In this document: one piece after another, positions 1 through 64,000 of the stretch
Layout: each line of letters starts with the position of its first letter
How positions within the stretch are numbered: the stretch's first letter is position 1
NCBI GenBank assembly: GCA_964345075.1
Contig: CAYFPS010000005.1
Location: forward strand, 96,103 to 160,102
Reading direction: 5' to 3'
Length of the DNA stretch: 64,000 bases
Source of the DNA: an uncultured Bacteroidaceae bacterium
GTDB lineage: Bacteria > CAIWAD01
Program-made: the position numbers and the translations under genes
The notes under the pieces: generated by a model
What the model saw: the letters and a program-made list of their open reading frames with translations, nothing else
What the model was told of the DNA's origin: nothing
Databases searched by the model: none

Positions 1-629
1 GCCTGCACGGGCAGCACGGGTCTGCCGTCACGCCAACTCAAGCCTGTATCACCCAGATGCCCCTTGCCGCGCCACTCCGCCTCGATGCGAGAGAGCTCCT
101 TTGCCAGACGGCGTTCTTCCTGCTCGACTCTTTTGCGAAGTGTTCCAAGCTGGGCTGAGGCTGTATCACGAAGTTGTCCATCTTCGCCGATGCGCTTGCG
201 CACCGCATCAATTTCAGTCTGAAAGGCTCCAAGATCCTGAGCGAGCTGTCCAAGCCCGGGATAATCAGCGTGTGACAAGGCCTCGCGCAAGCTGTCACAC
301 AGCTCCAGCACAGCGACAAGATCCAGACACTGGCTACCTTCGAGGAAATCGGTTTTTTCAAGCAGGATCGGCATGACATGCTGGCCGTCCTCCAGCGCGG
401 AAAGACCCGGGCTTCCGGCGCGATCGAGCAGGACCATCCATTCGCTCAGCCTGCCCCGCTCTTCTTTCCATGCCCGGCGGCTTTCAGGTGCCTCGGCCAT
501 GAGTAGCGAGTTGCGCGCGGCTATGGTAAGTGCACCTTCAGCGATCCAGGCCAGAAGCCGGTCAACCTCAAGCGCCTGACGAGTGTCTGTATCACAATGA
601 AAGGACCAGGCGGTCTGCTGGCGACTCAT
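1..629 (-). CDS. mutS2: Endonuclease MutS2 (Smr-type), N-terminal part; the gene runs off the left edge of the window
   Basis: I translated the minus strand from the ATG at 629. The product reads MSRQQTAWSF...RIGEDGQLRDTASAQLGTLRKRVEQEERRLAKEL...RDGRPVLPVQA, which matches the conserved MutS2 N-terminal segments (..DSASxELxxIRxxL.., ..RYVLPVK..). The six-frame track omits it because the ORF has no in-window stop. Confidence 0.6.
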   Translation of the reverse strand, partial: MSRQQTAWSFHCDTDTRQALEVDRLLAWIAEGALTIAARNSLLMAEAPESRRAWKEERGRLSEWMVLLDRAGSPGLSALEDGQHVMPILLEKTDFLEGSQCLDLVAVLELCDSLREALSHADYPGLGQLAQDLGAFQTEIDAVRKRIGEDGQLRDTASAQLGTLRKRVEQEERRLAKELSRIEAEWRGKGHLGDTGLSWRDGRPVLPVQ

Positions 630-1108
630 AGGCGGAACTGCCTGAAATGGTGATGCAAATGGCGGTCCTGCAGCTTGGCCCATTGCAGGCGATCAAGCAT
701 ACCGAAGGCCGGGTGAGCATGCTTGGCCAGCGGGTTTCCCAGCACTTCGCGGTGAACGCGGCGCAATAATGCTGCCAGCTCTGCCTTCAATTCAGCAAAG
801 GACCTGCCTGAAAGCGCGATCAGTTCAGGCGTCGTGGGCAGACCCGGTGGAATGGGCAGTGGTAGCATGGCCAGCGGCCTTATAAGTCGGCCAAGCCAGC
901 GGGGACCATACTGGCCGCCGGACTCTTCACCAATCGAGCAAGCGAGACTATGAATCAGGTGCTCGAGCATGGCTGCTGCCGACATGCGTCCCCAGCGCGG
1001 GCTGGCGTGCTCCTCAAGCGCTTCCAGTCGCTGTAGATAGATGTCCACACGTGAACTGTCGATCAGACTCATTGCCCTGCCTCGTTGGTGAAGCTGAAAA
1101 GATAGCAA
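626..1108 (-). CDS. DinB/YfiT-like putative metal-dependent protein (DUF1569-like)
   Basis: 160 aa with His-rich helix-bundle motifs (HLIHSL, HREV, HLHHHF). Its stop overlaps the mutS2 start (ATGA). Confidence 0.4.
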   Translation of the reverse strand: MLSFQLHQRGRAMSLIDSSRVDIYLQRLEALEEHASPRWGRMSAAAMLEHLIHSLACSIGEESGGQYGPRWLGRLIRPLAMLPLPIPPGLPTTPELIALSGRSFAELKAELAALLRRVHREVLGNPLAKHAHPAFGMLDRLQWAKLQDRHLHHHFRQFRL

Positions 1109-1135
1109 AGCGATCAGCCCTGCTCAGGTGAGCCT

Positions 1136-2338
1136 TCAGTCGCTTTCGCTCTCGCCTTCACTCCAGCGAAGAACGAAACAGGTTCCCTTGCCGGGCAGGC
1201 TGTCCAGATGAAGGCTGATGCCTGCGCGCTCAAGCAGGTAAAGAGTAGAGGAAAGACCGAGCCCGGTGCCTGTCACACGGCCTTTGCCGCGCTCGGAAAG
1301 AGGTGCCTTGGTGGTAAAGAAGGGTTCGAAGATGCGCTCACGCAGCTCATCGGGAATGCCGCAGCCCGTGTCCTCAATCTCCAGCTCGGCGGCATTGCGC
1401 GTGCAGCGACTGCGAATCCGCAGAATGCGCGGATCCGACTCGCGCATGGCATCCATCGCATTGTTGACCAGATTCATGATGGCCTGACTCAGCTCCGCTG
1501 GAATGCAGGTAACCGTGGGCAGATCCTCATCGAAGTGGAAAACTTTATGCACCTGATGCTTGAAGAAGGGGTCGGCCTCGAGCAGTTTGAGATCGCGCTT
1601 TAAAAGCTCATTCACATTCACCGGAATCGGACTCGAGGCCTGATCGTCGCGAAGCCGCATCATCAGACTGGTCACAATCCCGGTCATGCGCTCAACCTGC
1701 TGGGCAAGTCGCTGCAGCTCGTCGGCCTCGATCCCCTCAATCCCCTGCTGGTGCTTGAATTCGATAAGCTGCAGTTGCCCCTGAAGAACCTGAAGCGGGT
1801 TGTTGAGGTTGTGGGCGATGCCGGAGGCCAGCATGCCGATTTCGGAAAGGCGCTGCATCTGCCGTAGCTGGCGCTCAAGTTCAAGCTCCTGGCTGCGGTC
1901 GATGAGGTAATGGGCCACCATTTGAATGCGGCCATCAACATCGATCAAGGGCGTGGAAAAGAGATCGACGCAACTACGCACAGGGTCGACCCAGTCGTGC
2001 CCGCGGCTGGGTTCGAGCAGGCGCACGCCCTCCAGACGAACGCTTCCCGCGCTGCCACGCGTCACCACCTGCTGCTGGATTTCCCGCAGTTGCCGATTGA
2101 GTGTTCTGCCTGGAAGTTGCCGGACCTTGCTTACATCGCCACCTGCTGCAGCCATGTTTCCACGCAGGACACTGCAGTTGAGGTCTACAAGCACCATTGG
2201 ATAGGGCAGCGCATCAAGGGTTTGCTCCCATTGACGCTTGGCCGATTCCAGCGCGCTGTAAACCATGCTGAGGGACGATTGTGACATAAAACGAGTATCG
2301 GCTGCGATCAGCTTCAGTTTAAGCTTGCTTCGCGGCAA
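1136..2338 (-). CDS. PAS-domain sensor histidine kinase
   Basis: HisKA motif SGIAHNLNNPLQVL and HATPase_c motifs (NLVNNAMDAM, DTGCGIP, GTGLGLS). The track start is a TTG at 2338 preceded by GAAGGAGA; an ATG 17 codons downstream (2287) is an alternative. Confidence 0.8.
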   Translation of the reverse strand: MPRSKLKLKLIAADTRFMSQSSLSMVYSALESAKRQWEQTLDALPYPMVLVDLNCSVLRGNMAAAGGDVSKVRQLPGRTLNRQLREIQQQVVTRGSAGSVRLEGVRLLEPSRGHDWVDPVRSCVDLFSTPLIDVDGRIQMVAHYLIDRSQELELERQLRQMQRLSEIGMLASGIAHNLNNPLQVLQGQLQLIEFKHQQGIEGIEADELQRLAQQVERMTGIVTSLMMRLRDDQASSPIPVNVNELLKRDLKLLEADPFFKHQVHKVFHFDEDLPTVTCIPAELSQAIMNLVNNAMDAMRESDPRILRIRSRCTRNAAELEIEDTGCGIPDELRERIFEPFFTTKAPLSERGKGRVTGTGLGLSSTLYLLERAGISLHLDSLPGKGTCFVLRWSEGESESD

Positions 2339-2801
2339 TCTCCTTCAGGAAATTCAACAAACAGGCCTCCAGCTCGTCGATGCCCTCCCGGTATTCATCC
2401 CAGTCGGCGCGAACGAAGTCATAAATGCCGGCATCGTTGCGAAAACGCTCATTCGGGTGAAACTCGGTAATCACGTGAATCCCGCCCTTCACCAGATCCA
2501 CATCCCCGCCCAGTTCATGACGCACGGCAGCTTCGTGATGCGGCTCCATGCAGATGATCCAGTCAGCTTCGCGCAACAGGAAATAGCTCATCGGGCGCGA
2601 GCGGTGTGCCGCGGCGTCGATGCCGCGCTCTTGCAGGGCCTTAAGCGTAAAGGGCGCAGCCTCATCGCCGGAAAGGCGCAAGGTGCCGCAGGAGCTGACG
2701 ATTCCCTCGACGCCCTGCTCTGCCAGCCAGGCGCGCACCCGCCACTCGGCGAAGGGGCTGCGGCAGACATTGCCCGAGCAGATGAAGCAGAGTTGGGTCA
2801 T
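2319..2801 (-). CDS. Low-molecular-weight protein-tyrosine phosphatase / ArsC-type
   Basis: Canonical N-terminal CX5R P-loop (MTQLCFICSGNVCRS). The track ORF extends upstream into the tandem repeat as (TSSR)n; I prefer the start at 2801. Confidence 0.75.
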   Translation of the reverse strand: MTQLCFICSGNVCRSPFAEWRVRAWLAEQGVEGIVSSCGTLRLSGDEAAPFTLKALQERGIDAAAHRSRPMSYFLLREADWIICMEPHHEAAVRHELGGDVDLVKGGIHVITEFHPNERFRNDAGIYDFVRADWDEYREGIDELEACLLNFLKEIAAKQA

Positions 2802-2805
2802 GGGG

Positions 2806-3050
2806 TCCTTCCGACTACTGGTCCGACTACTGGTCCGACTGCTGGTCCGACCATTGGTCCGACTACTGGTCGGACCAACACTTTCCGCCATTCGTCCAAA
2901 TACTCAGACAATTCCTTTGCCCATTTCCCTGGTTCGACCTGTTTTCAGCTTTGGTCTGTCCAGTACTGGTGGTTCGTCCGACTGCTGGTCCGACTATTGG
3001 TCCGACCACTGGTCCGACCACTCGTCCGACTACTCGTCCAACCACAGCCC
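2806..3050. repeat. Degenerate tandem array of a 12 bp unit (TCCGACTACTGG), about 20 units in two cleaner blocks (2810-2880 and 2975-3050)
   Basis: Read directly from the sequence. It lies between the stop of the DUF3298 gene and the start of the phosphatase gene. Confidence 0.85.
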
Positions 3051-3081
3051 TTCCACCACCCCGCCCGCTCGCGCTTAAGGC

Positions 3082-3759
3082 TCAGGCTTGCTCGATTAAC
3101 CAGCAGGTCAAACTGCCATAGGCATAAGCCGCTACATCGTAGGGGTTGAAGTGCACCAACAGGCCCTCAGGCAGTAGTTGCAGCCGATCCTCAAAGTGCT
3201 CATCACAAAGCGCAATGAATCCTGGCCGCCAAAAGGGATCGAGTCCCTTGCCGCCCCGCTTGATTAGCTCATGATTCAGCAAATCCTCCACCTGCTCGCA
3301 GAAGTTCTGCCAATCGGCGGCATCCGGAACAAAGAGACTGTCAACAATAAGCGGGCATAGCGGCTCTCCTGCTTCGAAAAGGCCGAAGTCACTCACGCTG
3401 TTGCCGTGTGCGCCACCCGTGTACCAGTAGCGGTCCGTCCTCAACGCGATCAGATTGCCACTGACCCACAGGACCGAACAGGCATTCATGGCATGGTAAG
3501 GCATAATACGCTTGCCCCACTCATCAAGACAGAACTCTTTCGGCAGACCGTCCACCGTTCCAAGGCAGAAGGCCAGGCCATCACGCCTGAGAAGGCCGGA
3601 GAGCAGCTGCTCGCCACCCAGATTGCTGGTGAATTCCGGCCAGCTGACTTCAAGAATGCTGTGCTCGGCAATTGTATCACGCAGCGACTCCTGATGCCAC
3701 TCCAGCGGCGCAGAGAAAGCGACAGTCGCCAGCACGAAATAAAGCCACAGGCGCATCAA
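3082..3759 (-). CDS. Secreted DUF3298/DUF4163 (RsiV/PdaC-like) domain protein
   Basis: Signal peptide and the hallmark YTGGAHGN motif. Confidence 0.6.
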   Translation of the reverse strand: MMRLWLYFVLATVAFSAPLEWHQESLRDTIAEHSILEVSWPEFTSNLGGEQLLSGLLRRDGLAFCLGTVDGLPKEFCLDEWGKRIMPYHAMNACSVLWVSGNLIALRTDRYWYTGGAHGNSVSDFGLFEAGEPLCPLIVDSLFVPDAADWQNFCEQVEDLLNHELIKRGGKGLDPFWRPGFIALCDEHFEDRLQLLPEGLLVHFNPYDVAAYAYGSLTCWLIEQA

Positions 3760-6410
3760 TCCTCCAGCATCTGCTTGAGCGAAATCAACAGTTTCATCGC
3801 GTCCAGTGGAGTCATGCTCTCAACATCGGCCTCGCGAATGCGGCGCCGCATATCCTGATCCGGTGCGAAGAACAGGTTCAGCTGATCTTTTGGTTCGGCC
3901 ACTTGTCCGGGCTTCTGCTGCAGACTGGGTGTCAGATCAGCCGAGTATTCGTGGGCTTCCAGCTGCGCCAGGACTTCACGAGCGCGTTGTATCACAAGAG
4001 TCGGCAGGCCGGCCATCCGTGCAACGTCAATTCCGTAACTGTGACTGCAGCCACCCGGCAAAATTCGGCGTGTAAAGAGAATGCGCTCACCGTACTGCCG
4101 GACTTCGATGTTGGCGTTGCGCAGGCGAACCAGGCTCTGCTCCAGTGCAACGAGCTCGTGATAATGTGTGGCGAAGAGCGTCAGGGCGCGGCGCCCGGGA
4201 GCGTCATGCAGGAACTCGGTGATCGACCAGGCAAGACTAAGGCCGTCGAAAGTGCTGGTGCCGCGGCCAATCTCATCGAGTAATACAAGACTCTTGTCGG
4301 TGGCGTGATTCAAAATGAAGGCGGCCTCATTCATCTCCACCAGAAAAGTCGATTCGCCACCGGCCAGATTGTCACTCGCGCCGACACGCGTAAAAATGCG
4401 ATCACGCAATGGAATGGTTGCGCTCTCGGCGGGCACATGACAACCCATGTGTGCCATTAGCGTTATCAATCCGGTCATGCGCAGGTAAGTGCTCTTTCCC
4501 GCCATATTAGGGCCCGTCAGCAGCAGCACCTGCTCGCGATCGCTTTGCAGGTGCACGTCGTTGGGCACAAAGCGCTCGCCCGCTGGCAGAACCTGCTCGA
4601 TCACCGGATGACGTGCCTGCTTCAGGAAAAACTCACCCTTGGTGCTGATCCGGGGACGACAATAATTCCATTGCCGTGATACAAGCGCGAAAGAAATGAG
4701 CACATCGAGCTCGGCAATCGCCCGGGCGTTATGCTGAATCGCACGGTAATGCGGCCTGGCTCTGGCCGTTACTTCCTGAAAGAGCTGCTGCTCCAGTTGG
4801 GCGATTTTCTCCTCGGCCCCCAGCACCTTGTCTTCATACTCCTTCAGCTCCGGAGTGATGAAGCGCTCGGCATTGACGAGGGTCTGCCTGCGGTTGTAGT
4901 GCTCGGGTACACGCGAAAGATTGGCCTTCGAGATTTCAATGTGATAGCCGAAGACCTTGTTGAACTTGATCTTGAGATTGCTGATTCCGGTGCTGGCCCG
5001 CTCCTGCTCTTCAAAGCGGCGAATCCAGTCCTTGCCCCCCGTCATGATCTCGCGCAGGTCATCCAGTTCCTGTGATACACCGTTGCGAATCACCCCACCC
5101 TGATTGATGGCCAGTGGCGGTTGATCCACAATCCAGCGCTCGATGCGGCTGGAAAGCTCGGGCAGTGGATCAAGCAGAGAAAGCAGCTGGTAGATCAATC
5201 CTTCTTCAGCCGATATCTCGCCCAGACGGGCCATCAGATCTGGTATCACGGAAAGGGCAGCAGAAAGCGTCTTCAGATCACGCCCATTGGCGCGATCCGC
5301 GGCCAGACGCGCCACAATGCGTTCGAGGTCGCCAATTCCCTTTAGCAGACCGGTCAGTTCATCCAGCTGACGATAGCCCAGCAGTTCATCCAGCGCATCA
5401 TGCCGGGCGCGGATCCGGTCCGCCTCAGAGGGAATATCAGTCAGCCAATAGCGCAACTGCCTGCGCCCCATCGGTGTAACACATCGATCCAGCGTCTTCA
5501 GCAGGGTCGGCCCCTGCTCGCTGTTCATCGACCGTATCAACTCCAGGTTCCGGCGTGTCGATGGATCAATCAGCAGGCGGCCGGCGGGATCGTGTCGGCG
5601 CAGACCGGAGATGTGTTCAAGACCGGACTTCAGGTTCTCGCGCGCATAGTGCAACAGTGCACCCGCGCAAGCCACGGCTTCCGGCTCTTCTTCCAGGCCG
5701 AAGCCCTTCAGGCTGCTCACATTAAAATGCTCGCAAAGATCACGGCGCGCAGAATCGGGACTGAAGAACCAGTCCTCCATGCGTGTACTGACGGCCTTGC
5801 CCACAAGCGGCGCCAGCTCTTTGGCTTGCCCGCGCATCACAAGAACCTCAGCGACTTCGAGCGATGCGATCAGCTCGCGCAGCACCGGCTCCGTGTATTC
5901 GCCTGCAGCGAATTCGCCCGTTGTCACATCGGACCAGGCAAGTCCGTAACCCATTTTGGTCTTTTTGAGTGCGGCCAGAAAGTTGTTGCCACCCGACTCC
6001 ATCACATCACTGGTAAAGCGGGTTCCCGCCGTAACCACTTCCACCACATCGCGGCGGACAAGCCCCTTGGCCTTCTTCGGATCTTCCACCTGCTCGCAAA
6101 CGGCCACCCGGTAGCCGGCACGCACCATTTTGGCCAGGTTGGGTTCAACAGCGTGATAGGGAAAGCCCGCCAGCGGGACATCCTCGCCGCCCTGCTGGCC
6201 ACGACTGGTCATCACCAGCCCCAGTACCTCGTGGGCAATGCGGGCATCGTCGTAGAACATCTCGTAGAAATCGCCCATGCGGTAGAAGAGCACGTGATCG
6301 GGATAGCGTTGCTTGATTTCCCGATACTGGCGCAGCATGGGTGTATCACCGTGTCCGGCGCTCACTTGCGCTCCTCCTGGCGATAGGGGCGATAGTCCTC
6401 TACTAGGCAT
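3756..6410 (-). CDS. mutS: DNA mismatch repair protein MutS
   Basis: N-terminus MLRQYREIKQRYPDHVLFYRMGDFYEMF, a Walker A (GPNMAGKSTYLR) and the MutS domain order. The true start is probably the internal MLRQY. Confidence 0.9.
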   Translation of the reverse strand: MPSRGLSPLSPGGAQVSAGHGDTPMLRQYREIKQRYPDHVLFYRMGDFYEMFYDDARIAHEVLGLVMTSRGQQGGEDVPLAGFPYHAVEPNLAKMVRAGYRVAVCEQVEDPKKAKGLVRRDVVEVVTAGTRFTSDVMESGGNNFLAALKKTKMGYGLAWSDVTTGEFAAGEYTEPVLRELIASLEVAEVLVMRGQAKELAPLVGKAVSTRMEDWFFSPDSARRDLCEHFNVSSLKGFGLEEEPEAVACAGALLHYARENLKSGLEHISGLRRHDPAGRLLIDPSTRRNLELIRSMNSEQGPTLLKTLDRCVTPMGRRQLRYWLTDIPSEADRIRARHDALDELLGYRQLDELTGLLKGIGDLERIVARLAADRANGRDLKTLSAALSVIPDLMARLGEISAEEGLIYQLLSLLDPLPELSSRIERWIVDQPPLAINQGGVIRNGVSQELDDLREIMTGGKDWIRRFEEQERASTGISNLKIKFNKVFGYHIEISKANLSRVPEHYNRRQTLVNAERFITPELKEYEDKVLGAEEKIAQLEQQLFQEVTARARPHYRAIQHNARAIAELDVLISFALVSRQWNYCRPRISTKGEFFLKQARHPVIEQVLPAGERFVPNDVHLQSDREQVLLLTGPNMAGKSTYLRMTGLITLMAHMGCHVPAESATIPLRDRIFTRVGASDNLAGGESTFLVEMNEAAFILNHATDKSLVLLDEIGRGTSTFDGLSLAWSITEFLHDAPGRRALTLFATHYHELVALEQSLVRLRNANIEVRQYGERILFTRRILPGGCSHSYGIDVARMAGLPTLVIQRAREVLAQLEAHEYSADLTPSLQQKPGQVAEPKDQLNLFFAPDQDMRRRIREADVESMTPLDAMKLLISLKQMLED

Positions 6411-6982
6411 TTGTCCTTCCAGTCACGGCCTGCCCTTTTAGCTTCCCGTTTGGAATCAAAGTGTCCGGCCAGCGCACGATGAATGCGGCCATCACGTATC
6501 ACATGAACGGCAACGCCTGCATCCTTCAGTTTCTTCAGGGCCTTTGCCGCATTGGCTTCTGAGGAAAAGGCGCCCACCTGCACGGACCACGCCAGCGAAG
6601 TAGTGCTTGAAAGCGCACAGGAATAGTCATCGTCCAGCACGACCTCGAAGCGGCTGCGCCAGAAAGCCAGACTGTCTTCCTCACCCGTGATACAAAAATG
6701 ATCACAAAGGTGTGTCAGCGCTTCGCGCCTGACCCACTCCGGTCCTTCCAGACTGGAAATGCTGCGCATGTAATTCAAAATAGCAGCGGGATCCTTTACG
6801 GAGTGGCTACGCACCAACAGGCGTTCAGCCTCTGTGCAGCCCTGTGATACAAGCAACTCGCATTGAATTTGATCCCCGGCTAGCCAGGCATCCTGCAGGG
6901 GGCTGGCCACAAGAGCTGGGAGTAGCAGCAAGAGAAACGCGCCGAAGAGTTCACCCCGACGCGTCGTGATCCACTGAAACAT
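6362..6982 (-). CDS. SPOR-domain (peptidoglycan-binding) protein
   Basis: C-terminal SPOR repeat (VQVGAFSSEANAAKALKKLKDAGVAVHVI...) after an N-terminal transmembrane helix. I chose the ATG at 6982; the track ORF extends to 7063. Confidence 0.6.
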   Translation of the reverse strand: MFQWITTRRGELFGAFLLLLLPALVASPLQDAWLAGDQIQCELLVSQGCTEAERLLVRSHSVKDPAAILNYMRSISSLEGPEWVRREALTHLCDHFCITGEEDSLAFWRSRFEVVLDDDYSCALSSTTSLAWSVQVGAFSSEANAAKALKKLKDAGVAVHVIRDGRIHRALAGHFDSKREAKRAGRDWKDKCLVEDYRPYRQEERK

Positions 6983-7020
6983 GGCCTTTTGGCACACAGG
7001 TTTCGGGCTTTGGCCCATAC

Positions 7021-8166
7021 TTAGCAGTCGCTCAGCTTGCCCATGGTATCCCAGCCGCGGCATTTGGGACAGCGGAAAGAGAACTCACTGCTCTCGTATC
7101 CGCAGCTGCGGCAGCGGTAGCGGCGGGATTCTTCCATCAGGCGATCTGCCAGATCGATGGTAAATGAGCAGAGGCGCTTTGTATCACCGCTGCGAGCCAG
7201 CAGTCGAACCATCATACGGGAAAGCGAGAGATTGCCGGGAAGCTTCTCCAGACCTTCATCCAGAATGCGCACCGCCTGATCGTACTCACCCTTGCGCTGA
7301 TAGAAACCAGCCAGTGCGATATATGCATCCGTGTTCTTCGGCTTGGAGGCGATTACACGGCTGTAGAAGTTCTCCATCTCCGAGAAGCGACCAGACTCGA
7401 AGTAGTAGCGCTCCAGGCGATCGAAGACGAGTTGCGCGTGATCGGGCGCCTCAAAGGGAAGCTGCTCCCAGTACTGGATCGCTTCTTCCATGCGATCCTC
7501 AGACTGATAGGAATCACCCATCAGCAGGTAGGCAGCGGCACAGGCCTTGTTCAACTTGAGGGCCTCTTTCAGGAGCACACGCCCGGCGCGCCCCGAACCC
7601 TCTTCCATTTTGACTCTGGCCTGCTCCACCTTGATCAGACCTCGGCGCAGATTCTGCTCACGGCCACTCAGGCTTTCGATCTTCTTCAGCACGTCGAGCG
7701 CATCATCCCAGCGATCCTGGCTCTCAAAAAGTTCAAGCTGTGTTACAAGACTGGAGACATTGCGTCGATCCGAACGAATCGCCTTGGCCACCATCTCGAG
7801 GGCTTCTTCGACGCGGCCCATTTGCCTTAAGTCGCGAGCAAGTTCCAGCTGCACGCGCGCCCTGTCGCCATCGGAAAGGCCATGACGAACGGTCAGCTCG
7901 CGGTGGATCTTCATCGCCCGCTGACCATCACCCAGTTCGCGGTAAACACGACCCAGCTGCTCGTATGCGCGAATGTTGTCGCTGTTGCGTTCCACGGCGC
8001 TGCGGAAGAGTCGTGCAGCTTCCTTCCAGTCCTTGCGGACCATGGCTTCCAGTCCGTCAACAAAGGGGTCGGTGCTTTCGGCCAGCGCCTCACGCTTTCC
8101 GATCCACTGATAGACAATCAGCAGCGCCAAGAGCAGCGCGGCCAGCAGAAACAGGTAAGTCATCAT
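7021..8166 (-). CDS. lapB: LapB/YciM-like TPR protein with a C-terminal rubredoxin-type zinc ribbon
   Basis: N-terminal transmembrane helix, multiple TPR repeats and a C-terminal CRSCGYESSEFSFRCPKCRGWDT. It is adjacent to a lapA-like gene. Confidence 0.7.
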   Translation of the reverse strand: MMTYLFLLAALLLALLIVYQWIGKREALAESTDPFVDGLEAMVRKDWKEAARLFRSAVERNSDNIRAYEQLGRVYRELGDGQRAMKIHRELTVRHGLSDGDRARVQLELARDLRQMGRVEEALEMVAKAIRSDRRNVSSLVTQLELFESQDRWDDALDVLKKIESLSGREQNLRRGLIKVEQARVKMEEGSGRAGRVLLKEALKLNKACAAAYLLMGDSYQSEDRMEEAIQYWEQLPFEAPDHAQLVFDRLERYYFESGRFSEMENFYSRVIASKPKNTDAYIALAGFYQRKGEYDQAVRILDEGLEKLPGNLSLSRMMVRLLARSGDTKRLCSFTIDLADRLMEESRRYRCRSCGYESSEFSFRCPKCRGWDTMGKLSDC

Positions 8167-8570
8167 AATCCGGAATTCCTGGCGGCTGTAACCTCGTCGA
8201 GTTCCTGATCGCGGTCGGTGGTGAGCCCTTCACCAGCGCTGGAGCCCGCACCCGCACCCTCGAGCTCGTGATCATCCAACACGCTCAGGTTGCGCAGCCG
8301 TGTGAGCTCTTCCTTGAGGTCGCGATTGTGTCGCTCCAACTGGCGAATGCGGGCGCGCAGTTCCAGTGATGCAAATAGCGCAAAGACCGCCCAGACCGCC
8401 ATGCCCAGCCCCAGCGCAATCAGCGCGATAACGGCTACAGGCAGACCCTCAAGTCTATAGAGCGGCACCCAGGGCAGGACAAGATCGACTTTTTGCGAAA
8501 AATTGAAGGCGGCAAAGAGCGCCGCATAAATGAGGAAGATCAGGGTCAGGAACCAGCGAATCACCCACAT
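8163..8570 (-). CDS. lapA: LapA/YciS-like (DUF1049) inner-membrane protein
   Basis: Two transmembrane helices followed by a coiled coil. Its 4 bp overlap with lapB reproduces the conserved lapA-lapB pairing. Confidence 0.6.
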   Translation of the reverse strand: MWVIRWFLTLIFLIYAALFAAFNFSQKVDLVLPWVPLYRLEGLPVAVIALIALGLGMAVWAVFALFASLELRARIRQLERHNRDLKEELTRLRNLSVLDDHELEGAGAGSSAGEGLTTDRDQELDEVTAARNSGL

Positions 8571-8616
8571 GGACCACCTCGAATCTTGGCTGCGATTGAC
8601 AAACCGTGATACACGG

Positions 8617-10071
8617 TCAGGCGACGGAAACCTGCTTGAGACTGGGCGGCGTCACCCAGACATCCTGTCCGGCGTCCAACTCCTGGATCGGACGCCCTTC
8701 AACATGTGTCACATGACCGCGCAACGTGAAGGAACGAACCTCGTCTACTTTCACAGTAACCATCGCTCCCGGACCGTAGCGAGGATCGTCGGGCACAACA
8801 ACCACGCGGTTGCAGGTACTGCGCCCCATCCACTCATTGTCGTTCTTTTTGCTGGTCGATTCAACCAGAACTTCGAAGCTCCGCCCCGCACAGGCAGCCG
8901 CGCGAGCTTCTGTGATACGCCGCTGAAGCTCCACCAGGCGGCGCAGCCTGCTGTTCTTTTCAGCTGCGGGAACATCGTCTTCCCACTTGGCGCTGGGAGC
9001 CCCGTCGCGCGGGCTGTACTCAAAGGTAAAGGCGCTGTCGAACTGCACGCGCTCGACCAGCTTGAGCGTGTCCTCGAACTCGGCCTCTGTCTCCGTAGGG
9101 AAGCCGACGATGATGTCGGTTGAAAAGCCGATATCGGGCATGGCGGCACGGGCCTTTTCCACCAGCGTAGCGAACTCTTCAAAGGTGTAATCGCGACGCA
9201 TCAGCTTCAGCACACGGTCGTTTCCGGCCTGCATGGGCAGATGCACGTGCTTGCAGACCTTGGGATTCTCCGCCATCTCGCGAATCATTTCGTCGCTGAA
9301 ATCCTTGGGATGCGGGCTGGTAAAACGAATGCGGTCGATGCCCTCCACTTCGGATACAGCGCGCAGAAGCTCAGGAAAAGCGGCGCCTGATTCGCTACCC
9401 CCCCATAACGGATCGCGGTAGCTGTTGACGTTCTGGCCCAGCAGCGTCACCTCGCGAAAGCCTTCAGCCGCCAGCCGACGACACTCTTCCACCACGCTGG
9501 CCACACTGCGGCTGCGTTCGCGGCCACGGGTAAAGGGCACAATGCAGAAGGTGCACATGTTATCGCAGCCGCGCATGATCGTCACCCAGGCGTTGGTTCC
9601 CGAGCTGCGCGCCGGATAGATTTCGTCGTAGTTTTCCGTCTTGTCACGCCGGGTCAGAATGTGCTGCTTTTCGCGGCTGACCAGCAGGTCGCGAATAATG
9701 CCCGGCAAATTGCGGTACTGGTCGGGGCCAACCACCAGATCCACATGGGGGTGACTTTCGACGATCTTGTTTGAAAGGTGAGCGCTCATGCAGCCCAGCA
9801 CGCCCAGAATCAGCTGCGGGCGCTCCTGCTTCATGGGCTTCCAGCTGGCGATCTGGCCCAGCACGCGCTGTTCGGCGCCTTCGCGCACGGCACAGGTGTT
9901 GACGAGCACGACTTCCGCGCCCTCAATGCTCTCCTGCAGCACGTGGGCATCGTCCTCCAGCAGCCGGCCCACCAGCTCCGAATCGTAGAGATTCATCTGG
10001 CAGCCATAGGTCTCGATGTAGACCTTCAACGAGGCCTGATCCGTCCCGCTCATGACGCTCCATTTCTTCAT
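8617..10071 (-). CDS. miaB: tRNA-2-methylthio-N6-dimethylallyladenosine synthase MiaB
   Basis: YIETYGCQMN MTTase N-terminus, a radical-SAM CxxxCxxC (CDNMCTFC) and a TRAM domain. Confidence 0.9.
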   Translation of the reverse strand: MKKWSVMSGTDQASLKVYIETYGCQMNLYDSELVGRLLEDDAHVLQESIEGAEVVLVNTCAVREGAEQRVLGQIASWKPMKQERPQLILGVLGCMSAHLSNKIVESHPHVDLVVGPDQYRNLPGIIRDLLVSREKQHILTRRDKTENYDEIYPARSSGTNAWVTIMRGCDNMCTFCIVPFTRGRERSRSVASVVEECRRLAAEGFREVTLLGQNVNSYRDPLWGGSESGAAFPELLRAVSEVEGIDRIRFTSPHPKDFSDEMIREMAENPKVCKHVHLPMQAGNDRVLKLMRRDYTFEEFATLVEKARAAMPDIGFSTDIIVGFPTETEAEFEDTLKLVERVQFDSAFTFEYSPRDGAPSAKWEDDVPAAEKNSRLRRLVELQRRITEARAAACAGRSFEVLVESTSKKNDNEWMGRSTCNRVVVVPDDPRYGPGAMVTVKVDEVRSFTLRGHVTHVEGRPIQELDAGQDVWVTPPSLKQVSVA

Positions 10072-10112
10072 TGGCAAAGCTGAAAAGAGTAGCAAATTCC
10101 GGCTGGATGGGC

Positions 10113-11472
10113 TCAGTTTCCGCAGCTGGTGATGCTGGCGCTGCTGCCGTTTTCCCCTTTAAGCAGATAGGTCCCGGTGGGAAGTGGGGGAAGCAGCAGT
10201 TGGCCATCAGCCGATGGCGAAAGCGTGGCAATGCGCCGGCCATCCAGCCCGAAGAGCTGCAGCTTTCCGGGACCCGCAGCCAAAGCGACAATCTGGCGCA
10301 GGCGGCCGCCCGGGTTGGGCCAGACAAGCAAGTCCTGACCCGCAGGCAGCCACTTCGAAAGATCCAGCACCGGCCCCGTGGAACTTGCATTCATTGGATT
10401 CACACAAAGCAGCCAATCACCGAAGCGGACTCGCTTCGTGTCGCCTGACTCAAGCGCATTGAGCTCATTGCCACTGAGCAGCCAGGCATAACGGCCCGAG
10501 GGCTGCGCATTGATCAAGGCACTCTCATCAACACGCAGGGCCTGCCATTCCAACTCGTCCAACAGACGCCAGGGCGGATCCTGCGCGACATCGGCCAGCG
10601 CATGGAACTGATCAGGATTCGGCCCTTCGACCATTGCCAGTTCGGCAATCGGATGCGGAGCATCCGAAAGACCGGCCTGCAAAAGAGCCGCCAGCGCAAT
10701 AGCGAGAGTGGCCTCCGGATCTGGCCTGCTGTAAAAGAGCCGCGGCCAGGCAAGCTCGGAAGCGGCATCATCCAGGCAGTTTACGATGGGAGCAGACAGC
10801 GTCAGCTCCGGGCAGTAGATCTTGACCAGTGCGCCAAGACCGTATTCCCGGGTGGCGGCAGTTTCAGTCAAGCGGCCCGGCAGGTGATCCAGCAGGGCAG
10901 GCAAATAGCGACTGACCCAGTCGTCATGATCGGGAAAGACCTGATCCTCGGCCCACACTGCGCTGGCTTCATAGAAAGAAAGGTTGGGCAGGGCGAAGCC
11001 GCGGGCAAACTGCCAGGCATGAAAAAACTCGTGCGCGGCTGTCACATCCAGCAGAAGCAGGGGGTCGGCGTCAAAGCCTGCCATGGTGGGATGCAGGAGC
11101 ATGTAGCTCAGGCCGTCAATCCCGTTTTCACTCCAGGGAACGCTGGTTGCACCGGGCGCCGAAGCAGGCGGCGGTGCAAGATAGACAGGATAATGGCCGA
11201 GGGGGCCCAGCGGAACGGTCCAGGCACCGGGAAGGTTGTGATACATGTCTCGCGCCTGGCTCAGCGCCGCCATTGCCCTTAACACATGATCGTCGGTGGA
11301 GGCGGAGTCCCCGCTGGAGTTCCAGTAGATGCCGAAAGTTCCATCAAGACTCAGACTCAGGTGCTGGAAGTTCTCGTCTATCGACCTTGTCGGTCGTTCC
11401 GCTTCAAGCAGAACACAGCTCTGCCGCGCATGAACGGAAAGAACAATCAGGATGAGGGCCAGGAGGCGCATG
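10113..11472 (-). CDS. Secreted HExxH-motif protein, putative zinc metallopeptidase
   Basis: Signal peptide MRLLALILIVLSVHA follows an AGGAGT RBS. It has a TAAHEFFHAWQF motif and a C-terminal beta-sandwich-like tail. Confidence 0.4.
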
Positions 11473-11478
11473 GGACTC

Positions 11479-13293
11479 CTACCGCAGATAGCTGGCTTTT
11501 CCCAGACGACGGTAACGACTGCCATCTGCCGCCTCGAACTCGAGCAGAACCAGATAGAGCCCTGAGGCCAGTGGGCTGAAGTCAAGCAGGATCATTTGCT
11601 CGCCCGGCTTGAGCTCCTGCTGATTCATTTGTATCACACGCTGACCCAGCAGATTGAAGACCGACAAACTGGCCCTGCCCGCCGCCGGTGTTACAAAGGA
11701 AAGATGTGTCACCGGGTTGAATGGATTGGGCGAAAGCTGGAATGCGAGGCTTTCCGGCAAGACAGCAGGAGCAACAGGCGCTGCTTCAGTTGGCAATTGA
11801 AGCGAACTGGCCATCAGCACCACATCGTCCAGCGCCGCTCCATAGGACCAGGCTCCGGTAAAGGTCCAGCGCAGCCGGAAGCTGGTAGCCGGGCTTGCAG
11901 GAAGATTCACACTGCGGGACTCCCAGTCTGGACTGGCTGTCGCCACATGCAGAAGTTCCAGACTGCCATCCGGGAATTCACGCTGTACGGTCAGTCTGCC
12001 GCCAGCATTTCCATTGTAAACCTGATCCCAGCCAAGCAGCCAGCTACTGGATTCGGTGGCCTCCACCCACGGTGATACAAGGACCGCGCACTGGCTCAGC
12101 GCCTGGCCCTGATCATCCAGCAGTCCGCGCCCGTCGCTGTTTACATAGGCAAACTGACTACGCGCCGGAATGGTGAAGTTGGCCGAGCTGACCTGACTTC
12201 CCAGCTCCCAGCCCTGTGTGTCCGTGCCGCAGTCATCGGCAAAGCTCTGCCAGTCATCCACCAGACTGTCCGCTTCGAAGTCCTGCAAAAGAACAAGGCT
12301 CTCGCTGTTTTCCGGGCGCCACCAGGCAACCGTGAAGGGAATCGTCAAGCGCTCAGGATCACCCGTAAGGCCTTGCCTAAGGTCCAGCACCAGACTGTCC
12401 TCAAAGACTCCATCAAACCAGGTTGTATCACCAAGAGCCGAAAGTGTGTCAATGGGATATGCGCCGGTCGTTAGATCACGGGCACCATCGGGCTGAAGGG
12501 TAAACTGCAATGTTTCACCGCTGCCAAAAATACTCATATCCAGCACAAAGGGACCGGCCGGGCGTGATACAAGCGTCACGCTCAGGCTGGAGTCCAGATC
12601 CAGGTTGCGGAAATGAATGGCCCCATACAGGCTGTCCGTGCTGGCCAGACCAAAATCCTGCCGGCTGGACGCCTCGTCCAGTGCCCAGCGCCGTGCAGGC
12701 TCAATCAGCATGTTGCCGCCGACATCATCCACCAGCAGGACGAAGGCATCCTGTGATACACAGCGAATGGCAAAATAGTGCAGGCGGGTTGAGTCGGGCG
12801 CCAGCTCATGGCGGAAGAGCTGCCAGTCAATCGGAATATTGCTGTGGCTCTCAAGCTGTTCGAACTGCCCGGTTGATGCGATCAGCTCCGGCTGGCTCAA
12901 GACTGTCTGGCTTTCCAGATGCAGGACTTCCATGCTCTCGGGGTAAGCCGGATCCTGACTGCGATAATAGAACTGAAAGAAGTGGTTGACCGTGCCGGGC
13001 CTGAGCGCAGGACTGATCAGCCAATCGTCGTTGGCCGTGCCGTCCTCATTGTAGCGGCAGCCCATGGTGCTTGAGCCTCCGCGAGCGCCGTAATAGTCTT
13101 CCTGAAAATGGCGGGTCCAGCTGCTGCCGGACTGGTCGGCGTCTACAAGCGTCCAGTTAAGCTCCCAGTCCGTGTCCTCGAAGCCCTCCGTGAGCAGCTC
13201 GTCACTGGCCCGTCCAGCATGCTTGTCCACCTGCGCAGATTGGGCGAAGACAGCGGAAGTGCAGACCAACAGAAGCAGCAGAAAGGCTCTCAC
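11479..13293 (-). CDS. Secreted protein with a T9SS C-terminal sorting domain (cargo)
   Basis: Signal peptide, and a C-terminus (SPNPFNPVTHLSF...LGQRVIQM...ASGLYLVLLEFEA) typical of the Por_Secre_tail type A CTD. Confidence 0.65.
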   Translation of the reverse strand: MRAFLLLLLVCTSAVFAQSAQVDKHAGRASDELLTEGFEDTDWELNWTLVDADQSGSSWTRHFQEDYYGARGGSSTMGCRYNEDGTANDDWLISPALRPGTVNHFFQFYYRSQDPAYPESMEVLHLESQTVLSQPELIASTGQFEQLESHSNIPIDWQLFRHELAPDSTRLHYFAIRCVSQDAFVLLVDDVGGNMLIEPARRWALDEASSRQDFGLASTDSLYGAIHFRNLDLDSSLSVTLVSRPAGPFVLDMSIFGSGETLQFTLQPDGARDLTTGAYPIDTLSALGDTTWFDGVFEDSLVLDLRQGLTGDPERLTIPFTVAWWRPENSESLVLLQDFEADSLVDDWQSFADDCGTDTQGWELGSQVSSANFTIPARSQFAYVNSDGRGLLDDQGQALSQCAVLVSPWVEATESSSWLLGWDQVYNGNAGGRLTVQREFPDGSLELLHVATASPDWESRSVNLPASPATSFRLRWTFTGAWSYGAALDDVVLMASSLQLPTEAAPVAPAVLPESLAFQLSPNPFNPVTHLSFVTPAAGRASLSVFNLLGQRVIQMNQQELKPGEQMILLDFSPLASGLYLVLLEFEAADGSRYRRLGKASYLR

Positions 13294-14174
13294 AGACCCG
13301 TCTCCTCTATCAGCAGCGCGCAGTCAAAGGCACCCGCGCTGTGCGTCAGCGCTCCGCTCGAGATCCAGTCCACGCCCAGCTCGGCCACTGCAGCAATGTT
13401 CGCCTCGGTGATGCCGCCGGAAATTTCCAATCGTGCTCTACCGGCTGTTTGTGATACAGCCTGGCGCGCTTCTTCAGGAGTGAAGTTGTCCAGCATGATC
13501 ACATCCGCACCGGCTGCGATCGCCTCGTCCAGCTCGATCAGATTGGTAACTTCCACCTCGATTCGAGGAAGTGGATCACGACCGGCAATCAAGGATTTGG
13601 ACCGTGATACAGCGGCCGAAATCGATCCCGCTCCGCGGATGTGATTTTCCTTGATCAGCACCATGTCGTAGAGGCCCATGCGATGATTGTCCCCACCGCC
13701 CGTTTTCACCGCATACTTGTCAAGTCTCCTCCAGCCCGGCAGGGTCTTGCGCGTATCCAGCAAGCGGGTTGAGGCTGGTAGCTTTTCAACCAGACGGGCC
13801 GTCAGGCTGGCAACGCCAGAAAGATGCTGCAGGAAGTTCAGGGCCGTGCGCTCGGCGGCAAGCAGGGTGCGAATCGAGCCCTCCACACGCAGGATCACAT
13901 CCCCACGGCGAAGCTTGCTGCCTTCCTTGAATGGAAAGTCAAAGACAAGCTCTTCCTCTCCCGCGACTTCACGAAAGACGGCTTCAACCAGCGGCAGCCC
14001 ACAAAGAACACCATGCTGCCGCGCCTCAATTCGGGCACGGCCGCGCGCTGTTTCCGGCATGCAGGCTGTGGCGGTGAGGTCAGCGGGAATCCAGGGCGGG
14101 CCGTCCTGACCGAAATCCTCGCGCAGGGCGAGCATTACAAGAGTCAGGCCATCGCGGAGGGTTTCGCTGTTCAT
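13290..14174 (-). CDS. nadC: Nicotinate-nucleotide pyrophosphorylase (quinolinate phosphoribosyltransferase)
   Basis: Motifs HRMGLYDMVLIKENHI and ISGGIT. Confidence 0.85.
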   Translation of the reverse strand: MNSETLRDGLTLVMLALREDFGQDGPPWIPADLTATACMPETARGRARIEARQHGVLCGLPLVEAVFREVAGEEELVFDFPFKEGSKLRRGDVILRVEGSIRTLLAAERTALNFLQHLSGVASLTARLVEKLPASTRLLDTRKTLPGWRRLDKYAVKTGGGDNHRMGLYDMVLIKENHIRGAGSISAAVSRSKSLIAGRDPLPRIEVEVTNLIELDEAIAAGADVIMLDNFTPEEARQAVSQTAGRARLEISGGITEANIAAVAELGVDWISSGALTHSAGAFDCALLIEETGL

Positions 14175-17100
14175 CAGTTCTTGTCGCTTCCACTTAGTGC
14201 GCCAGCCGCGCGCAGCAGGTTGATGCGTTCCTGCGCGGCACTACCAAAACTGGAGCCCGGACCGCGTCGCCGAATGATATCGATGTAGAGTTCTGCGGCG
14301 CGATCAGCCTCACCAAGCTCCTCCCAGCACTGCCCGGCCTGATAAAGGGCGGTCACGTCCCAGTCCAGCTTGGTATCTCCCGCAAGGTAGGGAACCTTCA
14401 GGTACTCGAGGATTGCGGCGCGCAGCTGTCCGTCAAGCTGCAGGGCCTCGCCGATGTAGAACTGCAGGGCGGCGGCGCGCTCCGTGTCCACAATCGGCAG
14501 GAGTTCACGCATCTCGGCAATGGCGGGATTCAGTTCGCCCAGATCCTTGCGCAGAAGGGCCGCCTCCATGCGGCGCGCCAGATAATCGTCTGCATTCGGG
14601 AATTCCCGCAAATAGCGCAGCAGCATCTGCAGTGCGCCATCGGGAAAGCCTTCTTCCCGGTAGATCCGCACCAGCAAAAGGCTGGCTTCCCGCCGATCCA
14701 CCTCTGGCGCCTGGCTTTCAGAGAGCTCACGCAGGGCGCGCATTCCGGCGCGACTGTCGCCACTTTCATAAAGGAGTCTGCCCTTGAGCAGACGCCCTTT
14801 TGCGGCCTCGGCAGATTCCGGCCACTGGGTAATCAGCTGATCAAGTTCCCCAAGGGCTTCCTGCACCTCGCCCTTTCCCACAAGCGTACGGGCAAGTCCC
14901 CAGCGGGCCATAAGGCCAAAGCGTGTATCACGATAATCACGCACGACAAGCGAGAAGCTCTTTTCCGCGCCATCGCGGTTGCCGGCGCGCAGCTGGGCTT
15001 CGCCCTTGGCCCAGTTCATGGCCGCCTTGACCGTGTCTGCATCGATTGTATCACGGAAGTCCTTCAACAGGCGACCGAACTCGCTTTTGGCCCTGTCGAA
15101 GTCGGCGCGCTGGTAGAGGTTCTTGACCCAGGCTGTGCGCAGTTCGGCGTCTGGCGAGGCCGCGGGATTCAACGTGTTCAGCAGCGCCGCCTCGGCGGCA
15201 TAATCGCCCTTTTGGGCCATCAGTCTGGCCAGATCCCGTGTAGCACGCAGCTGAACCGGGCCATCCGGTGAATGGGCCAGCAGGTTGCGATAGAGGCGCT
15301 CGGCCTGATTCAGATCACCCTGTCTGGCTGTACTGGCGGCAATGCGCAAAAGGGCATCCTCGCCACGGGCGCGATCCTTGCGGCCAGCCCCTCGCAGGTA
15401 GCGCGCAAAGGCTTCGCGAGCGTCCTCTTCCTGACCAAGGGCCTCGTAACACATGCCAATCGAGTAATCATACTGGCTGCCTTCTTCGGGCAGGAGGTCA
15501 ATCGGTTGATTGCGATGGGCGGTGAGAGCACGCTCCTGCCAGGCGGCAAGTGCACCCCGGAAGTCGCCGCTTTTGAAGAGCAGGGCCGCGCGCAACTCCT
15601 CGGCTGTTTCCAGCGCGGGATGATAGGCGTGATCACGGCGCAAGGATTCCAGCAGCTCCAGACGCTCCGCATCGGGGGTTCCCACGGCGGCTGCCAAAGC
15701 AAGATCCGCTTCGATTCTCCAGGGCGAATCCGGCGCTTCCAGTCGCAGTGTTTTCCAGGTCTCCAGCGCAAGTGAGTCCTGGGCAAGCCTGCCAAAAGCC
15801 AGCGCGCGTGCGGCAAGCGCCAGATCCTGCCGCTGATCCCGGCAATGAAAGTCCAGCACCAGCAATGCGAGCGAATCAGCCGGATTCACCTCTGTCTGCT
15901 TTTCCAGTGCTGTGATACAGGTCTGATGAAATGCTGTGGGCAATCCCGCAACCAGATCAAGGCTGTCGCAAAGTGCGGCCAACAGCCGTGCCCTCTCTAG
16001 CAGGGCATCAGCACCAGGGCTCGGCTCCAGACTCCAGAGGCATTCAAGCGACGCTACAACGGTTTCTGGCTGATGCAGCAATTCACCCTGCTGAGCCCAG
16101 AAATCGATTACAGCACTTGTATCACATAGATCGCGCTGACACTCCAGCACTCCAAGCGCCGCTTTTGAAAGGCCTTCACCCGAAAGCCCCTCCATGGCCC
16201 GCTTGTACTGTCCAAGAGCTTCGGCGGGTTTGGCCAGTCTATTGTGGTAGATCTCGGCAAACTCGAAAGCCAGCTGCGCGGGATCTTCACCCGAGCCCTG
16301 CCTGACCATCAAATCAAGCAGCTCCTCCTGCACGGCCGTGCCCGCCTGCGCACCAGCACCTGCTCGCTCAAGGGCCTCCTCTGCTGCTGGCAAAAGGGGC
16401 GATAGAGGACAGAGGGCACGCATGCTTTCCAGCTCGCGCCGGGCACGCAGCCACTCGGCCTGCGCCAAAGCCAGTCGAATGCGCAGGAATATGCGCTCAT
16501 CCATTTCCTGCGCGCTGTCGAGGCGGTCATCCAGCAGGTGTGACGCTTCCCTTAACTCACCGGCTTCCAGCAGGGCTTCAGTCCAGACAACCGGAACCGG
16601 CTGGCCGGGAAGAATCTCGCTGATGCGAAGCTTGCGAAGCAGCTCGGCAGATGGCCCAGTCAGGCGTGAATTGCAGCGCTCGTCAAGCAGCCAGGCGACG
16701 TGCTCTTCGGCCTGAGGATTCGTGAGCAGTTCATCATAGAGTCCGGCTGCCCTCGCCGGAGTTGCCCCTCTGGCCAGCGTCCAGGCCGTGGCGATCTGTG
16801 AGGAAAGGGTCGCTTTGCCAAGTGCGCCGAAGGACTCGGCAGCTTCATCAAATCGACCGAGCGCGGCCAGTGCCGAACCGCGAACAAGATTCAGACTGTC
16901 CGACAATGCCGGGGCTGTGGCTGCAAGATCCTGAAGCAGCTCCAGAGCCTCGGCGGGGCGGCCCGCCTCCAGACTGAAACCAGCAGCTCTCAGTTTCAAC
17001 CGAAGCTGTGCATCAGCGGCAAGACCGGGCACATCTGCCAAAAGCAGATTTCTGGCTAAAGCGGGCTCGTCTGCAGCCAGCAATGCGGCAAGTTGCAATC

Positions 17101-17719
17101 GCGCCCGGGCTTCCAGATAAGGATAACGGCCGCTGGCAAGTTGTATCACACGATCACAGGCGCTTTTCGCCCTGTCTGTGTTGCCAAGCTTCAGGTCCAT
17201 CTCCGCAAGGGCCAGACGGGCCTGCAGCGCCTCGGGGCTTTCCGGCCAGCCACCGATGATGGCCTCCAGCAGGCCGCGCTTCTCGCTACCTGTCGGTTGC
17301 CTTCGGGCCGCGCTGAACATGGCAGCCGCAGCCTGAGGGTCTTCGGGAAAGCGTTCGGCAAAACTGCGCAGGGCACTTGCTGCTTCGCGGCTACGCCCCA
17401 GACTGTCCAGACAATCGGCCACTCGGCGCTGGGCCTGTGATGCAAGCGGGGAATCCATGTGATTCAGGGAGAGCCGCTGCCAGCTGCTTCTGGCCTCGTC
17501 AAAACGCCTCAGGGCGAAGGCAGAGCTCGCCTCGAGGTTGAGGATCAGATCCATCTCGGCGGCATCGGGAAAGCGCTCGCGCAGGATGCGGCACTGCTCG
17601 ACGGTCAGATCGTGTACACCATCGGCCTGCAAGCGGCGCGCGTAGTCCAGATCACGCTGCAGATCGGCATGCAGCAGCAGCGGTAGTGCCAGCAGGGCGA
17701 GAATCCATGCGCGCAGCAT
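14174..17719 (-). CDS. Large secreted tetratricopeptide-repeat protein
   Basis: 1181 aa with a signal peptide and repetitive TPR-like helical repeats. Confidence 0.6.
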   Translation of the reverse strand: MLRAWILALLALPLLLHADLQRDLDYARRLQADGVHDLTVEQCRILRERFPDAAEMDLILNLEASSAFALRRFDEARSSWQRLSLNHMDSPLASQAQRRVADCLDSLGRSREAASALRSFAERFPEDPQAAAAMFSAARRQPTGSEKRGLLEAIIGGWPESPEALQARLALAEMDLKLGNTDRAKSACDRVIQLASGRYPYLEARARLQLAALLAADEPALARNLLLADVPGLAADAQLRLKLRAAGFSLEAGRPAEALELLQDLAATAPALSDSLNLVRGSALAALGRFDEAAESFGALGKATLSSQIATAWTLARGATPARAAGLYDELLTNPQAEEHVAWLLDERCNSRLTGPSAELLRKLRISEILPGQPVPVVWTEALLEAGELREASHLLDDRLDSAQEMDERIFLRIRLALAQAEWLRARRELESMRALCPLSPLLPAAEEALERAGAGAQAGTAVQEELLDLMVRQGSGEDPAQLAFEFAEIYHNRLAKPAEALGQYKRAMEGLSGEGLSKAALGVLECQRDLCDTSAVIDFWAQQGELLHQPETVVASLECLWSLEPSPGADALLERARLLAALCDSLDLVAGLPTAFHQTCITALEKQTEVNPADSLALLVLDFHCRDQRQDLALAARALAFGRLAQDSLALETWKTLRLEAPDSPWRIEADLALAAAVGTPDAERLELLESLRRDHAYHPALETAEELRAALLFKSGDFRGALAAWQERALTAHRNQPIDLLPEEGSQYDYSIGMCYEALGQEEDAREAFARYLRGAGRKDRARGEDALLRIAASTARQGDLNQAERLYRNLLAHSPDGPVQLRATRDLARLMAQKGDYAAEAALLNTLNPAASPDAELRTAWVKNLYQRADFDRAKSEFGRLLKDFRDTIDADTVKAAMNWAKGEAQLRAGNRDGAEKSFSLVVRDYRDTRFGLMARWGLARTLVGKGEVQEALGELDQLITQWPESAEAAKGRLLKGRLLYESGDSRAGMRALRELSESQAPEVDRREASLLLVRIYREEGFPDGALQMLLRYLREFPNADDYLARRMEAALLRKDLGELNPAIAEMRELLPIVDTERAAALQFYIGEALQLDGQLRAAILEYLKVPYLAGDTKLDWDVTALYQAGQCWEELGEADRAAELYIDIIRRRGPGSSFGSAAQERINLLRAAGALSGSDKN

Positions 17720-20130
17720 CAGCCGACCAGCCTCAGTTTGGCCATGCGCGCCACCATCTTCTTGACGCCGACGGAATCAAAACGCACGGAAACACGCATT
17801 TCACCCCCGAATCCAACAGTATGGATCACAACGCCCCGGCCGTACTTGCCGTGCATGACCGTCGTTCCCGGCCTTAGATCAGCCGGTTGGGCCAGATCCG
17901 GAAGCTGGCTTTCGTTTTCATAATCGGGCATGCCGCCGCCTCTGAAGGGGCTGTACTGATCACGCAGGGCGCTACGCTGCTTGTCTTCAAAACTCTCGCG
18001 CCTGGGCGGCTTGCCCTGCCGCGGCTTGGGATTGAAGGATGGTGCCGGCGGATCCAGTTCCAGCTCGCCACCGGAGAAGCCGGGCTGCTGCGGGCGATCC
18101 ACCCTGCCACGCCGCTGATTTGTATCACGGCCGGGCCTGACTGATGGACGGAAATTGCCGCGATCGAGTCCGGCGATCACATCCTTGAAGTGACCGCCCA
18201 TGCCAAGGCGGCTCTCCTGCTTTGGTCTATCCAGCAGCTCCGGATGAATTATGTCAAGAAAACTTGAAGGAATGCTGCCACCCGCCTGCCCGTAACGGCG
18301 GCGCATGTCGGCGTGACACAAATAGAGATGCTTCATGGCGCGCGTGGCCGCCACATAAAAAAGCCTGCGCTCCTCTTCCAGCTCGGAAGGATCGTCCATC
18401 GCCCCAGCCAGCGGGAAGAGACCTTCTTCCAGACCGGTCACGAAAACAACCGGAAACTCGAGACCCTTGGCGCTGTGGATGGTCATCATGGTGACGTGAT
18501 CATCCTGATCGTTCCAGCCATCCACATCGGCAACAAGCGCGACTTCCTGCAGGAAGCCGGCCAGGCCCAGCTCCGAGTTCTCCTCGTAGTGCTGAATGGC
18601 GCCCTGCAGTTCGCGCACATTCTCGATGCGCGGCACACCTTCCAGACCTTCGGCCTCAAGGCTCTCGATGAAGCCGATTTCCTCGATCAGCTCCTCAAGC
18701 AGCTCGGAGGGCTTTTTTTCATCCACTGTATCACGGTAACGTTTGAGCATGGCGCCAAAATCCGTGACACGTTTCGCGACCGCAGCGCCCAGACCTTCTG
18801 CCTGGCCGGCGATGCGCAGTGCTTCTTCCAGCGTGCATGAGCGCTGTGCGGCCAGCAGGCGCAGCCGATCGACCGTAACACCACCAATACCGCGGCGCGG
18901 GACATTGATCACCCTTAGCAGACTCATCAGGTCGGATGGATTGACCAGCATGCGCAGATAAGCGAGCAGGTCCTTGATCTCCCGGCGCTCGTAAAAGCGC
19001 GTGCCACCCACAATCTGATAGCGAATGCCGTTACGCATGCAGGCTTCTTCCAGCGCGCGGGACTGGGCATTGGTCCGGTAGAGAATCGCGCACTGTTTGA
19101 AGGTTCCACCCGCCTCCACATGCTTGCGGATGCGCGAGCAGACCAGCGCCGCCTCCATACCCTCGTCTTCTCCGCGCAGAATCGGAATGCGCTCACCCTT
19201 GCCGTTTCGCGTCCAGAGCTTCTTGGGCTTGCGGGTTTCGTTGCGTGATACAACCGAGTGGGCGGCGTTCAGGATGGTCTCCGTGGAGCGGTAATTCTGT
19301 TCCAGCTTGAAGACTTTGACATCGGGCCAGGTTTCTTCGAAGTCGAGAATGTTGCTGATATCCGCGCCTCGCCAGCCGTAAATCGACTGGTCGTCATCAC
19401 CCACGACACAAATGTTATTGCGCGGCGCGGCCAGCAGGCGTGTCACCTCGAACTGGGCACGGTTGGTGTCCTGATACTCGTCAATCAGGATATAGCGGAA
19501 GCGATCACGGTAGATCTCCAGCCGCCCGGGATGCTGCTGAAAGAGTTCGATCGGGCGAATCAGCAGGTCATCGAAGTCCATCGCGTTGGCCTGCTTGAGC
19601 TGCACGGCATATTCACGGTAGACCTCGGCGATCTGCTCGTGGATGAAGCCCGTATCCTGCGCCAGAAAGGCCTCCGGATCCAGCATTGCATTCTTGGCCG
19701 CCGAAATGTTCGAGCGAATGCGCTTGGGATTCAGCTGTCCGCTTTTCATCTGCAGACGGTCCATGCAGTCCTTGATCAGCTTGAGCTGATCGTCACTGTC
19801 GTAGATGGTAAAGTTGCGGCCGTAGCCGATGAACTCGGCCTCGCGCCTCAGGATGCGGGCGAAGATGGAATGGAAGGTGCCGACCCACATGTCGGAGAGG
19901 CCCGCCTGGACAAGGTGGCCGATGCGCTCTTTCATTTCCCGCGCGGCCTTGTTGGTAAAGGTCAGGGCCAGAATCTGCCAGGGCTTGGCGCGCCCTTCGG
20001 CAAGAATCCAGGCAATGCGATTGGTGAGCACGCGGGTCTTGCCGCTGCCGGCGCCCGCAAGAATCAGTACCGCGCCCTCGGTTTCGCGCACGGCCCCTTG
20101 CTGGGCGTCATTCAGTTGTGAGATGTCCAT
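17719..20130 (-). CDS. pcrA: ATP-dependent DNA helicase PcrA/UvrD
   Basis: Motif AGAGSGKTRVLTNRIAWIL, the UvrD helicase motifs and the C-terminal tail. Confidence 0.9.
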   Translation of the reverse strand: MDISQLNDAQQGAVRETEGAVLILAGAGSGKTRVLTNRIAWILAEGRAKPWQILALTFTNKAAREMKERIGHLVQAGLSDMWVGTFHSIFARILRREAEFIGYGRNFTIYDSDDQLKLIKDCMDRLQMKSGQLNPKRIRSNISAAKNAMLDPEAFLAQDTGFIHEQIAEVYREYAVQLKQANAMDFDDLLIRPIELFQQHPGRLEIYRDRFRYILIDEYQDTNRAQFEVTRLLAAPRNNICVVGDDDQSIYGWRGADISNILDFEETWPDVKVFKLEQNYRSTETILNAAHSVVSRNETRKPKKLWTRNGKGERIPILRGEDEGMEAALVCSRIRKHVEAGGTFKQCAILYRTNAQSRALEEACMRNGIRYQIVGGTRFYERREIKDLLAYLRMLVNPSDLMSLLRVINVPRRGIGGVTVDRLRLLAAQRSCTLEEALRIAGQAEGLGAAVAKRVTDFGAMLKRYRDTVDEKKPSELLEELIEEIGFIESLEAEGLEGVPRIENVRELQGAIQHYEENSELGLAGFLQEVALVADVDGWNDQDDHVTMMTIHSAKGLEFPVVFVTGLEEGLFPLAGAMDDPSELEEERRLFYVAATRAMKHLYLCHADMRRRYGQAGGSIPSSFLDIIHPELLDRPKQESRLGMGGHFKDVIAGLDRGNFRPSVRPGRDTNQRRGRVDRPQQPGFSGGELELDPPAPSFNPKPRQGKPPRRESFEDKQRSALRDQYSPFRGGGMPDYENESQLPDLAQPADLRPGTTVMHGKYGRGVVIHTVGFGGEMRVSVRFDSVGVKKMVARMAKLRLVG

Positions 20131-20148
20131 TCCATTCCCGTTTTGCGG

Positions 20149-21237
20149 CTACTTGCGGCCGCGCTCTCGACGCAGTTTTCGCCGCAGCTTGTCCAGCGGC
20201 TTGCGGTTTTCCAGATGTTCATCGTAGCTGTGCGCGAAGACATGGCTGCCATCGCCGAGCGCAACAAAGTAAAAGTAGTCACATTCAGCCGGCTTCATGG
20301 CCGCTGCCAGCGCCACCCGCCCCGGGTTTCCGATCGGCCCCGGCGGCAAGCCCTTGTAGAGATAAGTGTTGTAGGGCGAGTCAATTTCCAGATCCTTGAG
20401 CAGCAGGCGGCGGGGTCCGTCAGGCAGCAGAATCTGCACGGTTGGATCCGCCTGCAGGCGCATGCCTTGTTTCAGTCTGTTGTGATACACGGCCGCAACC
20501 GTATCCGCTTCCGATGCCAGCTGAACTTCGCCCTGCACAATGCTGGCCATGGTCAGTAGCTCGCGCAGCTCATGGCCCTTCGGTCGCGCCCCGGGTGAAA
20601 GCTCATCGATCACGGCGAGTGACATCTTCACCAGCCTGGTCAGTACCTGCTCCTCCGTTTCGACCTCTGAAACGAGATAGGTCTCCGGGTAGAGCAGGCC
20701 TTCCAGATCCGGTTGATTCAGGCCGAATGAGGCGATGAAGAGGCTGTCGCCAACCAGCTGCATCACGCGCAGACTGTCCAGACCGAGTTCCCGTGATACA
20801 ATGCCGGCAATCTGCCCGGCGCGGGCTGCTTCCGGCACTCGAAGGCGGCGCACAGGTACGGCGTAGTCCTGCATGGCCTCCAGCATTTCCCACGGACTCA
20901 TGCTCGATTCCAGAATGAAGAGCCCCTGCTGGATGCCGGTGGCCAGGCCGAAAAGGCGGGCGGCCAGCTTCAGGCGAAAGGGGCTTGTCAGCAGCCCGCG
21001 TGCCTGCAGCTCACTGGCAATCTCGCCCAGCGTCATGCCGGCTTCAACACGCAGCGTGTCCTGCTTGATGGGTCCGCGCGCGGCAGGCGCCTCAATCAGA
21101 CCAATCCAGCCACCAGCAGCGATCAGAAGGAGCAGAATGATGGCAGCCGAAAGCCCGCGCTTTCCCCCCATGAAGGCCGCGCGCTTATCCACCTGCTTTT
21201 CCAGCTGATGTTGCTCTTCCTGCATCTCGTTGTCCAT
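20149..21237 (-). CDS. mltG: Endolytic murein transglycosylase MltG (YceG family)
   Basis: Conserved C-terminal YNTYLYKGLPPGPIGNPG. Confidence 0.8.
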   Translation of the reverse strand: MDNEMQEEQHQLEKQVDKRAAFMGGKRGLSAAIILLLLIAAGGWIGLIEAPAARGPIKQDTLRVEAGMTLGEIASELQARGLLTSPFRLKLAARLFGLATGIQQGLFILESSMSPWEMLEAMQDYAVPVRRLRVPEAARAGQIAGIVSRELGLDSLRVMQLVGDSLFIASFGLNQPDLEGLLYPETYLVSEVETEEQVLTRLVKMSLAVIDELSPGARPKGHELRELLTMASIVQGEVQLASEADTVAAVYHNRLKQGMRLQADPTVQILLPDGPRRLLLKDLEIDSPYNTYLYKGLPPGPIGNPGRVALAAAMKPAECDYFYFVALGDGSHVFAHSYDEHLENRKPLDKLRRKLRRERGRK

Positions 21238-21373
21238 CAATCGATTAACCCATCCAAGCTACCAAATTCCGCCCTTGACAGCCAGAGCTTGAGTGAAAAA
21301 GGAGGGCGGGAAATTGGGAGGTGACAGGGAGGGTGGACAGGGTGAAGAATGGCAGATTGCAGATTGATGATAA

Positions 21374-21617
21374 GTGTCAGGCACGTGCCAGACACGTGTC
21401 TGGCACCCGTTGGACACCCGCCTCGAAGCAACTCCCTTCTGTCAATCAGTCCTGACACTTCAGCAACCGCAGTTCCCGACAGAGTTCCCGATGGCGTTTG
21501 CGAAATCGTCCAAGCCCCATGACACCCCGCGGCTTCACTTGCGGCTTGCAACCGCCTAACGACTAACGCCCGACGACTTTCTGACTGGTACCTGGATACT
21601 TCTTAAGGCTGACGCCT
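21374..21617 (+). repeat. Intergenic repeat element, copy 1 (~240 bp), containing the perfect palindrome GCCAGACACGTGTCTGGC
   Basis: Near-identical to the segments at 22592-22800 and 23735-23958; the palindrome is at 21387-21404. Confidence 0.85.
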
Positions 21618-21714
21618 GACACATTCTTGGCTATTGTCAATTTGCCCCACCTTCGAGATTTCTCTTTGAATTCGAGACTCAGAATGCGATCTTACCAGTA
21701 AGAAGGAGGGGCTA

Positions 21715-21978
21715 ATGAGTACCTTTTCGACTACAAAGCTCTCAACCAAGGGCCAGGTCGTCATTCCTGAAGAAATCCGCGTTCAACTAGGCTTGAAACC
21801 TGGGGCCAAGTTCATCGTGGTTGCTGAGGGCGATGTCGTCGTGCTGAAAACCATCGTCGCTCCAAAGCTGGCAGATTTTGCCTCGCTTGTTGCTCGTGCC
21901 AGATCCGAGGCTGCAGAACTGGGCATGCAAGAGACGGATATAGAAGCCGCCATTCGGGATGCTCGTTCAAAGTCATGA
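21715..21978 (+). CDS. vapB: AbrB/SpoVT-type antitoxin (VapB-like)
   Basis: LSTKGQVVIPEEIR swapped-hairpin motif, and a GAAGGAGGGG RBS. It overlaps the downstream PIN gene by 4 bp. Confidence 0.75.
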   Translation: MSTFSTTKLSTKGQVVIPEEIRVQLGLKPGAKFIVVAEGDVVVLKTIVAPKLADFASLVARARSEAAELGMQETDIEAAIRDARSKS

Positions 21979-22379
21979 AGGTTGTTTTAGACACGAATGT
22001 TCTGATATCCGGCTTGTTTTTCGGTGGGAATCCGGGCAAAATCATCGATCTGTGGGTCAAAGGTGAGGTTGAAGTTCTGGTCACCGAAGCGATACTGCTT
22101 GAATACGAAGCAGTCCTTGATCGGCTGGCTCGAAAATATCCCAAGTCATCGGCCCGGCAGCTATTCCACCTGATTGCACTCAAGGCAACGACCGTCGAGG
22201 GCTACGCCCTGCCACCTGATTCATGTAATGATCCGGATGATGTCAAATTCCTTGAGTGCGCCGTTGGTGGTGGTGCGAGCTTCATCGTCTCCGGGGACAA
22301 GCATCTTCTGGATCTGCACGTCTGGGACACGATTCCGATCCAATCAGCGGCAGTCTTTTTAAAGGAACACTGGAGTTAG
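21975..22379 (+). CDS. vapC: PIN-domain ribonuclease toxin (VapC-like)
   Basis: VVLDTNVLIS, with acidic residues spaced as in PIN domains. Confidence 0.75.
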   Translation: MKVVLDTNVLISGLFFGGNPGKIIDLWVKGEVEVLVTEAILLEYEAVLDRLARKYPKSSARQLFHLIALKATTVEGYALPPDSCNDPDDVKFLECAVGGGASFIVSGDKHLLDLHVWDTIPIQSAAVFLKEHWS

Positions 22380-22591
22380 AATCTCCGCGTCATGCCGATG
22401 TGTCGGCTGAGTGTTACCTATGTTCCCGGTCAGATGTGTAACCTATGTACCCGGTCTGTACTAAGTCGTCAGCAGGCCAGATACCAGTAACGAGTAGCCA
22501 GCTCAGAGCCGACAGGCGTTAGGCGTCAGCAGGCCAGCAAACTTCTGACTTGTATCTGGAAACTGGTAGCTGGAGGCTAGTTGATTGAAAA

Positions 22592-22800
22592 GTGCCAGAC
22601 ACGTGCCAGACGGGTGTCTGGCACCCGTTGGACACCCGCCTCGAAGCAACTCCCTTCTGTCAATCAGTCCTGACACTTCAGCAACCGCTGTTCCCGACAG
22701 AGTTCCCGACTGCCCCCCGCTTCCGCGGGGGTGACGTCGCTGACCGCTAAGGCCTGACGACTTTCTGACTGGCCTGCTGGTACCTGGATACTGGTAACTG
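22592..22800 (+). repeat. Intergenic repeat element, copy 2 (its palindrome has one substitution)
   Basis: It shares the AGTGCCAGACACGTGCCAGAC...CCTGACACTTCAGCAACCGC...GACTTTCTGACTGG segments with copies 1 and 3. Confidence 0.8.
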
Positions 22801-22877
22801 AAACGACTCTCTTGCTGGGAGCTCGTTGCTGGCCCCTGGTAACTGATTCCTGACGCCTCTCCTCTATAAGCTATCTC

Positions 22878-23234
22878 CTACGCCAATCCCAGCACCATCA
22901 CAAGTGCTCGTCTGACCTTGACCATCTCTTCATCAGTCAGCACAGCGAGTGGTCCGTCCACCAGGCGCGAGCGGTCCAGTGTGCGGGGCTGGTCGGCCAG
23001 AATGATGCTGGGTTTCAGCAGTCGGTCTCGGGCGGGCAAGGGCACATGCAGCAATCCATTCGAGCCGGGCTCAACCCTGCTGCTAAGTGGCAGGACGGCA
23101 ATCAGCGGTGTTGCCTCTGGGCCAAGCCAGTCCGCCTGAATGACCAGAGCAGGGCGAATCTTTCCTGTTTCCTGACCGCGGCTGGGATTAAAGTTGGCCA
23201 GCCAGATTTCGCCGCGACGCATCAACTCCACCAC
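22878..23234 (-). CDS. mazF: MazF/PemK-family endoribonuclease toxin
   Basis: RGEIWLANFNPSRGQETGKIRPALVIQ matches the PemK/MazF N-terminal signature. Confidence 0.75.
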   Translation of the reverse strand: MVELMRRGEIWLANFNPSRGQETGKIRPALVIQADWLGPEATPLIAVLPLSSRVEPGSNGLLHVPLPARDRLLKPSIILADQPRTLDRSRLVDGPLAVLTDEEMVKVRRALVMVLGLA

Positions 23235-23482
23235 GGCTCTTCGGTAGTATCAAGACCATCGCCCAGTGCTGCATCAAGCCAATCTTCAGGCCTGTCACCA
23301 GTGTCTTGGGCGTAGCGTGCCTGTGCTTCGGCCAGCATTCCCTGCTGAAGTTCCTGCCTGCGGCTCTCCTTCAAAAACCGGATTAGGGCAAGCCTGATCA
23401 GGGCCGATCGGTTGATTCCCCGCCGGTTTGCCTCTTCATCAAGTAGCTGCTCAAGCTCCTTGTTAAGGCGAAGGGTTAGCAT
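23222..23482 (-). CDS. Ribbon-helix-helix (CopG/MazE-like) antitoxin
   Basis: RGINRSALIRLAL RHH motif. It overlaps the downstream mazF by 13 bp. Confidence 0.65.
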   Translation of the reverse strand: MLTLRLNKELEQLLDEEANRRGINRSALIRLALIRFLKESRRQELQQGMLAEAQARYAQDTGDRPEDWLDAALGDGLDTTEEPWWS

Positions 23483-23734
23483 GGTTCACCTCCTGTCTTG
23501 CCATTTGTAATACTAATTGTAATACAATGCAAGAGGAAGGGTTTTGGGCGTTAGGCGCTCAGGCGTTAGTCGTCAGCAGGCCATTTGTCACCCCCTGTCA
23601 TTCCCTGTCACCCCCGCGAAAGCGGGGGGCAAGCGAGAAGAAAGCAGGTGCCAGTTTCCAGCAACCTGCCTTACTGGCAGCTGGAAGCTGGTAACTGGGG
23701 GCTGAGTGTATCTGTGTTATGATTTCGCATATGA

Positions 23735-23958
23735 AAAGTGCCAGACACGTGCCAGACACGTGTCTGGCACCGAAGGCCCCCGCTGTCAACGAGTCCTGAC
23801 ACTTCAGCAACCGCAGTTCCCGATTGCGTTATTCGAAATCGTCCAAGCCCCATGACACCCCGCGGCTTCACTTGCGGCTTGCAACCGCCTAACGACTAAC
23901 GCCCGACGACTTTCTGACTGGTACCTGGAAGCTGGTAACTGGCTACTTCTTCAGGCTA
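23735..23958 (+). repeat. Intergenic repeat element, copy 3 (perfect palindrome at 23748-23765)
   Basis: Near-identical to copy 1 over about 220 bp. Confidence 0.85.
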
Positions 23959-24025
23959 ACGACTACAATAACGCCCCCCCCACCAGCAGGTGAGAGGGGC
24001 CATGGTGTGTGACTGACGCCGCGAA

Positions 24026-26803
24026 CTATTCTTCGACGTAATCCTGCACCTTGGGTTGGTAGAACTGCAAGAGCACTCCACCCAGGTAGCCGATTGCGCC
24101 GGAGCCGTAATCGAAGTTGGCGTAGTTCGGGGCCTCGCCGCGATGCACCATGTGCAGGGGCATGGCGTTGAAGGCCGTGCGGAAGTTCGTGTAATAGGGA
24201 TTCAAGCCCTGTCCCATGAAGCTTCCTTCGTAAGCCAGACTTTCGGTGTAGCAGCTGATCGGCTTGCGATGCTTCTCCAGAATCGGCTGCCACTCCACAT
24301 CCACCAGCACCGTGTCGCCGGCGGCCCAGTATTCGGCCGGGTCGTTGATACGCTGATGCTCGACATGAATGAAGGTCTTCTCGCGACCGGCTACCGTCAG
24401 CGAGACCACCTCGCGCGGAAGGGCCCACATGGAGTCGGGACGGCTGGCATTGTGCGCGTCAAAGGCGGCCAGAATCTCGGCACCCCAATAGTTCTGGGCA
24501 ACGGTCGGAATGTAGAGCCAGCAACCCGTCGCGCTGGGTTCCGGCGTGTAGGCCGGGAACCAGGGATCCTGGCCCGGATAGTTGACATCATCCGTCGTAT
24601 AGAAGATGGCCGGCAGATCGGTGGCCCGTGCTACTCGATAGAAGTCAAAGGTCGTCTCTTCATCCAGCCCTGTCGAGTAGCTGTCGTAAGTATGAGTAGC
24701 AATCGTACCCAGACCTTCGTTGATGGCAAAGGCTTCCACAAAGACAGCAGCCGAGTCTGGCGGATTCCAGCGGTAGGGGAAAGGCGCGCTCGGCTCGTAG
24801 AAGCTGTTGTAGCCCGTTGTCAAGCGCAGGCTGTCCACCATCGCCCGGTCCATCACCATGCCCGGCGTGCCTTCGTAAATCGGATCTGCGGCAAGACAAC
24901 CGTCCAGACGACCGAAGAAGAAGGTGGTGTTGTCATCACCATAGACGCTGCTGACACCCATGTAACGCTCAAGGAAGTCACCGGCCTTGTCGGCAAGGAA
25001 AGCACCCGTGTCTTCACCATTGGAATAGTTGAAGGTACCGCGCAGGCTGCTGTAACCTGTCCACAGCAGGCTGCCGCCCATGTCCAGATAGTCCATGGCG
25101 AAGGCCTTCCAGGTCAGGCGCACCTGCGTATAACTAGTGCCGGCGCCCGAACCCTGCGCCCACTTGTCATCAATCACGATGACCGTGCGGTACTGGCTGA
25201 TCACGGAGAAAGGCAGGAGATAGGTGTAAGGATCATCCATATCATCCTGATTGGCCTCAATCCACCAGTAACGGCAATTGTAATCTTCAGGCGAGTCGTG
25301 CATCCAGCTGACCTCGTAGGCAGCATCTTCGCCCACCGTGGCCTTGACCTGCGGCATCAGCTCTTCCAGCATGTCCAGATAGTATTCACGGTGATCCTGA
25401 TCCGAGTCGAAACCCAGATTGCTCGCGCCGGGAGGCGTAAGGTTCATCACCAGCAGGTCGCGCTCCATCGTGACTTCCTGCACCTTGAAGCGCATCCATG
25501 CAGGCTCGGCGCAGCGCTCGAGGCCGTCGTCGCGGCTCCAGACCGTCAACTGATAGAAGCCCGTGGGCAGGTTATAAAGCTCGATCTGGTTGAAGCTGGA
25601 CCAGTATTCATCGTTGAATTCCTGGTCTTCAAAATCGACCACATTGTCTTCGGAAAGCGTCACGCGAACACTGTCCATTTCCATGACCTGCGTACCCAGA
25701 TCCGTGTCCTCTGTCTCTGCGGCCATCCACTCATCCACCAGGCTGTCCGGAATGCGGTGCAGCAGATACTGGAACTCAAGCGGAATCGTCACCAGCGCCT
25801 GATCGTCAGGATCGTCGCCGGAAACCAGGAAGCGCAGACCGCTCCAGTTGACCAGCGGATCTTCGTTGATCGGGATCTCATAATAAGGGCTCACATTGGT
25901 GCGCAGCTGATTGACCACGGAAGGATCGGTGAAGATGTCTTCGTAACCGATGATGTGGCGCTGGTACTCACCCGGCTGCGAGACCTGAGCGTAACCATCC
26001 TTGTAGTAGGCGATCTTCGGGCTGTTGGGCGCGCGGTTCGAACGGTTGAAGGTTCGCATGGCCGCGCTGGAAACAGCACCGTCATTGTCAATGGCCTGAA
26101 CAAAGACCACGTGACGCTGAATCCTGCCCAGGCTGGTGGTCAGGTTGATCGAGGTCTGCGTATTGACCGTTTCCGTCCACTGGATGGTCGGGTCGTTCTG
26201 TTCCACGCGCTGAATGAACTCGGAGACTTCGCAGTCCTCCTCGTCACAGGCGAAATCGTAGTAGCGATAGCTTTCCACAAAGCCGTCCGCATCACTGCCG
26301 CGCCAGAAGATCATCGGCGCGTAGGAGAAGACCGGCGTATAGCGGAAGCTGCCGGAAATGCGATAGAGCTTGCCCAGCTCCCAGGCGAAATCGTCCGTGT
26401 GCTGAATCCACAGATAGCGGGCCACATTCGGATCAATTTCATAGGCATCAGCCGGCACCACCGTCTCCGCACCCGTTGCCGGATCGACTTCAACGATCTG
26501 GTTGATGCCTTCTATAAAGAAGTACTGATAGCGGATCAGCTCGTAGCGGGCCAGCAGATTGGCTTCGCTGGGCATGTTCTGGTTTTCGTCCTCCTCAAAG
26601 CCCTGCAGGGAGTCGGGGAAGATGAAGGAGTAGTCGTCGATCTCATAGATCGTCGTGACGCTGTCGGCATCCTGCTGGTTGTTCACGAAGCTCACTGAGG
26701 GAGCCTGGTTTGCAGAAATCTCGCCATCAATCGTGCTGCAGCCCATGGCCAGCAGCAGGGCGAAAACAGCCGTCACGCTGAAGAAGATTCGTGTGCGCTT
26801 CAT
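24026..26803 (-). CDS. Large lipoprotein of unknown function (925 aa)
   Basis: Lipobox LLAMGC. It is the last gene of a tightly packed five-gene minus-strand operon. Confidence 0.55.
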   Translation of the reverse strand: MKRTRIFFSVTAVFALLLAMGCSTIDGEISANQAPSVSFVNNQQDADSVTTIYEIDDYSFIFPDSLQGFEEDENQNMPSEANLLARYELIRYQYFFIEGINQIVEVDPATGAETVVPADAYEIDPNVARYLWIQHTDDFAWELGKLYRISGSFRYTPVFSYAPMIFWRGSDADGFVESYRYYDFACDEEDCEVSEFIQRVEQNDPTIQWTETVNTQTSINLTTSLGRIQRHVVFVQAIDNDGAVSSAAMRTFNRSNRAPNSPKIAYYKDGYAQVSQPGEYQRHIIGYEDIFTDPSVVNQLRTNVSPYYEIPINEDPLVNWSGLRFLVSGDDPDDQALVTIPLEFQYLLHRIPDSLVDEWMAAETEDTDLGTQVMEMDSVRVTLSEDNVVDFEDQEFNDEYWSSFNQIELYNLPTGFYQLTVWSRDDGLERCAEPAWMRFKVQEVTMERDLLVMNLTPPGASNLGFDSDQDHREYYLDMLEELMPQVKATVGEDAAYEVSWMHDSPEDYNCRYWWIEANQDDMDDPYTYLLPFSVISQYRTVIVIDDKWAQGSGAGTSYTQVRLTWKAFAMDYLDMGGSLLWTGYSSLRGTFNYSNGEDTGAFLADKAGDFLERYMGVSSVYGDDNTTFFFGRLDGCLAADPIYEGTPGMVMDRAMVDSLRLTTGYNSFYEPSAPFPYRWNPPDSAAVFVEAFAINEGLGTIATHTYDSYSTGLDEETTFDFYRVARATDLPAIFYTTDDVNYPGQDPWFPAYTPEPSATGCWLYIPTVAQNYWGAEILAAFDAHNASRPDSMWALPREVVSLTVAGREKTFIHVEHQRINDPAEYWAAGDTVLVDVEWQPILEKHRKPISCYTESLAYEGSFMGQGLNPYYTNFRTAFNAMPLHMVHRGEAPNYANFDYGSGAIGYLGGVLLQFYQPKVQDYVEE

Positions 26804-26804
26804 T

Positions 26805-27800
26805 CTAACGGCTCCAGCTGAGGGTGATCATGTTGCGGCCTTCCAGATAGCGCGAAGGTGCGTAGGCATAGTCAAAGACAAAGCTGCCCATGCTGGACTC
26901 GAACTTGAAGCCCGCGCCCACGCCCAGTCCGTCGGAGGAAAGCAGAGGATACTCATAGCCGGCTTCGGGATCGTAATCTTCCCATTCGGTCTCGCTCACG
27001 GCATTCATCTTCTTGCCCATTCGCAGGAAGAAGCGATCGCGGAAGGCGTATTCGAGGCCGACATTGATGAACTCGACATTATCCGAAGGATGACCGAATT
27101 CAAAAGTACCGGTCAGGAAGTGATCGTCGGTCTTGACGCCGTAAAGATCCATCGCCATGCCGAAGCGGAACATGATGGGAATCGGATACTCTTCCTCGAT
27201 GAAGGACATGTCCGGGCCGAAGTTGGAGATGATCATCGCCATGCGCAGGCTGCGCCAGCCGGTATCATAATAGGTACCGACATCGGCCGCCCAACCCGTG
27301 GCGTCGATTTCCATCGTGCTTTCCTGCAGGTACTTCATCGTGATGCCGGCGCTGAACTTGTTGGTCAGGCGGCGGGCATAACTGAAGCCCAGAGCAAAAT
27401 CCTGATAGTCGAACTCGCGACCCGTGCCCATGGGGCGCAGGGGCGTGGTTTCTTCCATCATGCCGGAATTGAGGTAGGTAACGCTGACACCCCAGGCGCT
27501 GCCGTCTTCGGGATTGCCCTTGGCAACACCGATCCACTCCTGATTGATGTCCACCCACATGGCGTGATGACTGAAGGAGGCCTGCCAGCCGTCCAGCAGC
27601 GTCAGGCCCGCCGGGTTGTAGTACAGGGCGCTGGCATCATCGGCCATCGGCAGCATGGCATCGGCCAAAGCCATGCCGCGCGCGCTGACGCCAATCTTGA
27701 GGAACTGGGCGCCCGCCGTTCCTGACTTCACCTGTGCTTCGGCAAGCTGATTCACACCAAGGGCAAGAACCAGAGCCAGCATCCATCGCATTGCTTTCAT
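26805..27800 (-). CDS. PorV/LptO-like (FadL-like) outer-membrane beta-barrel, T9SS-associated
   Basis: Signal peptide plus an N-terminal GTAGAQFLKIGVSARGMALADAMLPMADDASALYYNPAGL signature of the PorV / UPF0164 family. Beta-barrel-like alternating pattern ending ...ITLSWSR. Confidence 0.45.
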   Translation of the reverse strand: MKAMRWMLALVLALGVNQLAEAQVKSGTAGAQFLKIGVSARGMALADAMLPMADDASALYYNPAGLTLLDGWQASFSHHAMWVDINQEWIGVAKGNPEDGSAWGVSVTYLNSGMMEETTPLRPMGTGREFDYQDFALGFSYARRLTNKFSAGITMKYLQESTMEIDATGWAADVGTYYDTGWRSLRMAMIISNFGPDMSFIEEEYPIPIMFRFGMAMDLYGVKTDDHFLTGTFEFGHPSDNVEFINVGLEYAFRDRFFLRMGKKMNAVSETEWEDYDPEAGYEYPLLSSDGLGVGAGFKFESSMGSFVFDYAYAPSRYLEGRNMITLSWSR

Positions 27801-27815
27801 TGTGCTCCTCCTGCC

Positions 27816-30800
27816 CTACTTGATGATCACGAACTTGCCAGTGGAAATGGAACCGGCGCTTCCGCTGGTCCAGTCTTCCACACTGAAGACGTACAGGCCG
27901 CTAGCCGCCTGCTGGAAGTTACGCGTGTTCAGGTCCCAGTGCTCACTGTAGAGCGCCTGCCAGCGGCTGCGATCGCCTTCGAGGTTGTGCGGCAGAATCT
28001 GAACCAGATCACCGGCAACCGTGTAGATGCGAATCACTGCCTGCTCGGGCAGGTTGATGAACTCGATACGGCGATCCTGCTGATCGTACCAGTCGCGGGT
28101 TCCGTCATCCTGGTTTTCCCACTGCAGTCCCTGCTCCGAGTTGCCAAAGTTGTAGGCGTAGGCCTCGTAGTTGGCGTCGGCACGGTAGGGATTAGGCACC
28201 ACGGCCACCTTGCGTCCTGGCACGCCCGACGGGGCCTGACGGATCGCGTTGCAGCTCATGGCCGTTTCCAGCGGCTCGGTACCTGTCTGGTAATCGCCAA
28301 AGTCATAGGCGGAAACGGAATAGTAGCGCGGGAAGAGGCTGTGTACGTCGCGCACGCGGTAGCGGAACTCGACATCGTAATCGCCCTTGTCCCAGACATT
28401 GTTGTACTCGCCGGCGTTGTCGCTTTCGTCCAGGAAGCGCTCGCCCAGAACAATGATGTCGTCGGCGCTGAACAGTCGGCCACTGGCGGGATCGGCCTGA
28501 TTGCCATCCTCGTGGAAGACCTGCGTGCCATCAGCCAGATAGTACTCGTATGTACCGCTCATGCTGCGTACGGCAACGGCCGCGTTGTAAGCGTTGATCT
28601 GGAAGTCGTAGCCACGGCCGCTGCTGACCCAGTAATCCTCGTTGATGTCCAGCAGGATGGCTTCCTGCGGCTCGCCGATCGGTAGGGCAATATCAAGGAA
28701 GCCCGTGTTGTTGCCCACCGGCTGACGCTCGTAACCGAGGTTGGTCTCGCGCATGGGCAGGCTTTCCAGCGGACCGAAGTCCGGCTGGGTGCGCAGCGAG
28801 TTTTCGCCATCGAAGTAGGCGAAGTTGACATTATCGAACTGCTCAAGCAGGGAATATTCGTTGTCCTGGCTCGTGTTCGAAACCCAGATGCGATAGCCTT
28901 CAAAGTCCTGCACCTGGCTGAAAGGATCGCGATAGCTTTCCGCCATGGAATTACGCGTCCAGACCAGCTCGACGAAGTCTTCGCCCGTCTCGATGGTCAG
29001 GTCAGGACAGGGCGGTGGCGGCGGACCCTGGAAGTCGGGAATACCGTCACCCTTGTCGAGGAAGCCATTGTTGTTGAAGTGGCCGACATACCAGTCTTCC
29101 CTGTTGCCTTCGGAGAACTTGGGACCGGCATAAATCAGGAAGCTGTCTTCGCGCATTTCCTGGAAGCCCAGTGTTTCCCAGAGGAAGCCCCAGAGGAAAT
29201 CGTCTTCGTTGAAGCGGCCGCCCCAGACTTCGCTGGAAAGGGTTGAATCGATCAGGCCATTGCCTTCCGTGCCGTCCTCGTCAGGGCCATTGTAGATGGC
29301 GGGCTGACCGTTCGGCAGGTAGACGATCTGTCCGAAATACTCGACCGTATCGCCCACAGCCGGCGCCCAGAGGCCGTCCAGGCCGACATCCTCGCCGCCC
29401 CAGCCGTCACCCTTGTCGTACCAGCCGTCACCGTCGGTGTCGTAGATCGGCGTGTCGTACATCTCGTTGTCATAGACGCGCTGGGCCCAGATGGCGTTGA
29501 AGTCGAAGTCGGTCCAGACAAACTTGTCAGCGTCAATCGCCCCGGCATTCGTGCCCGTAATGTTGGTCTGCGGGTTGCTGCGGTCATGCAGGTTCTCGCC
29601 AGCCACAAAGGCCACCGTCATGGTGAAGCTCTCACCCGGATTCAGGCGGAAAACATTGAAGCCGCTGGCATCGGTGTAGTCAAAGACGCCCAGCGGACCC
29701 CAGGAAAGCAGGTAGCGGGTGTCGTCACCTTCCAGGTTGGGGCTTTCATTGGCACCGGGAGCCAGCCAGCTCATGGAATCCTGCAGGGTGGGGTTCCACT
29801 GCGGGGAGGGCATGTTGCCCGGATCGATCAGGTACATGTCCGGATCGAACTCGCCATTGGCCAGCAGCTGATACTTGTGAAGATCGGCGTCGGGCGTACC
29901 CAGAATCGAGGTCCAGGTCAGGTTCTGGCCACCGATGGTGACTTCCGGATGCTGGCCCCAGTATTCCCAGGCCGGTCCGTAATCCTGATCGGCATTTCCG
30001 TTGGAATTCCACCAGTTGAAGGTGGTGGTCAGCATCGGATTGGGTGCACGCAGGACGCGGGTTCCCACCACATGGGGGCAGGTGAAGTTCGTTCCAACCA
30101 GATCGTTATGCTCGCGGCCGTCGTTGTCGGCAATGTAGGCGGCGTTGATCTGCACCTTCTGGCCGGTCACGGAATCCACGGCAAACTGGCGGAATCCGCA
30201 GAAGTCATCGGTGTGATGATTGTCCTCATCCTTGTGACCAACATCGCCGTCCATGTAAAGGCCGACATAGAGGTTCTTGAGGAACTTGGAGCCGACATTG
30301 GTCAGCTTGTAGTCAACAATGATGAAGTCCTGCGCGTAGCTGTAGGACCAGCTATGGCTGATCTGCTCGATTTCCACACCCAGGCTGATATGGTTGTTAT
30401 CAGGCGCATCGTAGGATTCGTTGACCAGGCCCAGATTTTCCAGCGTGTCCGAGAAGAGCGCGTAAAAGTCCTGCTCGGAGACCGAAAGGCTGTCGTAAAT
30501 ATCCGACAGATCCAGACAGGACTTGGCGTTCAGGCGCGTGGAGGTCTCGATGATCTCGCCATCGACACCGCAGCTCGGGAAAAGCTCGGCGCCGCCGTCC
30601 CAGCCTTCGAAGCCCACGGAAACACGCGGCGTCTCCAGACCGGAATCATCAACAATCAAGGCACCGACCCAGATGGCACCAACAAACAGGTACTGCTGGC
30701 CGGTACCGCCGGGATACTCCATCTGGGGTGCCCAGACACCATCCAGACAAGGATCCACCTGATCGTCGTCATTTCCAACCCATCCCGAGTTGGTGAAGTT

Positions 30801-30983
30801 TGCCCACATCTTGCCAAATCGGTGGACACGATTGAGCTGGTTTGGAATGCAGATATCAACCTGCTGCTCACTGTCCGGGTTCTTGATCGCTTCCTGGGGC
30901 GCGCCAGAGGTAGCGGCCCAGGCACTACTGCTCGCCATGGTGGCCAGCGTAAGCGCGCATAGCAGCTTGCCGGTGTGTTTCAT
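27816..30983 (-). CDS. Large secreted T9SS cargo protein (unknown function)
   Basis: Signal peptide MKHTGKLLCALTLATMASSSAWA. The C-terminus (WDLNTRNFQQAASGLYVFSVED...KFVIIK) is a T9SS CTD. Confidence 0.6.
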   Translation of the reverse strand: MKHTGKLLCALTLATMASSSAWAATSGAPQEAIKNPDSEQQVDICIPNQLNRVHRFGKMWANFTNSGWVGNDDDQVDPCLDGVWAPQMEYPGGTGQQYLFVGAIWVGALIVDDSGLETPRVSVGFEGWDGGAELFPSCGVDGEIIETSTRLNAKSCLDLSDIYDSLSVSEQDFYALFSDTLENLGLVNESYDAPDNNHISLGVEIEQISHSWSYSYAQDFIIVDYKLTNVGSKFLKNLYVGLYMDGDVGHKDEDNHHTDDFCGFRQFAVDSVTGQKVQINAAYIADNDGREHNDLVGTNFTCPHVVGTRVLRAPNPMLTTTFNWWNSNGNADQDYGPAWEYWGQHPEVTIGGQNLTWTSILGTPDADLHKYQLLANGEFDPDMYLIDPGNMPSPQWNPTLQDSMSWLAPGANESPNLEGDDTRYLLSWGPLGVFDYTDASGFNVFRLNPGESFTMTVAFVAGENLHDRSNPQTNITGTNAGAIDADKFVWTDFDFNAIWAQRVYDNEMYDTPIYDTDGDGWYDKGDGWGGEDVGLDGLWAPAVGDTVEYFGQIVYLPNGQPAIYNGPDEDGTEGNGLIDSTLSSEVWGGRFNEDDFLWGFLWETLGFQEMREDSFLIYAGPKFSEGNREDWYVGHFNNNGFLDKGDGIPDFQGPPPPPCPDLTIETGEDFVELVWTRNSMAESYRDPFSQVQDFEGYRIWVSNTSQDNEYSLLEQFDNVNFAYFDGENSLRTQPDFGPLESLPMRETNLGYERQPVGNNTGFLDIALPIGEPQEAILLDINEDYWVSSGRGYDFQINAYNAAVAVRSMSGTYEYYLADGTQVFHEDGNQADPASGRLFSADDIIVLGERFLDESDNAGEYNNVWDKGDYDVEFRYRVRDVHSLFPRYYSVSAYDFGDYQTGTEPLETAMSCNAIRQAPSGVPGRKVAVVPNPYRADANYEAYAYNFGNSEQGLQWENQDDGTRDWYDQQDRRIEFINLPEQAVIRIYTVAGDLVQILPHNLEGDRSRWQALYSEHWDLNTRNFQQAASGLYVFSVEDWTSGSAGSISTGKFVIIK

Positions 30984-31018
30984 ACAGCTACCCTTCATCA
31001 ATTCCAGATCTTGGGCTA

Positions 31019-33601
31019 TCATTCAGTCACCTCAATGTCAAAGCTCGCGCGCGTCTCCAGCGCCTGATCCTCATCATCAGGATCATCGGTCACGGTCAGG
31101 CTCACACGCAAGGTTCCGACAAAACCATCAAAGGTCTCGACGGTTACCAGGTTGCCATCAAGGGTAAGCGTATGACCATCATCGCCGCCAGAAACAACAA
31201 TCAGCTCGGCGACAAGCGACAGGCCATCGCCTTCCACATCGCTAATCTCAATCTCGCGGCTGAAGGTATCGCCTGTGACAATCGTCGCGTCCGGCTGCTC
31301 GGCAAAGACAGGTGCGTCATTGACCGAGCGGAAAGTAACCGTGACGGTCTCTTCGTCCATGCCTTCGCTGTTGCTGGCGCTGACGGTCAGGCTCGCGCTG
31401 CCGAACCAGTTGGCTGCAGGGTTGAGCATCAGGTGGCGACCGTCCAGAACCACTTCCAGGTTCTCTTCGTCCGTCGTGGCCGTAAAGGTGAAGTCATTGT
31501 CACCGCCGAAGCTCAGCGCGTTCAGCCAGAGCTCGATGGGCAGGTCTTCATTACTTACCAGGCTGCCGATGGAACCCAGCATCGGGCCGGGATTGTCAAT
31601 CTGGCCCGCACCCCAACCGATGGCCCGGCTGCCGCCCGCTTCGCAGTCTTCGATGCTGCCGCCAAAGGCATAACCGGCACCCAGCGTTACCTGGGTGAAG
31701 TCGTTGCATTCGCCAACATTCCAGTTGGTGGGCATGGCGGCCATGTCATCGCCACCATTGCCGGAGAACCAGTTGACATTGACATCGGGATTGTTGGTGT
31801 CCAGCAATTCACCCAGCGTGGTACCGACGATGCCGGTGGCAATTTCGCTGCCGGAAAAATCGTTGTCGGCGATCAGGTTGTAGCGAATCAGCGGATCGCA
31901 GTTGGCATCCAGCTTGATGCCGCCATAGCCGTTGCCGGCGATGGTGTTCTGCAAAATTTCCACGCCGGGGGCGTCGTGCAGCTTGATGCCGTACTGCTGG
32001 CCACCGGCCACCAGATTGTTCTCGATCTGCGAGAAGTAATCGGTGTTGTAGAAGTAGATGCCGTAGGTGCCAAAGCCCTGGATGTCGCAACCGGAAATGC
32101 GGCCACGAGCGCCGTAGGACATGTAGACCGCAGAAAGGCCCGAGTCACTGAAATCGCAGTCGATCACATTCAGCATGCTGCCGGCGCCACTGGCACTGAC
32201 GCCGTGGCTGTTGGAGTTGCTGAAGCTGCAGTTCTCGACGACAGCCGTAGCACCAGATCGCAGTTCGATCATGCCACCGGCGTTGATCCAGTCCTGACCA
32301 CTGTAGGAGCTTTCGCTACCCAGCGCGAAGTCGCAGTTGGCAAAGTGGGCCGTGCCGCCGTTTTCGCCGTTCACCACCACGCTCTTCCAGGCCGCACCGA
32401 TCTGGCGGTCCGCCGTGGGGCCGAAGTGGCTGTTTTCGGCAACCACGCCACCATCGAAATTCAGGCCATAATAACCGGCAAACTCGACGGTCGAGCTGCT
32501 GAGGGTGACGGGATCGTGGCTGAAGGCATCACAGGTCACCGTGTAAACGGCGTTACCCAGATCGGGATTCTTGATGCGCTTGCGCAGCTCGTTGGCCGCC
32601 TGATTGTAGACGATGGGGCCCACATCCGTGCGCTCGCCGTTGGTGCCATAATCAAAGGCCGTCTGAATGCAGGGGCTGCAGGAATTGAAGGCCTGCGCGT
32701 CCGCCTCGAGCTGGTCGAACTGGGCGTCTTCAATCGAGTTGGCGAAGAGGTCCACCTTGTCATTGGCTTCGTTGCGGCGATAAACTTCATCGCCGTTCAG
32801 GTCGAAACCGATGACATCCACACCCAGCGAATAAGCATCCACATCCACCGTATCCGTATCCCAGGGCTGATGGAACTGGGCGACGGCAAAGTCCGTCGAA
32901 TAGCGGAAAGGCAGGCTGCTGTTGGCACTGACATTGTTGTGCACGATCAGGCTGTCGGAAAGCCAGCCCTCGATGCGGGTCGTGTTGCCCACATGGGTCG
33001 TGTCAAAAACGATGCCCGATCCGTCGTTCTCATAAATGATGTTCGAGCGAATCAGTGGCGTAGCCGTACCCTGCAGGGTGATGCCGTTGTACTGGTTCAG
33101 CCAGATCAGGCAGTGCTCGATCAGCGGGCTGGAATTGGTGCAGGTAACGGCAGCCGTCTTTTCCGGATCCGTGTTGTTGAACTTGGAACCGAAAGCGACC
33201 ATGGCGTAGCGCATGCTGGAAGCATCGCTGCCCTCGCGGAAAACGATACCCTGCCAGAGGCCGTAGTCCTCGTCCAGCTCGTAGCCCAGGAAGCGAACCA
33301 TCGAGCCCAGCTGTCCACGCACATCCAGCGTGCCTTCGACAAAGAGGCTGGTCAGGTTGTTCATGTAGACATCCACGCCGGCTTCAATCACCAGTGTCTG
33401 GCCAGCCGGAACCGTAATGTCGCCGGAAACGAAGTAGGGTGAACCCGCCATGTTCCAGGTGCCACTGACGCTGCCTGATGCAACTTCCGTGGTGTAGGCG
33501 CGGGTGACCACAACCTCGTCCCGCGAACTGGTCGTGCTGTCATCACAGGCAACCAGGAAGATCAGCAGGGTCACCGCGATCAGATTGATATAGGTCTTCA
33601 T
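31019..33601 (-). CDS. Lipoprotein with right-handed parallel beta-helix (PbH1) repeats and a C-terminal cadherin/VCBS-like domain
   Basis: Lipobox LVAC. Repetitive NxxxGN/GI beta-helix rungs (NNLVAGGQQYGIKLHD..., QNTIAGNGYGGIKLD...). Confidence 0.55.
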   Translation of the reverse strand: MKTYINLIAVTLLIFLVACDDSTTSSRDEVVVTRAYTTEVASGSVSGTWNMAGSPYFVSGDITVPAGQTLVIEAGVDVYMNNLTSLFVEGTLDVRGQLGSMVRFLGYELDEDYGLWQGIVFREGSDASSMRYAMVAFGSKFNNTDPEKTAAVTCTNSSPLIEHCLIWLNQYNGITLQGTATPLIRSNIIYENDGSGIVFDTTHVGNTTRIEGWLSDSLIVHNNVSANSSLPFRYSTDFAVAQFHQPWDTDTVDVDAYSLGVDVIGFDLNGDEVYRRNEANDKVDLFANSIEDAQFDQLEADAQAFNSCSPCIQTAFDYGTNGERTDVGPIVYNQAANELRKRIKNPDLGNAVYTVTCDAFSHDPVTLSSSTVEFAGYYGLNFDGGVVAENSHFGPTADRQIGAAWKSVVVNGENGGTAHFANCDFALGSESSYSGQDWINAGGMIELRSGATAVVENCSFSNSNSHGVSASGAGSMLNVIDCDFSDSGLSAVYMSYGARGRISGCDIQGFGTYGIYFYNTDYFSQIENNLVAGGQQYGIKLHDAPGVEILQNTIAGNGYGGIKLDANCDPLIRYNLIADNDFSGSEIATGIVGTTLGELLDTNNPDVNVNWFSGNGGDDMAAMPTNWNVGECNDFTQVTLGAGYAFGGSIEDCEAGGSRAIGWGAGQIDNPGPMLGSIGSLVSNEDLPIELWLNALSFGGDNDFTFTATTDEENLEVVLDGRHLMLNPAANWFGSASLTVSASNSEGMDEETVTVTFRSVNDAPVFAEQPDATIVTGDTFSREIEISDVEGDGLSLVAELIVVSGGDDGHTLTLDGNLVTVETFDGFVGTLRVSLTVTDDPDDEDQALETRASFDIEVTE

Positions 33602-33613
33602 CGATGCTCCCCG

Positions 33614-36600
33614 CTAGAACTTGTAGCCGATCTTCAGCAGCACATTGCGTCCGGCGCTGTACATGCGCGGATTGGCGTCATAAACACCCTTCTCCGGGTA
33701 GTAGAGCACATAGTCCGGATTTTCAGGATGCATGGCCAGATAGGTGCTGCCCGTGGCCGAGTAAAGGTCACGCACGTTGCGCTTGTTGAAGAGATTCTTG
33801 ATCTCCACACCCGTCACCAGCTGGTGCTGGCCGGATCCGCCCAGACGGAAGTACTTCTCGAACTTCATGTCGGTCTTTTCCGTCCAGGGCATGCGCTCGG
33901 AGTTGATATCGATCTTCGCATCGTTGTCCACATCCTCCGTGTAGCGGGAAGGCGTGTAGGGCCGGCCGCTACCGAAGGCGGTGGAAACACTCAGCATCCA
34001 GTCGTCAAAGAGCTTGATGCCGAAGAGTTCCAGGTGCTCGCCCTTGTCGTAGTAGAGGGCCGTGTAGGCGTTGATGCTGTGGGTCTGGTCCCAGCCCAGC
34101 GGATGCTCTTCACGGTTGACCGGCACACCGGCCACGCGGGCTTCAGCAGCCTCGGTGGCGGCAGAGGCCTTACCGTAAGCAAAGCTCAGCTCGTAGTTCA
34201 GCGACATGCTGTAGTGGGCGGCGGCCTTCTCGACATTCAGGCTGACGCCACGGGCGCGGCCATAGTCACCATTGGTGTAGATGTCGATGGTGTAACCGGG
34301 AGTCACTTCCACATTGGTGGAGGTCACCTGATCGAAAATGTCGCGGTAATAACCCTGCACGTTGATGGTCGTGCCCCAGTCCGGAATGCGGGCCTCGACA
34401 CCAAACTGGTACTCGACCGTCTTCTCGTACTTGAGGTTCGGGTTACCCACAATAATGCTGTTGGCACGGGCACCGGTAGCTTCCTGGTAGTAGTACTGGT
34501 AGCTGGGCGCCTGATAGAAGTGACCGTAGTTGAAGTAGAGCTTGGCCGTTTCCGTAATAGGATGGCTGATACCCAGACGCGGGCTGAAGCGACCGGTGGT
34601 CTGCTCGGCCTCGATGGCACCCGGATAACCGGCATTGGCTTCATCGCGCGTTTCGCTGACGAAGTTGTCTTCGTGAATCAGGAAGTCGTAGCGCAGGCCG
34701 ATCAGAACATTCAGTCCCTCGAACTCCATCTTGTCGCGGAAGTAAACAGCGCCTTCCCACGGCTTCCGGTGATAGAAGTCACGGAAGTTACCACGATCGG
34801 GATAGGGGCTGTCATCCGGCAGCGGAATAAAGCCGTCGTAGGGGATCTGCGGTTCTTCAATGGACTGCATTTCCATGTCGCGGTAAAGCAGCTCCACGCC
34901 GGTCAGAAGGTCGTGGTAGCGGTTGGCCTGCAGCTGATACTCGGTCTTGAGCGAGTAGGTGATGGAACGACGCTCCTGCCACAGGGCCTGCGTGTCAAAG
35001 GTCTCAGGATTCAGGAAGAAGTCGTAGTTGCCTTCCTGACCATACTGGGCACCCCAGTCGGCGAGGAATGCCGAATTCTGGGACAAGCCACCATCCTGCA
35101 CGCCATTGGCATTGTAGTCGGTAAAGGGCTCCCACTCTTCCCAGGTGGTGTTGGGCGGATCGAAGTAGCTGCCACCCAGCATGGCCGACATTTCCGGATT
35201 GTCACTGCGGTTACTCCAGGTAGCCTCGGCCGCCTGCTGATAGAGAGCCGCACCGGTGGGCCAGTCTGCGCCGTTCATGGCGGGATTGAAATTGTAAATC
35301 ACGGGACGACTTACATCCATCACGCTGCCCTGGAAGTGGGCATTGTCAATCAGGTCCTGCGGGACACCGGCGATATCGCGCACGCCGCCATCACGCTCGG
35401 TGGGATTGCCACCGGTCACAGAGGAAGGATTGAAGTAGAAGGGGTCCACCATGAAACCGGCATAGCTGGTGAACAATTCGTACTCATCGAACTCGAAGTC
35501 GGGTCCGTCATAATGGCCGTTCAGACCGGGCTCGGGCATGGGCACGCTGGGATCGCCACGACGCAACCAGCGCATGAAGGCACCTTCCGTTGAGGGCAGA
35601 TCGAAATAGATCTCGCCTTCATCCCAGATGCCGTTGTACTGGCCGGTGAGCGGATCGGGCTCATCGATAAAGGGCTCGCCCGTATCCCAGAAATAGTCAC
35701 CATCAACAAAGGGCTCGGGCAGGTCTTCATCCGTGTCGCGCACGTCCTTGAAGTTGATGCGGCCGTCGCCATTGATGTCGTCATAACCTTCGGCCATGAC
35801 AATGCCGTCGCCATCCGAGTCCACCAGCGGCTCGCCCAGATCCCAGACACCGTTGCCGTTCAGGTCTTCAAAGTCGTCGATCCAGCCGTTCCAGACACCG
35901 TCGCCGTTCACATCCTGGAAGCGCTCGCCGTCCCAGTGACCGTTGTGATTGGTGTCCTGCTCGGGGGTCTGCGGCTCGGCATCGTCCCAGCGGCCGTTGC
36001 CGTTCATGTCCACATAGGAATCCCAGGGATCGTAACCGGGATTGTTTTCGCCGGTGGTGGGATTGGGCAGATTGACATAGGGCTCGGCGGCATCGTAGAC
36101 ACCGTTGCCGTTCAGGTCCACCCAGTCTTCGCCACGATCCCACATACCATTACGGTTAATGTCTTCGTAGCCTTCCGAGAAAATCGGGTTGCCGTTTTCG
36201 TCGTAGTAGAAGCCATCGTAGGCGCCACTGTTGTTGGCGTCCACATAACCGTCGAAGTAGCCGTTGCCATCCAGATCCTGGAAGCCGAGGAAGGCTGCCT
36301 TGTCGTCTTCCTGCGCGCGCTCCTGGCTGGAGAATTCGAGCATGAAGTCATCGGGATTGCGGTCGGCCGGCGTAATCAGCGTGCGGGTTTCGCTGCGGTA
36401 AAGCACCGCCTCGAAACTCGACTGCTCGCTTAAGGCGGTCGTGTAGGTCAGCGAGAGGGCGTTACGGTTCACCTCGGCGCGCGGACGATTTCGCACGTTA
36501 TAGAGGTAGGGATAACCGTAGTTGCCGCTGGCCGCACCTTCGCCTTCGGGATAAAGATCCCAGCGGCGATAGTAGCGCTCACCGAAAACCTTGAGCTTGG

Positions 36601-37630
36601 AATTGGCCGTAAGCGGGAAGGCGAGGTTCAGCGAAGCCTGATACTCGTTCTTCTGACGCTCGGGCAGATCCAGACCCAGGTTCAGGTAATTCCAGCTGCC
36701 ACGATCCACATCGTAGGGCAGGTAGGTGTCGGTCAGGTAGGCGCGACCACTGAAGAAGAAGGTGGCCCGGCTGTACTTGTCCTTGCCGCCCTGGAAGGGC
36801 AGCGGACCGCCGTAGGTCACATTCAGATGGTCGGTGTTGAAGCTGAAGGCGTCAATGGCCTGGTCGGTCTGGTACTCGACCTTTCCGTGATAGGCATCGT
36901 TGTCACCCTCACGGGTGGAGACCTTGATCACGGCCGCCTGCGCCTGTCCGTACTCGGGGCCGAAACCACCGGAGAGCACGTCCAGCTGCTCGATGTTGGC
37001 CACGTCCAGGTTGACGAAGCTCTGGCCACCGACCAGCGGATCACGGGCGTCGATACCGTTAATCACGAATTTCGTCTCCGTGTCACGGCCACCGCGGGCG
37101 TGAATCTTGCCTTCGTCATCCAGCTTGAAGCCAGGCATCTTGGCCACGATGTCCGTGGCGTCGGTCGCAACGGCGCGCTCGATTTCCTCGGCGCTCACCG
37201 TCAGCGTCTGACCGGCCTGGTCAAGCTTGATGGCGTCCTTCTTGGCCACCACACGGACCTCTTCCAGCTCGAAGCTGGACTGGGTCAGCTTGATGGCGCC
37301 CAGGTCCGTGTTCAGGTCACGCGTGATCACCACATCGGTGACCGTGATCGTGTGATACAGGACGTGGGTGATTTCCACTTCATACGTGCCGATCGGAACC
37401 TGTGCGATAAAGAAATTACCGTCCAGATCCGTGGCGGCGCCCTTCGCCGGCTGGCTTTCCAGGACAACCACATTGGCACCAATCACCGGCTCGCCGGAGT
37501 TGGCATCAATGATCTTGCCCTTGATTTTTCCCGTGTCCGCTGCATGCAGGTTAGTGGCAAACAGCACCACGGACAGGATCAGCCCAAACCACGAAGGCAG
37601 GTGCAAACGATTCGGGGAGCTACCCTTCAT
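33614..37630 (-). CDS. Giant TonB-dependent receptor (SusC-like: CarbopepD_reg + plug + barrel) with an internal calcium-binding repeat insertion
   Basis: Signal peptide, GKIIDANSGEPVIGANVVV (carboxypeptidase-regulatory-like), plug motifs, and a C-terminal ...LLKIGYKF ending in Phe. The internal DxNGNGxxD / DxDGDG repeats resemble thrombospondin type-3 repeats. Confidence 0.7.
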   Translation of the reverse strand: MKGSSPNRLHLPSWFGLILSVVLFATNLHAADTGKIKGKIIDANSGEPVIGANVVVLESQPAKGAATDLDGNFFIAQVPIGTYEVEITHVLYHTITVTDVVITRDLNTDLGAIKLTQSSFELEEVRVVAKKDAIKLDQAGQTLTVSAEEIERAVATDATDIVAKMPGFKLDDEGKIHARGGRDTETKFVINGIDARDPLVGGQSFVNLDVANIEQLDVLSGGFGPEYGQAQAAVIKVSTREGDNDAYHGKVEYQTDQAIDAFSFNTDHLNVTYGGPLPFQGGKDKYSRATFFFSGRAYLTDTYLPYDVDRGSWNYLNLGLDLPERQKNEYQASLNLAFPLTANSKLKVFGERYYRRWDLYPEGEGAASGNYGYPYLYNVRNRPRAEVNRNALSLTYTTALSEQSSFEAVLYRSETRTLITPADRNPDDFMLEFSSQERAQEDDKAAFLGFQDLDGNGYFDGYVDANNSGAYDGFYYDENGNPIFSEGYEDINRNGMWDRGEDWVDLNGNGVYDAAEPYVNLPNPTTGENNPGYDPWDSYVDMNGNGRWDDAEPQTPEQDTNHNGHWDGERFQDVNGDGVWNGWIDDFEDLNGNGVWDLGEPLVDSDGDGIVMAEGYDDINGDGRINFKDVRDTDEDLPEPFVDGDYFWDTGEPFIDEPDPLTGQYNGIWDEGEIYFDLPSTEGAFMRWLRRGDPSVPMPEPGLNGHYDGPDFEFDEYELFTSYAGFMVDPFYFNPSSVTGGNPTERDGGVRDIAGVPQDLIDNAHFQGSVMDVSRPVIYNFNPAMNGADWPTGAALYQQAAEATWSNRSDNPEMSAMLGGSYFDPPNTTWEEWEPFTDYNANGVQDGGLSQNSAFLADWGAQYGQEGNYDFFLNPETFDTQALWQERRSITYSLKTEYQLQANRYHDLLTGVELLYRDMEMQSIEEPQIPYDGFIPLPDDSPYPDRGNFRDFYHRKPWEGAVYFRDKMEFEGLNVLIGLRYDFLIHEDNFVSETRDEANAGYPGAIEAEQTTGRFSPRLGISHPITETAKLYFNYGHFYQAPSYQYYYQEATGARANSIIVGNPNLKYEKTVEYQFGVEARIPDWGTTINVQGYYRDIFDQVTSTNVEVTPGYTIDIYTNGDYGRARGVSLNVEKAAAHYSMSLNYELSFAYGKASAATEAAEARVAGVPVNREEHPLGWDQTHSINAYTALYYDKGEHLELFGIKLFDDWMLSVSTAFGSGRPYTPSRYTEDVDNDAKIDINSERMPWTEKTDMKFEKYFRLGGSGQHQLVTGVEIKNLFNKRNVRDLYSATGSTYLAMHPENPDYVLYYPEKGVYDANPRMYSAGRNVLLKIGYKF

Positions 37631-37650
37631 TCTGCGCTCCAGTGTCTTCT

Positions 37651-37692
37651 GTTGTAGGAAGAGTGACAAGCAATTTGTCAACCTACCAAAAG
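37651..37692 (-). promoter_or_regulatory. Candidate sigma-70-like promoter of the TBDR operon (-35 TTGACA, 19 bp spacer, -10 TACAAC)
   Basis: Read on the minus strand about 20 nt upstream of the ATG at 37630. The long spacer and weak -10 make this tentative. Confidence 0.25.
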
Positions 37693-37972
37693 CCCATCCT
37701 GAAGTCAAGACAAGGAAGCTTCCAAAACGGAGGCTATCTTGTTGACAATCAATGACTTTGATAAGTTTCGGGTTCCACAGGCCAAGATTGCATATCTCGT
37801 GCCAACTCTCTTGAGCGTAATTATTTTTCACTACCACGGTGTATATTTAATGGATGCAGAGTATTTGGCATGCCTGCCCGGTGCCGGTGCTCACACTTCA
37901 CGTCAAAAAAGCAAAACAGGTGTTGTGGTGAGACTGTCGCGGAAGCTCGAGTGTGTACGGTTTCTTACACCG

Positions 37973-39013
37973 TCACTCCATCTCGCCGCCTTGTGTCCGC
38001 GCTGTCAAATCGCGATAGCGTGTAAAAAGGCTGCGCACGATCTGTTCCTGATCGCCCGGATCCAGATTGCGAAAAACCAGATGCATGCGTGACATGTCAC
38101 GGATTTTGGAGAGATGAAGCAGTTCCGCCTGCAACATGATCTGCCGATTCTGCGCCTGCAGCAGAAAGCCGATGCGCGCCCCGCGTGGAGGAGGATTGCT
38201 GGTAGCAATGGCTGCACCGCTGCCGGAGAGATTGATGATGCGACCGCTCCTGGAATTGAGCTGGCTGGAGTCCACTTCGCCGGGAATCGAGTAGACGCGG
38301 AAATCAACCGGAATATCCACATCCACACGCCAGAATTCGCGCAGCTGCCGAACCTTGAAGGCCCCTTGCTTTGCGTGCTTCAGGATCAGCTCGCCGGGAT
38401 GCGAACGCTCGACCTCGCAGGCGGCGTGATACATGGCTTCCGGACGCGGGTAGTATAGCCCGACTTCCCGTCCGGCCGGCATCAGGGGCATCTGTGATCC
38501 GCGGTTTCCAATGTGGATATGCTGGATTCCGATGGAGGTTACAATGCCGGGAATCACATCCTGCCGGCCCGAGTGATGCACCACAACATTGATGCTGGCA
38601 CCCGGCAACAGATCACGCGTGCTGGCCGGAGCCAGATTACCGGAATGGCTGTGATACAAGGTTTCGTGAATGCGACCAATGGATTCAACCAGCTCCGCAC
38701 TGGGATCGCTCAGCTCGTCCAGACCATCCAGCCAGACATTGAAGAGCGAGGGGTTGCCCAGCAGGCGGTCGGGGTTTTCCGGACAGACATCATCCAGCGC
38801 CCGCTCCACCAGCAGCCAGTCCTTGTTGAGCAGGCCTTCGCGGATATAGCGCCGCTTGAGATTCTTGCGATGGTTGCGGGCCTTCAGGTGTTCGGCGTAA
38901 AGGTGATAGGCAATCGGAAAGAGGATGCTTAAGAGCACGAGCAGGGAAAAAGCAATCACGGCGCCTTCCATCGAAGACCTGAAATGTGATTGAATCTGAT
39001 TCCAGAAGTTCAT
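37973..39013 (-). CDS. Membrane-anchored PilZ-domain protein (putative c-di-GMP receptor)
   Basis: N-terminal transmembrane helix. RQLREFWR ... INLSGSGAAI matches the PilZ RxxxR / DxSxxG motifs. Confidence 0.45.
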   Translation of the reverse strand: MNFWNQIQSHFRSSMEGAVIAFSLLVLLSILFPIAYHLYAEHLKARNHRKNLKRRYIREGLLNKDWLLVERALDDVCPENPDRLLGNPSLFNVWLDGLDELSDPSAELVESIGRIHETLYHSHSGNLAPASTRDLLPGASINVVVHHSGRQDVIPGIVTSIGIQHIHIGNRGSQMPLMPAGREVGLYYPRPEAMYHAACEVERSHPGELILKHAKQGAFKVRQLREFWRVDVDIPVDFRVYSIPGEVDSSQLNSRSGRIINLSGSGAAIATSNPPPRGARIGFLLQAQNRQIMLQAELLHLSKIRDMSRMHLVFRNLDPGDQEQIVRSLFTRYRDLTARTQGGEME

Positions 39014-39075
39014 GCGCCGGACCCGTTTTGCCTACTCTATCGGAGCGCCTCGCAGAAGCTTGATTCACGGAATCG

Positions 39076-39912
39076 CTAGCGGGCCTCGATTTCCGTTTTG
39101 ATCTCCAGCCTGCTTTTCGACTGAGCCCGCCACTGGCCTTTCTGGCCCTTGAGCTCGATGCTCAGATGGCTGCTTTGCTCGTGCCTGATAGTGTGATTCA
39201 GCTTGCGGTCGAAAAGGCTGTAACCGCCACCTTCCGCATGCATTTGAATCTCCAGACCTTCCACTTCTTCCGGAATCACCTGAAGCCGAATGGCGTAGCG
39301 TGCCTGCTGGTTGTCAAGGCTTTCAAGCTCAACGCTTCGCACTTCCCGCCAGCGCACCTGATAGGGGCCCAGTGTCATTTGCTGAAGGCGCTCATTGCGG
39401 ACCGAGTCACCCACCTGCATGGCCGGCGGAACATCCCTCAGCGATGACTGCAGTAGTGCCAGCGTGTTCTGCATGTGTGCCGAAACTTCATCCGGATTCA
39501 GCTGAACCCGATTGCTGTCGGGCTGATAGTCGTTCAGGTAGTAAAGGCTGTCCAGCTGAAGGCTGTCGGCATCAGGCAGGCATGTCGCCCTTAAAAGCCA
39601 GCCGCCCAGATCGGCGCTGACATCGCCCTTTCCGCTGCTGGTACGGTATTCAGGCATGCTGATGCTCAGCTTGAAGGCCTTGTCGCCCGCATCAGTCTGA
39701 ATCAACTGCTCGCTGAAGAGGCTTCGCTCGTCCGAAAAATCCTCGACATACTGCCCGCTGCTGTCTGCGCGGACTTCCAGCGTCAGTGTGTTCTGCATGC
39801 TGACAACGGTCGTGTACTCATGATCGGGAAGCAGGCGGCGGTCCTGCTGAAAGGTCTGGGGCTTCGGCGAGCAGGCAGCCAGAGCAAGCAGGAACAGAAA
39901 CAGTGCCCTCAT
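39076..39912 (-). CDS. Lipoprotein of unknown function
   Basis: Lipobox LALAACS. Confidence 0.5.
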   Translation of the reverse strand: MRALFLFLLALAACSPKPQTFQQDRRLLPDHEYTTVVSMQNTLTLEVRADSSGQYVEDFSDERSLFSEQLIQTDAGDKAFKLSISMPEYRTSSGKGDVSADLGGWLLRATCLPDADSLQLDSLYYLNDYQPDSNRVQLNPDEVSAHMQNTLALLQSSLRDVPPAMQVGDSVRNERLQQMTLGPYQVRWREVRSVELESLDNQQARYAIRLQVIPEEVEGLEIQMHAEGGGYSLFDRKLNHTIRHEQSSHLSIELKGQKGQWRAQSKSRLEIKTEIEAR

Positions 39913-41099
39913 GCGCGGCCCCGCAGCCGGTCGGCAAGTCCGTTCATTTCTGCTGCAAACTCTTCGTCCGTATCGAGGCGATGCTTGAAGAGAACTACCA
40001 CGGAAGCCACAATCCAGGCGACAACAGCCGACACCAGCACCATGATCGTGCGCCGGGGCTTGATGCGCTTCTCGGCCAGACGCGGCGGATCCAGCACTTT
40101 CAGGACGGGAATATCCTTTGCCTCTTCGATCTTGGCACTCTCCAGCTGCGGCAGCATGAAAAGCAGCTTTTGATTGGCAATCTCCAGCTCGCGCTTGTGG
40201 CGGAGAAATTCCATGCTGGCGGTGGGCAGCTTGTTGATGGCGATAAAGAGCTCGCTGTCACCGCTTTCGTAGGTCTCGCGGCGCATTTCGCGAATGCTTG
40301 ACAGCTCCCGCTCGAGCCTGAGGATTTCCGGGTGCCCCTTGCCGAAATTCTGGCGTGCCAGCTCCAGCTCGAGTTCCTTCAGAGCTTCCTGCCCCTTGAT
40401 CGCGGCGTATTCTTCCAGAATCACGCGGGCCTGCTGTTCGGGTTCAACCAGTCGGCTTTCCTGCTGAAAGGTCAACATGGCCGATTCCAGACTGTCCAGC
40501 TCGAAGCGCAGACGCCGGACTTCGCCTTCAATGAAGCCTCGATTGTTGGCCGCCTGCCGCGTATTCAGCTCGCGGTTGATTTCTTCAAGGCGCGCAATCT
40601 GCCACTCGGCAATGGCCAGTGCGATCTGCGGATCCTCGTCCCGGGCCGCCAGCTCGATCATGCCCGTTTCCATGTTGAAACTGGCAAAGATCATCTCGGC
40701 GGCTTCTTCCAGCACTTCCTCGATCTCTACATCTTCCTGCTCGTAGCGGCTGCGCAAATCGAAGCGCTCGATGGCTTCCTCCAGCACCATGCGGCTGTTG
40801 AGGATGGTCACGAAGTAGGTACCGTCACCGGACATGCCAAGCCCGCCCAGATCAGCGAGCATGCCCGCCATGGGCAGACTGCTCAGCATGCCCATCATCG
40901 CATTGCCACCAGCCGCCGGCGGCATGATCACGGCGCGTGATTCAAAAGTCTTGTCCATCACCAGGCTGTAGATCGCGGTCGAGACCGTGCTGACAAGCAT
41001 GATCCAGATGACCAGCTTGCGGAATCCTGCCATGATGCTCAAATAGGAAACGACTGCGTTTCCGCTCTGCGGGCTTTGCGACACGGGATGTCCTTCCAC
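39909..41099 (-). CDS. Wzz/GumC-like polysaccharide chain-length determinant protein
   Basis: N- and C-terminal transmembrane helices flank a long coiled-coil periplasmic region. Confidence 0.5.
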   Translation of the reverse strand: MEGHPVSQSPQSGNAVVSYLSIMAGFRKLVIWIMLVSTVSTAIYSLVMDKTFESRAVIMPPAAGGNAMMGMLSSLPMAGMLADLGGLGMSGDGTYFVTILNSRMVLEEAIERFDLRSRYEQEDVEIEEVLEEAAEMIFASFNMETGMIELAARDEDPQIALAIAEWQIARLEEINRELNTRQAANNRGFIEGEVRRLRFELDSLESAMLTFQQESRLVEPEQQARVILEEYAAIKGQEALKELELELARQNFGKGHPEILRLERELSSIREMRRETYESGDSELFIAINKLPTASMEFLRHKRELEIANQKLLFMLPQLESAKIEEAKDIPVLKVLDPPRLAEKRIKPRRTIMVLVSAVVAWIVASVVVLFKHRLDTDEEFAAEMNGLADRLRGRA

Positions 41100-41150
41100 T
41101 CTTCAGTGAACCTGAAAAGGTAGGATTGAAGCTCTTGCATGGCAAGATGA

Positions 41151-42635
41151 TCAGATTTGCTGCCGCCGAGGCCCTTCGTGCTCGCGCAGCTTGGAGTAAA
41201 GTCCGGGCAGGCTGATTTGAAGGAGCCGGGCCGCCTGTCGCTTGTCTTCCCCACAGTGCTTCAGCGCCTTGTGAACAAGTTCACCCTCCAGTTGATGGAG
41301 TGCCTGTTTCAGCGGGGGAATCACCTGCCCGGCTCCTGCTTCACGCAGACAGTGCTGTGCGCCGGAGCCAAGCTCAGCTTCAAGCTGATCTGCCGACGCG
41401 TCCAGTCGTGCCAGAAGGAAATGACGCAACTCGCGCAAGTTGCCCGGCCAGCTCTTGCGCCTGAGGGCAGCAAGCATCGCCGGCTGCATGAAGGGGTGTC
41501 GCTCCGGGGCAGGCAGGCCCGCCTGAACAAGGAAGTTCAGACAGAAGAGCTCAAGATCATCCAGCCGCTCGCGCAGGGCTGGAACACGGATCACACGCGC
41601 ACTGACCCGGTGCAGAAGGTCCAGGCGCATGGCGGCTCCGTTCAGCCGCTCCTCTTCGCAGGTGGCGCAGACCACACGCAGCGAAACCCGCCGAAGCCCG
41701 CTCTCCCCCACTCGCCGGTAGCTTCCATCTTCCAGAAAGCGCAGCAACTTGGCCTGAATGGCGGCATCCAGCACGGCAAACTCATCCAGAAAGAGGATTC
41801 CGCCCGCGGCGGCTTCCACAAGACCCCGGCGCTCGGTGCTACCCGTAAATGCGCCACGAACCGCGCCGAAAAGCTCGGCCTCCGCCAGCGTTTTGGGAAG
41901 TGCCGCGCAATTGACGGGAACCAGTTCACCTTCCAGCCCGGCCTGCGCCTTCAGATAGCGCAGGGCCAGCTCCTTGCCCGTACCTGTTTCACCAACAAGA
42001 AGCAGAGGAAGCGGGCTGCCGGCGGCCCGGTCAAGCTGCTCCAGCAGGGCACGAAAAGCCGGGCCGCGACCGATCATCTCCCCATGACGAAAGGCATCCA
42101 GCAGGCAGGAGGCCGGACTCCAGCCAGACTGCTCATTTGGAAAGGCAAGATGCAATCTGCCCGGTCGGGGCGAAGCTCCACCCGCCAGAAAGTCCAGCAG
42201 CCGCTCGGCAGGATTCGCAAGGTCCGGCAGCTTCAGGCAGTTGGCAAGTGCAAGGCGAGCGCTTTCAAGTCTGCCAGCAAGCAGAAACAGCCAGGCCTGG
42301 GCCCACGCGGCTTTCGGCTTGTCCCCAAGTTCTTCAGCCAGCTCTTCCAGGGCCCGAATCGGCTCGGCAGATTGCCAGGCCAGCCAGTGTTGTAGGCAGC
42401 CCGGAAAGCCCAGGCCCAATTCCCTGACCAGTAGCTCACGGCCTTCTCTGGCTGTTGCGGCTCTGCGAATGGCAGCCGGCCTTCCCTCAAGCAGGGCTTC
42501 CAGCATTGGGCCGGTAATCGGGCCGGGCCGCATTTCCTGCCTCTTCAGCCCGCGAGCTTCCAGCCAAGGCATGAAAAGGAGGCCCAGCTCCCGGCACCAG
42601 TCAAATCCAAGAATGAGAGGCTTGTGTTTGTCCAT
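41151..42635 (-). CDS. Sigma-54-dependent transcriptional activator (AAA+ plus Fis-type HTH; non-receiver N-terminal domain)
   Basis: GETGTGKE Walker A, ESELFG/GAFTG, and a C-terminal HTH. I chose the ATG at 42635 to avoid overlap with murC. Confidence 0.8.
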   Translation of the reverse strand: MDKHKPLILGFDWCRELGLLFMPWLEARGLKRQEMRPGPITGPMLEALLEGRPAAIRRAATAREGRELLVRELGLGFPGCLQHWLAWQSAEPIRALEELAEELGDKPKAAWAQAWLFLLAGRLESARLALANCLKLPDLANPAERLLDFLAGGASPRPGRLHLAFPNEQSGWSPASCLLDAFRHGEMIGRGPAFRALLEQLDRAAGSPLPLLLVGETGTGKELALRYLKAQAGLEGELVPVNCAALPKTLAEAELFGAVRGAFTGSTERRGLVEAAAGGILFLDEFAVLDAAIQAKLLRFLEDGSYRRVGESGLRRVSLRVVCATCEEERLNGAAMRLDLLHRVSARVIRVPALRERLDDLELFCLNFLVQAGLPAPERHPFMQPAMLAALRRKSWPGNLRELRHFLLARLDASADQLEAELGSGAQHCLREAGAGQVIPPLKQALHQLEGELVHKALKHCGEDKRQAARLLQISLPGLYSKLREHEGPRRQQI

Positions 42636-42779
42636 TTCCGGCTCACGCCAAAGGATGCTGGCGTGTTTCAGCGAATTCAAGAAAATCAGCCTCAAAGTGT
42701 CCGGCCTGTTCGCAGAATGGAACACGGGCTCCTGCTGCCAGCCATGCCTTACATTTGGAGCATTATTCGTGGAGATTTC

Positions 42780-44186
42780 ATGATCCAGGGCTTGCCGGAA
42801 CGAATTCACTTCTCAGGGATTGGCGGAGCCGGTATGAGTGGCCTGGCCAGTGTTCTGCATGAGGCCGGTCATTGTATCACAGGTTCGGACAGGGACGATC
42901 ATCCGGTAGTGCAGCAGCTTCGTAGCGCAGGCATTGCCATTCGCATCGGCCAGCAGGAGCTCCCCGAATCTCCGGAACTGCTGGTGCGCACGGCAGCCAT
43001 GCCGGAGACACACCCGGAGATCGCCATTGCCCTTAAGCGGGGCATTCCAGTCATGAAGCGCGCCGAACTGCTGGGGCGAATTTGTGACACACCAGTTTCA
43101 GTGGCAATTGCAGGCACTCACGGCAAAACGAGTATCACGGCCATGCTGGCCAAGCTGCTGGAGCGCTGCGTGCCCGGCGCGGGCTGGTTTATCGGTGGAC
43201 AGCTGAAGCATCTGCCGGCGGCCAGGCTGGGTGATGGCAGCCTGCGCATCTGTGAGGCCGATGAGTTCGATCGCAGCTTCCAGCGCCTGGCTCCATCGCA
43301 CATCGTACTGGGCGCCGTGGACTGGGATCATGTGGATTGCTACCCAACGCGCGAGGACATGTTTGAAGCCTTTGACCGGCTGCTGGCTGCAAGACGTGGC
43401 CCGGCACCACTGATCATGCAGGCCGGTGCCTCCGCTCTGGGAGAAGGCGCTGCTTATCTTCCGCAGGAGCTGCGTGAAGGCAAACTGAAGGCAATCGTTG
43501 TGGGTGAAGGTCCCGATGCCGACCTGCGTGTGCGGTCGCGCGGTGGCGACGGTAACTGCTTTGATCTTGTCCCAAAGAATAGCTGGCCCGGTGACGACAA
43601 CCGCCGTCCGCTCTCGATCCGCATCGGGCTGCCCGGAGCACACAATCGCCTGAACGCTGCCACGGCCCTGGCCTGGCTGCTGCTGGGCGAGTGGGGTGGG
43701 CGTGTATCACGCGAAGATGCCGCAGCGGCCATCTGTGATTTTCAAGGATTGAATCGTCGCTTTGAGCTACTGGCATCCAGTGGACGCCGAAGACTCTATG
43801 ATGATTACGGCCATCATCCCAGCGAGATTGCGGCCTTTATCCGCGGTCTGCGTGAAGTGGCAACCGGACCCATTACGGTGATACATCAGCCGCATACCTA
43901 CAGCCGCGTCAAGGCCTTTGCTCCAGAGACCGGCCAGGCGCTCTCGCTTGCCGACAGGGTGATTCTCTGGCCCGTTTTCCCGGCCAGAGAGGAGCCGATT
44001 CCCGGTGTGACACATCGCTCGATCCTGCCCTTTGTCGAATCCGGCAAGGGCTATGCCGTGGACACGCAGGAGGAACTGATTGAACTGCTTTCCGGCAGGC
44101 TGCACGATGACGAGGTGATTGCCACGGTCGGGGCCGGTGACTTGTATCACGCACACAGCAAACTGACAGACCTTTTACACAGCTGA
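42780..44186 (+). CDS. murC: UDP-N-acetylmuramate--L-alanine ligase
   Basis: IHFSGIGGAGMSGLA, AIAGTHGKTS, ICEADEFDRSF and DDYGHHPSEI match MurC better than Mpl. Confidence 0.8.
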   Translation: MIQGLPERIHFSGIGGAGMSGLASVLHEAGHCITGSDRDDHPVVQQLRSAGIAIRIGQQELPESPELLVRTAAMPETHPEIAIALKRGIPVMKRAELLGRICDTPVSVAIAGTHGKTSITAMLAKLLERCVPGAGWFIGGQLKHLPAARLGDGSLRICEADEFDRSFQRLAPSHIVLGAVDWDHVDCYPTREDMFEAFDRLLAARRGPAPLIMQAGASALGEGAAYLPQELREGKLKAIVVGEGPDADLRVRSRGGDGNCFDLVPKNSWPGDDNRRPLSIRIGLPGAHNRLNAATALAWLLLGEWGGRVSREDAAAAICDFQGLNRRFELLASSGRRRLYDDYGHHPSEIAAFIRGLREVATGPITVIHQPHTYSRVKAFAPETGQALSLADRVILWPVFPAREEPIPGVTHRSILPFVESGKGYAVDTQEELIELLSGRLHDDEVIATVGAGDLYHAHSKLTDLLHS

Positions 44187-44192
44187 GAGCTT

Positions 44193-45011
44193 ATGCGCTT
44201 TTCCTTTTCGAAACTCTCCGCCTGCGGCAACGATTTTGTCGCCATGGACAATCGCCAGCAGATTGACCTGCTGGAAGAGCCGCAGACAATACGCCACATC
44301 TGTGATCGCAGAATGGGCATCGGCGCTGATGGCCTGCTGCTTGTTGAAGATGAGCCGAGGGCTGATTTCAGCATGCGCATCTTCAATCCCGATGGCAGCG
44401 AAGCGCGCATGTGCGGCAATGGCGCCAGAGCCTGTGCTCACTTTGCGAGCAGTCTGGGGATTGGCGGCCGGCGCTTGCGCTTTAGCACCCGGGCAGGAAT
44501 GCAGGAGGCGGAGGCAACAGCGGAAGGCAGCCGTCTATGGCTGAGCGCACCAGAAGCTCGTGGCGCTGGCATCGAGGAACTTGAACGCGACAGCGCTCTG
44601 GATGAGATGAAGGAAGAAGGACTGAGTATCGCCGGCTTCATTCGCGTGGGCGTTCCGCACCTTGTGGTCCAGACAGCACAGCTGGCAAGCGATGCATTGC
44701 TGGATAACTGGGGTGCGCGCCTGGCCCATCACCCGGCCTGGGGCGAAGAGGGCACGAACGTGATGTTCGCTCACGTTGTATCACAGGGAGAGATTCAGCT
44801 GCGGAGCTGGGAAAAGGGTGTCGAAGGTGAAACCTGGGGCTGTGGGACGGGTGCTGTGGCCAGCACACTCTTGCTCGGTGATACACACAACATGAAGAGC
44901 GAGGTCGCGGTCATCATGAAGGGCGGCACCTTGCAGGTCATGACCGAAGGCACGCTCTCCTTCAGCGGTACAATTCACGAGGCTTTTCGCGGGGAGATCG
45001 AGCTGGGCTGA
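44193..45011 (+). CDS. dapF: Diaminopimelate epimerase
   Basis: FSKLSACGNDFV ... FNPDGSEARMCGNGARAC. Confidence 0.85.
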   Translation: MRFSFSKLSACGNDFVAMDNRQQIDLLEEPQTIRHICDRRMGIGADGLLLVEDEPRADFSMRIFNPDGSEARMCGNGARACAHFASSLGIGGRRLRFSTRAGMQEAEATAEGSRLWLSAPEARGAGIEELERDSALDEMKEEGLSIAGFIRVGVPHLVVQTAQLASDALLDNWGARLAHHPAWGEEGTNVMFAHVVSQGEIQLRSWEKGVEGETWGCGTGAVASTLLLGDTHNMKSEVAVIMKGGTLQVMTEGTLSFSGTIHEAFRGEIELG

Positions 45012-45017
45012 TTGGCT

Positions 45018-46442
45018 CTAGTAGGCGCCCTCGTTGCTAACCAGCACGGTCAAGGTCTTGAGAATGATTCGCAGATCCATCCAGATGGACCAGTTGCGGA
45101 TGTAATACATATCCAGCTTGACGCGGTCTTCAAAGTCCAGATCGCTGCGACCGGACACCTGCCACAAGCCCGTAAGGCCGGGGCGCACGGACATGAAGTT
45201 TTCCTGCCACACACCGTACTTGTCGTATTCCAGCTCTGAAATGGGGCGCGGGCCAACCAGTGACATCTCGCCCTTGAGCACATTGAGAATCTGCGGCATC
45301 TCATCAATGGAGATCTTGCGCAGAACCTTGCCGATTCGTGTGATACGTGGGTCGTTCTTTAGTTTACAGAGCTCTTCCCACTCGCGCCTGGCCTCTTCGT
45401 CCTTGGCCAGCAGCTTCTCCAGCACTTCGTCACCGTTGATCACCATCGTGCGGAACTTGTTCAAGTGGATGTGCTTCATGCCGCGACCGAAGCGTCGATG
45501 GCGATAGATCACCGGACCCGGACTGTCCAGGCGGATCAGGAGGGCAACCAGCAGCAGCAGCGGGCTTAACAGAATCAGGCCGGCCAGTGAGCCCACAATG
45601 TCCAGACTGCGCTTGAGGAAGGCGTTCCAGGGACTACGCAGACCCTGATTAAAGTTGAGTACATCCTGTGATCCAACACGCCCGATTTCCACCTCTGCGA
45701 TGTCAAGGACGGCCAGATCAGGCAGCACATAAACACTGCCCGCCTTGCCGGCGATGCGATGGATCAGTTCGGTCAATTGCTGGCGACGCATGTGTGTTGC
45801 ACAGAGCAGCAGTCGATTGGTCTGCTCAATGCGTGATTCAAGCGCATCCAGTCCGCCCAGTACCGGCAAGGCCCACTCACCCGCGGCATCATCGGTTACA
45901 ATCAATGCACGAATGCCCATGCTCGCTACCAGCCGTTTGCCCTTGGGCCCCGCCAGCAAAGCCTTCAGGCCGGCGCTGTTGCCCACCAGCACGCCATCCC
46001 GTGAACGCGCCAACTGGTTGACCACCCAGATCTGCAGCAGCACGCGCCAGAGCGGCAGCACCAGCAGCAGCGCCAGTCCGGCAATCAAAAGCGAGCTCCA
46101 GTCCGGCATGGAAAGGCCAGTCAACTTCTGTGATGCAAAAGGCAATCCGGTTACCAGAGCAATTGCCAGCAGCAAGAGCGGCATGCTGATGGAGCGGATC
46201 GAGGCGAACCAGACATCCCAGGGATCCTGCAGCTGCACACGGAAGAGCTTCTCCTGCCAGGCGCTCACCAGCCAGAAAAGGGTGGTAAAAAGGAAAAGGC
46301 TGAAGCGCGGCGTCAGGCCGACATCGCCCGCCAGCACGGGCATGTAGCCTTTGCCGGCCAGCATCAGCTCGGCATTGAAGCAGAGGAGGATGAGCAGGGC
46401 ATCCACCAATGGGAAGAGCAGTCTGAGGATTCCGGCTTTCAT
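45018..46442 (-). CDS. Undecaprenyl-phosphate sugar phosphotransferase (WbaP / exopolysaccharide priming transferase family)
   Basis: Multi-transmembrane N-terminus and a C-terminal bacterial sugar transferase domain (PGLTGLWQVSGRSDL). Confidence 0.8.
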   Translation of the reverse strand: MKAGILRLLFPLVDALLILLCFNAELMLAGKGYMPVLAGDVGLTPRFSLFLFTTLFWLVSAWQEKLFRVQLQDPWDVWFASIRSISMPLLLLAIALVTGLPFASQKLTGLSMPDWSSLLIAGLALLLVLPLWRVLLQIWVVNQLARSRDGVLVGNSAGLKALLAGPKGKRLVASMGIRALIVTDDAAGEWALPVLGGLDALESRIEQTNRLLLCATHMRRQQLTELIHRIAGKAGSVYVLPDLAVLDIAEVEIGRVGSQDVLNFNQGLRSPWNAFLKRSLDIVGSLAGLILLSPLLLLVALLIRLDSPGPVIYRHRRFGRGMKHIHLNKFRTMVINGDEVLEKLLAKDEEARREWEELCKLKNDPRITRIGKVLRKISIDEMPQILNVLKGEMSLVGPRPISELEYDKYGVWQENFMSVRPGLTGLWQVSGRSDLDFEDRVKLDMYYIRNWSIWMDLRIILKTLTVLVSNEGAY

Positions 46443-47851
46443 CAGTCGAGATTCAGATCGTGTTTCTTGATACGATAACGCATGGTCTCACGGCTAAGGC
46501 CCAGGAGCCTGGCTGCCCGTGATACATTGTAGCGCGCTTTCTTCATGGCGCGGGCAATCAGGATTTTTTCGAATTCATCCAGCGAAAATCCTTCGTCCGG
46601 AATTTCGAAATCGTAGCCGATGCGCTGACGCTTCGCTTCGCGCTGCTCGCTTCCATTGTCCTGTTCGCGGCGACTGCGGCGACGCCAGAGGTACAGGTGC
46701 TCGGCCTCTACCAGGTCTTCGGCTTCAATCAGCACCGCGCGCTCAACGGAGTTGCGCAGCTCGCGCACATTGCCCGGCCAGTTATAGGCCTTGAGTGCCT
46801 CAAGCGCCTGCTCGGAAAAACCGCGAATCGAGCGGCTGTGCTCGCGGCAGAAGCGCTTAAGGAAAAACTCCGCAAGCGTCAGAATGTCACCCTCGCGATC
46901 CCGCAGCGGCGGCAGATCCAGCGTGATCACATTCAAGCGGAAATAGAGGTCTTCGCGAAAGGCGTGTTCGTTGATCATGTCGTCCAGATTCTTGTGCGTG
47001 GCGGCAACCAGCCGGACATCCACCGGAATCTTGCGGTCACCGCCGACGCGGCGAATCGCCCGCTCTTCCAGAACACGCAGAATCTTGGCCTGCAGGTTGT
47101 AATCCATGTCGCCGATTTCGTCAAGGAAGAAGGTGCCGCCATTAGCCCGCTCCAGCAGGCCGATCTTGCCCTCCTTGGCATCGGTGAAGGCGCCCTTTTC
47201 GTGCCCGAAGAGCTCGGACTCAAGCAGCTGCGAAGGGATCGCCGAACAGTTGACTTCAATAAAGGGCTCTTCGCGTCTGGACGAATTGAAGTGAATGGCC
47301 CGTGCAAAAAGCTCCTTGCCTGTTCCTGTCTCACCGCGAATGAGCACCGTGTTCGCGCTGGAACTGGCCACCTTGGCCGTGCGATCCTTGGCCCTGCTCA
47401 TGGCCGGTGAATCACCGATGATCGAGCTGAAATCGTATTCCTCTCCGCGGGGCTTGGTCATCTCCAGCCGCAGGCGCTCACGCATTCCACGCTGCACCTT
47501 TTCCATGGCCAGACGGACCTGCTCCAGCGGAACCGGCTTGAGCAGAAGGTCCATCGCGCCCAGACGGGTTGCTTCCAGCACAATACTGCTGCTGTATTCG
47601 CCCGTGATCATCAGGCAGTCCAGCTCCGGATACTCCTCACGCAAGCGCTTGAGCACTTCAAGCCCTGAGATGTCCGGCAGCTGAATATCCAGCAGCACCA
47701 CATCCGGAACCGTACGGGCCGCCGCGGCAATGGCCTCACGCCCTTCAGTCAGGACATGGACCTCGTGACCCTCGGCCTCCAGAAACTCGCTTAAAACCCG
47801 GCCAACACCGGGATCATCATCCACGACGAAAACACAGAAACTCATGATCAA
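46442..47851 (-). CDS. Sigma-54-dependent response regulator (NtrC family)
   Basis: Receiver domain (VVDDDPG...LLDIQLPDISG), an AAA+ sigma-54 interaction domain, and an HTH. Confidence 0.85.
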   Translation of the reverse strand: MIMSFCVFVVDDDPGVGRVLSEFLEAEGHEVHVLTEGREAIAAAARTVPDVVLLDIQLPDISGLEVLKRLREEYPELDCLMITGEYSSSIVLEATRLGAMDLLLKPVPLEQVRLAMEKVQRGMRERLRLEMTKPRGEEYDFSSIIGDSPAMSRAKDRTAKVASSSANTVLIRGETGTGKELFARAIHFNSSRREEPFIEVNCSAIPSQLLESELFGHEKGAFTDAKEGKIGLLERANGGTFFLDEIGDMDYNLQAKILRVLEERAIRRVGGDRKIPVDVRLVAATHKNLDDMINEHAFREDLYFRLNVITLDLPPLRDREGDILTLAEFFLKRFCREHSRSIRGFSEQALEALKAYNWPGNVRELRNSVERAVLIEAEDLVEAEHLYLWRRRSRREQDNGSEQREAKRQRIGYDFEIPDEGFSLDEFEKILIARAMKKARYNVSRAARLLGLSRETMRYRIKKHDLNLD

Positions 47852-48954
47852 TTTCCTCGAAGCTGCTCAAGCACCTGAAGATAGTTGCGATAGCGCAGCA
47901 TTGAAACGACCCCGTCCTCCACAGCCTGCTTGACCGCGCAATCGGGTTCGTGTGTGTGACTGCAATTGTGAAAGTGACATTCGCCCGCATGGGCCCGGAA
48001 CTCAGGGTAGAGCGCGGCTACTTCGGCCTCGTCCATGCCCCACAGGCGGAATTCCTTGATACCCGGAGTATCGGCAACCCAGCCGCCAAAGCGAAATGCG
48101 ATCAGGCGGGAATGGGTGGTTGTGTGACGACCTTTGCGCGCGCCCTGCATGATCTCGCCCACCGGCAGGGCAAGTTCCGGATCCAGCGCATTGAGCAGCG
48201 AGCTCTTCCCCACACCGGATTGTCCGCTCAGCACGGAAACACGGTCGGTCAATGTATCACGCAGCACATCCAGTCCCGCGCCGCTCTCTGCACTGCACTC
48301 CAGCACCGGATAGCCTGCTTCACGATAGACTTCCGCGATTTCCTGCCATTCGCCTTCGGGGTCCAGATCTACCTTGTTGAGGACAATGATCGAGGAAATA
48401 TGATAGGCCTCGGCCGCCAGCAGATAGCGATCCAGCACGCCCGGCTTGAGATAGGGATCACAGACCGAAGCAACCACCAGCAGCTGATCAACATTGGAGA
48501 CAATCACCTGCTCGATTTCTTCGTGAATTTTTGAAGCGCGGCTGATGCGATTATCTCGCGGCAATACTTCGACAATCAGTTCCTGAGCAGGATCGACCAG
48601 CACGCGATCACCCACAGCAACCAGCGTCGCGTCCGGGTGGGGCGAGCGCGTTGTGGAGCGTGATCGGGCCTGCAGCAGCGACCCGTTCTCCAGCTGAACT
48701 TCAAAGAGGCTTCTGCGAAAATGAATCACGCGGCCCGGCACAAGATCCTCGCTCTGGCTGCGCTGACCGTCCTTCACCTTGCGTGAGCGGGCAATCGCCG
48801 TATCCGAAAACTCTTCGGCTTCCTCCAGACCAAGCTGTGATACAGTCTGCTCCATCAATGTGGCACGGCGACGCTCACGGCGCTCCTCGTGTCGCTCGAT
48901 GTCTTCGCGTTGACGCTTGTCACGCTTCTTGCGTGTCCAGGTGCGCTGTGCCAT
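47848..48954 (-). CDS. rsgA: Ribosome small-subunit-dependent GTPase A
   Basis: GQSGVGKSSLLNAL and a C-terminal zinc finger CHFHNCSHTHEPDCAV. The start is an ATG at 48952-54 that overlaps the GNAT stop (TGATG). Confidence 0.85.
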   Translation of the reverse strand: MAQRTWTRKKRDKRQREDIERHEERRERRRATLMEQTVSQLGLEEAEEFSDTAIARSRKVKDGQRSQSEDLVPGRVIHFRRSLFEVQLENGSLLQARSRSTTRSPHPDATLVAVGDRVLVDPAQELIVEVLPRDNRISRASKIHEEIEQVIVSNVDQLLVVASVCDPYLKPGVLDRYLLAAEAYHISSIIVLNKVDLDPEGEWQEIAEVYREAGYPVLECSAESGAGLDVLRDTLTDRVSVLSGQSGVGKSSLLNALDPELALPVGEIMQGARKGRHTTTHSRLIAFRFGGWVADTPGIKEFRLWGMDEAEVAALYPEFRAHAGECHFHNCSHTHEPDCAVKQAVEDGVVSMLRYRNYLQVLEQLRGN

Positions 48955-49535
48955 CAGCTCCGAATCCCTTCCGGGTGGTGTTTGCCATCGGAAAGCAGCA
49001 GTCCATACAGGGCGGAATCCGACCACTCTTCACCCACTCGCCAGCGATGACGCAGGGTGCCCTCCAGAGTAAAGCCGAGCTTCTCAAGTAGCCTGCAGCA
49101 GGCTGTATTACGCGGGTCCGTTCCAGCCTCGATGCGCTGGCGACCAAGTCTGCCAAAGGCATAAGCAATTACGGCGCGGGCAGCTTCCGTCATCAAGCCC
49201 TGCTGCCAGTAGTCGGCGGCGAGCAGAAAGCCGATCTCGGCCCTGAGCGATTGCTCATCCAGCTTGAAGAGGCTGATGGCCCCGATCACGGATGGCTTTT
49301 CAACTCCTTTTTGCAACATCATCCATTCAACGCCCGTGCCCTGCTGGCGCTGCTCGCGCAACATGGCAATTCTGGCTACAGCCTCATTGGGCTCGCTCAT
49401 CGGCAGCCGGCTCAGATAGCGTGCCTGCGCAGGATCGGAATGCAGCTGAAAAAGATCCGGGGCATCTTCATCTTGCACCTGCCTTAAAAGCAGCCGCTCA
49501 GTTTGCAGTTCCTGCTGAAGCAATTCCTGTATCAC
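48954..49535 (-). CDS. GNAT-family N-acetyltransferase (RimJ/RimL-like)
   Basis: GNAT fold motifs. Confidence 0.7.
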   Translation of the reverse strand: MIQELLQQELQTERLLLRQVQDEDAPDLFQLHSDPAQARYLSRLPMSEPNEAVARIAMLREQRQQGTGVEWMMLQKGVEKPSVIGAISLFKLDEQSLRAEIGFLLAADYWQQGLMTEAARAVIAYAFGRLGRQRIEAGTDPRNTACCRLLEKLGFTLEGTLRHRWRVGEEWSDSALYGLLLSDGKHHPEGIRS

Positions 49536-49538
49536 GCC

Positions 49539-50882
49539 TTAAGCCTCCGGGTTTCCCAGTGCCGCCTTCATCGCACGGCTGAAGCGCTCAGCCTCTTTTC
49601 GGCCCTTGTCTACGTTGACTCTTGCCAGCAGTAGCATTCCGCAGACAAAGAAGAAGAGCAGGCTGACAATGCCCAGTCGCATGTCACCCGTGATCCACGT
49701 GACCAGACCGAAGCTGAGCATGCCCAGAATATTGGCCGACTTGCCGGAGAGACTAAAAAAACCGAAGAATTCATTCTCCATACCAGCCGGAAGTATGCGG
49801 CTTTGCAGGGCGCGTGATACACCCTGGCTCCCGCCCATGGCGACACCGGCCAGCATGCCGATCACCCAGAATTCGCCCTTCTGATTGCCGAAGAGCCCCA
49901 GCTGCCATGCCCAGAGCAGGGCAATGACCCAGACCGATAGCGTCACCATCAGCGATCGCTTGCAGGTCCAGCGATCAGCCAGCCAGCCGAAAATCATCGC
50001 GCCGACGAGCGCCATTCCCTGAATCAGCAGGAAGTAGAGCACCAGCTCGCCCTGATCCATCTTGAGTTCAAGCGCACCGAAAATCGAGGCCAGGCGTATC
50101 ACGGTTTCAATGCCCGTTCCATAGATCAGGTAGGCCAGCAGGAAGCGCTCCAACACGCCCAGCTCGCGAAAGTGGGCCAGGCTGCGGCGCACGCGGCGAA
50201 AGCCGATTTTCACATAGCCGCCCAGTCGGCCAACAGGCAGCGAGGCCGGACGATCCTTCAACCAGAACATGGTGGGCAGGGCGAAAATCAGCCACCAGAT
50301 ACCGGTGAGCACGAAACTGTGTGTCCACTCAAAGGAGGGCAGCTGCTCCTTGAAGACCAGCACCAGCACCAGCAGCAGGCCTCCACCCAGATAGCCAGCC
50401 GCGTAGCCCATGCCCGAGACACGGCCTTCAGCCCCGGGCGGACTGACTTCCGGCAGAAAGGCGTCGTAGAAAATCGACCCCGCCGAAAAACCCGTGTTAC
50501 TGATGATAAACAGAAGCGAGGCCAGAAGGAGATCACCTTCGCCTACCAGCACCAGCAAGGTTGTGGCCAGCGAGCCCACCAGCCAGGCCACTCGCAGGTA
50601 GCGCTTCTTGCGACCAGAATAGTCGGCCAGCGCGCCCAGTACAGGCGAGGCGATGGCGACGAGCGCCATGGCAAAGGCGTTTACGAAACTGAAAAGGGTG
50701 GCGCCGGGAATACTGAAACTCTGGCCGGCCAGCTGAAAGCGTGTGCCCGCTTCCCCGCCGGCAACCGTGCTCGCGAAGTAGGCATTGAAGATGACAGCCA
50801 GAATGATCACGGCATAGGCACTGTTGGCGAAGTCATACATCACCCAGCCGATCATGGCTCGTTTGCCCTTGTTCACGAGCAA
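49539..50882 (-). CDS. MFS transporter (UMF1/Atg22-like family)
   Basis: YDFANSAY N-terminal motif and about 12 transmembrane helices. Confidence 0.7.
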   Translation of the reverse strand: MLVNKGKRAMIGWVMYDFANSAYAVIILAVIFNAYFASTVAGGEAGTRFQLAGQSFSIPGATLFSFVNAFAMALVAIASPVLGALADYSGRKKRYLRVAWLVGSLATTLLVLVGEGDLLLASLLFIISNTGFSAGSIFYDAFLPEVSPPGAEGRVSGMGYAAGYLGGGLLLVLVLVFKEQLPSFEWTHSFVLTGIWWLIFALPTMFWLKDRPASLPVGRLGGYVKIGFRRVRRSLAHFRELGVLERFLLAYLIYGTGIETVIRLASIFGALELKMDQGELVLYFLLIQGMALVGAMIFGWLADRWTCKRSLMVTLSVWVIALLWAWQLGLFGNQKGEFWVIGMLAGVAMGGSQGVSRALQSRILPAGMENEFFGFFSLSGKSANILGMLSFGLVTWITGDMRLGIVSLLFFFVCGMLLLARVNVDKGRKEAERFSRAMKAALGNPEA

Positions 50883-50959
50883 TCCGTTCCCCGGTTGATT
50901 TCAACCAAGTTCTGGAATCGAAGCTGTTCGTGCAATGGCTTTGGCAAAAGGATCCGGCC

Positions 50960-51730
50960 CTAGCGGCGCTTGCGCTCGTTCATCAGGCGACTGAGCACGG
51001 CCGTCAGATGATCGGCGTCGCGCATGGGCGTCAGGCGGCCATCTTCGGCCAGACTGATCTGCCCCGTTTCCTCGGACACGACCACGACCAGCGCGTCCGA
51101 TTCTTCAGAAATGCCCAGAGCCGCGCGGTGGCGGGTGCCAAGGTTGCCGTCGATATCAGGGTTGTTGCTAAGTGGCAGGATGCACTTGGCGGCTTGAATG
51201 ATGGTACCGGAAATCACGACCGCGCCGTCATGCAGGGGCGTTCGCGGAAAGAAAATGGAAACCAGGAGTTCCTGTGATACTTCTGATTGCAGGCGCACGC
51301 CCGTTTCCAGAACACCACGCAGGCCCACCTCGCGGGTAAGGACAAAAAGTCCACCGTACTGGCGGCGGGAAAGTGCCTCGGCGGCACTGGCAATCTCCTC
51401 GACCAGCTCGACCGAGCGTAGCGGAAAGAGCCGGGCGACAATCGGATTGTTGCCCATGTGAATCAGGAAGCGGCGCAGTTCGGGCTGAAAGAGAATCACA
51501 ATGGCGATGGCCCAGACCGTGGCGAATTCCTTGAAAATGAGCGAGATCAGATTCAGTTCCATCAACTGCACGGTCACATAGACGAAGAGAATCAGCAGCA
51601 GGCCGAGGAACATGGGCACGGCGCGCGTGCCCTTCATCAGGCGATAGACCTGATAGAAAAGCAGCCCGACAATCAGGATGTCCAGCAGATCGCGCCAGCC
51701 CGGCGCCAGAATGCGAATGACTTCGTTCAC
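50960..51730 (-). CDS. cdaA: Diadenylate cyclase CdaA (c-di-AMP synthase)
   Basis: Three N-terminal transmembrane helices and a DAC domain (LHDGAVVISG...LGTRHRAALGISEESDALVVVVSEETG). Confidence 0.8.
   Translation of the reverse strand: MNEVIRILAPGWRDLLDILIVGLLFYQVYRLMKGTRAVPMFLGLLLILFVYVTVQLMELNLISLIFKEFATVWAIAIVILFQPELRRFLIHMGNNPIVARLFPLRSVELVEEIASAAEALSRRQYGGLFVLTREVGLRGVLETGVRLQSEVSQELLVSIFFPRTPLHDGAVVISGTIIQAAKCILPLSNNPDIDGNLGTRHRAALGISEESDALVVVVSEETGQISLAEDGRLTPMRDADHLTAVLSRLMNERKRR

Positions 51731-64000: not shown

What the first reader, a model, noticed from the sequence alone, without database searches (positions are those of the whole stretch)
24026..37972. Five-gene minus-strand operon coupling a giant TonB-dependent receptor, a beta-helix lipoprotein, a 1055 aa T9SS cargo, a PorV-like barrel and a 925 aa lipoprotein; octamer-free and likely horizontally acquired
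The genes at 37630-33614, 33601-31019, 30983-27816, 27800-26805 and 26803-24026 are separated by only 1-35 bp on one strand. They are preceded by a 340 bp AT-richer leader with a TTGACA element. The gene order (SusC-like receptor then lipoprotein) echoes polysaccharide-utilisation loci. Instead of a SusD it carries a parallel beta-helix lipoprotein, a T9SS-CTD cargo and a FadL-like PorV-family barrel. That suggests a secreted enzyme or adhesin delivered by T9SS working with a dedicated outer-membrane importer. None of the components beyond the generic domains is recognisable. The whole operon except the first ~280 bp of the receptor gene lacks the genomic GTGATACA word, which is dense in the flanks.
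Basis: partly seen in the sequence, partly recalled or inferred. Interest (0 to 1): 0.75.

Follow-up and report, generated by a model that had tools for sequence, protein, structure and literature searches.

The report
Conserved outer-membrane transporter operon, not foreign
This is a native five-gene operon, shared across many uncultured relatives of Bacteroidota, that probably builds a cell-surface complex around a TonB-dependent transporter; it was not recently acquired, yet it excludes an 8-base word that saturates the genes around it.

Summary
Five minus-strand genes lie 1-35 bp apart behind a 342-bp AT-richer leader. They encode a 1338-aa TonB-dependent transporter, a beta-helix lipoprotein, a 1055-aa secreted protein, a PorV/PorQ-family barrel and a 925-aa lipoprotein. 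The operon carries one GTGATACA, against about 17.5 expected from the flank density.

The horizontal-transfer reading is refuted. The same five genes sit at the same locus in relatives of 97, 79, 71 and 61% protein identity. Their divergence tracks that of the flanking uvrD and yceG genes. The gene order recurs in about 40 loci labelled Delongbacteria, LCP-89, Calditrichaeota, KSB1 and Zixibacteria. The octamer is also missing from the operon in at least four further octamer-rich genomes, although their flanks keep gaining it independently.

Predicted structures add two folds. The 1055-aa protein has a galactose-mutarotase-like sandwich and a divergent T9SS-type C-terminal domain. The 925-aa lipoprotein has a ThuA/GIFT-like domain. 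Paralogues of the 1055-aa protein are also paired with PorV/Q-family barrels.

My best reading is a transporter-centred surface complex, driven by sigma-54 in this lineage, with one subunit anchored as PorZ is to PorQ. The substrate and the direction of transport are unknown. The cause of the octamer exclusion is unresolved.

The parts
37789..37804 (-). Candidate sigma-54 (-24/-12) promoter TGGCACGAGATATGCA, 174 nt upstream of the transporter ATG
   Evidence: It matches 11 of 12 specified consensus positions. An equivalent element lies upstream of the orthologous gene in 7 of 11 loci of the same lineage, including a perfect TGGCACGGATTTTGCT in L012. It is found in 0 of 30 loci from other phyla. 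Background is 0.018 per 460 nt. A sigma-54 activator gene lies at 41151-42809.
37680..37708 (-). Sigma-70-like element TTGACT-17 nt-TAGGTT, followed by a conserved 5' leader.
   Evidence: The sequence is conserved in L004, L007 and L005, and as TTGACT-17-TACTTT in L001. The simple consensus scan did not call it, so it remains a candidate only.
33614..37630 (-). 1338-aa TonB-dependent transporter. It has a signal peptide, a CarboxypepD_reg N-domain, a plug, a barrel, and an insertion of several hundred residues carrying DxNGNGxxD calcium-binding-type repeats at about residues 450-700.
   Evidence: Pfam Plug 2.4e-11, TonB_dep_Rec_b-barrel 2.2e-25, CarboxypepD_reg 2.1e-14. The SusC/RagA model matches the N-terminus only, at 76 bits against a cut-off of 368. 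Sequence. It is 65% identical to the L001 orthologue and 44% to the LCP-89 orthologue.
31019..33601 (-). 860-aa lipoprotein with a right-handed parallel beta-helix and C-terminal Ig-like (Big_9) domains
   Evidence: Beta_helix 2.2e-29, NosD 2.8e-14, Big_9 4.3e-9. The lipobox LVAC followed by DD is conserved in relatives. No solved homologue by sequence.
27816..30983 (-). 1055-aa secreted protein (p1055). It has a signal peptide, a galactose-mutarotase-like beta-supersandwich, an acidic/proline-rich linker (GDGIPDFQGPPPPP), FN3/Ig-like domains, and a divergent T9SS-CTD-like C-terminal sandwich.
26805..27800 (-). 331-aa PorV/PorQ-family (FadL-like) outer-membrane barrel
   Evidence: NF033709 PorV_fam 2e-56, 192 bits against a cut-off of 90. 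It falls below the PorQ cut-off (102.8 vs 220), the PorV cut-off (79 vs 250) and the PorV2 cut-off. phmmer E 1.5e-9 to F. johnsoniae PorV 6h3i_F.
24026..26803 (-). 925-aa lipoprotein (p925) with N-terminal Ig/FN3-like sandwiches, a central class-I-GATase-like (ThuA/GIFT) domain and a C-terminal sandwich
23973..24000 (-). Terminator-like GC-rich hairpin 26 nt after the stop of the last gene
   Evidence: 12-pair stem with 9 G-C pairs. No comparable hairpin (at most 5 pairs) lies between the genes.
37973..42809 (-). Lineage-specific upstream neighbours, all co-directional: a sigma-54 enhancer-binding protein (41151-42809), a Wzz/KpsE-like polysaccharide co-polymerase (39909-41099), a 278-aa lipoprotein (39076-39912) and a PilZ protein (37973-39013)
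   Evidence: Pfam and NCBIfam. The same order is seen in L001, L004, L005 and L007. They are not linked to the operon in LCP-89 or Zixibacteria.

Best explanation
The five genes form a native, vertically inherited operon. It encodes the parts of one outer-membrane surface complex built around a TonB-dependent transporter.

Shown: the five genes are co-oriented and almost contiguous. The same order recurs in contigs labelled as many candidate phyla of the Bacteroidota-related group. The sequences diverge in step with, or more slowly than, housekeeping neighbours. All five products carry export signals: three have signal peptides and two have lipoboxes.

Inferred:
1. The 1055-aa protein crosses the outer membrane by the type IX pathway. 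It stays on the surface because its unusually conserved CTD-like domain remains bound to the PorV/PorQ-family barrel encoded next to it, as PorZ is held by PorQ and PorU by PorV.
2. The two lipoproteins (beta-helix, and ThuA/GIFT-like plus Ig domains) join it around the transporter.
3. The accessory folds (parallel beta-helix, mutarotase-like sandwich, ThuA-like domain, FN3/Ig) are all common in carbohydrate-binding or carbohydrate-active proteins. The complex therefore most likely captures a glycan-type macromolecule, which the plugged, TonB-energised barrel imports. That would make it a SusD-less counterpart of a Bacteroidota utilisome.
4. In this lineage transcription starts from a sigma-54 promoter served by the activator encoded 3.5 kb upstream.

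The absence of GTGATACA is a conserved, actively maintained property of the operon, not a trace of foreign origin. The cause I favour is selection linked to strong codon optimisation or high expression, but this is only weakly supported.
For: Operon anatomy.

Synteny at the same locus: relatives of 97%, 79%, 71% and 61% identity.

Protein identity of window vs L001: transporter 65, p1055 61, PorV/Q 63, beta-helix 44, p925 44. The flanks give UvrD 58, YceG 52, Wzz 49 and PilZ 37.

Distribution: all five genes are found in order in about 40 of 89 loci. Record labels include Delongbacteria, LCP-89, Calditrichaeota, KSB1, Zixibacteria, Tariuqbacter and Hatepunaea. Only one full operon was found in the complete 3.7-Mb genome OY760505.1.

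Export signals are conserved.

Pairing of the p1055 family with PorV/Q barrels: it is seen in the operon, and independently for paralogues preceded by a PorV_fam-OmpA fusion.

CTD-like C-terminus: it aligns in register to the last residue with genuine CTDs. A C-terminal beta-sandwich is predicted. There are weak Foldseek hits to PorU and PorZ. The precedent for anchoring PorU and PorZ via PorV and PorQ is in PMC12365241 and PMC10947112.

T9SS in this genome: a PorU-like C25 peptidase and canonical Por_Secre_tail cargo are present in the window.

Folds. Canonical plug motifs.

Sigma-54 element: conserved in 7 of 11 lineage loci against a background of 0.018, with the activator nearby.

Octamer:
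- It is absent from the operon in window/L004, L001, L012, L014 and L011.
- Peptide-compatible sites are occupied 1/36 in operons against 61/85 in flanks, Fisher P 2e-13.
- Positions in the flanks are mostly lineage-specific: 1 shared, 9 and 8 private.
- Codon bias is stronger and rare codons are fewer in the operon in most genomes.
Against: - No catalytic or substrate-binding family is recognised in any accessory protein, so 'glycan' rests on fold-level resemblance to non-catalytic domains.
- The transporter fails the SusC/RagA cut-off and there is no SusD.
- Such strong conservation and single-copy status are unusual for nutrient-uptake loci and fit a structural or secretion machine better.
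- The CTD assignment is below every curated threshold. hhalign gives only 30% probability.
- No physical interaction was modelled or measured.
- The sigma-54 element is missing in L001 and weak in L007. A sigma-70-like element is also conserved.
- The codon-bias explanation for octamer exclusion is incomplete. In L014 the operon is no more biased than its flanks. A strongly biased paralogue in L022 (Nc 37.8) carries three octamers.
Confidence: 0.5

Rival explanations
1. The operon is an accessory module of the type IX secretion and attachment machinery rather than an importer. The PorV/Q-like barrel plus the CTD-bearing, sugar-binding 1055-aa protein would act like PorQ-PorZ, presenting a glycolipid or anchor. 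The TonB-dependent-receptor-like barrel would be a counterpart of PorF (PG0534). The lipoproteins would be structural partners.
For: The PorV/PorQ-family barrel scores higher with the PorQ model than with the PorV model. The pairing of the p1055 family with PorV/Q barrels recurs. There are weak structural hits to PorU and PorZ. A PorU-like sortase and T9SS cargo are present in the same window. PG0534/PorF is a TonB-dependent-receptor-like T9SS component whose role is unknown (PMC5445135, PMC10947112). Single-copy status and conservation above that of UvrD suit core machinery.
Against: No similarity of the transporter to PorF could be tested, because no PorF sequence or model was available. PorZ is a double beta-propeller, not a mutarotase-like sandwich (stated in PMC5445135-era literature and recalled from my own knowledge; not tested here). 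The barrel falls below the PorQ and PorV equivalog cut-offs. The transporter has a full canonical plug, which argues for gated transport.
Confidence: 0.22
2. The complex exports or modifies a surface polysaccharide or another macromolecule, outward rather than inward. It would work with the neighbouring PilZ, Wzz/KpsE-like and WbaP-like genes. The beta-helix and ThuA/PelA-like domains would act on the polymer. The TonB-dependent barrel would act in secretion, as Oar does for PopC in Myxococcus (that example is from my own knowledge).
Against: The link to PilZ and Wzz is confined to one lineage. In LCP-89 and Zixibacteria the five-gene core has other neighbours. There is no synthase, Wza or flippase gene in or beside the operon. 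No catalytic residues were identified.
Confidence: 0.12
3. One reading: the operon is a horizontally acquired island, and that is why it lacks the genomic octamer.
For: There is one octamer in 13.6 kb against about 17.5 expected from the flank density. Tetranucleotide correlation with the rest of the window is lower for the operon, 0.83-0.91 against 0.94-0.96. Toxin-antitoxin genes lie immediately downstream.
Against: The operon sits at the same locus between PilZ and yceG in relatives down to 61% identity, and yceG is still downstream at about 50%. Its divergence is proportional to the flanks. GC is 0.57-0.60, like the window, and GC3 tracks each host. The octamer is also absent from the operon in four or more other octamer-rich genomes, whose flanks gained octamers independently. 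The toxin-antitoxin genes are the insertion, since they are absent at this site in L001 and L007. Octamer-free blocks also cover housekeeping genes such as citrate synthase and malate dehydrogenase.
Confidence: 0.03

Closest known systems
SusC/SusD-type utilisomes (polysaccharide-utilisation loci) of Bacteroidota
   Same: An outer-membrane TonB-dependent transporter with an N-terminal CarboxypepD_reg-type domain is encoded first. It is followed by surface lipoproteins whose folds are typical of glycan-binding or glycan-active proteins, in one co-regulated operon.
   Different: There is no SusD. The transporter fails the SusC/RagA model (76 vs 368 bits). No recognisable CAZyme is present. The locus is single-copy and conserved across phyla instead of multi-copy and variable. 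It includes a PorV/Q-family barrel and a CTD-like protein.
PorQ-PorZ and PorV-PorU sub-complexes of the type IX secretion attachment complex (P. gingivalis)
   Same: A PorV/PorQ-family barrel is paired with a large surface protein that carries a C-terminal beta-sandwich of the CTD type. That domain is probably retained as the anchor. The pairing recurs for paralogues.
   Different: The barrel falls below the PorV and PorQ equivalog cut-offs. The partner has a mutarotase-like sandwich rather than PorZ's propellers or PorU's C25 peptidase domain. The genes are adjacent and embedded in a transporter operon. The hosts are outside Bacteroidota proper.
PorF (PG0534), the TonB-dependent-receptor-like T9SS component
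   Same: It is a TonB-dependent-receptor-type barrel functionally tied to type IX secretion, with an unknown role.
   Different: Homology was not tested here. The window protein is about 50% longer and carries a calcium-binding-repeat insertion.
DNA uptake sequences of Neisseriaceae and Pasteurellaceae, and HIP1 of cyanobacteria (for the octamer only)
   Same: A short word occurs about once per kb, roughly 100-fold over-represented. It is found on both strands and in all reading phases, it shapes the encoded peptides, and it is unevenly distributed among genes (PMC2397512, PMC5861425).
   Different: No link to competence is known for these organisms. The word is an 8-mer and not palindromic. 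It is excluded from a conserved core operon rather than from recently acquired or diversifying genes.

Membership tests
TonB-dependent transporter | Plug domain followed by a TonB_dep_Rec beta-barrel, with a signal peptide | tested here: met
   PF07715 2.4e-11 (residues 206-301), PF00593 2.2e-25 (residues 870-1294). Signal peptide and canonical plug motifs are visible in the sequence.
TonB-dependent transporter | TonB-dependent, energised transport of a ligand | not testable with these tools
   A TonB-box-like LEEVRVVAKK precedes the plug, judged by eye only.
SusC/RagA family (TIGR04056) | Full-length match above the curated cut-off | tested here: not met
   76.2 bits against a cut-off of 368.25. 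Only residues 35-259 match model positions 2-221.
Polysaccharide-utilisation locus | A SusD-family lipoprotein encoded next to the SusC-like gene | tested here: not met
   No SusD-type Pfam family is found in any of the five products. The adjacent gene is a beta-helix lipoprotein.
PorV/PorQ family (NF033709) | Match above the curated cut-off over the whole barrel | tested here: met
   192 bits against a cut-off of 90, residues 28-329 against model positions 1-324 of 326. E 1.5e-9 to solved PorV 6h3i_F.
PorV or PorQ proper (equivalogs NF033710, NF033711) | Score above the equivalog cut-off | tested here: not met
   PorQ 102.8 vs 220, PorV 79.1 vs 250, PorV2 60.7 vs 325.
T9SS cargo with a type A C-terminal domain (PF18962 / TIGR04183) | C-terminal domain recognised by the curated models | tested here: not met
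   No hit for the whole protein or for the last 130 residues, even at E up to 10. The PorU-like protein of the same window does hit, at 2.6e-6.
T9SS cargo with a type A C-terminal domain (PF18962 / TIGR04183) | Remote similarity and a beta-sandwich fold at the extreme C-terminus | tested here: inconclusive
   hhalign against six genuine CTDs gives P 5.5e-4 and probability 30%, in register to the last residue. Six to seven strands are predicted at residues 972-1053. Weak Foldseek hits to PorU (E 8e-5) and PorZ (E 6e-3).
T9SS cargo with a type A C-terminal domain (PF18962 / TIGR04183) | Secretion dependent on the T9SS | not testable with these tools
   T9SS-type components and cargo exist in the window, which makes it possible but not shown.
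Right-handed parallel beta-helix proteins (PF13229) | Match above the gathering score | tested here: met
   102.6 bits against 25.9, in three stretches. NosD 53.5 against 23.6.
Horizontally acquired genomic island | Absent from, or differently placed in, close relatives | tested here: not met
   Same locus and gene order in L004, L007, L005, L010, L023 and L001.
Horizontally acquired genomic island | Composition foreign to the host, and divergence out of step with the flanks | tested here: not met
   GC 0.57-0.60. GC3 tracks each host. Identities are in step with uvrD and yceG. The atypical tetranucleotide profile goes with stronger codon bias and a different amino-acid make-up.
Sigma-54-dependent promoter | GG-N10-GC with TGGCAC...TTGC consensus, conserved upstream of orthologues, with an activator available | tested here: met
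   11 of 12 specified positions match in the window. 7 of 11 lineage loci carry the element, against a background of 0.018 per 460 nt. The enhancer-binding protein is at 41151-42809. Use of the promoter in vivo was not tested.

The most novel reading that the evidence does not exclude
The five genes encode a previously undescribed outer-membrane machine spanning several phyla. It joins a TonB-energised barrel to type-IX-style anchoring (a PorQ/PorZ-like pair) and two surface lipoproteins. It could be either an ancestral, SusD-less form of the utilisome or the missing functional context for PorF-type TonB-dependent barrels in type IX secretion. In addition, the operon is one of a set of gene blocks that actively exclude a DUS/HIP1-like hyper-abundant octamer. 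That exclusion would point to an unknown genome-wide sequence drive with gene-specific immunity.
Probability: 0.3. Interest if true: 0.8.

Novelty: new variant of a known kind. Interest (0 to 1): 0.6.

Why it matters
If the model holds, many uncultured sediment and subsurface lineages (Delongbacteria, Calditrichota, KSB1, LCP-89, Zixibacteria and others) share one highly conserved surface complex. It combines two systems usually studied separately in Bacteroidota: TonB-dependent uptake and type IX secretion or anchoring.

This gives a concrete, testable partner set for a PorV/Q-family barrel outside the canonical attachment complex. It also gives a candidate context for TonB-dependent-receptor-like T9SS components, whose role is still unknown.

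Two large protein families with no Pfam or NCBIfam annotation now have fold-level descriptions. One has 565 homologues and the other has 309 cluster representatives.

Separately, the result shows that the absence of a hyper-abundant genomic word is not a safe marker of horizontal transfer. Here it marks a native, conserved operon.

Tried and rejected
1. An exact-sequence look-up of the window's 925-aa protein found nothing. Context had to come from relatives.

2. I tested whether high GC3 explains the missing octamers. In the window, octamer density falls with GC3 outside the operon (Poisson LRT P 0.02; 1 octamer in 6.2 kb for genes with GC3 of 0.73 or more). The operon also has the highest GC3. 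But in L001 and L014 the operon's GC3 is not higher than the flanks. A paralogue with GC3 0.74 carries three octamers. I kept only a weaker form of the idea: stronger overall codon bias and fewer rare codons.

3. I tested whether amino-acid composition prevents the octamer. It does not. Peptide-compatible sites exist in the operon (36 across four genomes) but only 1 is used, against 72% in the flanks.

4. I tested whether one ancient acquisition explains the absence. It does not. Octamer positions in the flanks are mostly lineage-specific, so gain is ongoing.

5. The frequent word in L005, CACCAGGG, turned out to be an 11-bp tandem array beside a transposase, not a dispersed word.

6. Sequence searches of p1055, the beta-helix protein and the transporter against solved structures found nothing.

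7. Rfam found nothing in the leader or the operon.

8. Literature searches for the octamer, for T9SS in Calditrichota, for PorU2/PorV2, for Delongbacteria and for Caldithrix proteomics gave nothing on this cluster.

9. The AlphaFold-database fold library was not available.

Full report
OBSERVATION

They are separated by 12, 35, 15 and 1 bp.

The 342-bp leader (37631-37972) has GC 0.465 against about 0.58 for the window. It contains TTGACA at 37681-37676 and TTGACT at 37708-37703. A 12-pair GC-rich hairpin lies 26 nt after the last stop codon. Nothing comparable lies between the genes.

Pfam and NCBIfam confirm three of the products:
- A TonB-dependent transporter with CarboxypepD_reg, Plug and barrel domains.
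- A Beta_helix/NosD protein with Ig-like domains.
- A PorV/PorQ-family barrel, at 192 bits against a cut-off of 90.

The 1055-aa and 925-aa proteins match no family.

Signal peptides (genes 1, 3 and 4) and lipoboxes (genes 2 and 5) are present and conserved in relatives.

GTGATACA occurs 51 times in the window against 0.56 expected. It is found on both strands, in every permitted reading phase, and with no extended consensus around it. There are none between 20801 and 37351.

I have three corrections:
- TIGR04056 is the SusC/RagA model, not PorV.
- The C-terminus of the 1055-aa protein is not recognised by CTD models.
- The octamer-free tract is wider than the operon.

ORIGIN

The operon is not a recent import.

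Synteny. The nearest homologues of the 1055-aa protein lie in contigs that repeat the window's gene order: sigma-54 activator, Wzz-like, small lipoprotein, PilZ, the five genes, then yceG, uvrD and a TPR protein. This holds at 97% (L004), 79% (L007), 71% (L005) and 61% identity (L001, a complete 3.7-Mb chromosome labelled Candidatus Delongbacteria). The PIN and MazF toxin-antitoxin genes between the operon and yceG are absent at this site in L001 and L007. They are therefore the insertion.

Divergence. Identities between the window and L001 are:

| Operon product | % | Flanking product | % |
|---|---|---|---|
| Transporter | 65 | UvrD | 58 |
| PorV/Q barrel | 63 | YceG | 52 |
| 1055-aa protein | 61 | Wzz-like | 49 |
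| Beta-helix lipoprotein | 44 | PilZ | 37 |
| 925-aa lipoprotein | 44 | | |

The same proportionality holds for L005 and L007.

Composition. GC is 0.57-0.60 across the operon, as elsewhere in the window. The operon's GC3 follows that of its flanks in each genome compared, from about 0.55 to 0.83.

Wider distribution. A scan of species-representative genomes found 128 relatives of the 1055-aa protein. A tblastn of all five window proteins found them in the same order in about 40 of the 89 loci held. Record labels include LCP-89, Calditrichaeota, KSB1, Zixibacteria, Tariuqbacter and Hatepunaea. Some loci carry an extra protein of about 1440 aa with a beta-helix and a Por_Secre_tail domain, plus a small TPR protein, inserted in the cluster.

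Only one full operon was detected in the complete genome OY760505.1, alongside a solitary paralogue of the 1055-aa protein.

THE OCTAMER

The same word is the most frequent 8-mer in L001 and L022. It is also abundant in L012, L014, L017 and L024-L026.

In L001, L012, L014 and L011 it sits in both flanks and is absent from the operon, as in the window.

I counted the sites where the encoded peptide would allow the word with synonymous changes only:

| Genome or gene | Flanking genes | Operon |
|---|---|---|
| Window | 43/56 | 1/12 |
| L001 | 10/11 | 0/8 |
| L012 | 4/11 | 0/10 |
| L014 | 4/7 | 0/6 |
| Pooled | 61/85 | 1/36 |
| Solitary paralogues of the 1055-aa protein | 6/7 | – |

The pooled Fisher P is 2e-13.

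Octamer positions in orthologous flanking genes of the window and L001 are mostly private: 1 shared, 9 window-only and 8 L001-only. The word has therefore kept arising in each lineage while the operon stayed empty. That rules out foreign origin as the cause and implies continuing exclusion.

The exclusion is not unique to this operon. Octamer-free blocks of 9-12 kb make up 38% of the non-operon loci from octamer-rich genomes. One is a citrate synthase and malate dehydrogenase block that is empty in three genomes. Another holds two T9SS cargo genes.

With octamer codons masked, the operon has stronger codon bias than its flanks in the window (Nc 36.7 vs 45.1), L001 (46.9 vs 51.2) and L012 (37.1 vs 39.3). 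In L014 there is no difference (49.3 vs 49.4). Rare arginine codons are fewer in the operon in all four genomes. ATA is clearly rarer in three and about equal in L012.

I therefore favour selection tied to expression level or codon optimisation. This is weakly supported: a strongly biased paralogue (L022, Nc 37.8) still carries three octamers.

WHAT THE PROTEINS ARE

Transporter. It has a canonical plug and an N-terminal CarboxypepD_reg domain like SusC-type proteins, but it fails the SusC/RagA model (76 vs 368 bits). It also carries a long insertion with repeated DxNGNGxxD calcium-binding-type motifs.

The 1055-aa protein. The family is very well conserved, with 47% mean column identity over 44 sequences drawn from contigs labelled as several candidate phyla. 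Its AlphaFold model (pLDDT 75) has four parts:
- An acidic, proline-rich linker.
- FN3/Ig-like domains.
- A C-terminal beta-sandwich.

That C-terminus aligns in register, to the last residue, with six genuine Por_Secre_tail domains. The motifs IRIYTVAGDLV, SGLYLFSVED and GKFVIIK correspond to their LAVYNLAGQEV, SGVYFYTL and KKMVLVR. However, the alignment reaches only P 5.5e-4 and 30% probability.

The barrel. It is homologous to the solved F. johnsoniae PorV (E 1.5e-9). It is neither PorV nor PorQ by the equivalog cut-offs.

MECHANISM

In P. gingivalis, PorU and PorZ are T9SS substrates. They stay on the surface because they remain bound to the barrels PorV and PorQ (PMC12365241, PMC10947112).

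Several observations point to the same arrangement here:
- A CTD-like protein is encoded immediately before a PorV/Q-family barrel.
- That C-terminal domain is unusually well conserved.
- Paralogues of the same protein in other genomes are preceded by a PorV-family barrel fused to an OmpA domain.

I therefore infer that the 1055-aa protein is exported by the T9SS and held by its own barrel. The window itself encodes a PorU-like C25 peptidase with a recognisable CTD, and canonical CTD cargo.

Two lipoproteins and a plugged TonB-dependent barrel are translated from the same message. I infer that they form one surface complex with the anchored protein.

All three accessory proteins have folds that are common in glycan-binding or glycan-active proteins. 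The most economical function is therefore capture and TonB-energised import of a glycan-type macromolecule, a SusD-less analogue of a utilisome. This last step is inference from folds only.

REGULATION

A sigma-54 -24/-12 element, TGGCACGAGATATGCA, lies at 37804-37789, 174 nt upstream of the ATG. Equivalent elements occur upstream of the orthologue in 7 of 11 loci of this lineage, and in none of 30 loci from other phyla. Background is 0.018 per 460 nt. A sigma-54 enhancer-binding protein is encoded at 41151-42809.

A sigma-70-like TTGACT-17-TAGGTT and the downstream leader are also conserved. No Rfam family matches the region.

RIVAL EXPLANATIONS

(i) A T9SS accessory or attachment-type module. 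This is attractive because the T9SS already includes PorF/PG0534, a TonB-dependent-receptor-like barrel of unknown role (PMC5445135, PMC10947112). The high conservation and single copy also suit machinery. I could not test homology to PorF.

(ii) An export or modification system for a surface polymer, suggested by the PilZ, Wzz-like and WbaP-like neighbours. That linkage is confined to one lineage.

(iii) Horizontal acquisition, which the data contradict.

VERDICT

The anatomy is real. The horizontal-transfer inference is wrong.

The cluster is a new variant of known kinds: a TonB-dependent uptake complex, and PorV/Q-type anchoring. It has a wide and apparently undescribed distribution. I found no paper on it, though the literature search was limited.

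The substrate, the direction of transport and the reason for the octamer exclusion remain open.

Noticed in passing
whole window, e.g. 45-55663; also L001, L022, L012, L014, L017, L024-L026: GTGATACA/TGTATCAC is a hyper-abundant, non-palindromic 8-mer: 51 copies against 0.56 expected. It occurs about equally on both strands, in all permitted reading phases, and with no flanking consensus. It occupies 43 of 56 peptide-compatible sites in flanking genes, so it appears to shape protein sequences. Relatives of 50-61% identity share it, but it is nearly absent from some closer, higher-GC relatives (L005, L010, L023). It resembles DNA uptake sequences or HIP1. I found no paper describing it as a genomic motif.
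   Followed up: partly
L022 1368-10486; L024 12240-22778; L026 13807-22835; L017 2860-14818: The octamer distribution is patchy at operon scale. Empty blocks of 9-12 kb make up 38% of the non-operon loci examined. One is a citrate synthase and malate dehydrogenase block that is empty in three genomes. Another holds two Por_Secre_tail/PPC proteins. What defines these blocks is unknown.
   Followed up: partly
window 55664-64000: There is no octamer after 55663, and GC falls to 0.48-0.54 beyond about 59 kb. This is possibly a foreign segment. It includes a 759-aa protein with a Por_Secre_tail domain (59692-61971).
   Followed up: no
window 21715-23482: Two toxin-antitoxin-like pairs lie here: a PIN toxin (21975-22379, +) with an 87-aa upstream ORF, and a MazF/PemK toxin (22878-23234, -) with an 86-aa upstream ORF. 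They are inserted between the operon and yceG. L001 and L007 lack them at this site, while L004 has the MazF pair.
   Followed up: partly
L005 17112-18259 (also L006): An IS200-type Y1 transposase gene (17495-18133) is flanked by two arrays of an 11-bp tandem repeat (GCCCTGGTGTY, about 20 and 10 copies). It sits at the same position where the window has its toxin-antitoxin genes.
   Followed up: no
window 52504-56082: A 1192-aa Peptidase_C25 protein with a recognisable Por_Secre_tail/FlgD_ig C-terminus, i.e. a PorU-like sortase candidate. Together with the canonical CTD cargo at 11479-13293, it indicates a type IX secretion system in an organism whose nearest named relatives are labelled Delongbacteria.
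   Followed up: partly
window 23737-23771: A 35-nt perfect-repeat palindrome, GGTGCCAGACACGTGTCTGGCACGTGTCTGGCAC, followed by a T-run, lies between the operon and the MazF pair.
   Followed up: no
L026 7977-9761 (syntenic in L024, L025): A fusion of a PorV/PorQ-family barrel with a C-terminal OmpA-type peptidoglycan-binding domain (594 aa). It is encoded between a 2317-aa DUF11-repeat protein and a paralogue of the 1055-aa protein.
   Followed up: partly

What the first reader, a model, noticed from the sequence alone, without database searches (positions are those of the whole stretch)
35550..36300. Thrombospondin-type-3-like calcium-binding repeat insertion inside a TonB-dependent receptor
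The 1339 aa mature receptor carries, between its plug and barrel regions, about 10 repeats of the form DxNGNGxxD, DTNHNGHWD, DVNGDGVWN, DSDGDGI and DINGDGRI. These are EF-hand-like or thrombospondin type-3-like Asp-rich loops that bind calcium. TonB-dependent receptors do not normally contain such repeats. It may be a surface-exposed Ca-dependent binding module, for example for a polyanionic substrate.
Basis: seen in the sequence. Interest (0 to 1): 0.55.

Follow-up and report, generated by a model that had tools for sequence, protein, structure and literature searches.

The report
Calcium-loop domain on an outer-membrane transporter
A TonB-dependent outer-membrane transporter of an uncultured bacterium carries, in one cell-surface loop, a conserved 460-residue very acidic insert built largely from EF-hand-like calcium-binding loops; this form of the transporter was not found in the literature searched, and what it transports is unknown.

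Summary
The gene at 33614-37630 (-) encodes a 1338-aa precursor. It has 10 D-x-[DN]-x-[DN]-G loops, 9 of them at aa 452-630, against 0.35 expected by chance. All 66 full-length homologues (38-99% identity) keep the array. About 900-aa relatives have none.

The interpretation needs three corrections.
- The insert is not between plug and barrel. It replaces loop L4, between barrel strands 7 and 8, at aa 421-882, and is predicted to be extracellular.
- It is not a thrombospondin type-3 repeat. No Pfam model matches and the protein has no cysteine. It is a 15-residue unit, D-x-N-G-N-G-x-[WY]-D-x-x-E-P-F-x: a complete 12-residue EF-hand-type loop plus a 3-residue linker.
- The unit is not specific to this receptor. 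A profile of it finds 1409 protein clusters of many architectures. None has a Pfam model over the repeats or a solved structure detectable by sequence.

The transporter heads a five-gene module conserved across several candidate phyla: a beta-helix lipoprotein, an uncharacterised 1068-aa protein, a PorV/PorQ-family barrel and a 925-aa lipoprotein.

Most likely role: a calcium-stiffened surface cap for substrate capture or partner docking. Calcium binding, substrate and mechanism are inferred. I rate it a new variant of a known kind, of moderate interest.

The parts
33614..37630 (-). TonB-dependent transporter gene: 1338-aa precursor plus stop codon.
   Evidence: ORF. Pfam CarboxypepD_reg, Plug and TonB_dep_Rec_b-barrel all score above cut-off. 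The AlphaFold2 model has a plug and a 22-strand barrel. Foldseek matches solved TonB-dependent transporters. The protein ends in ...GYKF, the aromatic C-terminus usual for outer-membrane barrels.
37541..37630 (-). Predicted signal peptide, aa 1-30 (MKGSSPNRLHLPSWFGLILSVVLFATNLHA | ADTG).
   Evidence: Read from the sequence. This is an inference; no predictor was run.
37250..37525 (-). N-terminal CarboxypepD_reg-like domain, aa 36-127. This is the N-terminal extension seen in SusC-type transporters.
   Evidence: Pfam PF13715 (1.8e-14) and PF13620 (3.8e-14). PDB sequence hits 6ytc (chain named 'TonB-dependent receptor') and 9hfj (SusC homolog), both short chains of 85-93 aa.
37244..37270 (-). 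TonB-box-like motif ELEEVRVVA, aa 121-129.
   Evidence: Sequence. The E-x-V-x-V-V pattern is conserved in the family consensus. Assigning it as a TonB box is an inference.
36935..37222 (-). Plug domain, aa 137-232.
   Evidence: Pfam PF07715, 2.2e-11, 44.7 bits against a cut-off of 23.9. Modelled with pLDDT 75-87.
36371..36889 (-). Barrel strands 1-7, aa 248-420.
   Evidence: AlphaFold2 strands at model residues 110-117, 129-138, 152-162, 189-201, 206-220, 246-261 and 266-282, with pLDDT mostly 80-95 (model residue + 138 = protein residue).
34985..36370 (-). Loop L4 insert, aa 421-882 (462 aa). Net charge -81, no cysteine.
   Evidence: Absent from the ~900-aa relatives: their occupancy is below 25% over about aa 430-865. 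It lies between model strands 7 and 8. Charge; cysteine count.
35741..36277 (-). Calcium-loop arrays, aa 452-630. Loops at 452, 464 (degenerate), 476 (degenerate), 490, 505, then a conserved spacer, then 541, 559, 573, 589, 604 and 618.
   Evidence: Motif positions and shuffle test. In 66 homologues loop positions 1, 3, 5, 6, 8, 9 and 12 are 90-100% conserved in the four core loops, while positions 2, 4, 7 and 10 vary. AlphaFold2 pLDDT is below 50 over most of it.
35441..35713 (-). Conserved non-repeat acidic and aromatic subdomain of the insert, aa 640-730 (EPFVDGDYFWDTGEPFIDEPD...YNGIWDEGEIYFDLPS...LNGHYDGPDFEFDEYELFT).
   Evidence: Many invariant columns in the alignments. It is the best-modelled part of the insert, pLDDT 84-91 at aa 644-729.
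35084..35119 (-). Isolated tenth loop DYNANGVQDGGL, aa 838-849.
   Evidence: D1, N3, N5 and G6 are 90-100% conserved in homologues.
33617..34984 (-). Barrel strands 8-22, aa 883-1338.
   Evidence: AlphaFold2 strands from model residue 745 to 1199, pLDDT mostly 80-96. The Pfam barrel hit falls here.
31019..33601 (-). Co-transcribed partner 1: 860-aa right-handed beta-helix protein with a predicted lipoprotein signal (LVAC).
   Evidence: Pfam Beta_helix 2.2e-29, NosD and Big_9. It starts 12 nt after the transporter's stop codon. It follows the transporter in almost all related loci.
27816..31022 (-). Partner 2: 1068-aa secreted protein of unknown family.
   Evidence: Its start overlaps the stop of the upstream gene by 4 nt. 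No Pfam, NCBIfam or PDB match. 421 homologous clusters; every source name in the 120 listed is 'hypothetical protein'. Syntenic in about 60 loci.
26805..27800 (-). Partner 3: 331-aa outer-membrane barrel of the PorV/PorQ family.
   Evidence: NCBIfam NF033709, 2e-56, 192 bits against a cut-off of 90. Pfam PorV and Toluene_X. Syntenic.
24026..26803 (-). Partner 4: 925-aa predicted lipoprotein (LAMGC) of unknown family.
   Evidence: No Pfam, NCBIfam or PDB match. Weaker but recurrent synteny. N-terminus.

Best explanation
The gene encodes a TonB-dependent outer-membrane transporter. Its fourth extracellular loop has been replaced by a 462-residue, cysteine-free, extremely acidic module.

About half of that module is a run of EF-hand-type 12-residue loops set head to tail in 15-residue units, D-x-N-G-N-G-x-[WY]-D-x-x-E-P-F-x, with no flanking helices. 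I propose that each loop holds one Ca2+ through the side chains at positions 1, 3, 5, 9 and 12 and the backbone carbonyl at position 7. The aromatic residue at position 8 and the P-F linker would then pack neighbouring loops together. At extracellular calcium concentrations the array would be permanently loaded, turning an otherwise disordered polyanion into a rigid body above the barrel without disulfide bonds.

Together with the conserved non-repeat subdomain (aa 640-840), this body most likely acts as a built-in cap. It would capture the substrate, or dock the co-encoded surface proteins (beta-helix lipoprotein, 1068-aa protein, PorV/PorQ-like barrel) that deliver it. The plug would then be opened by TonB in the usual way.

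Shown here: the transporter fold, the site of the insert, the motif pattern and its selective conservation, and the conserved gene module.

Inferred: calcium binding itself, the structural role of calcium, the cap or docking role, and the direction of transport. The substrate is unknown.
For: - Transporter identity: Pfam Plug and barrel above cut-off; AlphaFold2 plug plus 22 strands; Foldseek TM (target-normalised) 0.7-0.8 to FhuA, BtuB, PqqU and YncD.
- Insert in L4 and predicted extracellular. It lies between strands 7 and 8. Counting strands from either end gives the same parity: nine of the ten even-to-odd junctions are 2-5-residue turns or short turns, while odd-to-even junctions are long loops or extended hairpins. 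The ~900-aa relatives lack aa ~430-865.
- The motif is far above chance: 10 against 0.35, and 5 strict EF-hand loops against 0.007.
- Selection acts on the ligand positions. In 66 homologues at 38-99% identity, positions 1, 3, 5, 6, 8, 9 and 12 of the four core loops are 90-100% conserved, while positions 2, 4, 7 and 10 are 3-90%. Position 7 binds through its backbone in EF-hand loops, so its side chain is free to vary, as observed.
- Net charge is -81 over 462 residues, against -13 and -17 for the flanking parts. There are no cysteines.
- AlphaFold2 cannot fold the array without ions (pLDDT below 50). The same was reported for the DxDxDG domain of CglD, which matches COMP (bioRxiv 10.1101/2023.10.19.562135).
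- The same unit occurs in 1409 clusters of mostly secreted or surface-type proteins of unrelated architecture. That fits a generic structural module.
- Other CarboxypepD_reg-type transporters carry 164-550 aa of the same repeats at the same L4 site, and two also carry them at a second site mapping to loop L6.
- The gene order transporter, beta-helix lipoprotein, 1068-aa protein, PorV/PorQ-like barrel is kept in about 60-70 loci from Calditrichota, KSB1, LCP-89, Zixibacteria, Delongbacteria and others.
- Precedent (my own knowledge, not tested here): two Ca2+ ions order the extracellular loops of BtuB and are needed for high-affinity cobalamin binding (PDB 1NQH appears).
Against: - No calcium binding has been measured.
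- No solved structure or curated family covers this repeat, so the coordination geometry is assumed from the motif alone.
- Model coordinates could not be inspected, so 'extracellular' rests on strand parity.
- The cap or docking role is analogy only. Nothing here shows contact with the partner proteins.
- Loops 589 and 604 are missing in about 41% of homologues, so not every loop is essential.
- Several loops deviate at position 9 or 12 (573, 604, 838).
- An acidic surface of this size could have a role of its own, for example cation capture.
Confidence: 0.5

Rival explanations
1. The bound Ca2+ ions are functional, not structural. They bridge the transporter to a polyanionic substrate such as pectate, alginate, another uronic-acid or sulfated glycan, polyphosphate or extracellular DNA. 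The co-encoded beta-helix protein would bind or cut that substrate.
For: The partner lipoprotein is a right-handed beta helix (Beta_helix 2.2e-29). In one homologous locus the precomputed hits include faint Pel9A-like and DUF5123 matches. Pectate lyases of this fold use Ca2+ (my own knowledge). The insert is surface-exposed and carries many probable Ca2+ sites.
Against: In EF-hand-type loops with Glu at position 12 the ion is fully coordinated by the protein, apart from one water at most. That leaves little room for bridging. No lyase or glycosidase family was detected above threshold in the module. A net charge of -81 would repel polyanions even after about 12 Ca2+ are bound. The same repeat occurs in proteins of unrelated function.
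Confidence: 0.17
2. The barrel is not mainly an importer. It would be the outer-membrane platform of a surface-protein export or anchoring system, as Oar is needed for PopC secretion in Myxococcus. The Ca2+-loaded L4 module would hold the large co-encoded proteins on the cell surface together with the PorV/PorQ-like barrel.
For: The transporter is invariably linked to a PorV/PorQ-family barrel (NF033709, 2e-56) and to two or three large secreted proteins or lipoproteins. PorV and PorQ handle cargo of the type IX secretion system. One homologue is named 'Protein oar' by its source. Oar-dependent secretion is documented (PMC6434023). In CglD a DxDxDG domain is proposed to mediate protein-protein contacts at the surface (bioRxiv 10.1101/2023.10.19.562135).
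Against: The query does not hit the Oar-type barrel model PF25183. No type IX secretion C-terminal sorting domain was detected in the last 110 residues of the 1068-aa, 925-aa or 860-aa proteins. The plug and the TonB-box-like motif are conserved, as in importers.
Confidence: 0.18
3. The acidic loop array is a cation trap. It would concentrate Ca2+ or other hard cations (lanthanides, Fe3+, Mn2+) at the barrel mouth, and the metal itself would be the transported substrate.
For: EF-hand-type loops also bind lanthanides, as in lanmodulin, and TonB-dependent transporters take part in lanthanide uptake (titles found). The negative charge density is very high.
Against: No metal-uptake genes lie in the conserved module: no chelator synthesis, periplasmic binding protein or ABC importer. 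The loops lack the Pro at position 2 typical of lanmodulin (my own knowledge). The same repeat decorates many non-transport proteins. Ca2+ is not limiting in most habitats.
Confidence: 0.05
4. The insert has no specific function. It would be a tolerated low-complexity expansion of a surface loop, perhaps kept variable under phage or predator pressure.
For: The number of loops varies (7-14), and two units are missing in about 41% of homologues. L4 insert length ranges from 164 to 550 aa across subfamilies.
Against: There are 66 invariant columns across 13 insert sequences that are 53-78% identical to the query. Conservation is position-specific and matches the metal-ligand pattern. The insert is retained in 79 species-level genomes of several phyla. 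There is no DNA-level repeat.
Confidence: 0.03

Closest known systems
BtuB, the E. coli cobalamin TonB-dependent transporter, with its Ca2+-ordered extracellular loops
   Same: It has the same 22-strand barrel and plug fold (Foldseek hits 1nqh, 3m8d and 2gsk, TM about 0.8 normalised to the target). In BtuB, Ca2+ bound by acidic residues of the extracellular loops orders those loops and is needed for high-affinity substrate binding (my own knowledge).
   Different: BtuB binds two Ca2+ in an aspartate cage formed by short native loops. Here a 462-residue module with about 10-12 EF-hand-type loops replaces L4. There is no sequence similarity outside the barrel.
Thrombospondin / COMP type-3 repeats (Pfam TSP_3, PF02412) and the COMP-like DxDxDG domain of Myxococcus CglD
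   Same: Both are contiguous DxDxDG loops with almost no secondary structure. They are extracellular, expected to fold around many Ca2+ ions, and are poorly modelled by AlphaFold2. NCBIfam gives a weak hit of aa 451-556 to the CglD model (E 0.006, far below cut-off).
   Different: There is no TSP_3 HMM match at E<=10. There are no cysteines, whereas type-3 repeats are cross-linked by disulfides. The unit is 15 residues with Glu at position 12 and a P-F linker. The PDB holds solved thrombospondin and COMP type-3 regions, yet the profile search found no PDB sequence at all.
Canonical EF-hand
   Same: The 12-residue loop pattern D1-x-[DN]3-x-[DN]5-G6-x-hydrophobic8-[DN]9-x-x-[ED]12 is met strictly by 5 loops. 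Ligand positions are conserved and the backbone-ligand position 7 is variable.
   Different: There are no entering or exiting helices and no helix-loop-helix pairs; AlphaFold2 predicts almost no helix in the array. No EF-hand Pfam model matches. Loops follow each other every 15 residues.
SusC/RagA-type TonB-dependent transporters of Bacteroidota, with their SusD lids
   Same: There is an N-terminal CarboxypepD_reg-like extension, plug and large barrel, and the gene is encoded with surface lipoproteins. TIGR04056 matches aa 35-259. 9hfj (a SusC homolog) matches the N-terminal domain.
   Different: TIGR04056 scores 76 bits against a cut-off of 368. No SusD-like gene lies in the module. A built-in L4 module may stand where SusD acts as the lid, but that is an inference.
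Oar of Myxococcus xanthus and related CarboxypepD_reg transporters
   Same: The domain order is the same: CarboxypepD_reg, plug, barrel. One homologue is labelled 'Protein oar'. The ~900-1000-aa relatives of the query hit the Oar-type barrel model PF25183.
   Different: The query itself does not hit PF25183. The related ~900-1000-aa transporters examined have no calcium-loop insert at this site; Oar itself was not examined here. Oar's documented role is protein secretion (PMC6434023).
Other DxDxDG contexts: dockerin, and integrin or FG-GAP 'calcium blades' (Rigden et al. 2011, PMC3123361)
   Same: They share the linear Ca2+-binding motif. The loop DINGDGRINFKD (aa 618) resembles a dockerin loop.
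   Different: No Dockerin_1, FG-GAP or VCBS HMM matches. The 15-residue spacing is too short for propeller blades. No strands are predicted in the array.

Membership tests
TonB-dependent transporter | Plug domain (PF07715) | tested here: met
   2.2e-11, 44.7 bits against a cut-off of 23.9, aa 137-232.
TonB-dependent transporter | 22-stranded beta barrel enclosing the plug | tested here: met
   PF00593 scores 91 bits against a cut-off of 27. The AlphaFold2 model has 22 strands with pLDDT mostly above 80. Foldseek E 5e-28 to PqqU, FhuA and others.
TonB-dependent transporter | TonB box and energy-dependent transport | not testable with these tools
   A conserved ELEEVRVVA motif precedes the plug. 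Interaction with TonB and transport need an experiment.
Thrombospondin type-3 repeat (Pfam TSP_3, PF02412) | Match to the family HMM | tested here: not met
   No hit at E<=1 on the whole protein, and none at E<=10 on the insert or on the array alone.
Thrombospondin type-3 repeat (Pfam TSP_3, PF02412) | Conserved cysteine pairs (disulfides) within and between repeats | tested here: not met
   The whole protein has no cysteine.
Thrombospondin type-3 repeat (Pfam TSP_3, PF02412) | Contiguous DxDxDG loops wrapped around Ca2+ with little secondary structure | tested here: inconclusive
   The motif and the lack of predicted secondary structure are present. The three-dimensional arrangement is unknown, because the model has pLDDT below 50 there.
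EF-hand | 12-residue loop with ligands at positions 1, 3, 5, 7 (backbone), 9 and 12 | tested here: met
   Five loops fit the strict pattern, against 0.007 expected. Conservation follows the ligand pattern.
EF-hand | Helix-loop-helix, usually in pairs, and a match to the EF-hand HMMs | tested here: not met
   No helices flank the loops in either model. No EF-hand Pfam hit at E<=10.
SusC/RagA | TIGR04056 above its cut-off | tested here: not met
   76.2 bits against a cut-off of 368.25, with only the N-terminal ~225 residues matched.
SusC/RagA | Adjacent SusD-family lipoprotein gene | tested here: not met
   The neighbouring genes have no SusD-like Pfam hit in the window or in two homologous loci.
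RTX / beta-roll calcium repeats | GGxGxD nonapeptide repeats | tested here: not met
   No GG.G.D string occurs anywhere in the protein.
Integrin-like calcium blade / FG-GAP | DxDxDG loop embedded in beta-propeller blades spaced tens of residues apart, and a match to the HMM | tested here: not met
   The modal spacing is 15 residues. No FG-GAP or VCBS hit. Almost no strands are predicted.

The most novel reading that the evidence does not exclude
The 15-residue D-x-N-G-N-G-x-[WY]-D-x-x-E-P-F-x unit is a structurally new, helix-free calcium-loop fold. In this transporter clade it forms a built-in, Ca2+-dependent lid or docking platform, defining a SusD-less surface uptake (or export) machine. 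That machine would comprise the transporter, a beta-helix lipoprotein, the uncharacterised 1068-aa protein and a PorV/PorQ-like barrel, and would be shared by Calditrichota, KSB1, Zixibacteria, LCP-89, Delongbacteria and related candidate phyla.
Probability: 0.2. Interest if true: 0.75.

Novelty: new variant of a known kind. Interest (0 to 1): 0.5.

Why it matters
TonB-dependent transporters are the main route for large or scarce nutrients across the outer membrane. Known solutions for capturing substrate at the surface are native loops, separate lipoproteins (SusD, TbpB, XusB) or hemophores. A transporter with a built-in calcium-dependent surface module of 160-550 residues would be a further solution.

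It occurs in candidate phyla whose outer-membrane biology is essentially unknown, and it is always next to the same set of unannotated large surface proteins.

Separately, the repeat itself is widespread (1409 representative clusters). It has no Pfam model over it, no match in a PDB sequence search, and no confident AlphaFold2 model in this transporter. Defining it would improve annotation of many surface proteins and add a new structural context to the DxDxDG calcium-binding motif.

The limits are clear. The protein remains an ordinary transporter in fold, and neither the substrate nor calcium binding has been shown.

Tried and rejected
- Frameshift or fusion artefact: rejected. The ORF is continuous, barrel strands lie on both sides of the insert, and the same architecture occurs in 79 genomes.
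- Recent DNA repeat expansion: rejected. Tandem Repeats Finder finds nothing.
- TSP_3, EF-hand, dockerin, FG-GAP and VCBS membership: no HMM hit even at E<=10 on the whole protein, the insert, the array alone, or four pure-repeat proteins from the profile search.
- A transitive link to TSP_3 through cysteine-rich DxDxDG proteins found by the profile (P0179, P0187, P0198, P0209): they carry FG-GAP, PA14 or peptidase M6 domains, not TSP_3.
- PDB by sequence: a profile of the insert gives no hit at E<=10. The whole protein matches only through its N-terminal domain.
- AlphaFold2 on the insert alone with 67 sequences: mean pLDDT 59, with the array still below 50. Foldseek on that model gives nothing meaningful.
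- Type IX secretion C-terminal sorting domain in the partner proteins, which I suspected by eye: no model hit at E<=10.
- Sigma-54 promoter upstream of the transporter: one -24/-12-like site at 37789-37804 (-). The pattern is not enriched in the window (6 matches against 3.5 expected) and is not found upstream in the closest loci. It was left as a side note.
- Literature: three full-text searches for TonB-dependent transporters with EF-hand, thrombospondin or DxDxDG repeats found no description of this architecture. The Caldithrix abyssi genome paper mentions only BtuB-like and thiamine receptors.
- Exact-sequence look-up of the window protein found nothing. The 99%-identical P0001 lies on an NCBI metagenome-assembled contig, GCA_046766155.1, with the same gene order.


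Full report
All residue numbers count the initiator Met of MKGSS... (nt 37630) as 1. Pfam and NCBIfam positions, which were run on a translation one residue longer, are shifted by -1.

**What is at the coordinates.** The region 35550-36300 lies inside one long ORF on the minus strand, 33614-37630. From its first ATG it encodes 1338 residues. Pfam finds a CarboxypepD_reg-like domain (aa 36-127), a Plug domain (aa 137-232) and the TonB-dependent receptor barrel, all above the curated cut-offs. NCBIfam gives only sub-threshold hits to SusC/RagA and haem-receptor models.

**Checking the observation.** Shuffling the 436-residue insert itself, which keeps its Asp/Asn/Gly-rich composition, gives 0.35 motifs on average and never more than 4 in 5000 trials. 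Five loops meet the strict 12-residue EF-hand pattern, against 0.007 expected. There is no tandem repeat at the DNA level.

**Conservation.** A search of 5.8 billion proteins returns 67 full-length cluster representatives (1204-1340 aa, 38-99% identity). One of them, P0001, is the near-identical (99%) copy of the window protein. They are followed by many transporters of about 900-1040 aa that align only outside the insert. Every full-length homologue keeps 7-14 motifs at corresponding positions, and the short relatives have none at this site. In an alignment of 13 insert segments, 66 columns are invariant.

Across 66 homologues, the four core loops (490, 505, 541, 559) are 90-100% conserved at positions 1, 3, 5, 6, 8, 9 and 12. 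Positions 2, 4, 7 and 10 vary freely. That is the pattern expected if side chains at 1, 3, 5, 9 and 12 and the backbone at 7 coordinate a metal. Loops 589 and 604 are missing as a pair in about 41% of homologues, so the number of units is not fixed.

**Where the insert sits.** Against the ~900-aa relatives the extra sequence spans about aa 430-865. AlphaFold2 on aa 139-1338 with a 64-sequence alignment gives a confident plug and a 22-strand barrel (mean pLDDT 72, barrel mostly 80-96). Foldseek matches it to PqqU, FhuA, PhuR, YncD and BtuB.

The insert lies between strand 7 (model residues 266-282) and strand 8 (745-763). Counting from the N-terminus or back from the C-terminal strand gives the same parity. 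Even-to-odd junctions are mostly turns of a few residues, and odd-to-even junctions are long loops or extended hairpins. The 7-8 junction is therefore extracellular loop L4.

So the insert is not 'between plug and barrel', not in the periplasmic plug, and not a fusion of two genes. I could not inspect coordinates, so the side of the membrane rests on this topological argument.

**What kind of repeat it is.** No Pfam model matches the insert, even at E<=10. That includes TSP_3, the EF-hand models, dockerin, FG-GAP and VCBS. A profile of the insert finds no PDB sequence at E<=10. The protein has no cysteine, whereas thrombospondin type-3 repeats are defined partly by their disulfides. No RTX nonapeptide is present.

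The loops fit the EF-hand loop, with Glu at position 12, but have no flanking helices. A profile search of 1.84 billion representative proteins finds 1409 clusters at E<=0.001 and 363 at E<=1e-10. Their lengths run from 99 to 6225 residues, often with many matched stretches. Among the best 148, the spacing between successive motifs is 15 residues in 599 of about 1200 cases. The consensus is E-P-F-x-D-x-N-G-N-G-x-[WY]-D-x-x-E-P-F-x-D.

The unit is therefore a complete 12-residue loop plus a three-residue linker, repeated head to tail. It occurs in proteins with CHASE2-cyclase, PD40, Big_1 and PQQ-propeller domains, and in a 1009-residue Ig-domain-bearing protein of a deltaproteobacterial genome. 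Pfam has no model over the repeats in any of them. Cysteine-rich DxDxDG proteins lower in the list carry FG-GAP or other domains, not TSP_3.

'Thrombospondin-like' is thus fair as a description of the principle: contiguous helix-free calcium loops. It is not supported as family membership. The closest bacterial precedent I found is the twelve-fold DxDxDG domain of the Myxococcus surface lipoprotein CglD. That domain matches COMP by HHpred and is also left largely unstructured by AlphaFold2 (bioRxiv 10.1101/2023.10.19.562135). NCBIfam gives a weak sub-threshold hit of aa 451-556 to the CglD model. The many structural contexts of the DxDxDG motif are reviewed in PMC3123361.

**Anatomy of the insert.**
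- Its net charge is -81 over 462 residues, against -13 and -17 for the parts before and after it.
- After a short linker come a first loop array (aa 452-520) and a conserved spacer (aa 520-540, modelled with pLDDT about 80).
- A second loop array follows (aa 541-630).
- Then comes a strongly conserved non-repeat stretch rich in Asp, Glu, Trp, Tyr, Phe and Pro (aa 640-730). This is the best-modelled part, pLDDT 84-91.
- A variable stretch follows, then a further conserved piece (aa 774-839) ending in the tenth loop.

**The same site in other transporters.** Seven more CarboxypepD_reg transporters found by the repeat profile all carry repeats at the same L4 position, with insert lengths of 164-550 residues. 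Two of them have a second repeat-bearing insert mapping to query residue ~988, which lies in loop L6 of the model. The unit therefore recurs as a decoration of predicted extracellular loops in this branch of transporters.

**Genomic context.** Immediately downstream, on the same strand, lie four genes:
- an 860-residue right-handed beta-helix protein with a lipoprotein signal;
- a 1068-residue protein with no match in any library;
- a 331-residue PorV/PorQ-family barrel (NF033709, 2e-56);
- a 925-residue predicted lipoprotein with no match in any library.

A scan of one genome per species found 79 loci. The order transporter, beta helix, 1068-aa protein, PorV/PorQ-like is kept in nearly all that are long enough. 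They are labelled Calditrichaeota, KSB1, LCP-89, Zixibacteria, Delongbacteria, Hatepunaea, Electryonea and others. A more distant paralogous set (about 30% identity) keeps the transporter, a 1068-aa-like protein and a PorV-like gene without the beta-helix gene.

The 1068-aa family has 421 clusters, and every source name in the 120 listed is 'hypothetical protein'. Upstream genes (sigma-54 activator, Wzz/GNVR, PilZ) are shared only with the closest relatives. No SusD-like gene is present.

**Most likely mechanism.** I commit to a structural role for calcium. The loops bind about ten to twelve Ca2+ ions and turn a disordered polyanion into a rigid, disulfide-free body on top of the barrel. Together with the conserved non-repeat subdomain, that body serves as a built-in cap. 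It captures substrate or docks the co-encoded surface proteins before TonB-driven import.

The transporter fold, the L4 position, the motif, its ligand-specific conservation and the conserved module are shown. Calcium binding, the structural role, the cap or docking role and the direction of transport are inferred. BtuB, where two Ca2+ ions order the surface loops and enable high-affinity binding, is the nearest functional precedent (my own knowledge).

**Rivals.**
The beta-helix partner hints at this. Full coordination of the ion by Glu-12-type loops and the residual negative charge argue against it.
- An export or anchoring platform like Oar working with the PorV/PorQ-like barrel. This is plausible given the gene linkage, but no sorting domains were found.
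- A cation trap. No metal-uptake genes are present.
- A functionless loop expansion. The conservation argues against it.

**Novelty and score.** Full-text searches found no description of a TonB-dependent transporter with EF-hand, thrombospondin-type or DxDxDG repeats. Sources annotate these proteins simply as TonB-dependent or iron-transport receptors. I rate this a new variant of a known kind: an ordinary transporter fold with an unusual, conserved, probably calcium-dependent surface module. The module is built from a widespread repeat that has no Pfam model over it and no PDB sequence match, and it sits in an uncharacterised five-gene outer-membrane module of candidate phyla. Interest is moderate (0.5). 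It would rise if the repeat proves to be a new fold, or if the module acts as a lid or docking platform in a new type of surface machine.

Noticed in passing
window 24026-37630 (-); also L001-L070, L081, L082: There is a conserved five-gene outer-membrane module: transporter, 860-aa beta-helix lipoprotein, 1068-aa protein with no match in any library, PorV/PorQ-family barrel, and a 925-aa lipoprotein with no match. The order is kept in about 60-70 loci from several candidate phyla. The 1068-aa family has 421 clusters, and every source name in the 120 listed is 'hypothetical protein'.
   Followed up: partly
proteins P0134-P0281; L076 7847-10876 (+): The 15-residue calcium-loop unit D-x-N-G-N-G-x-[WY]-D-x-x-E-P-F-x is widespread. 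It is found in 1409 representative clusters, in proteins with CHASE2-cyclase, PD40, Big_1 and PQQ-propeller domains. There is no Pfam model over the repeats and no PDB sequence match. It looks like an undescribed repeat family.
   Followed up: partly
P0160 aa 999-1104 and P0271 aa 733-850: Two related transporters carry a second repeat-bearing insert. It maps to query residue ~988, which lies in predicted extracellular loop L6. This suggests the repeat was recruited into surface loops more than once.
   Followed up: partly
window 37789-37804 (-): A sigma-54-type -24/-12-like element, TGGCACGAGATATGCA, lies about 160 nt upstream of the transporter's start codon. A sigma-54 activator gene lies nearby at 41151-42809 (-). 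The pattern is not enriched in the window (6 matches against 3.5 expected) and was not found upstream in the closest related loci.
   Followed up: partly
window 37973-42809 (-): Upstream neighbours are a PilZ-domain protein, a 278-aa protein of unknown family, a Wzz/GNVR chain-length-determinant-like protein and a sigma-54 activator. This block is shared only with the closest relatives (L001-L005, L080), so it is not part of the core module. It hints at a link to exopolysaccharide or c-di-GMP regulation.
   Followed up: no
window 27816-31022 (-), protein aa 528-541: The 1068-aa partner protein has a single DTDGDGWYDKGDGW loop of the same DxDxDG type. The beta-helix and 925-aa partners have none.
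   Followed up: no
window 60001-64000: G+C content falls from about 0.58-0.60 over most of the window to 0.50-0.51 in the last 4 kb. This could mark a boundary with foreign or different-origin DNA.
   Followed up: no
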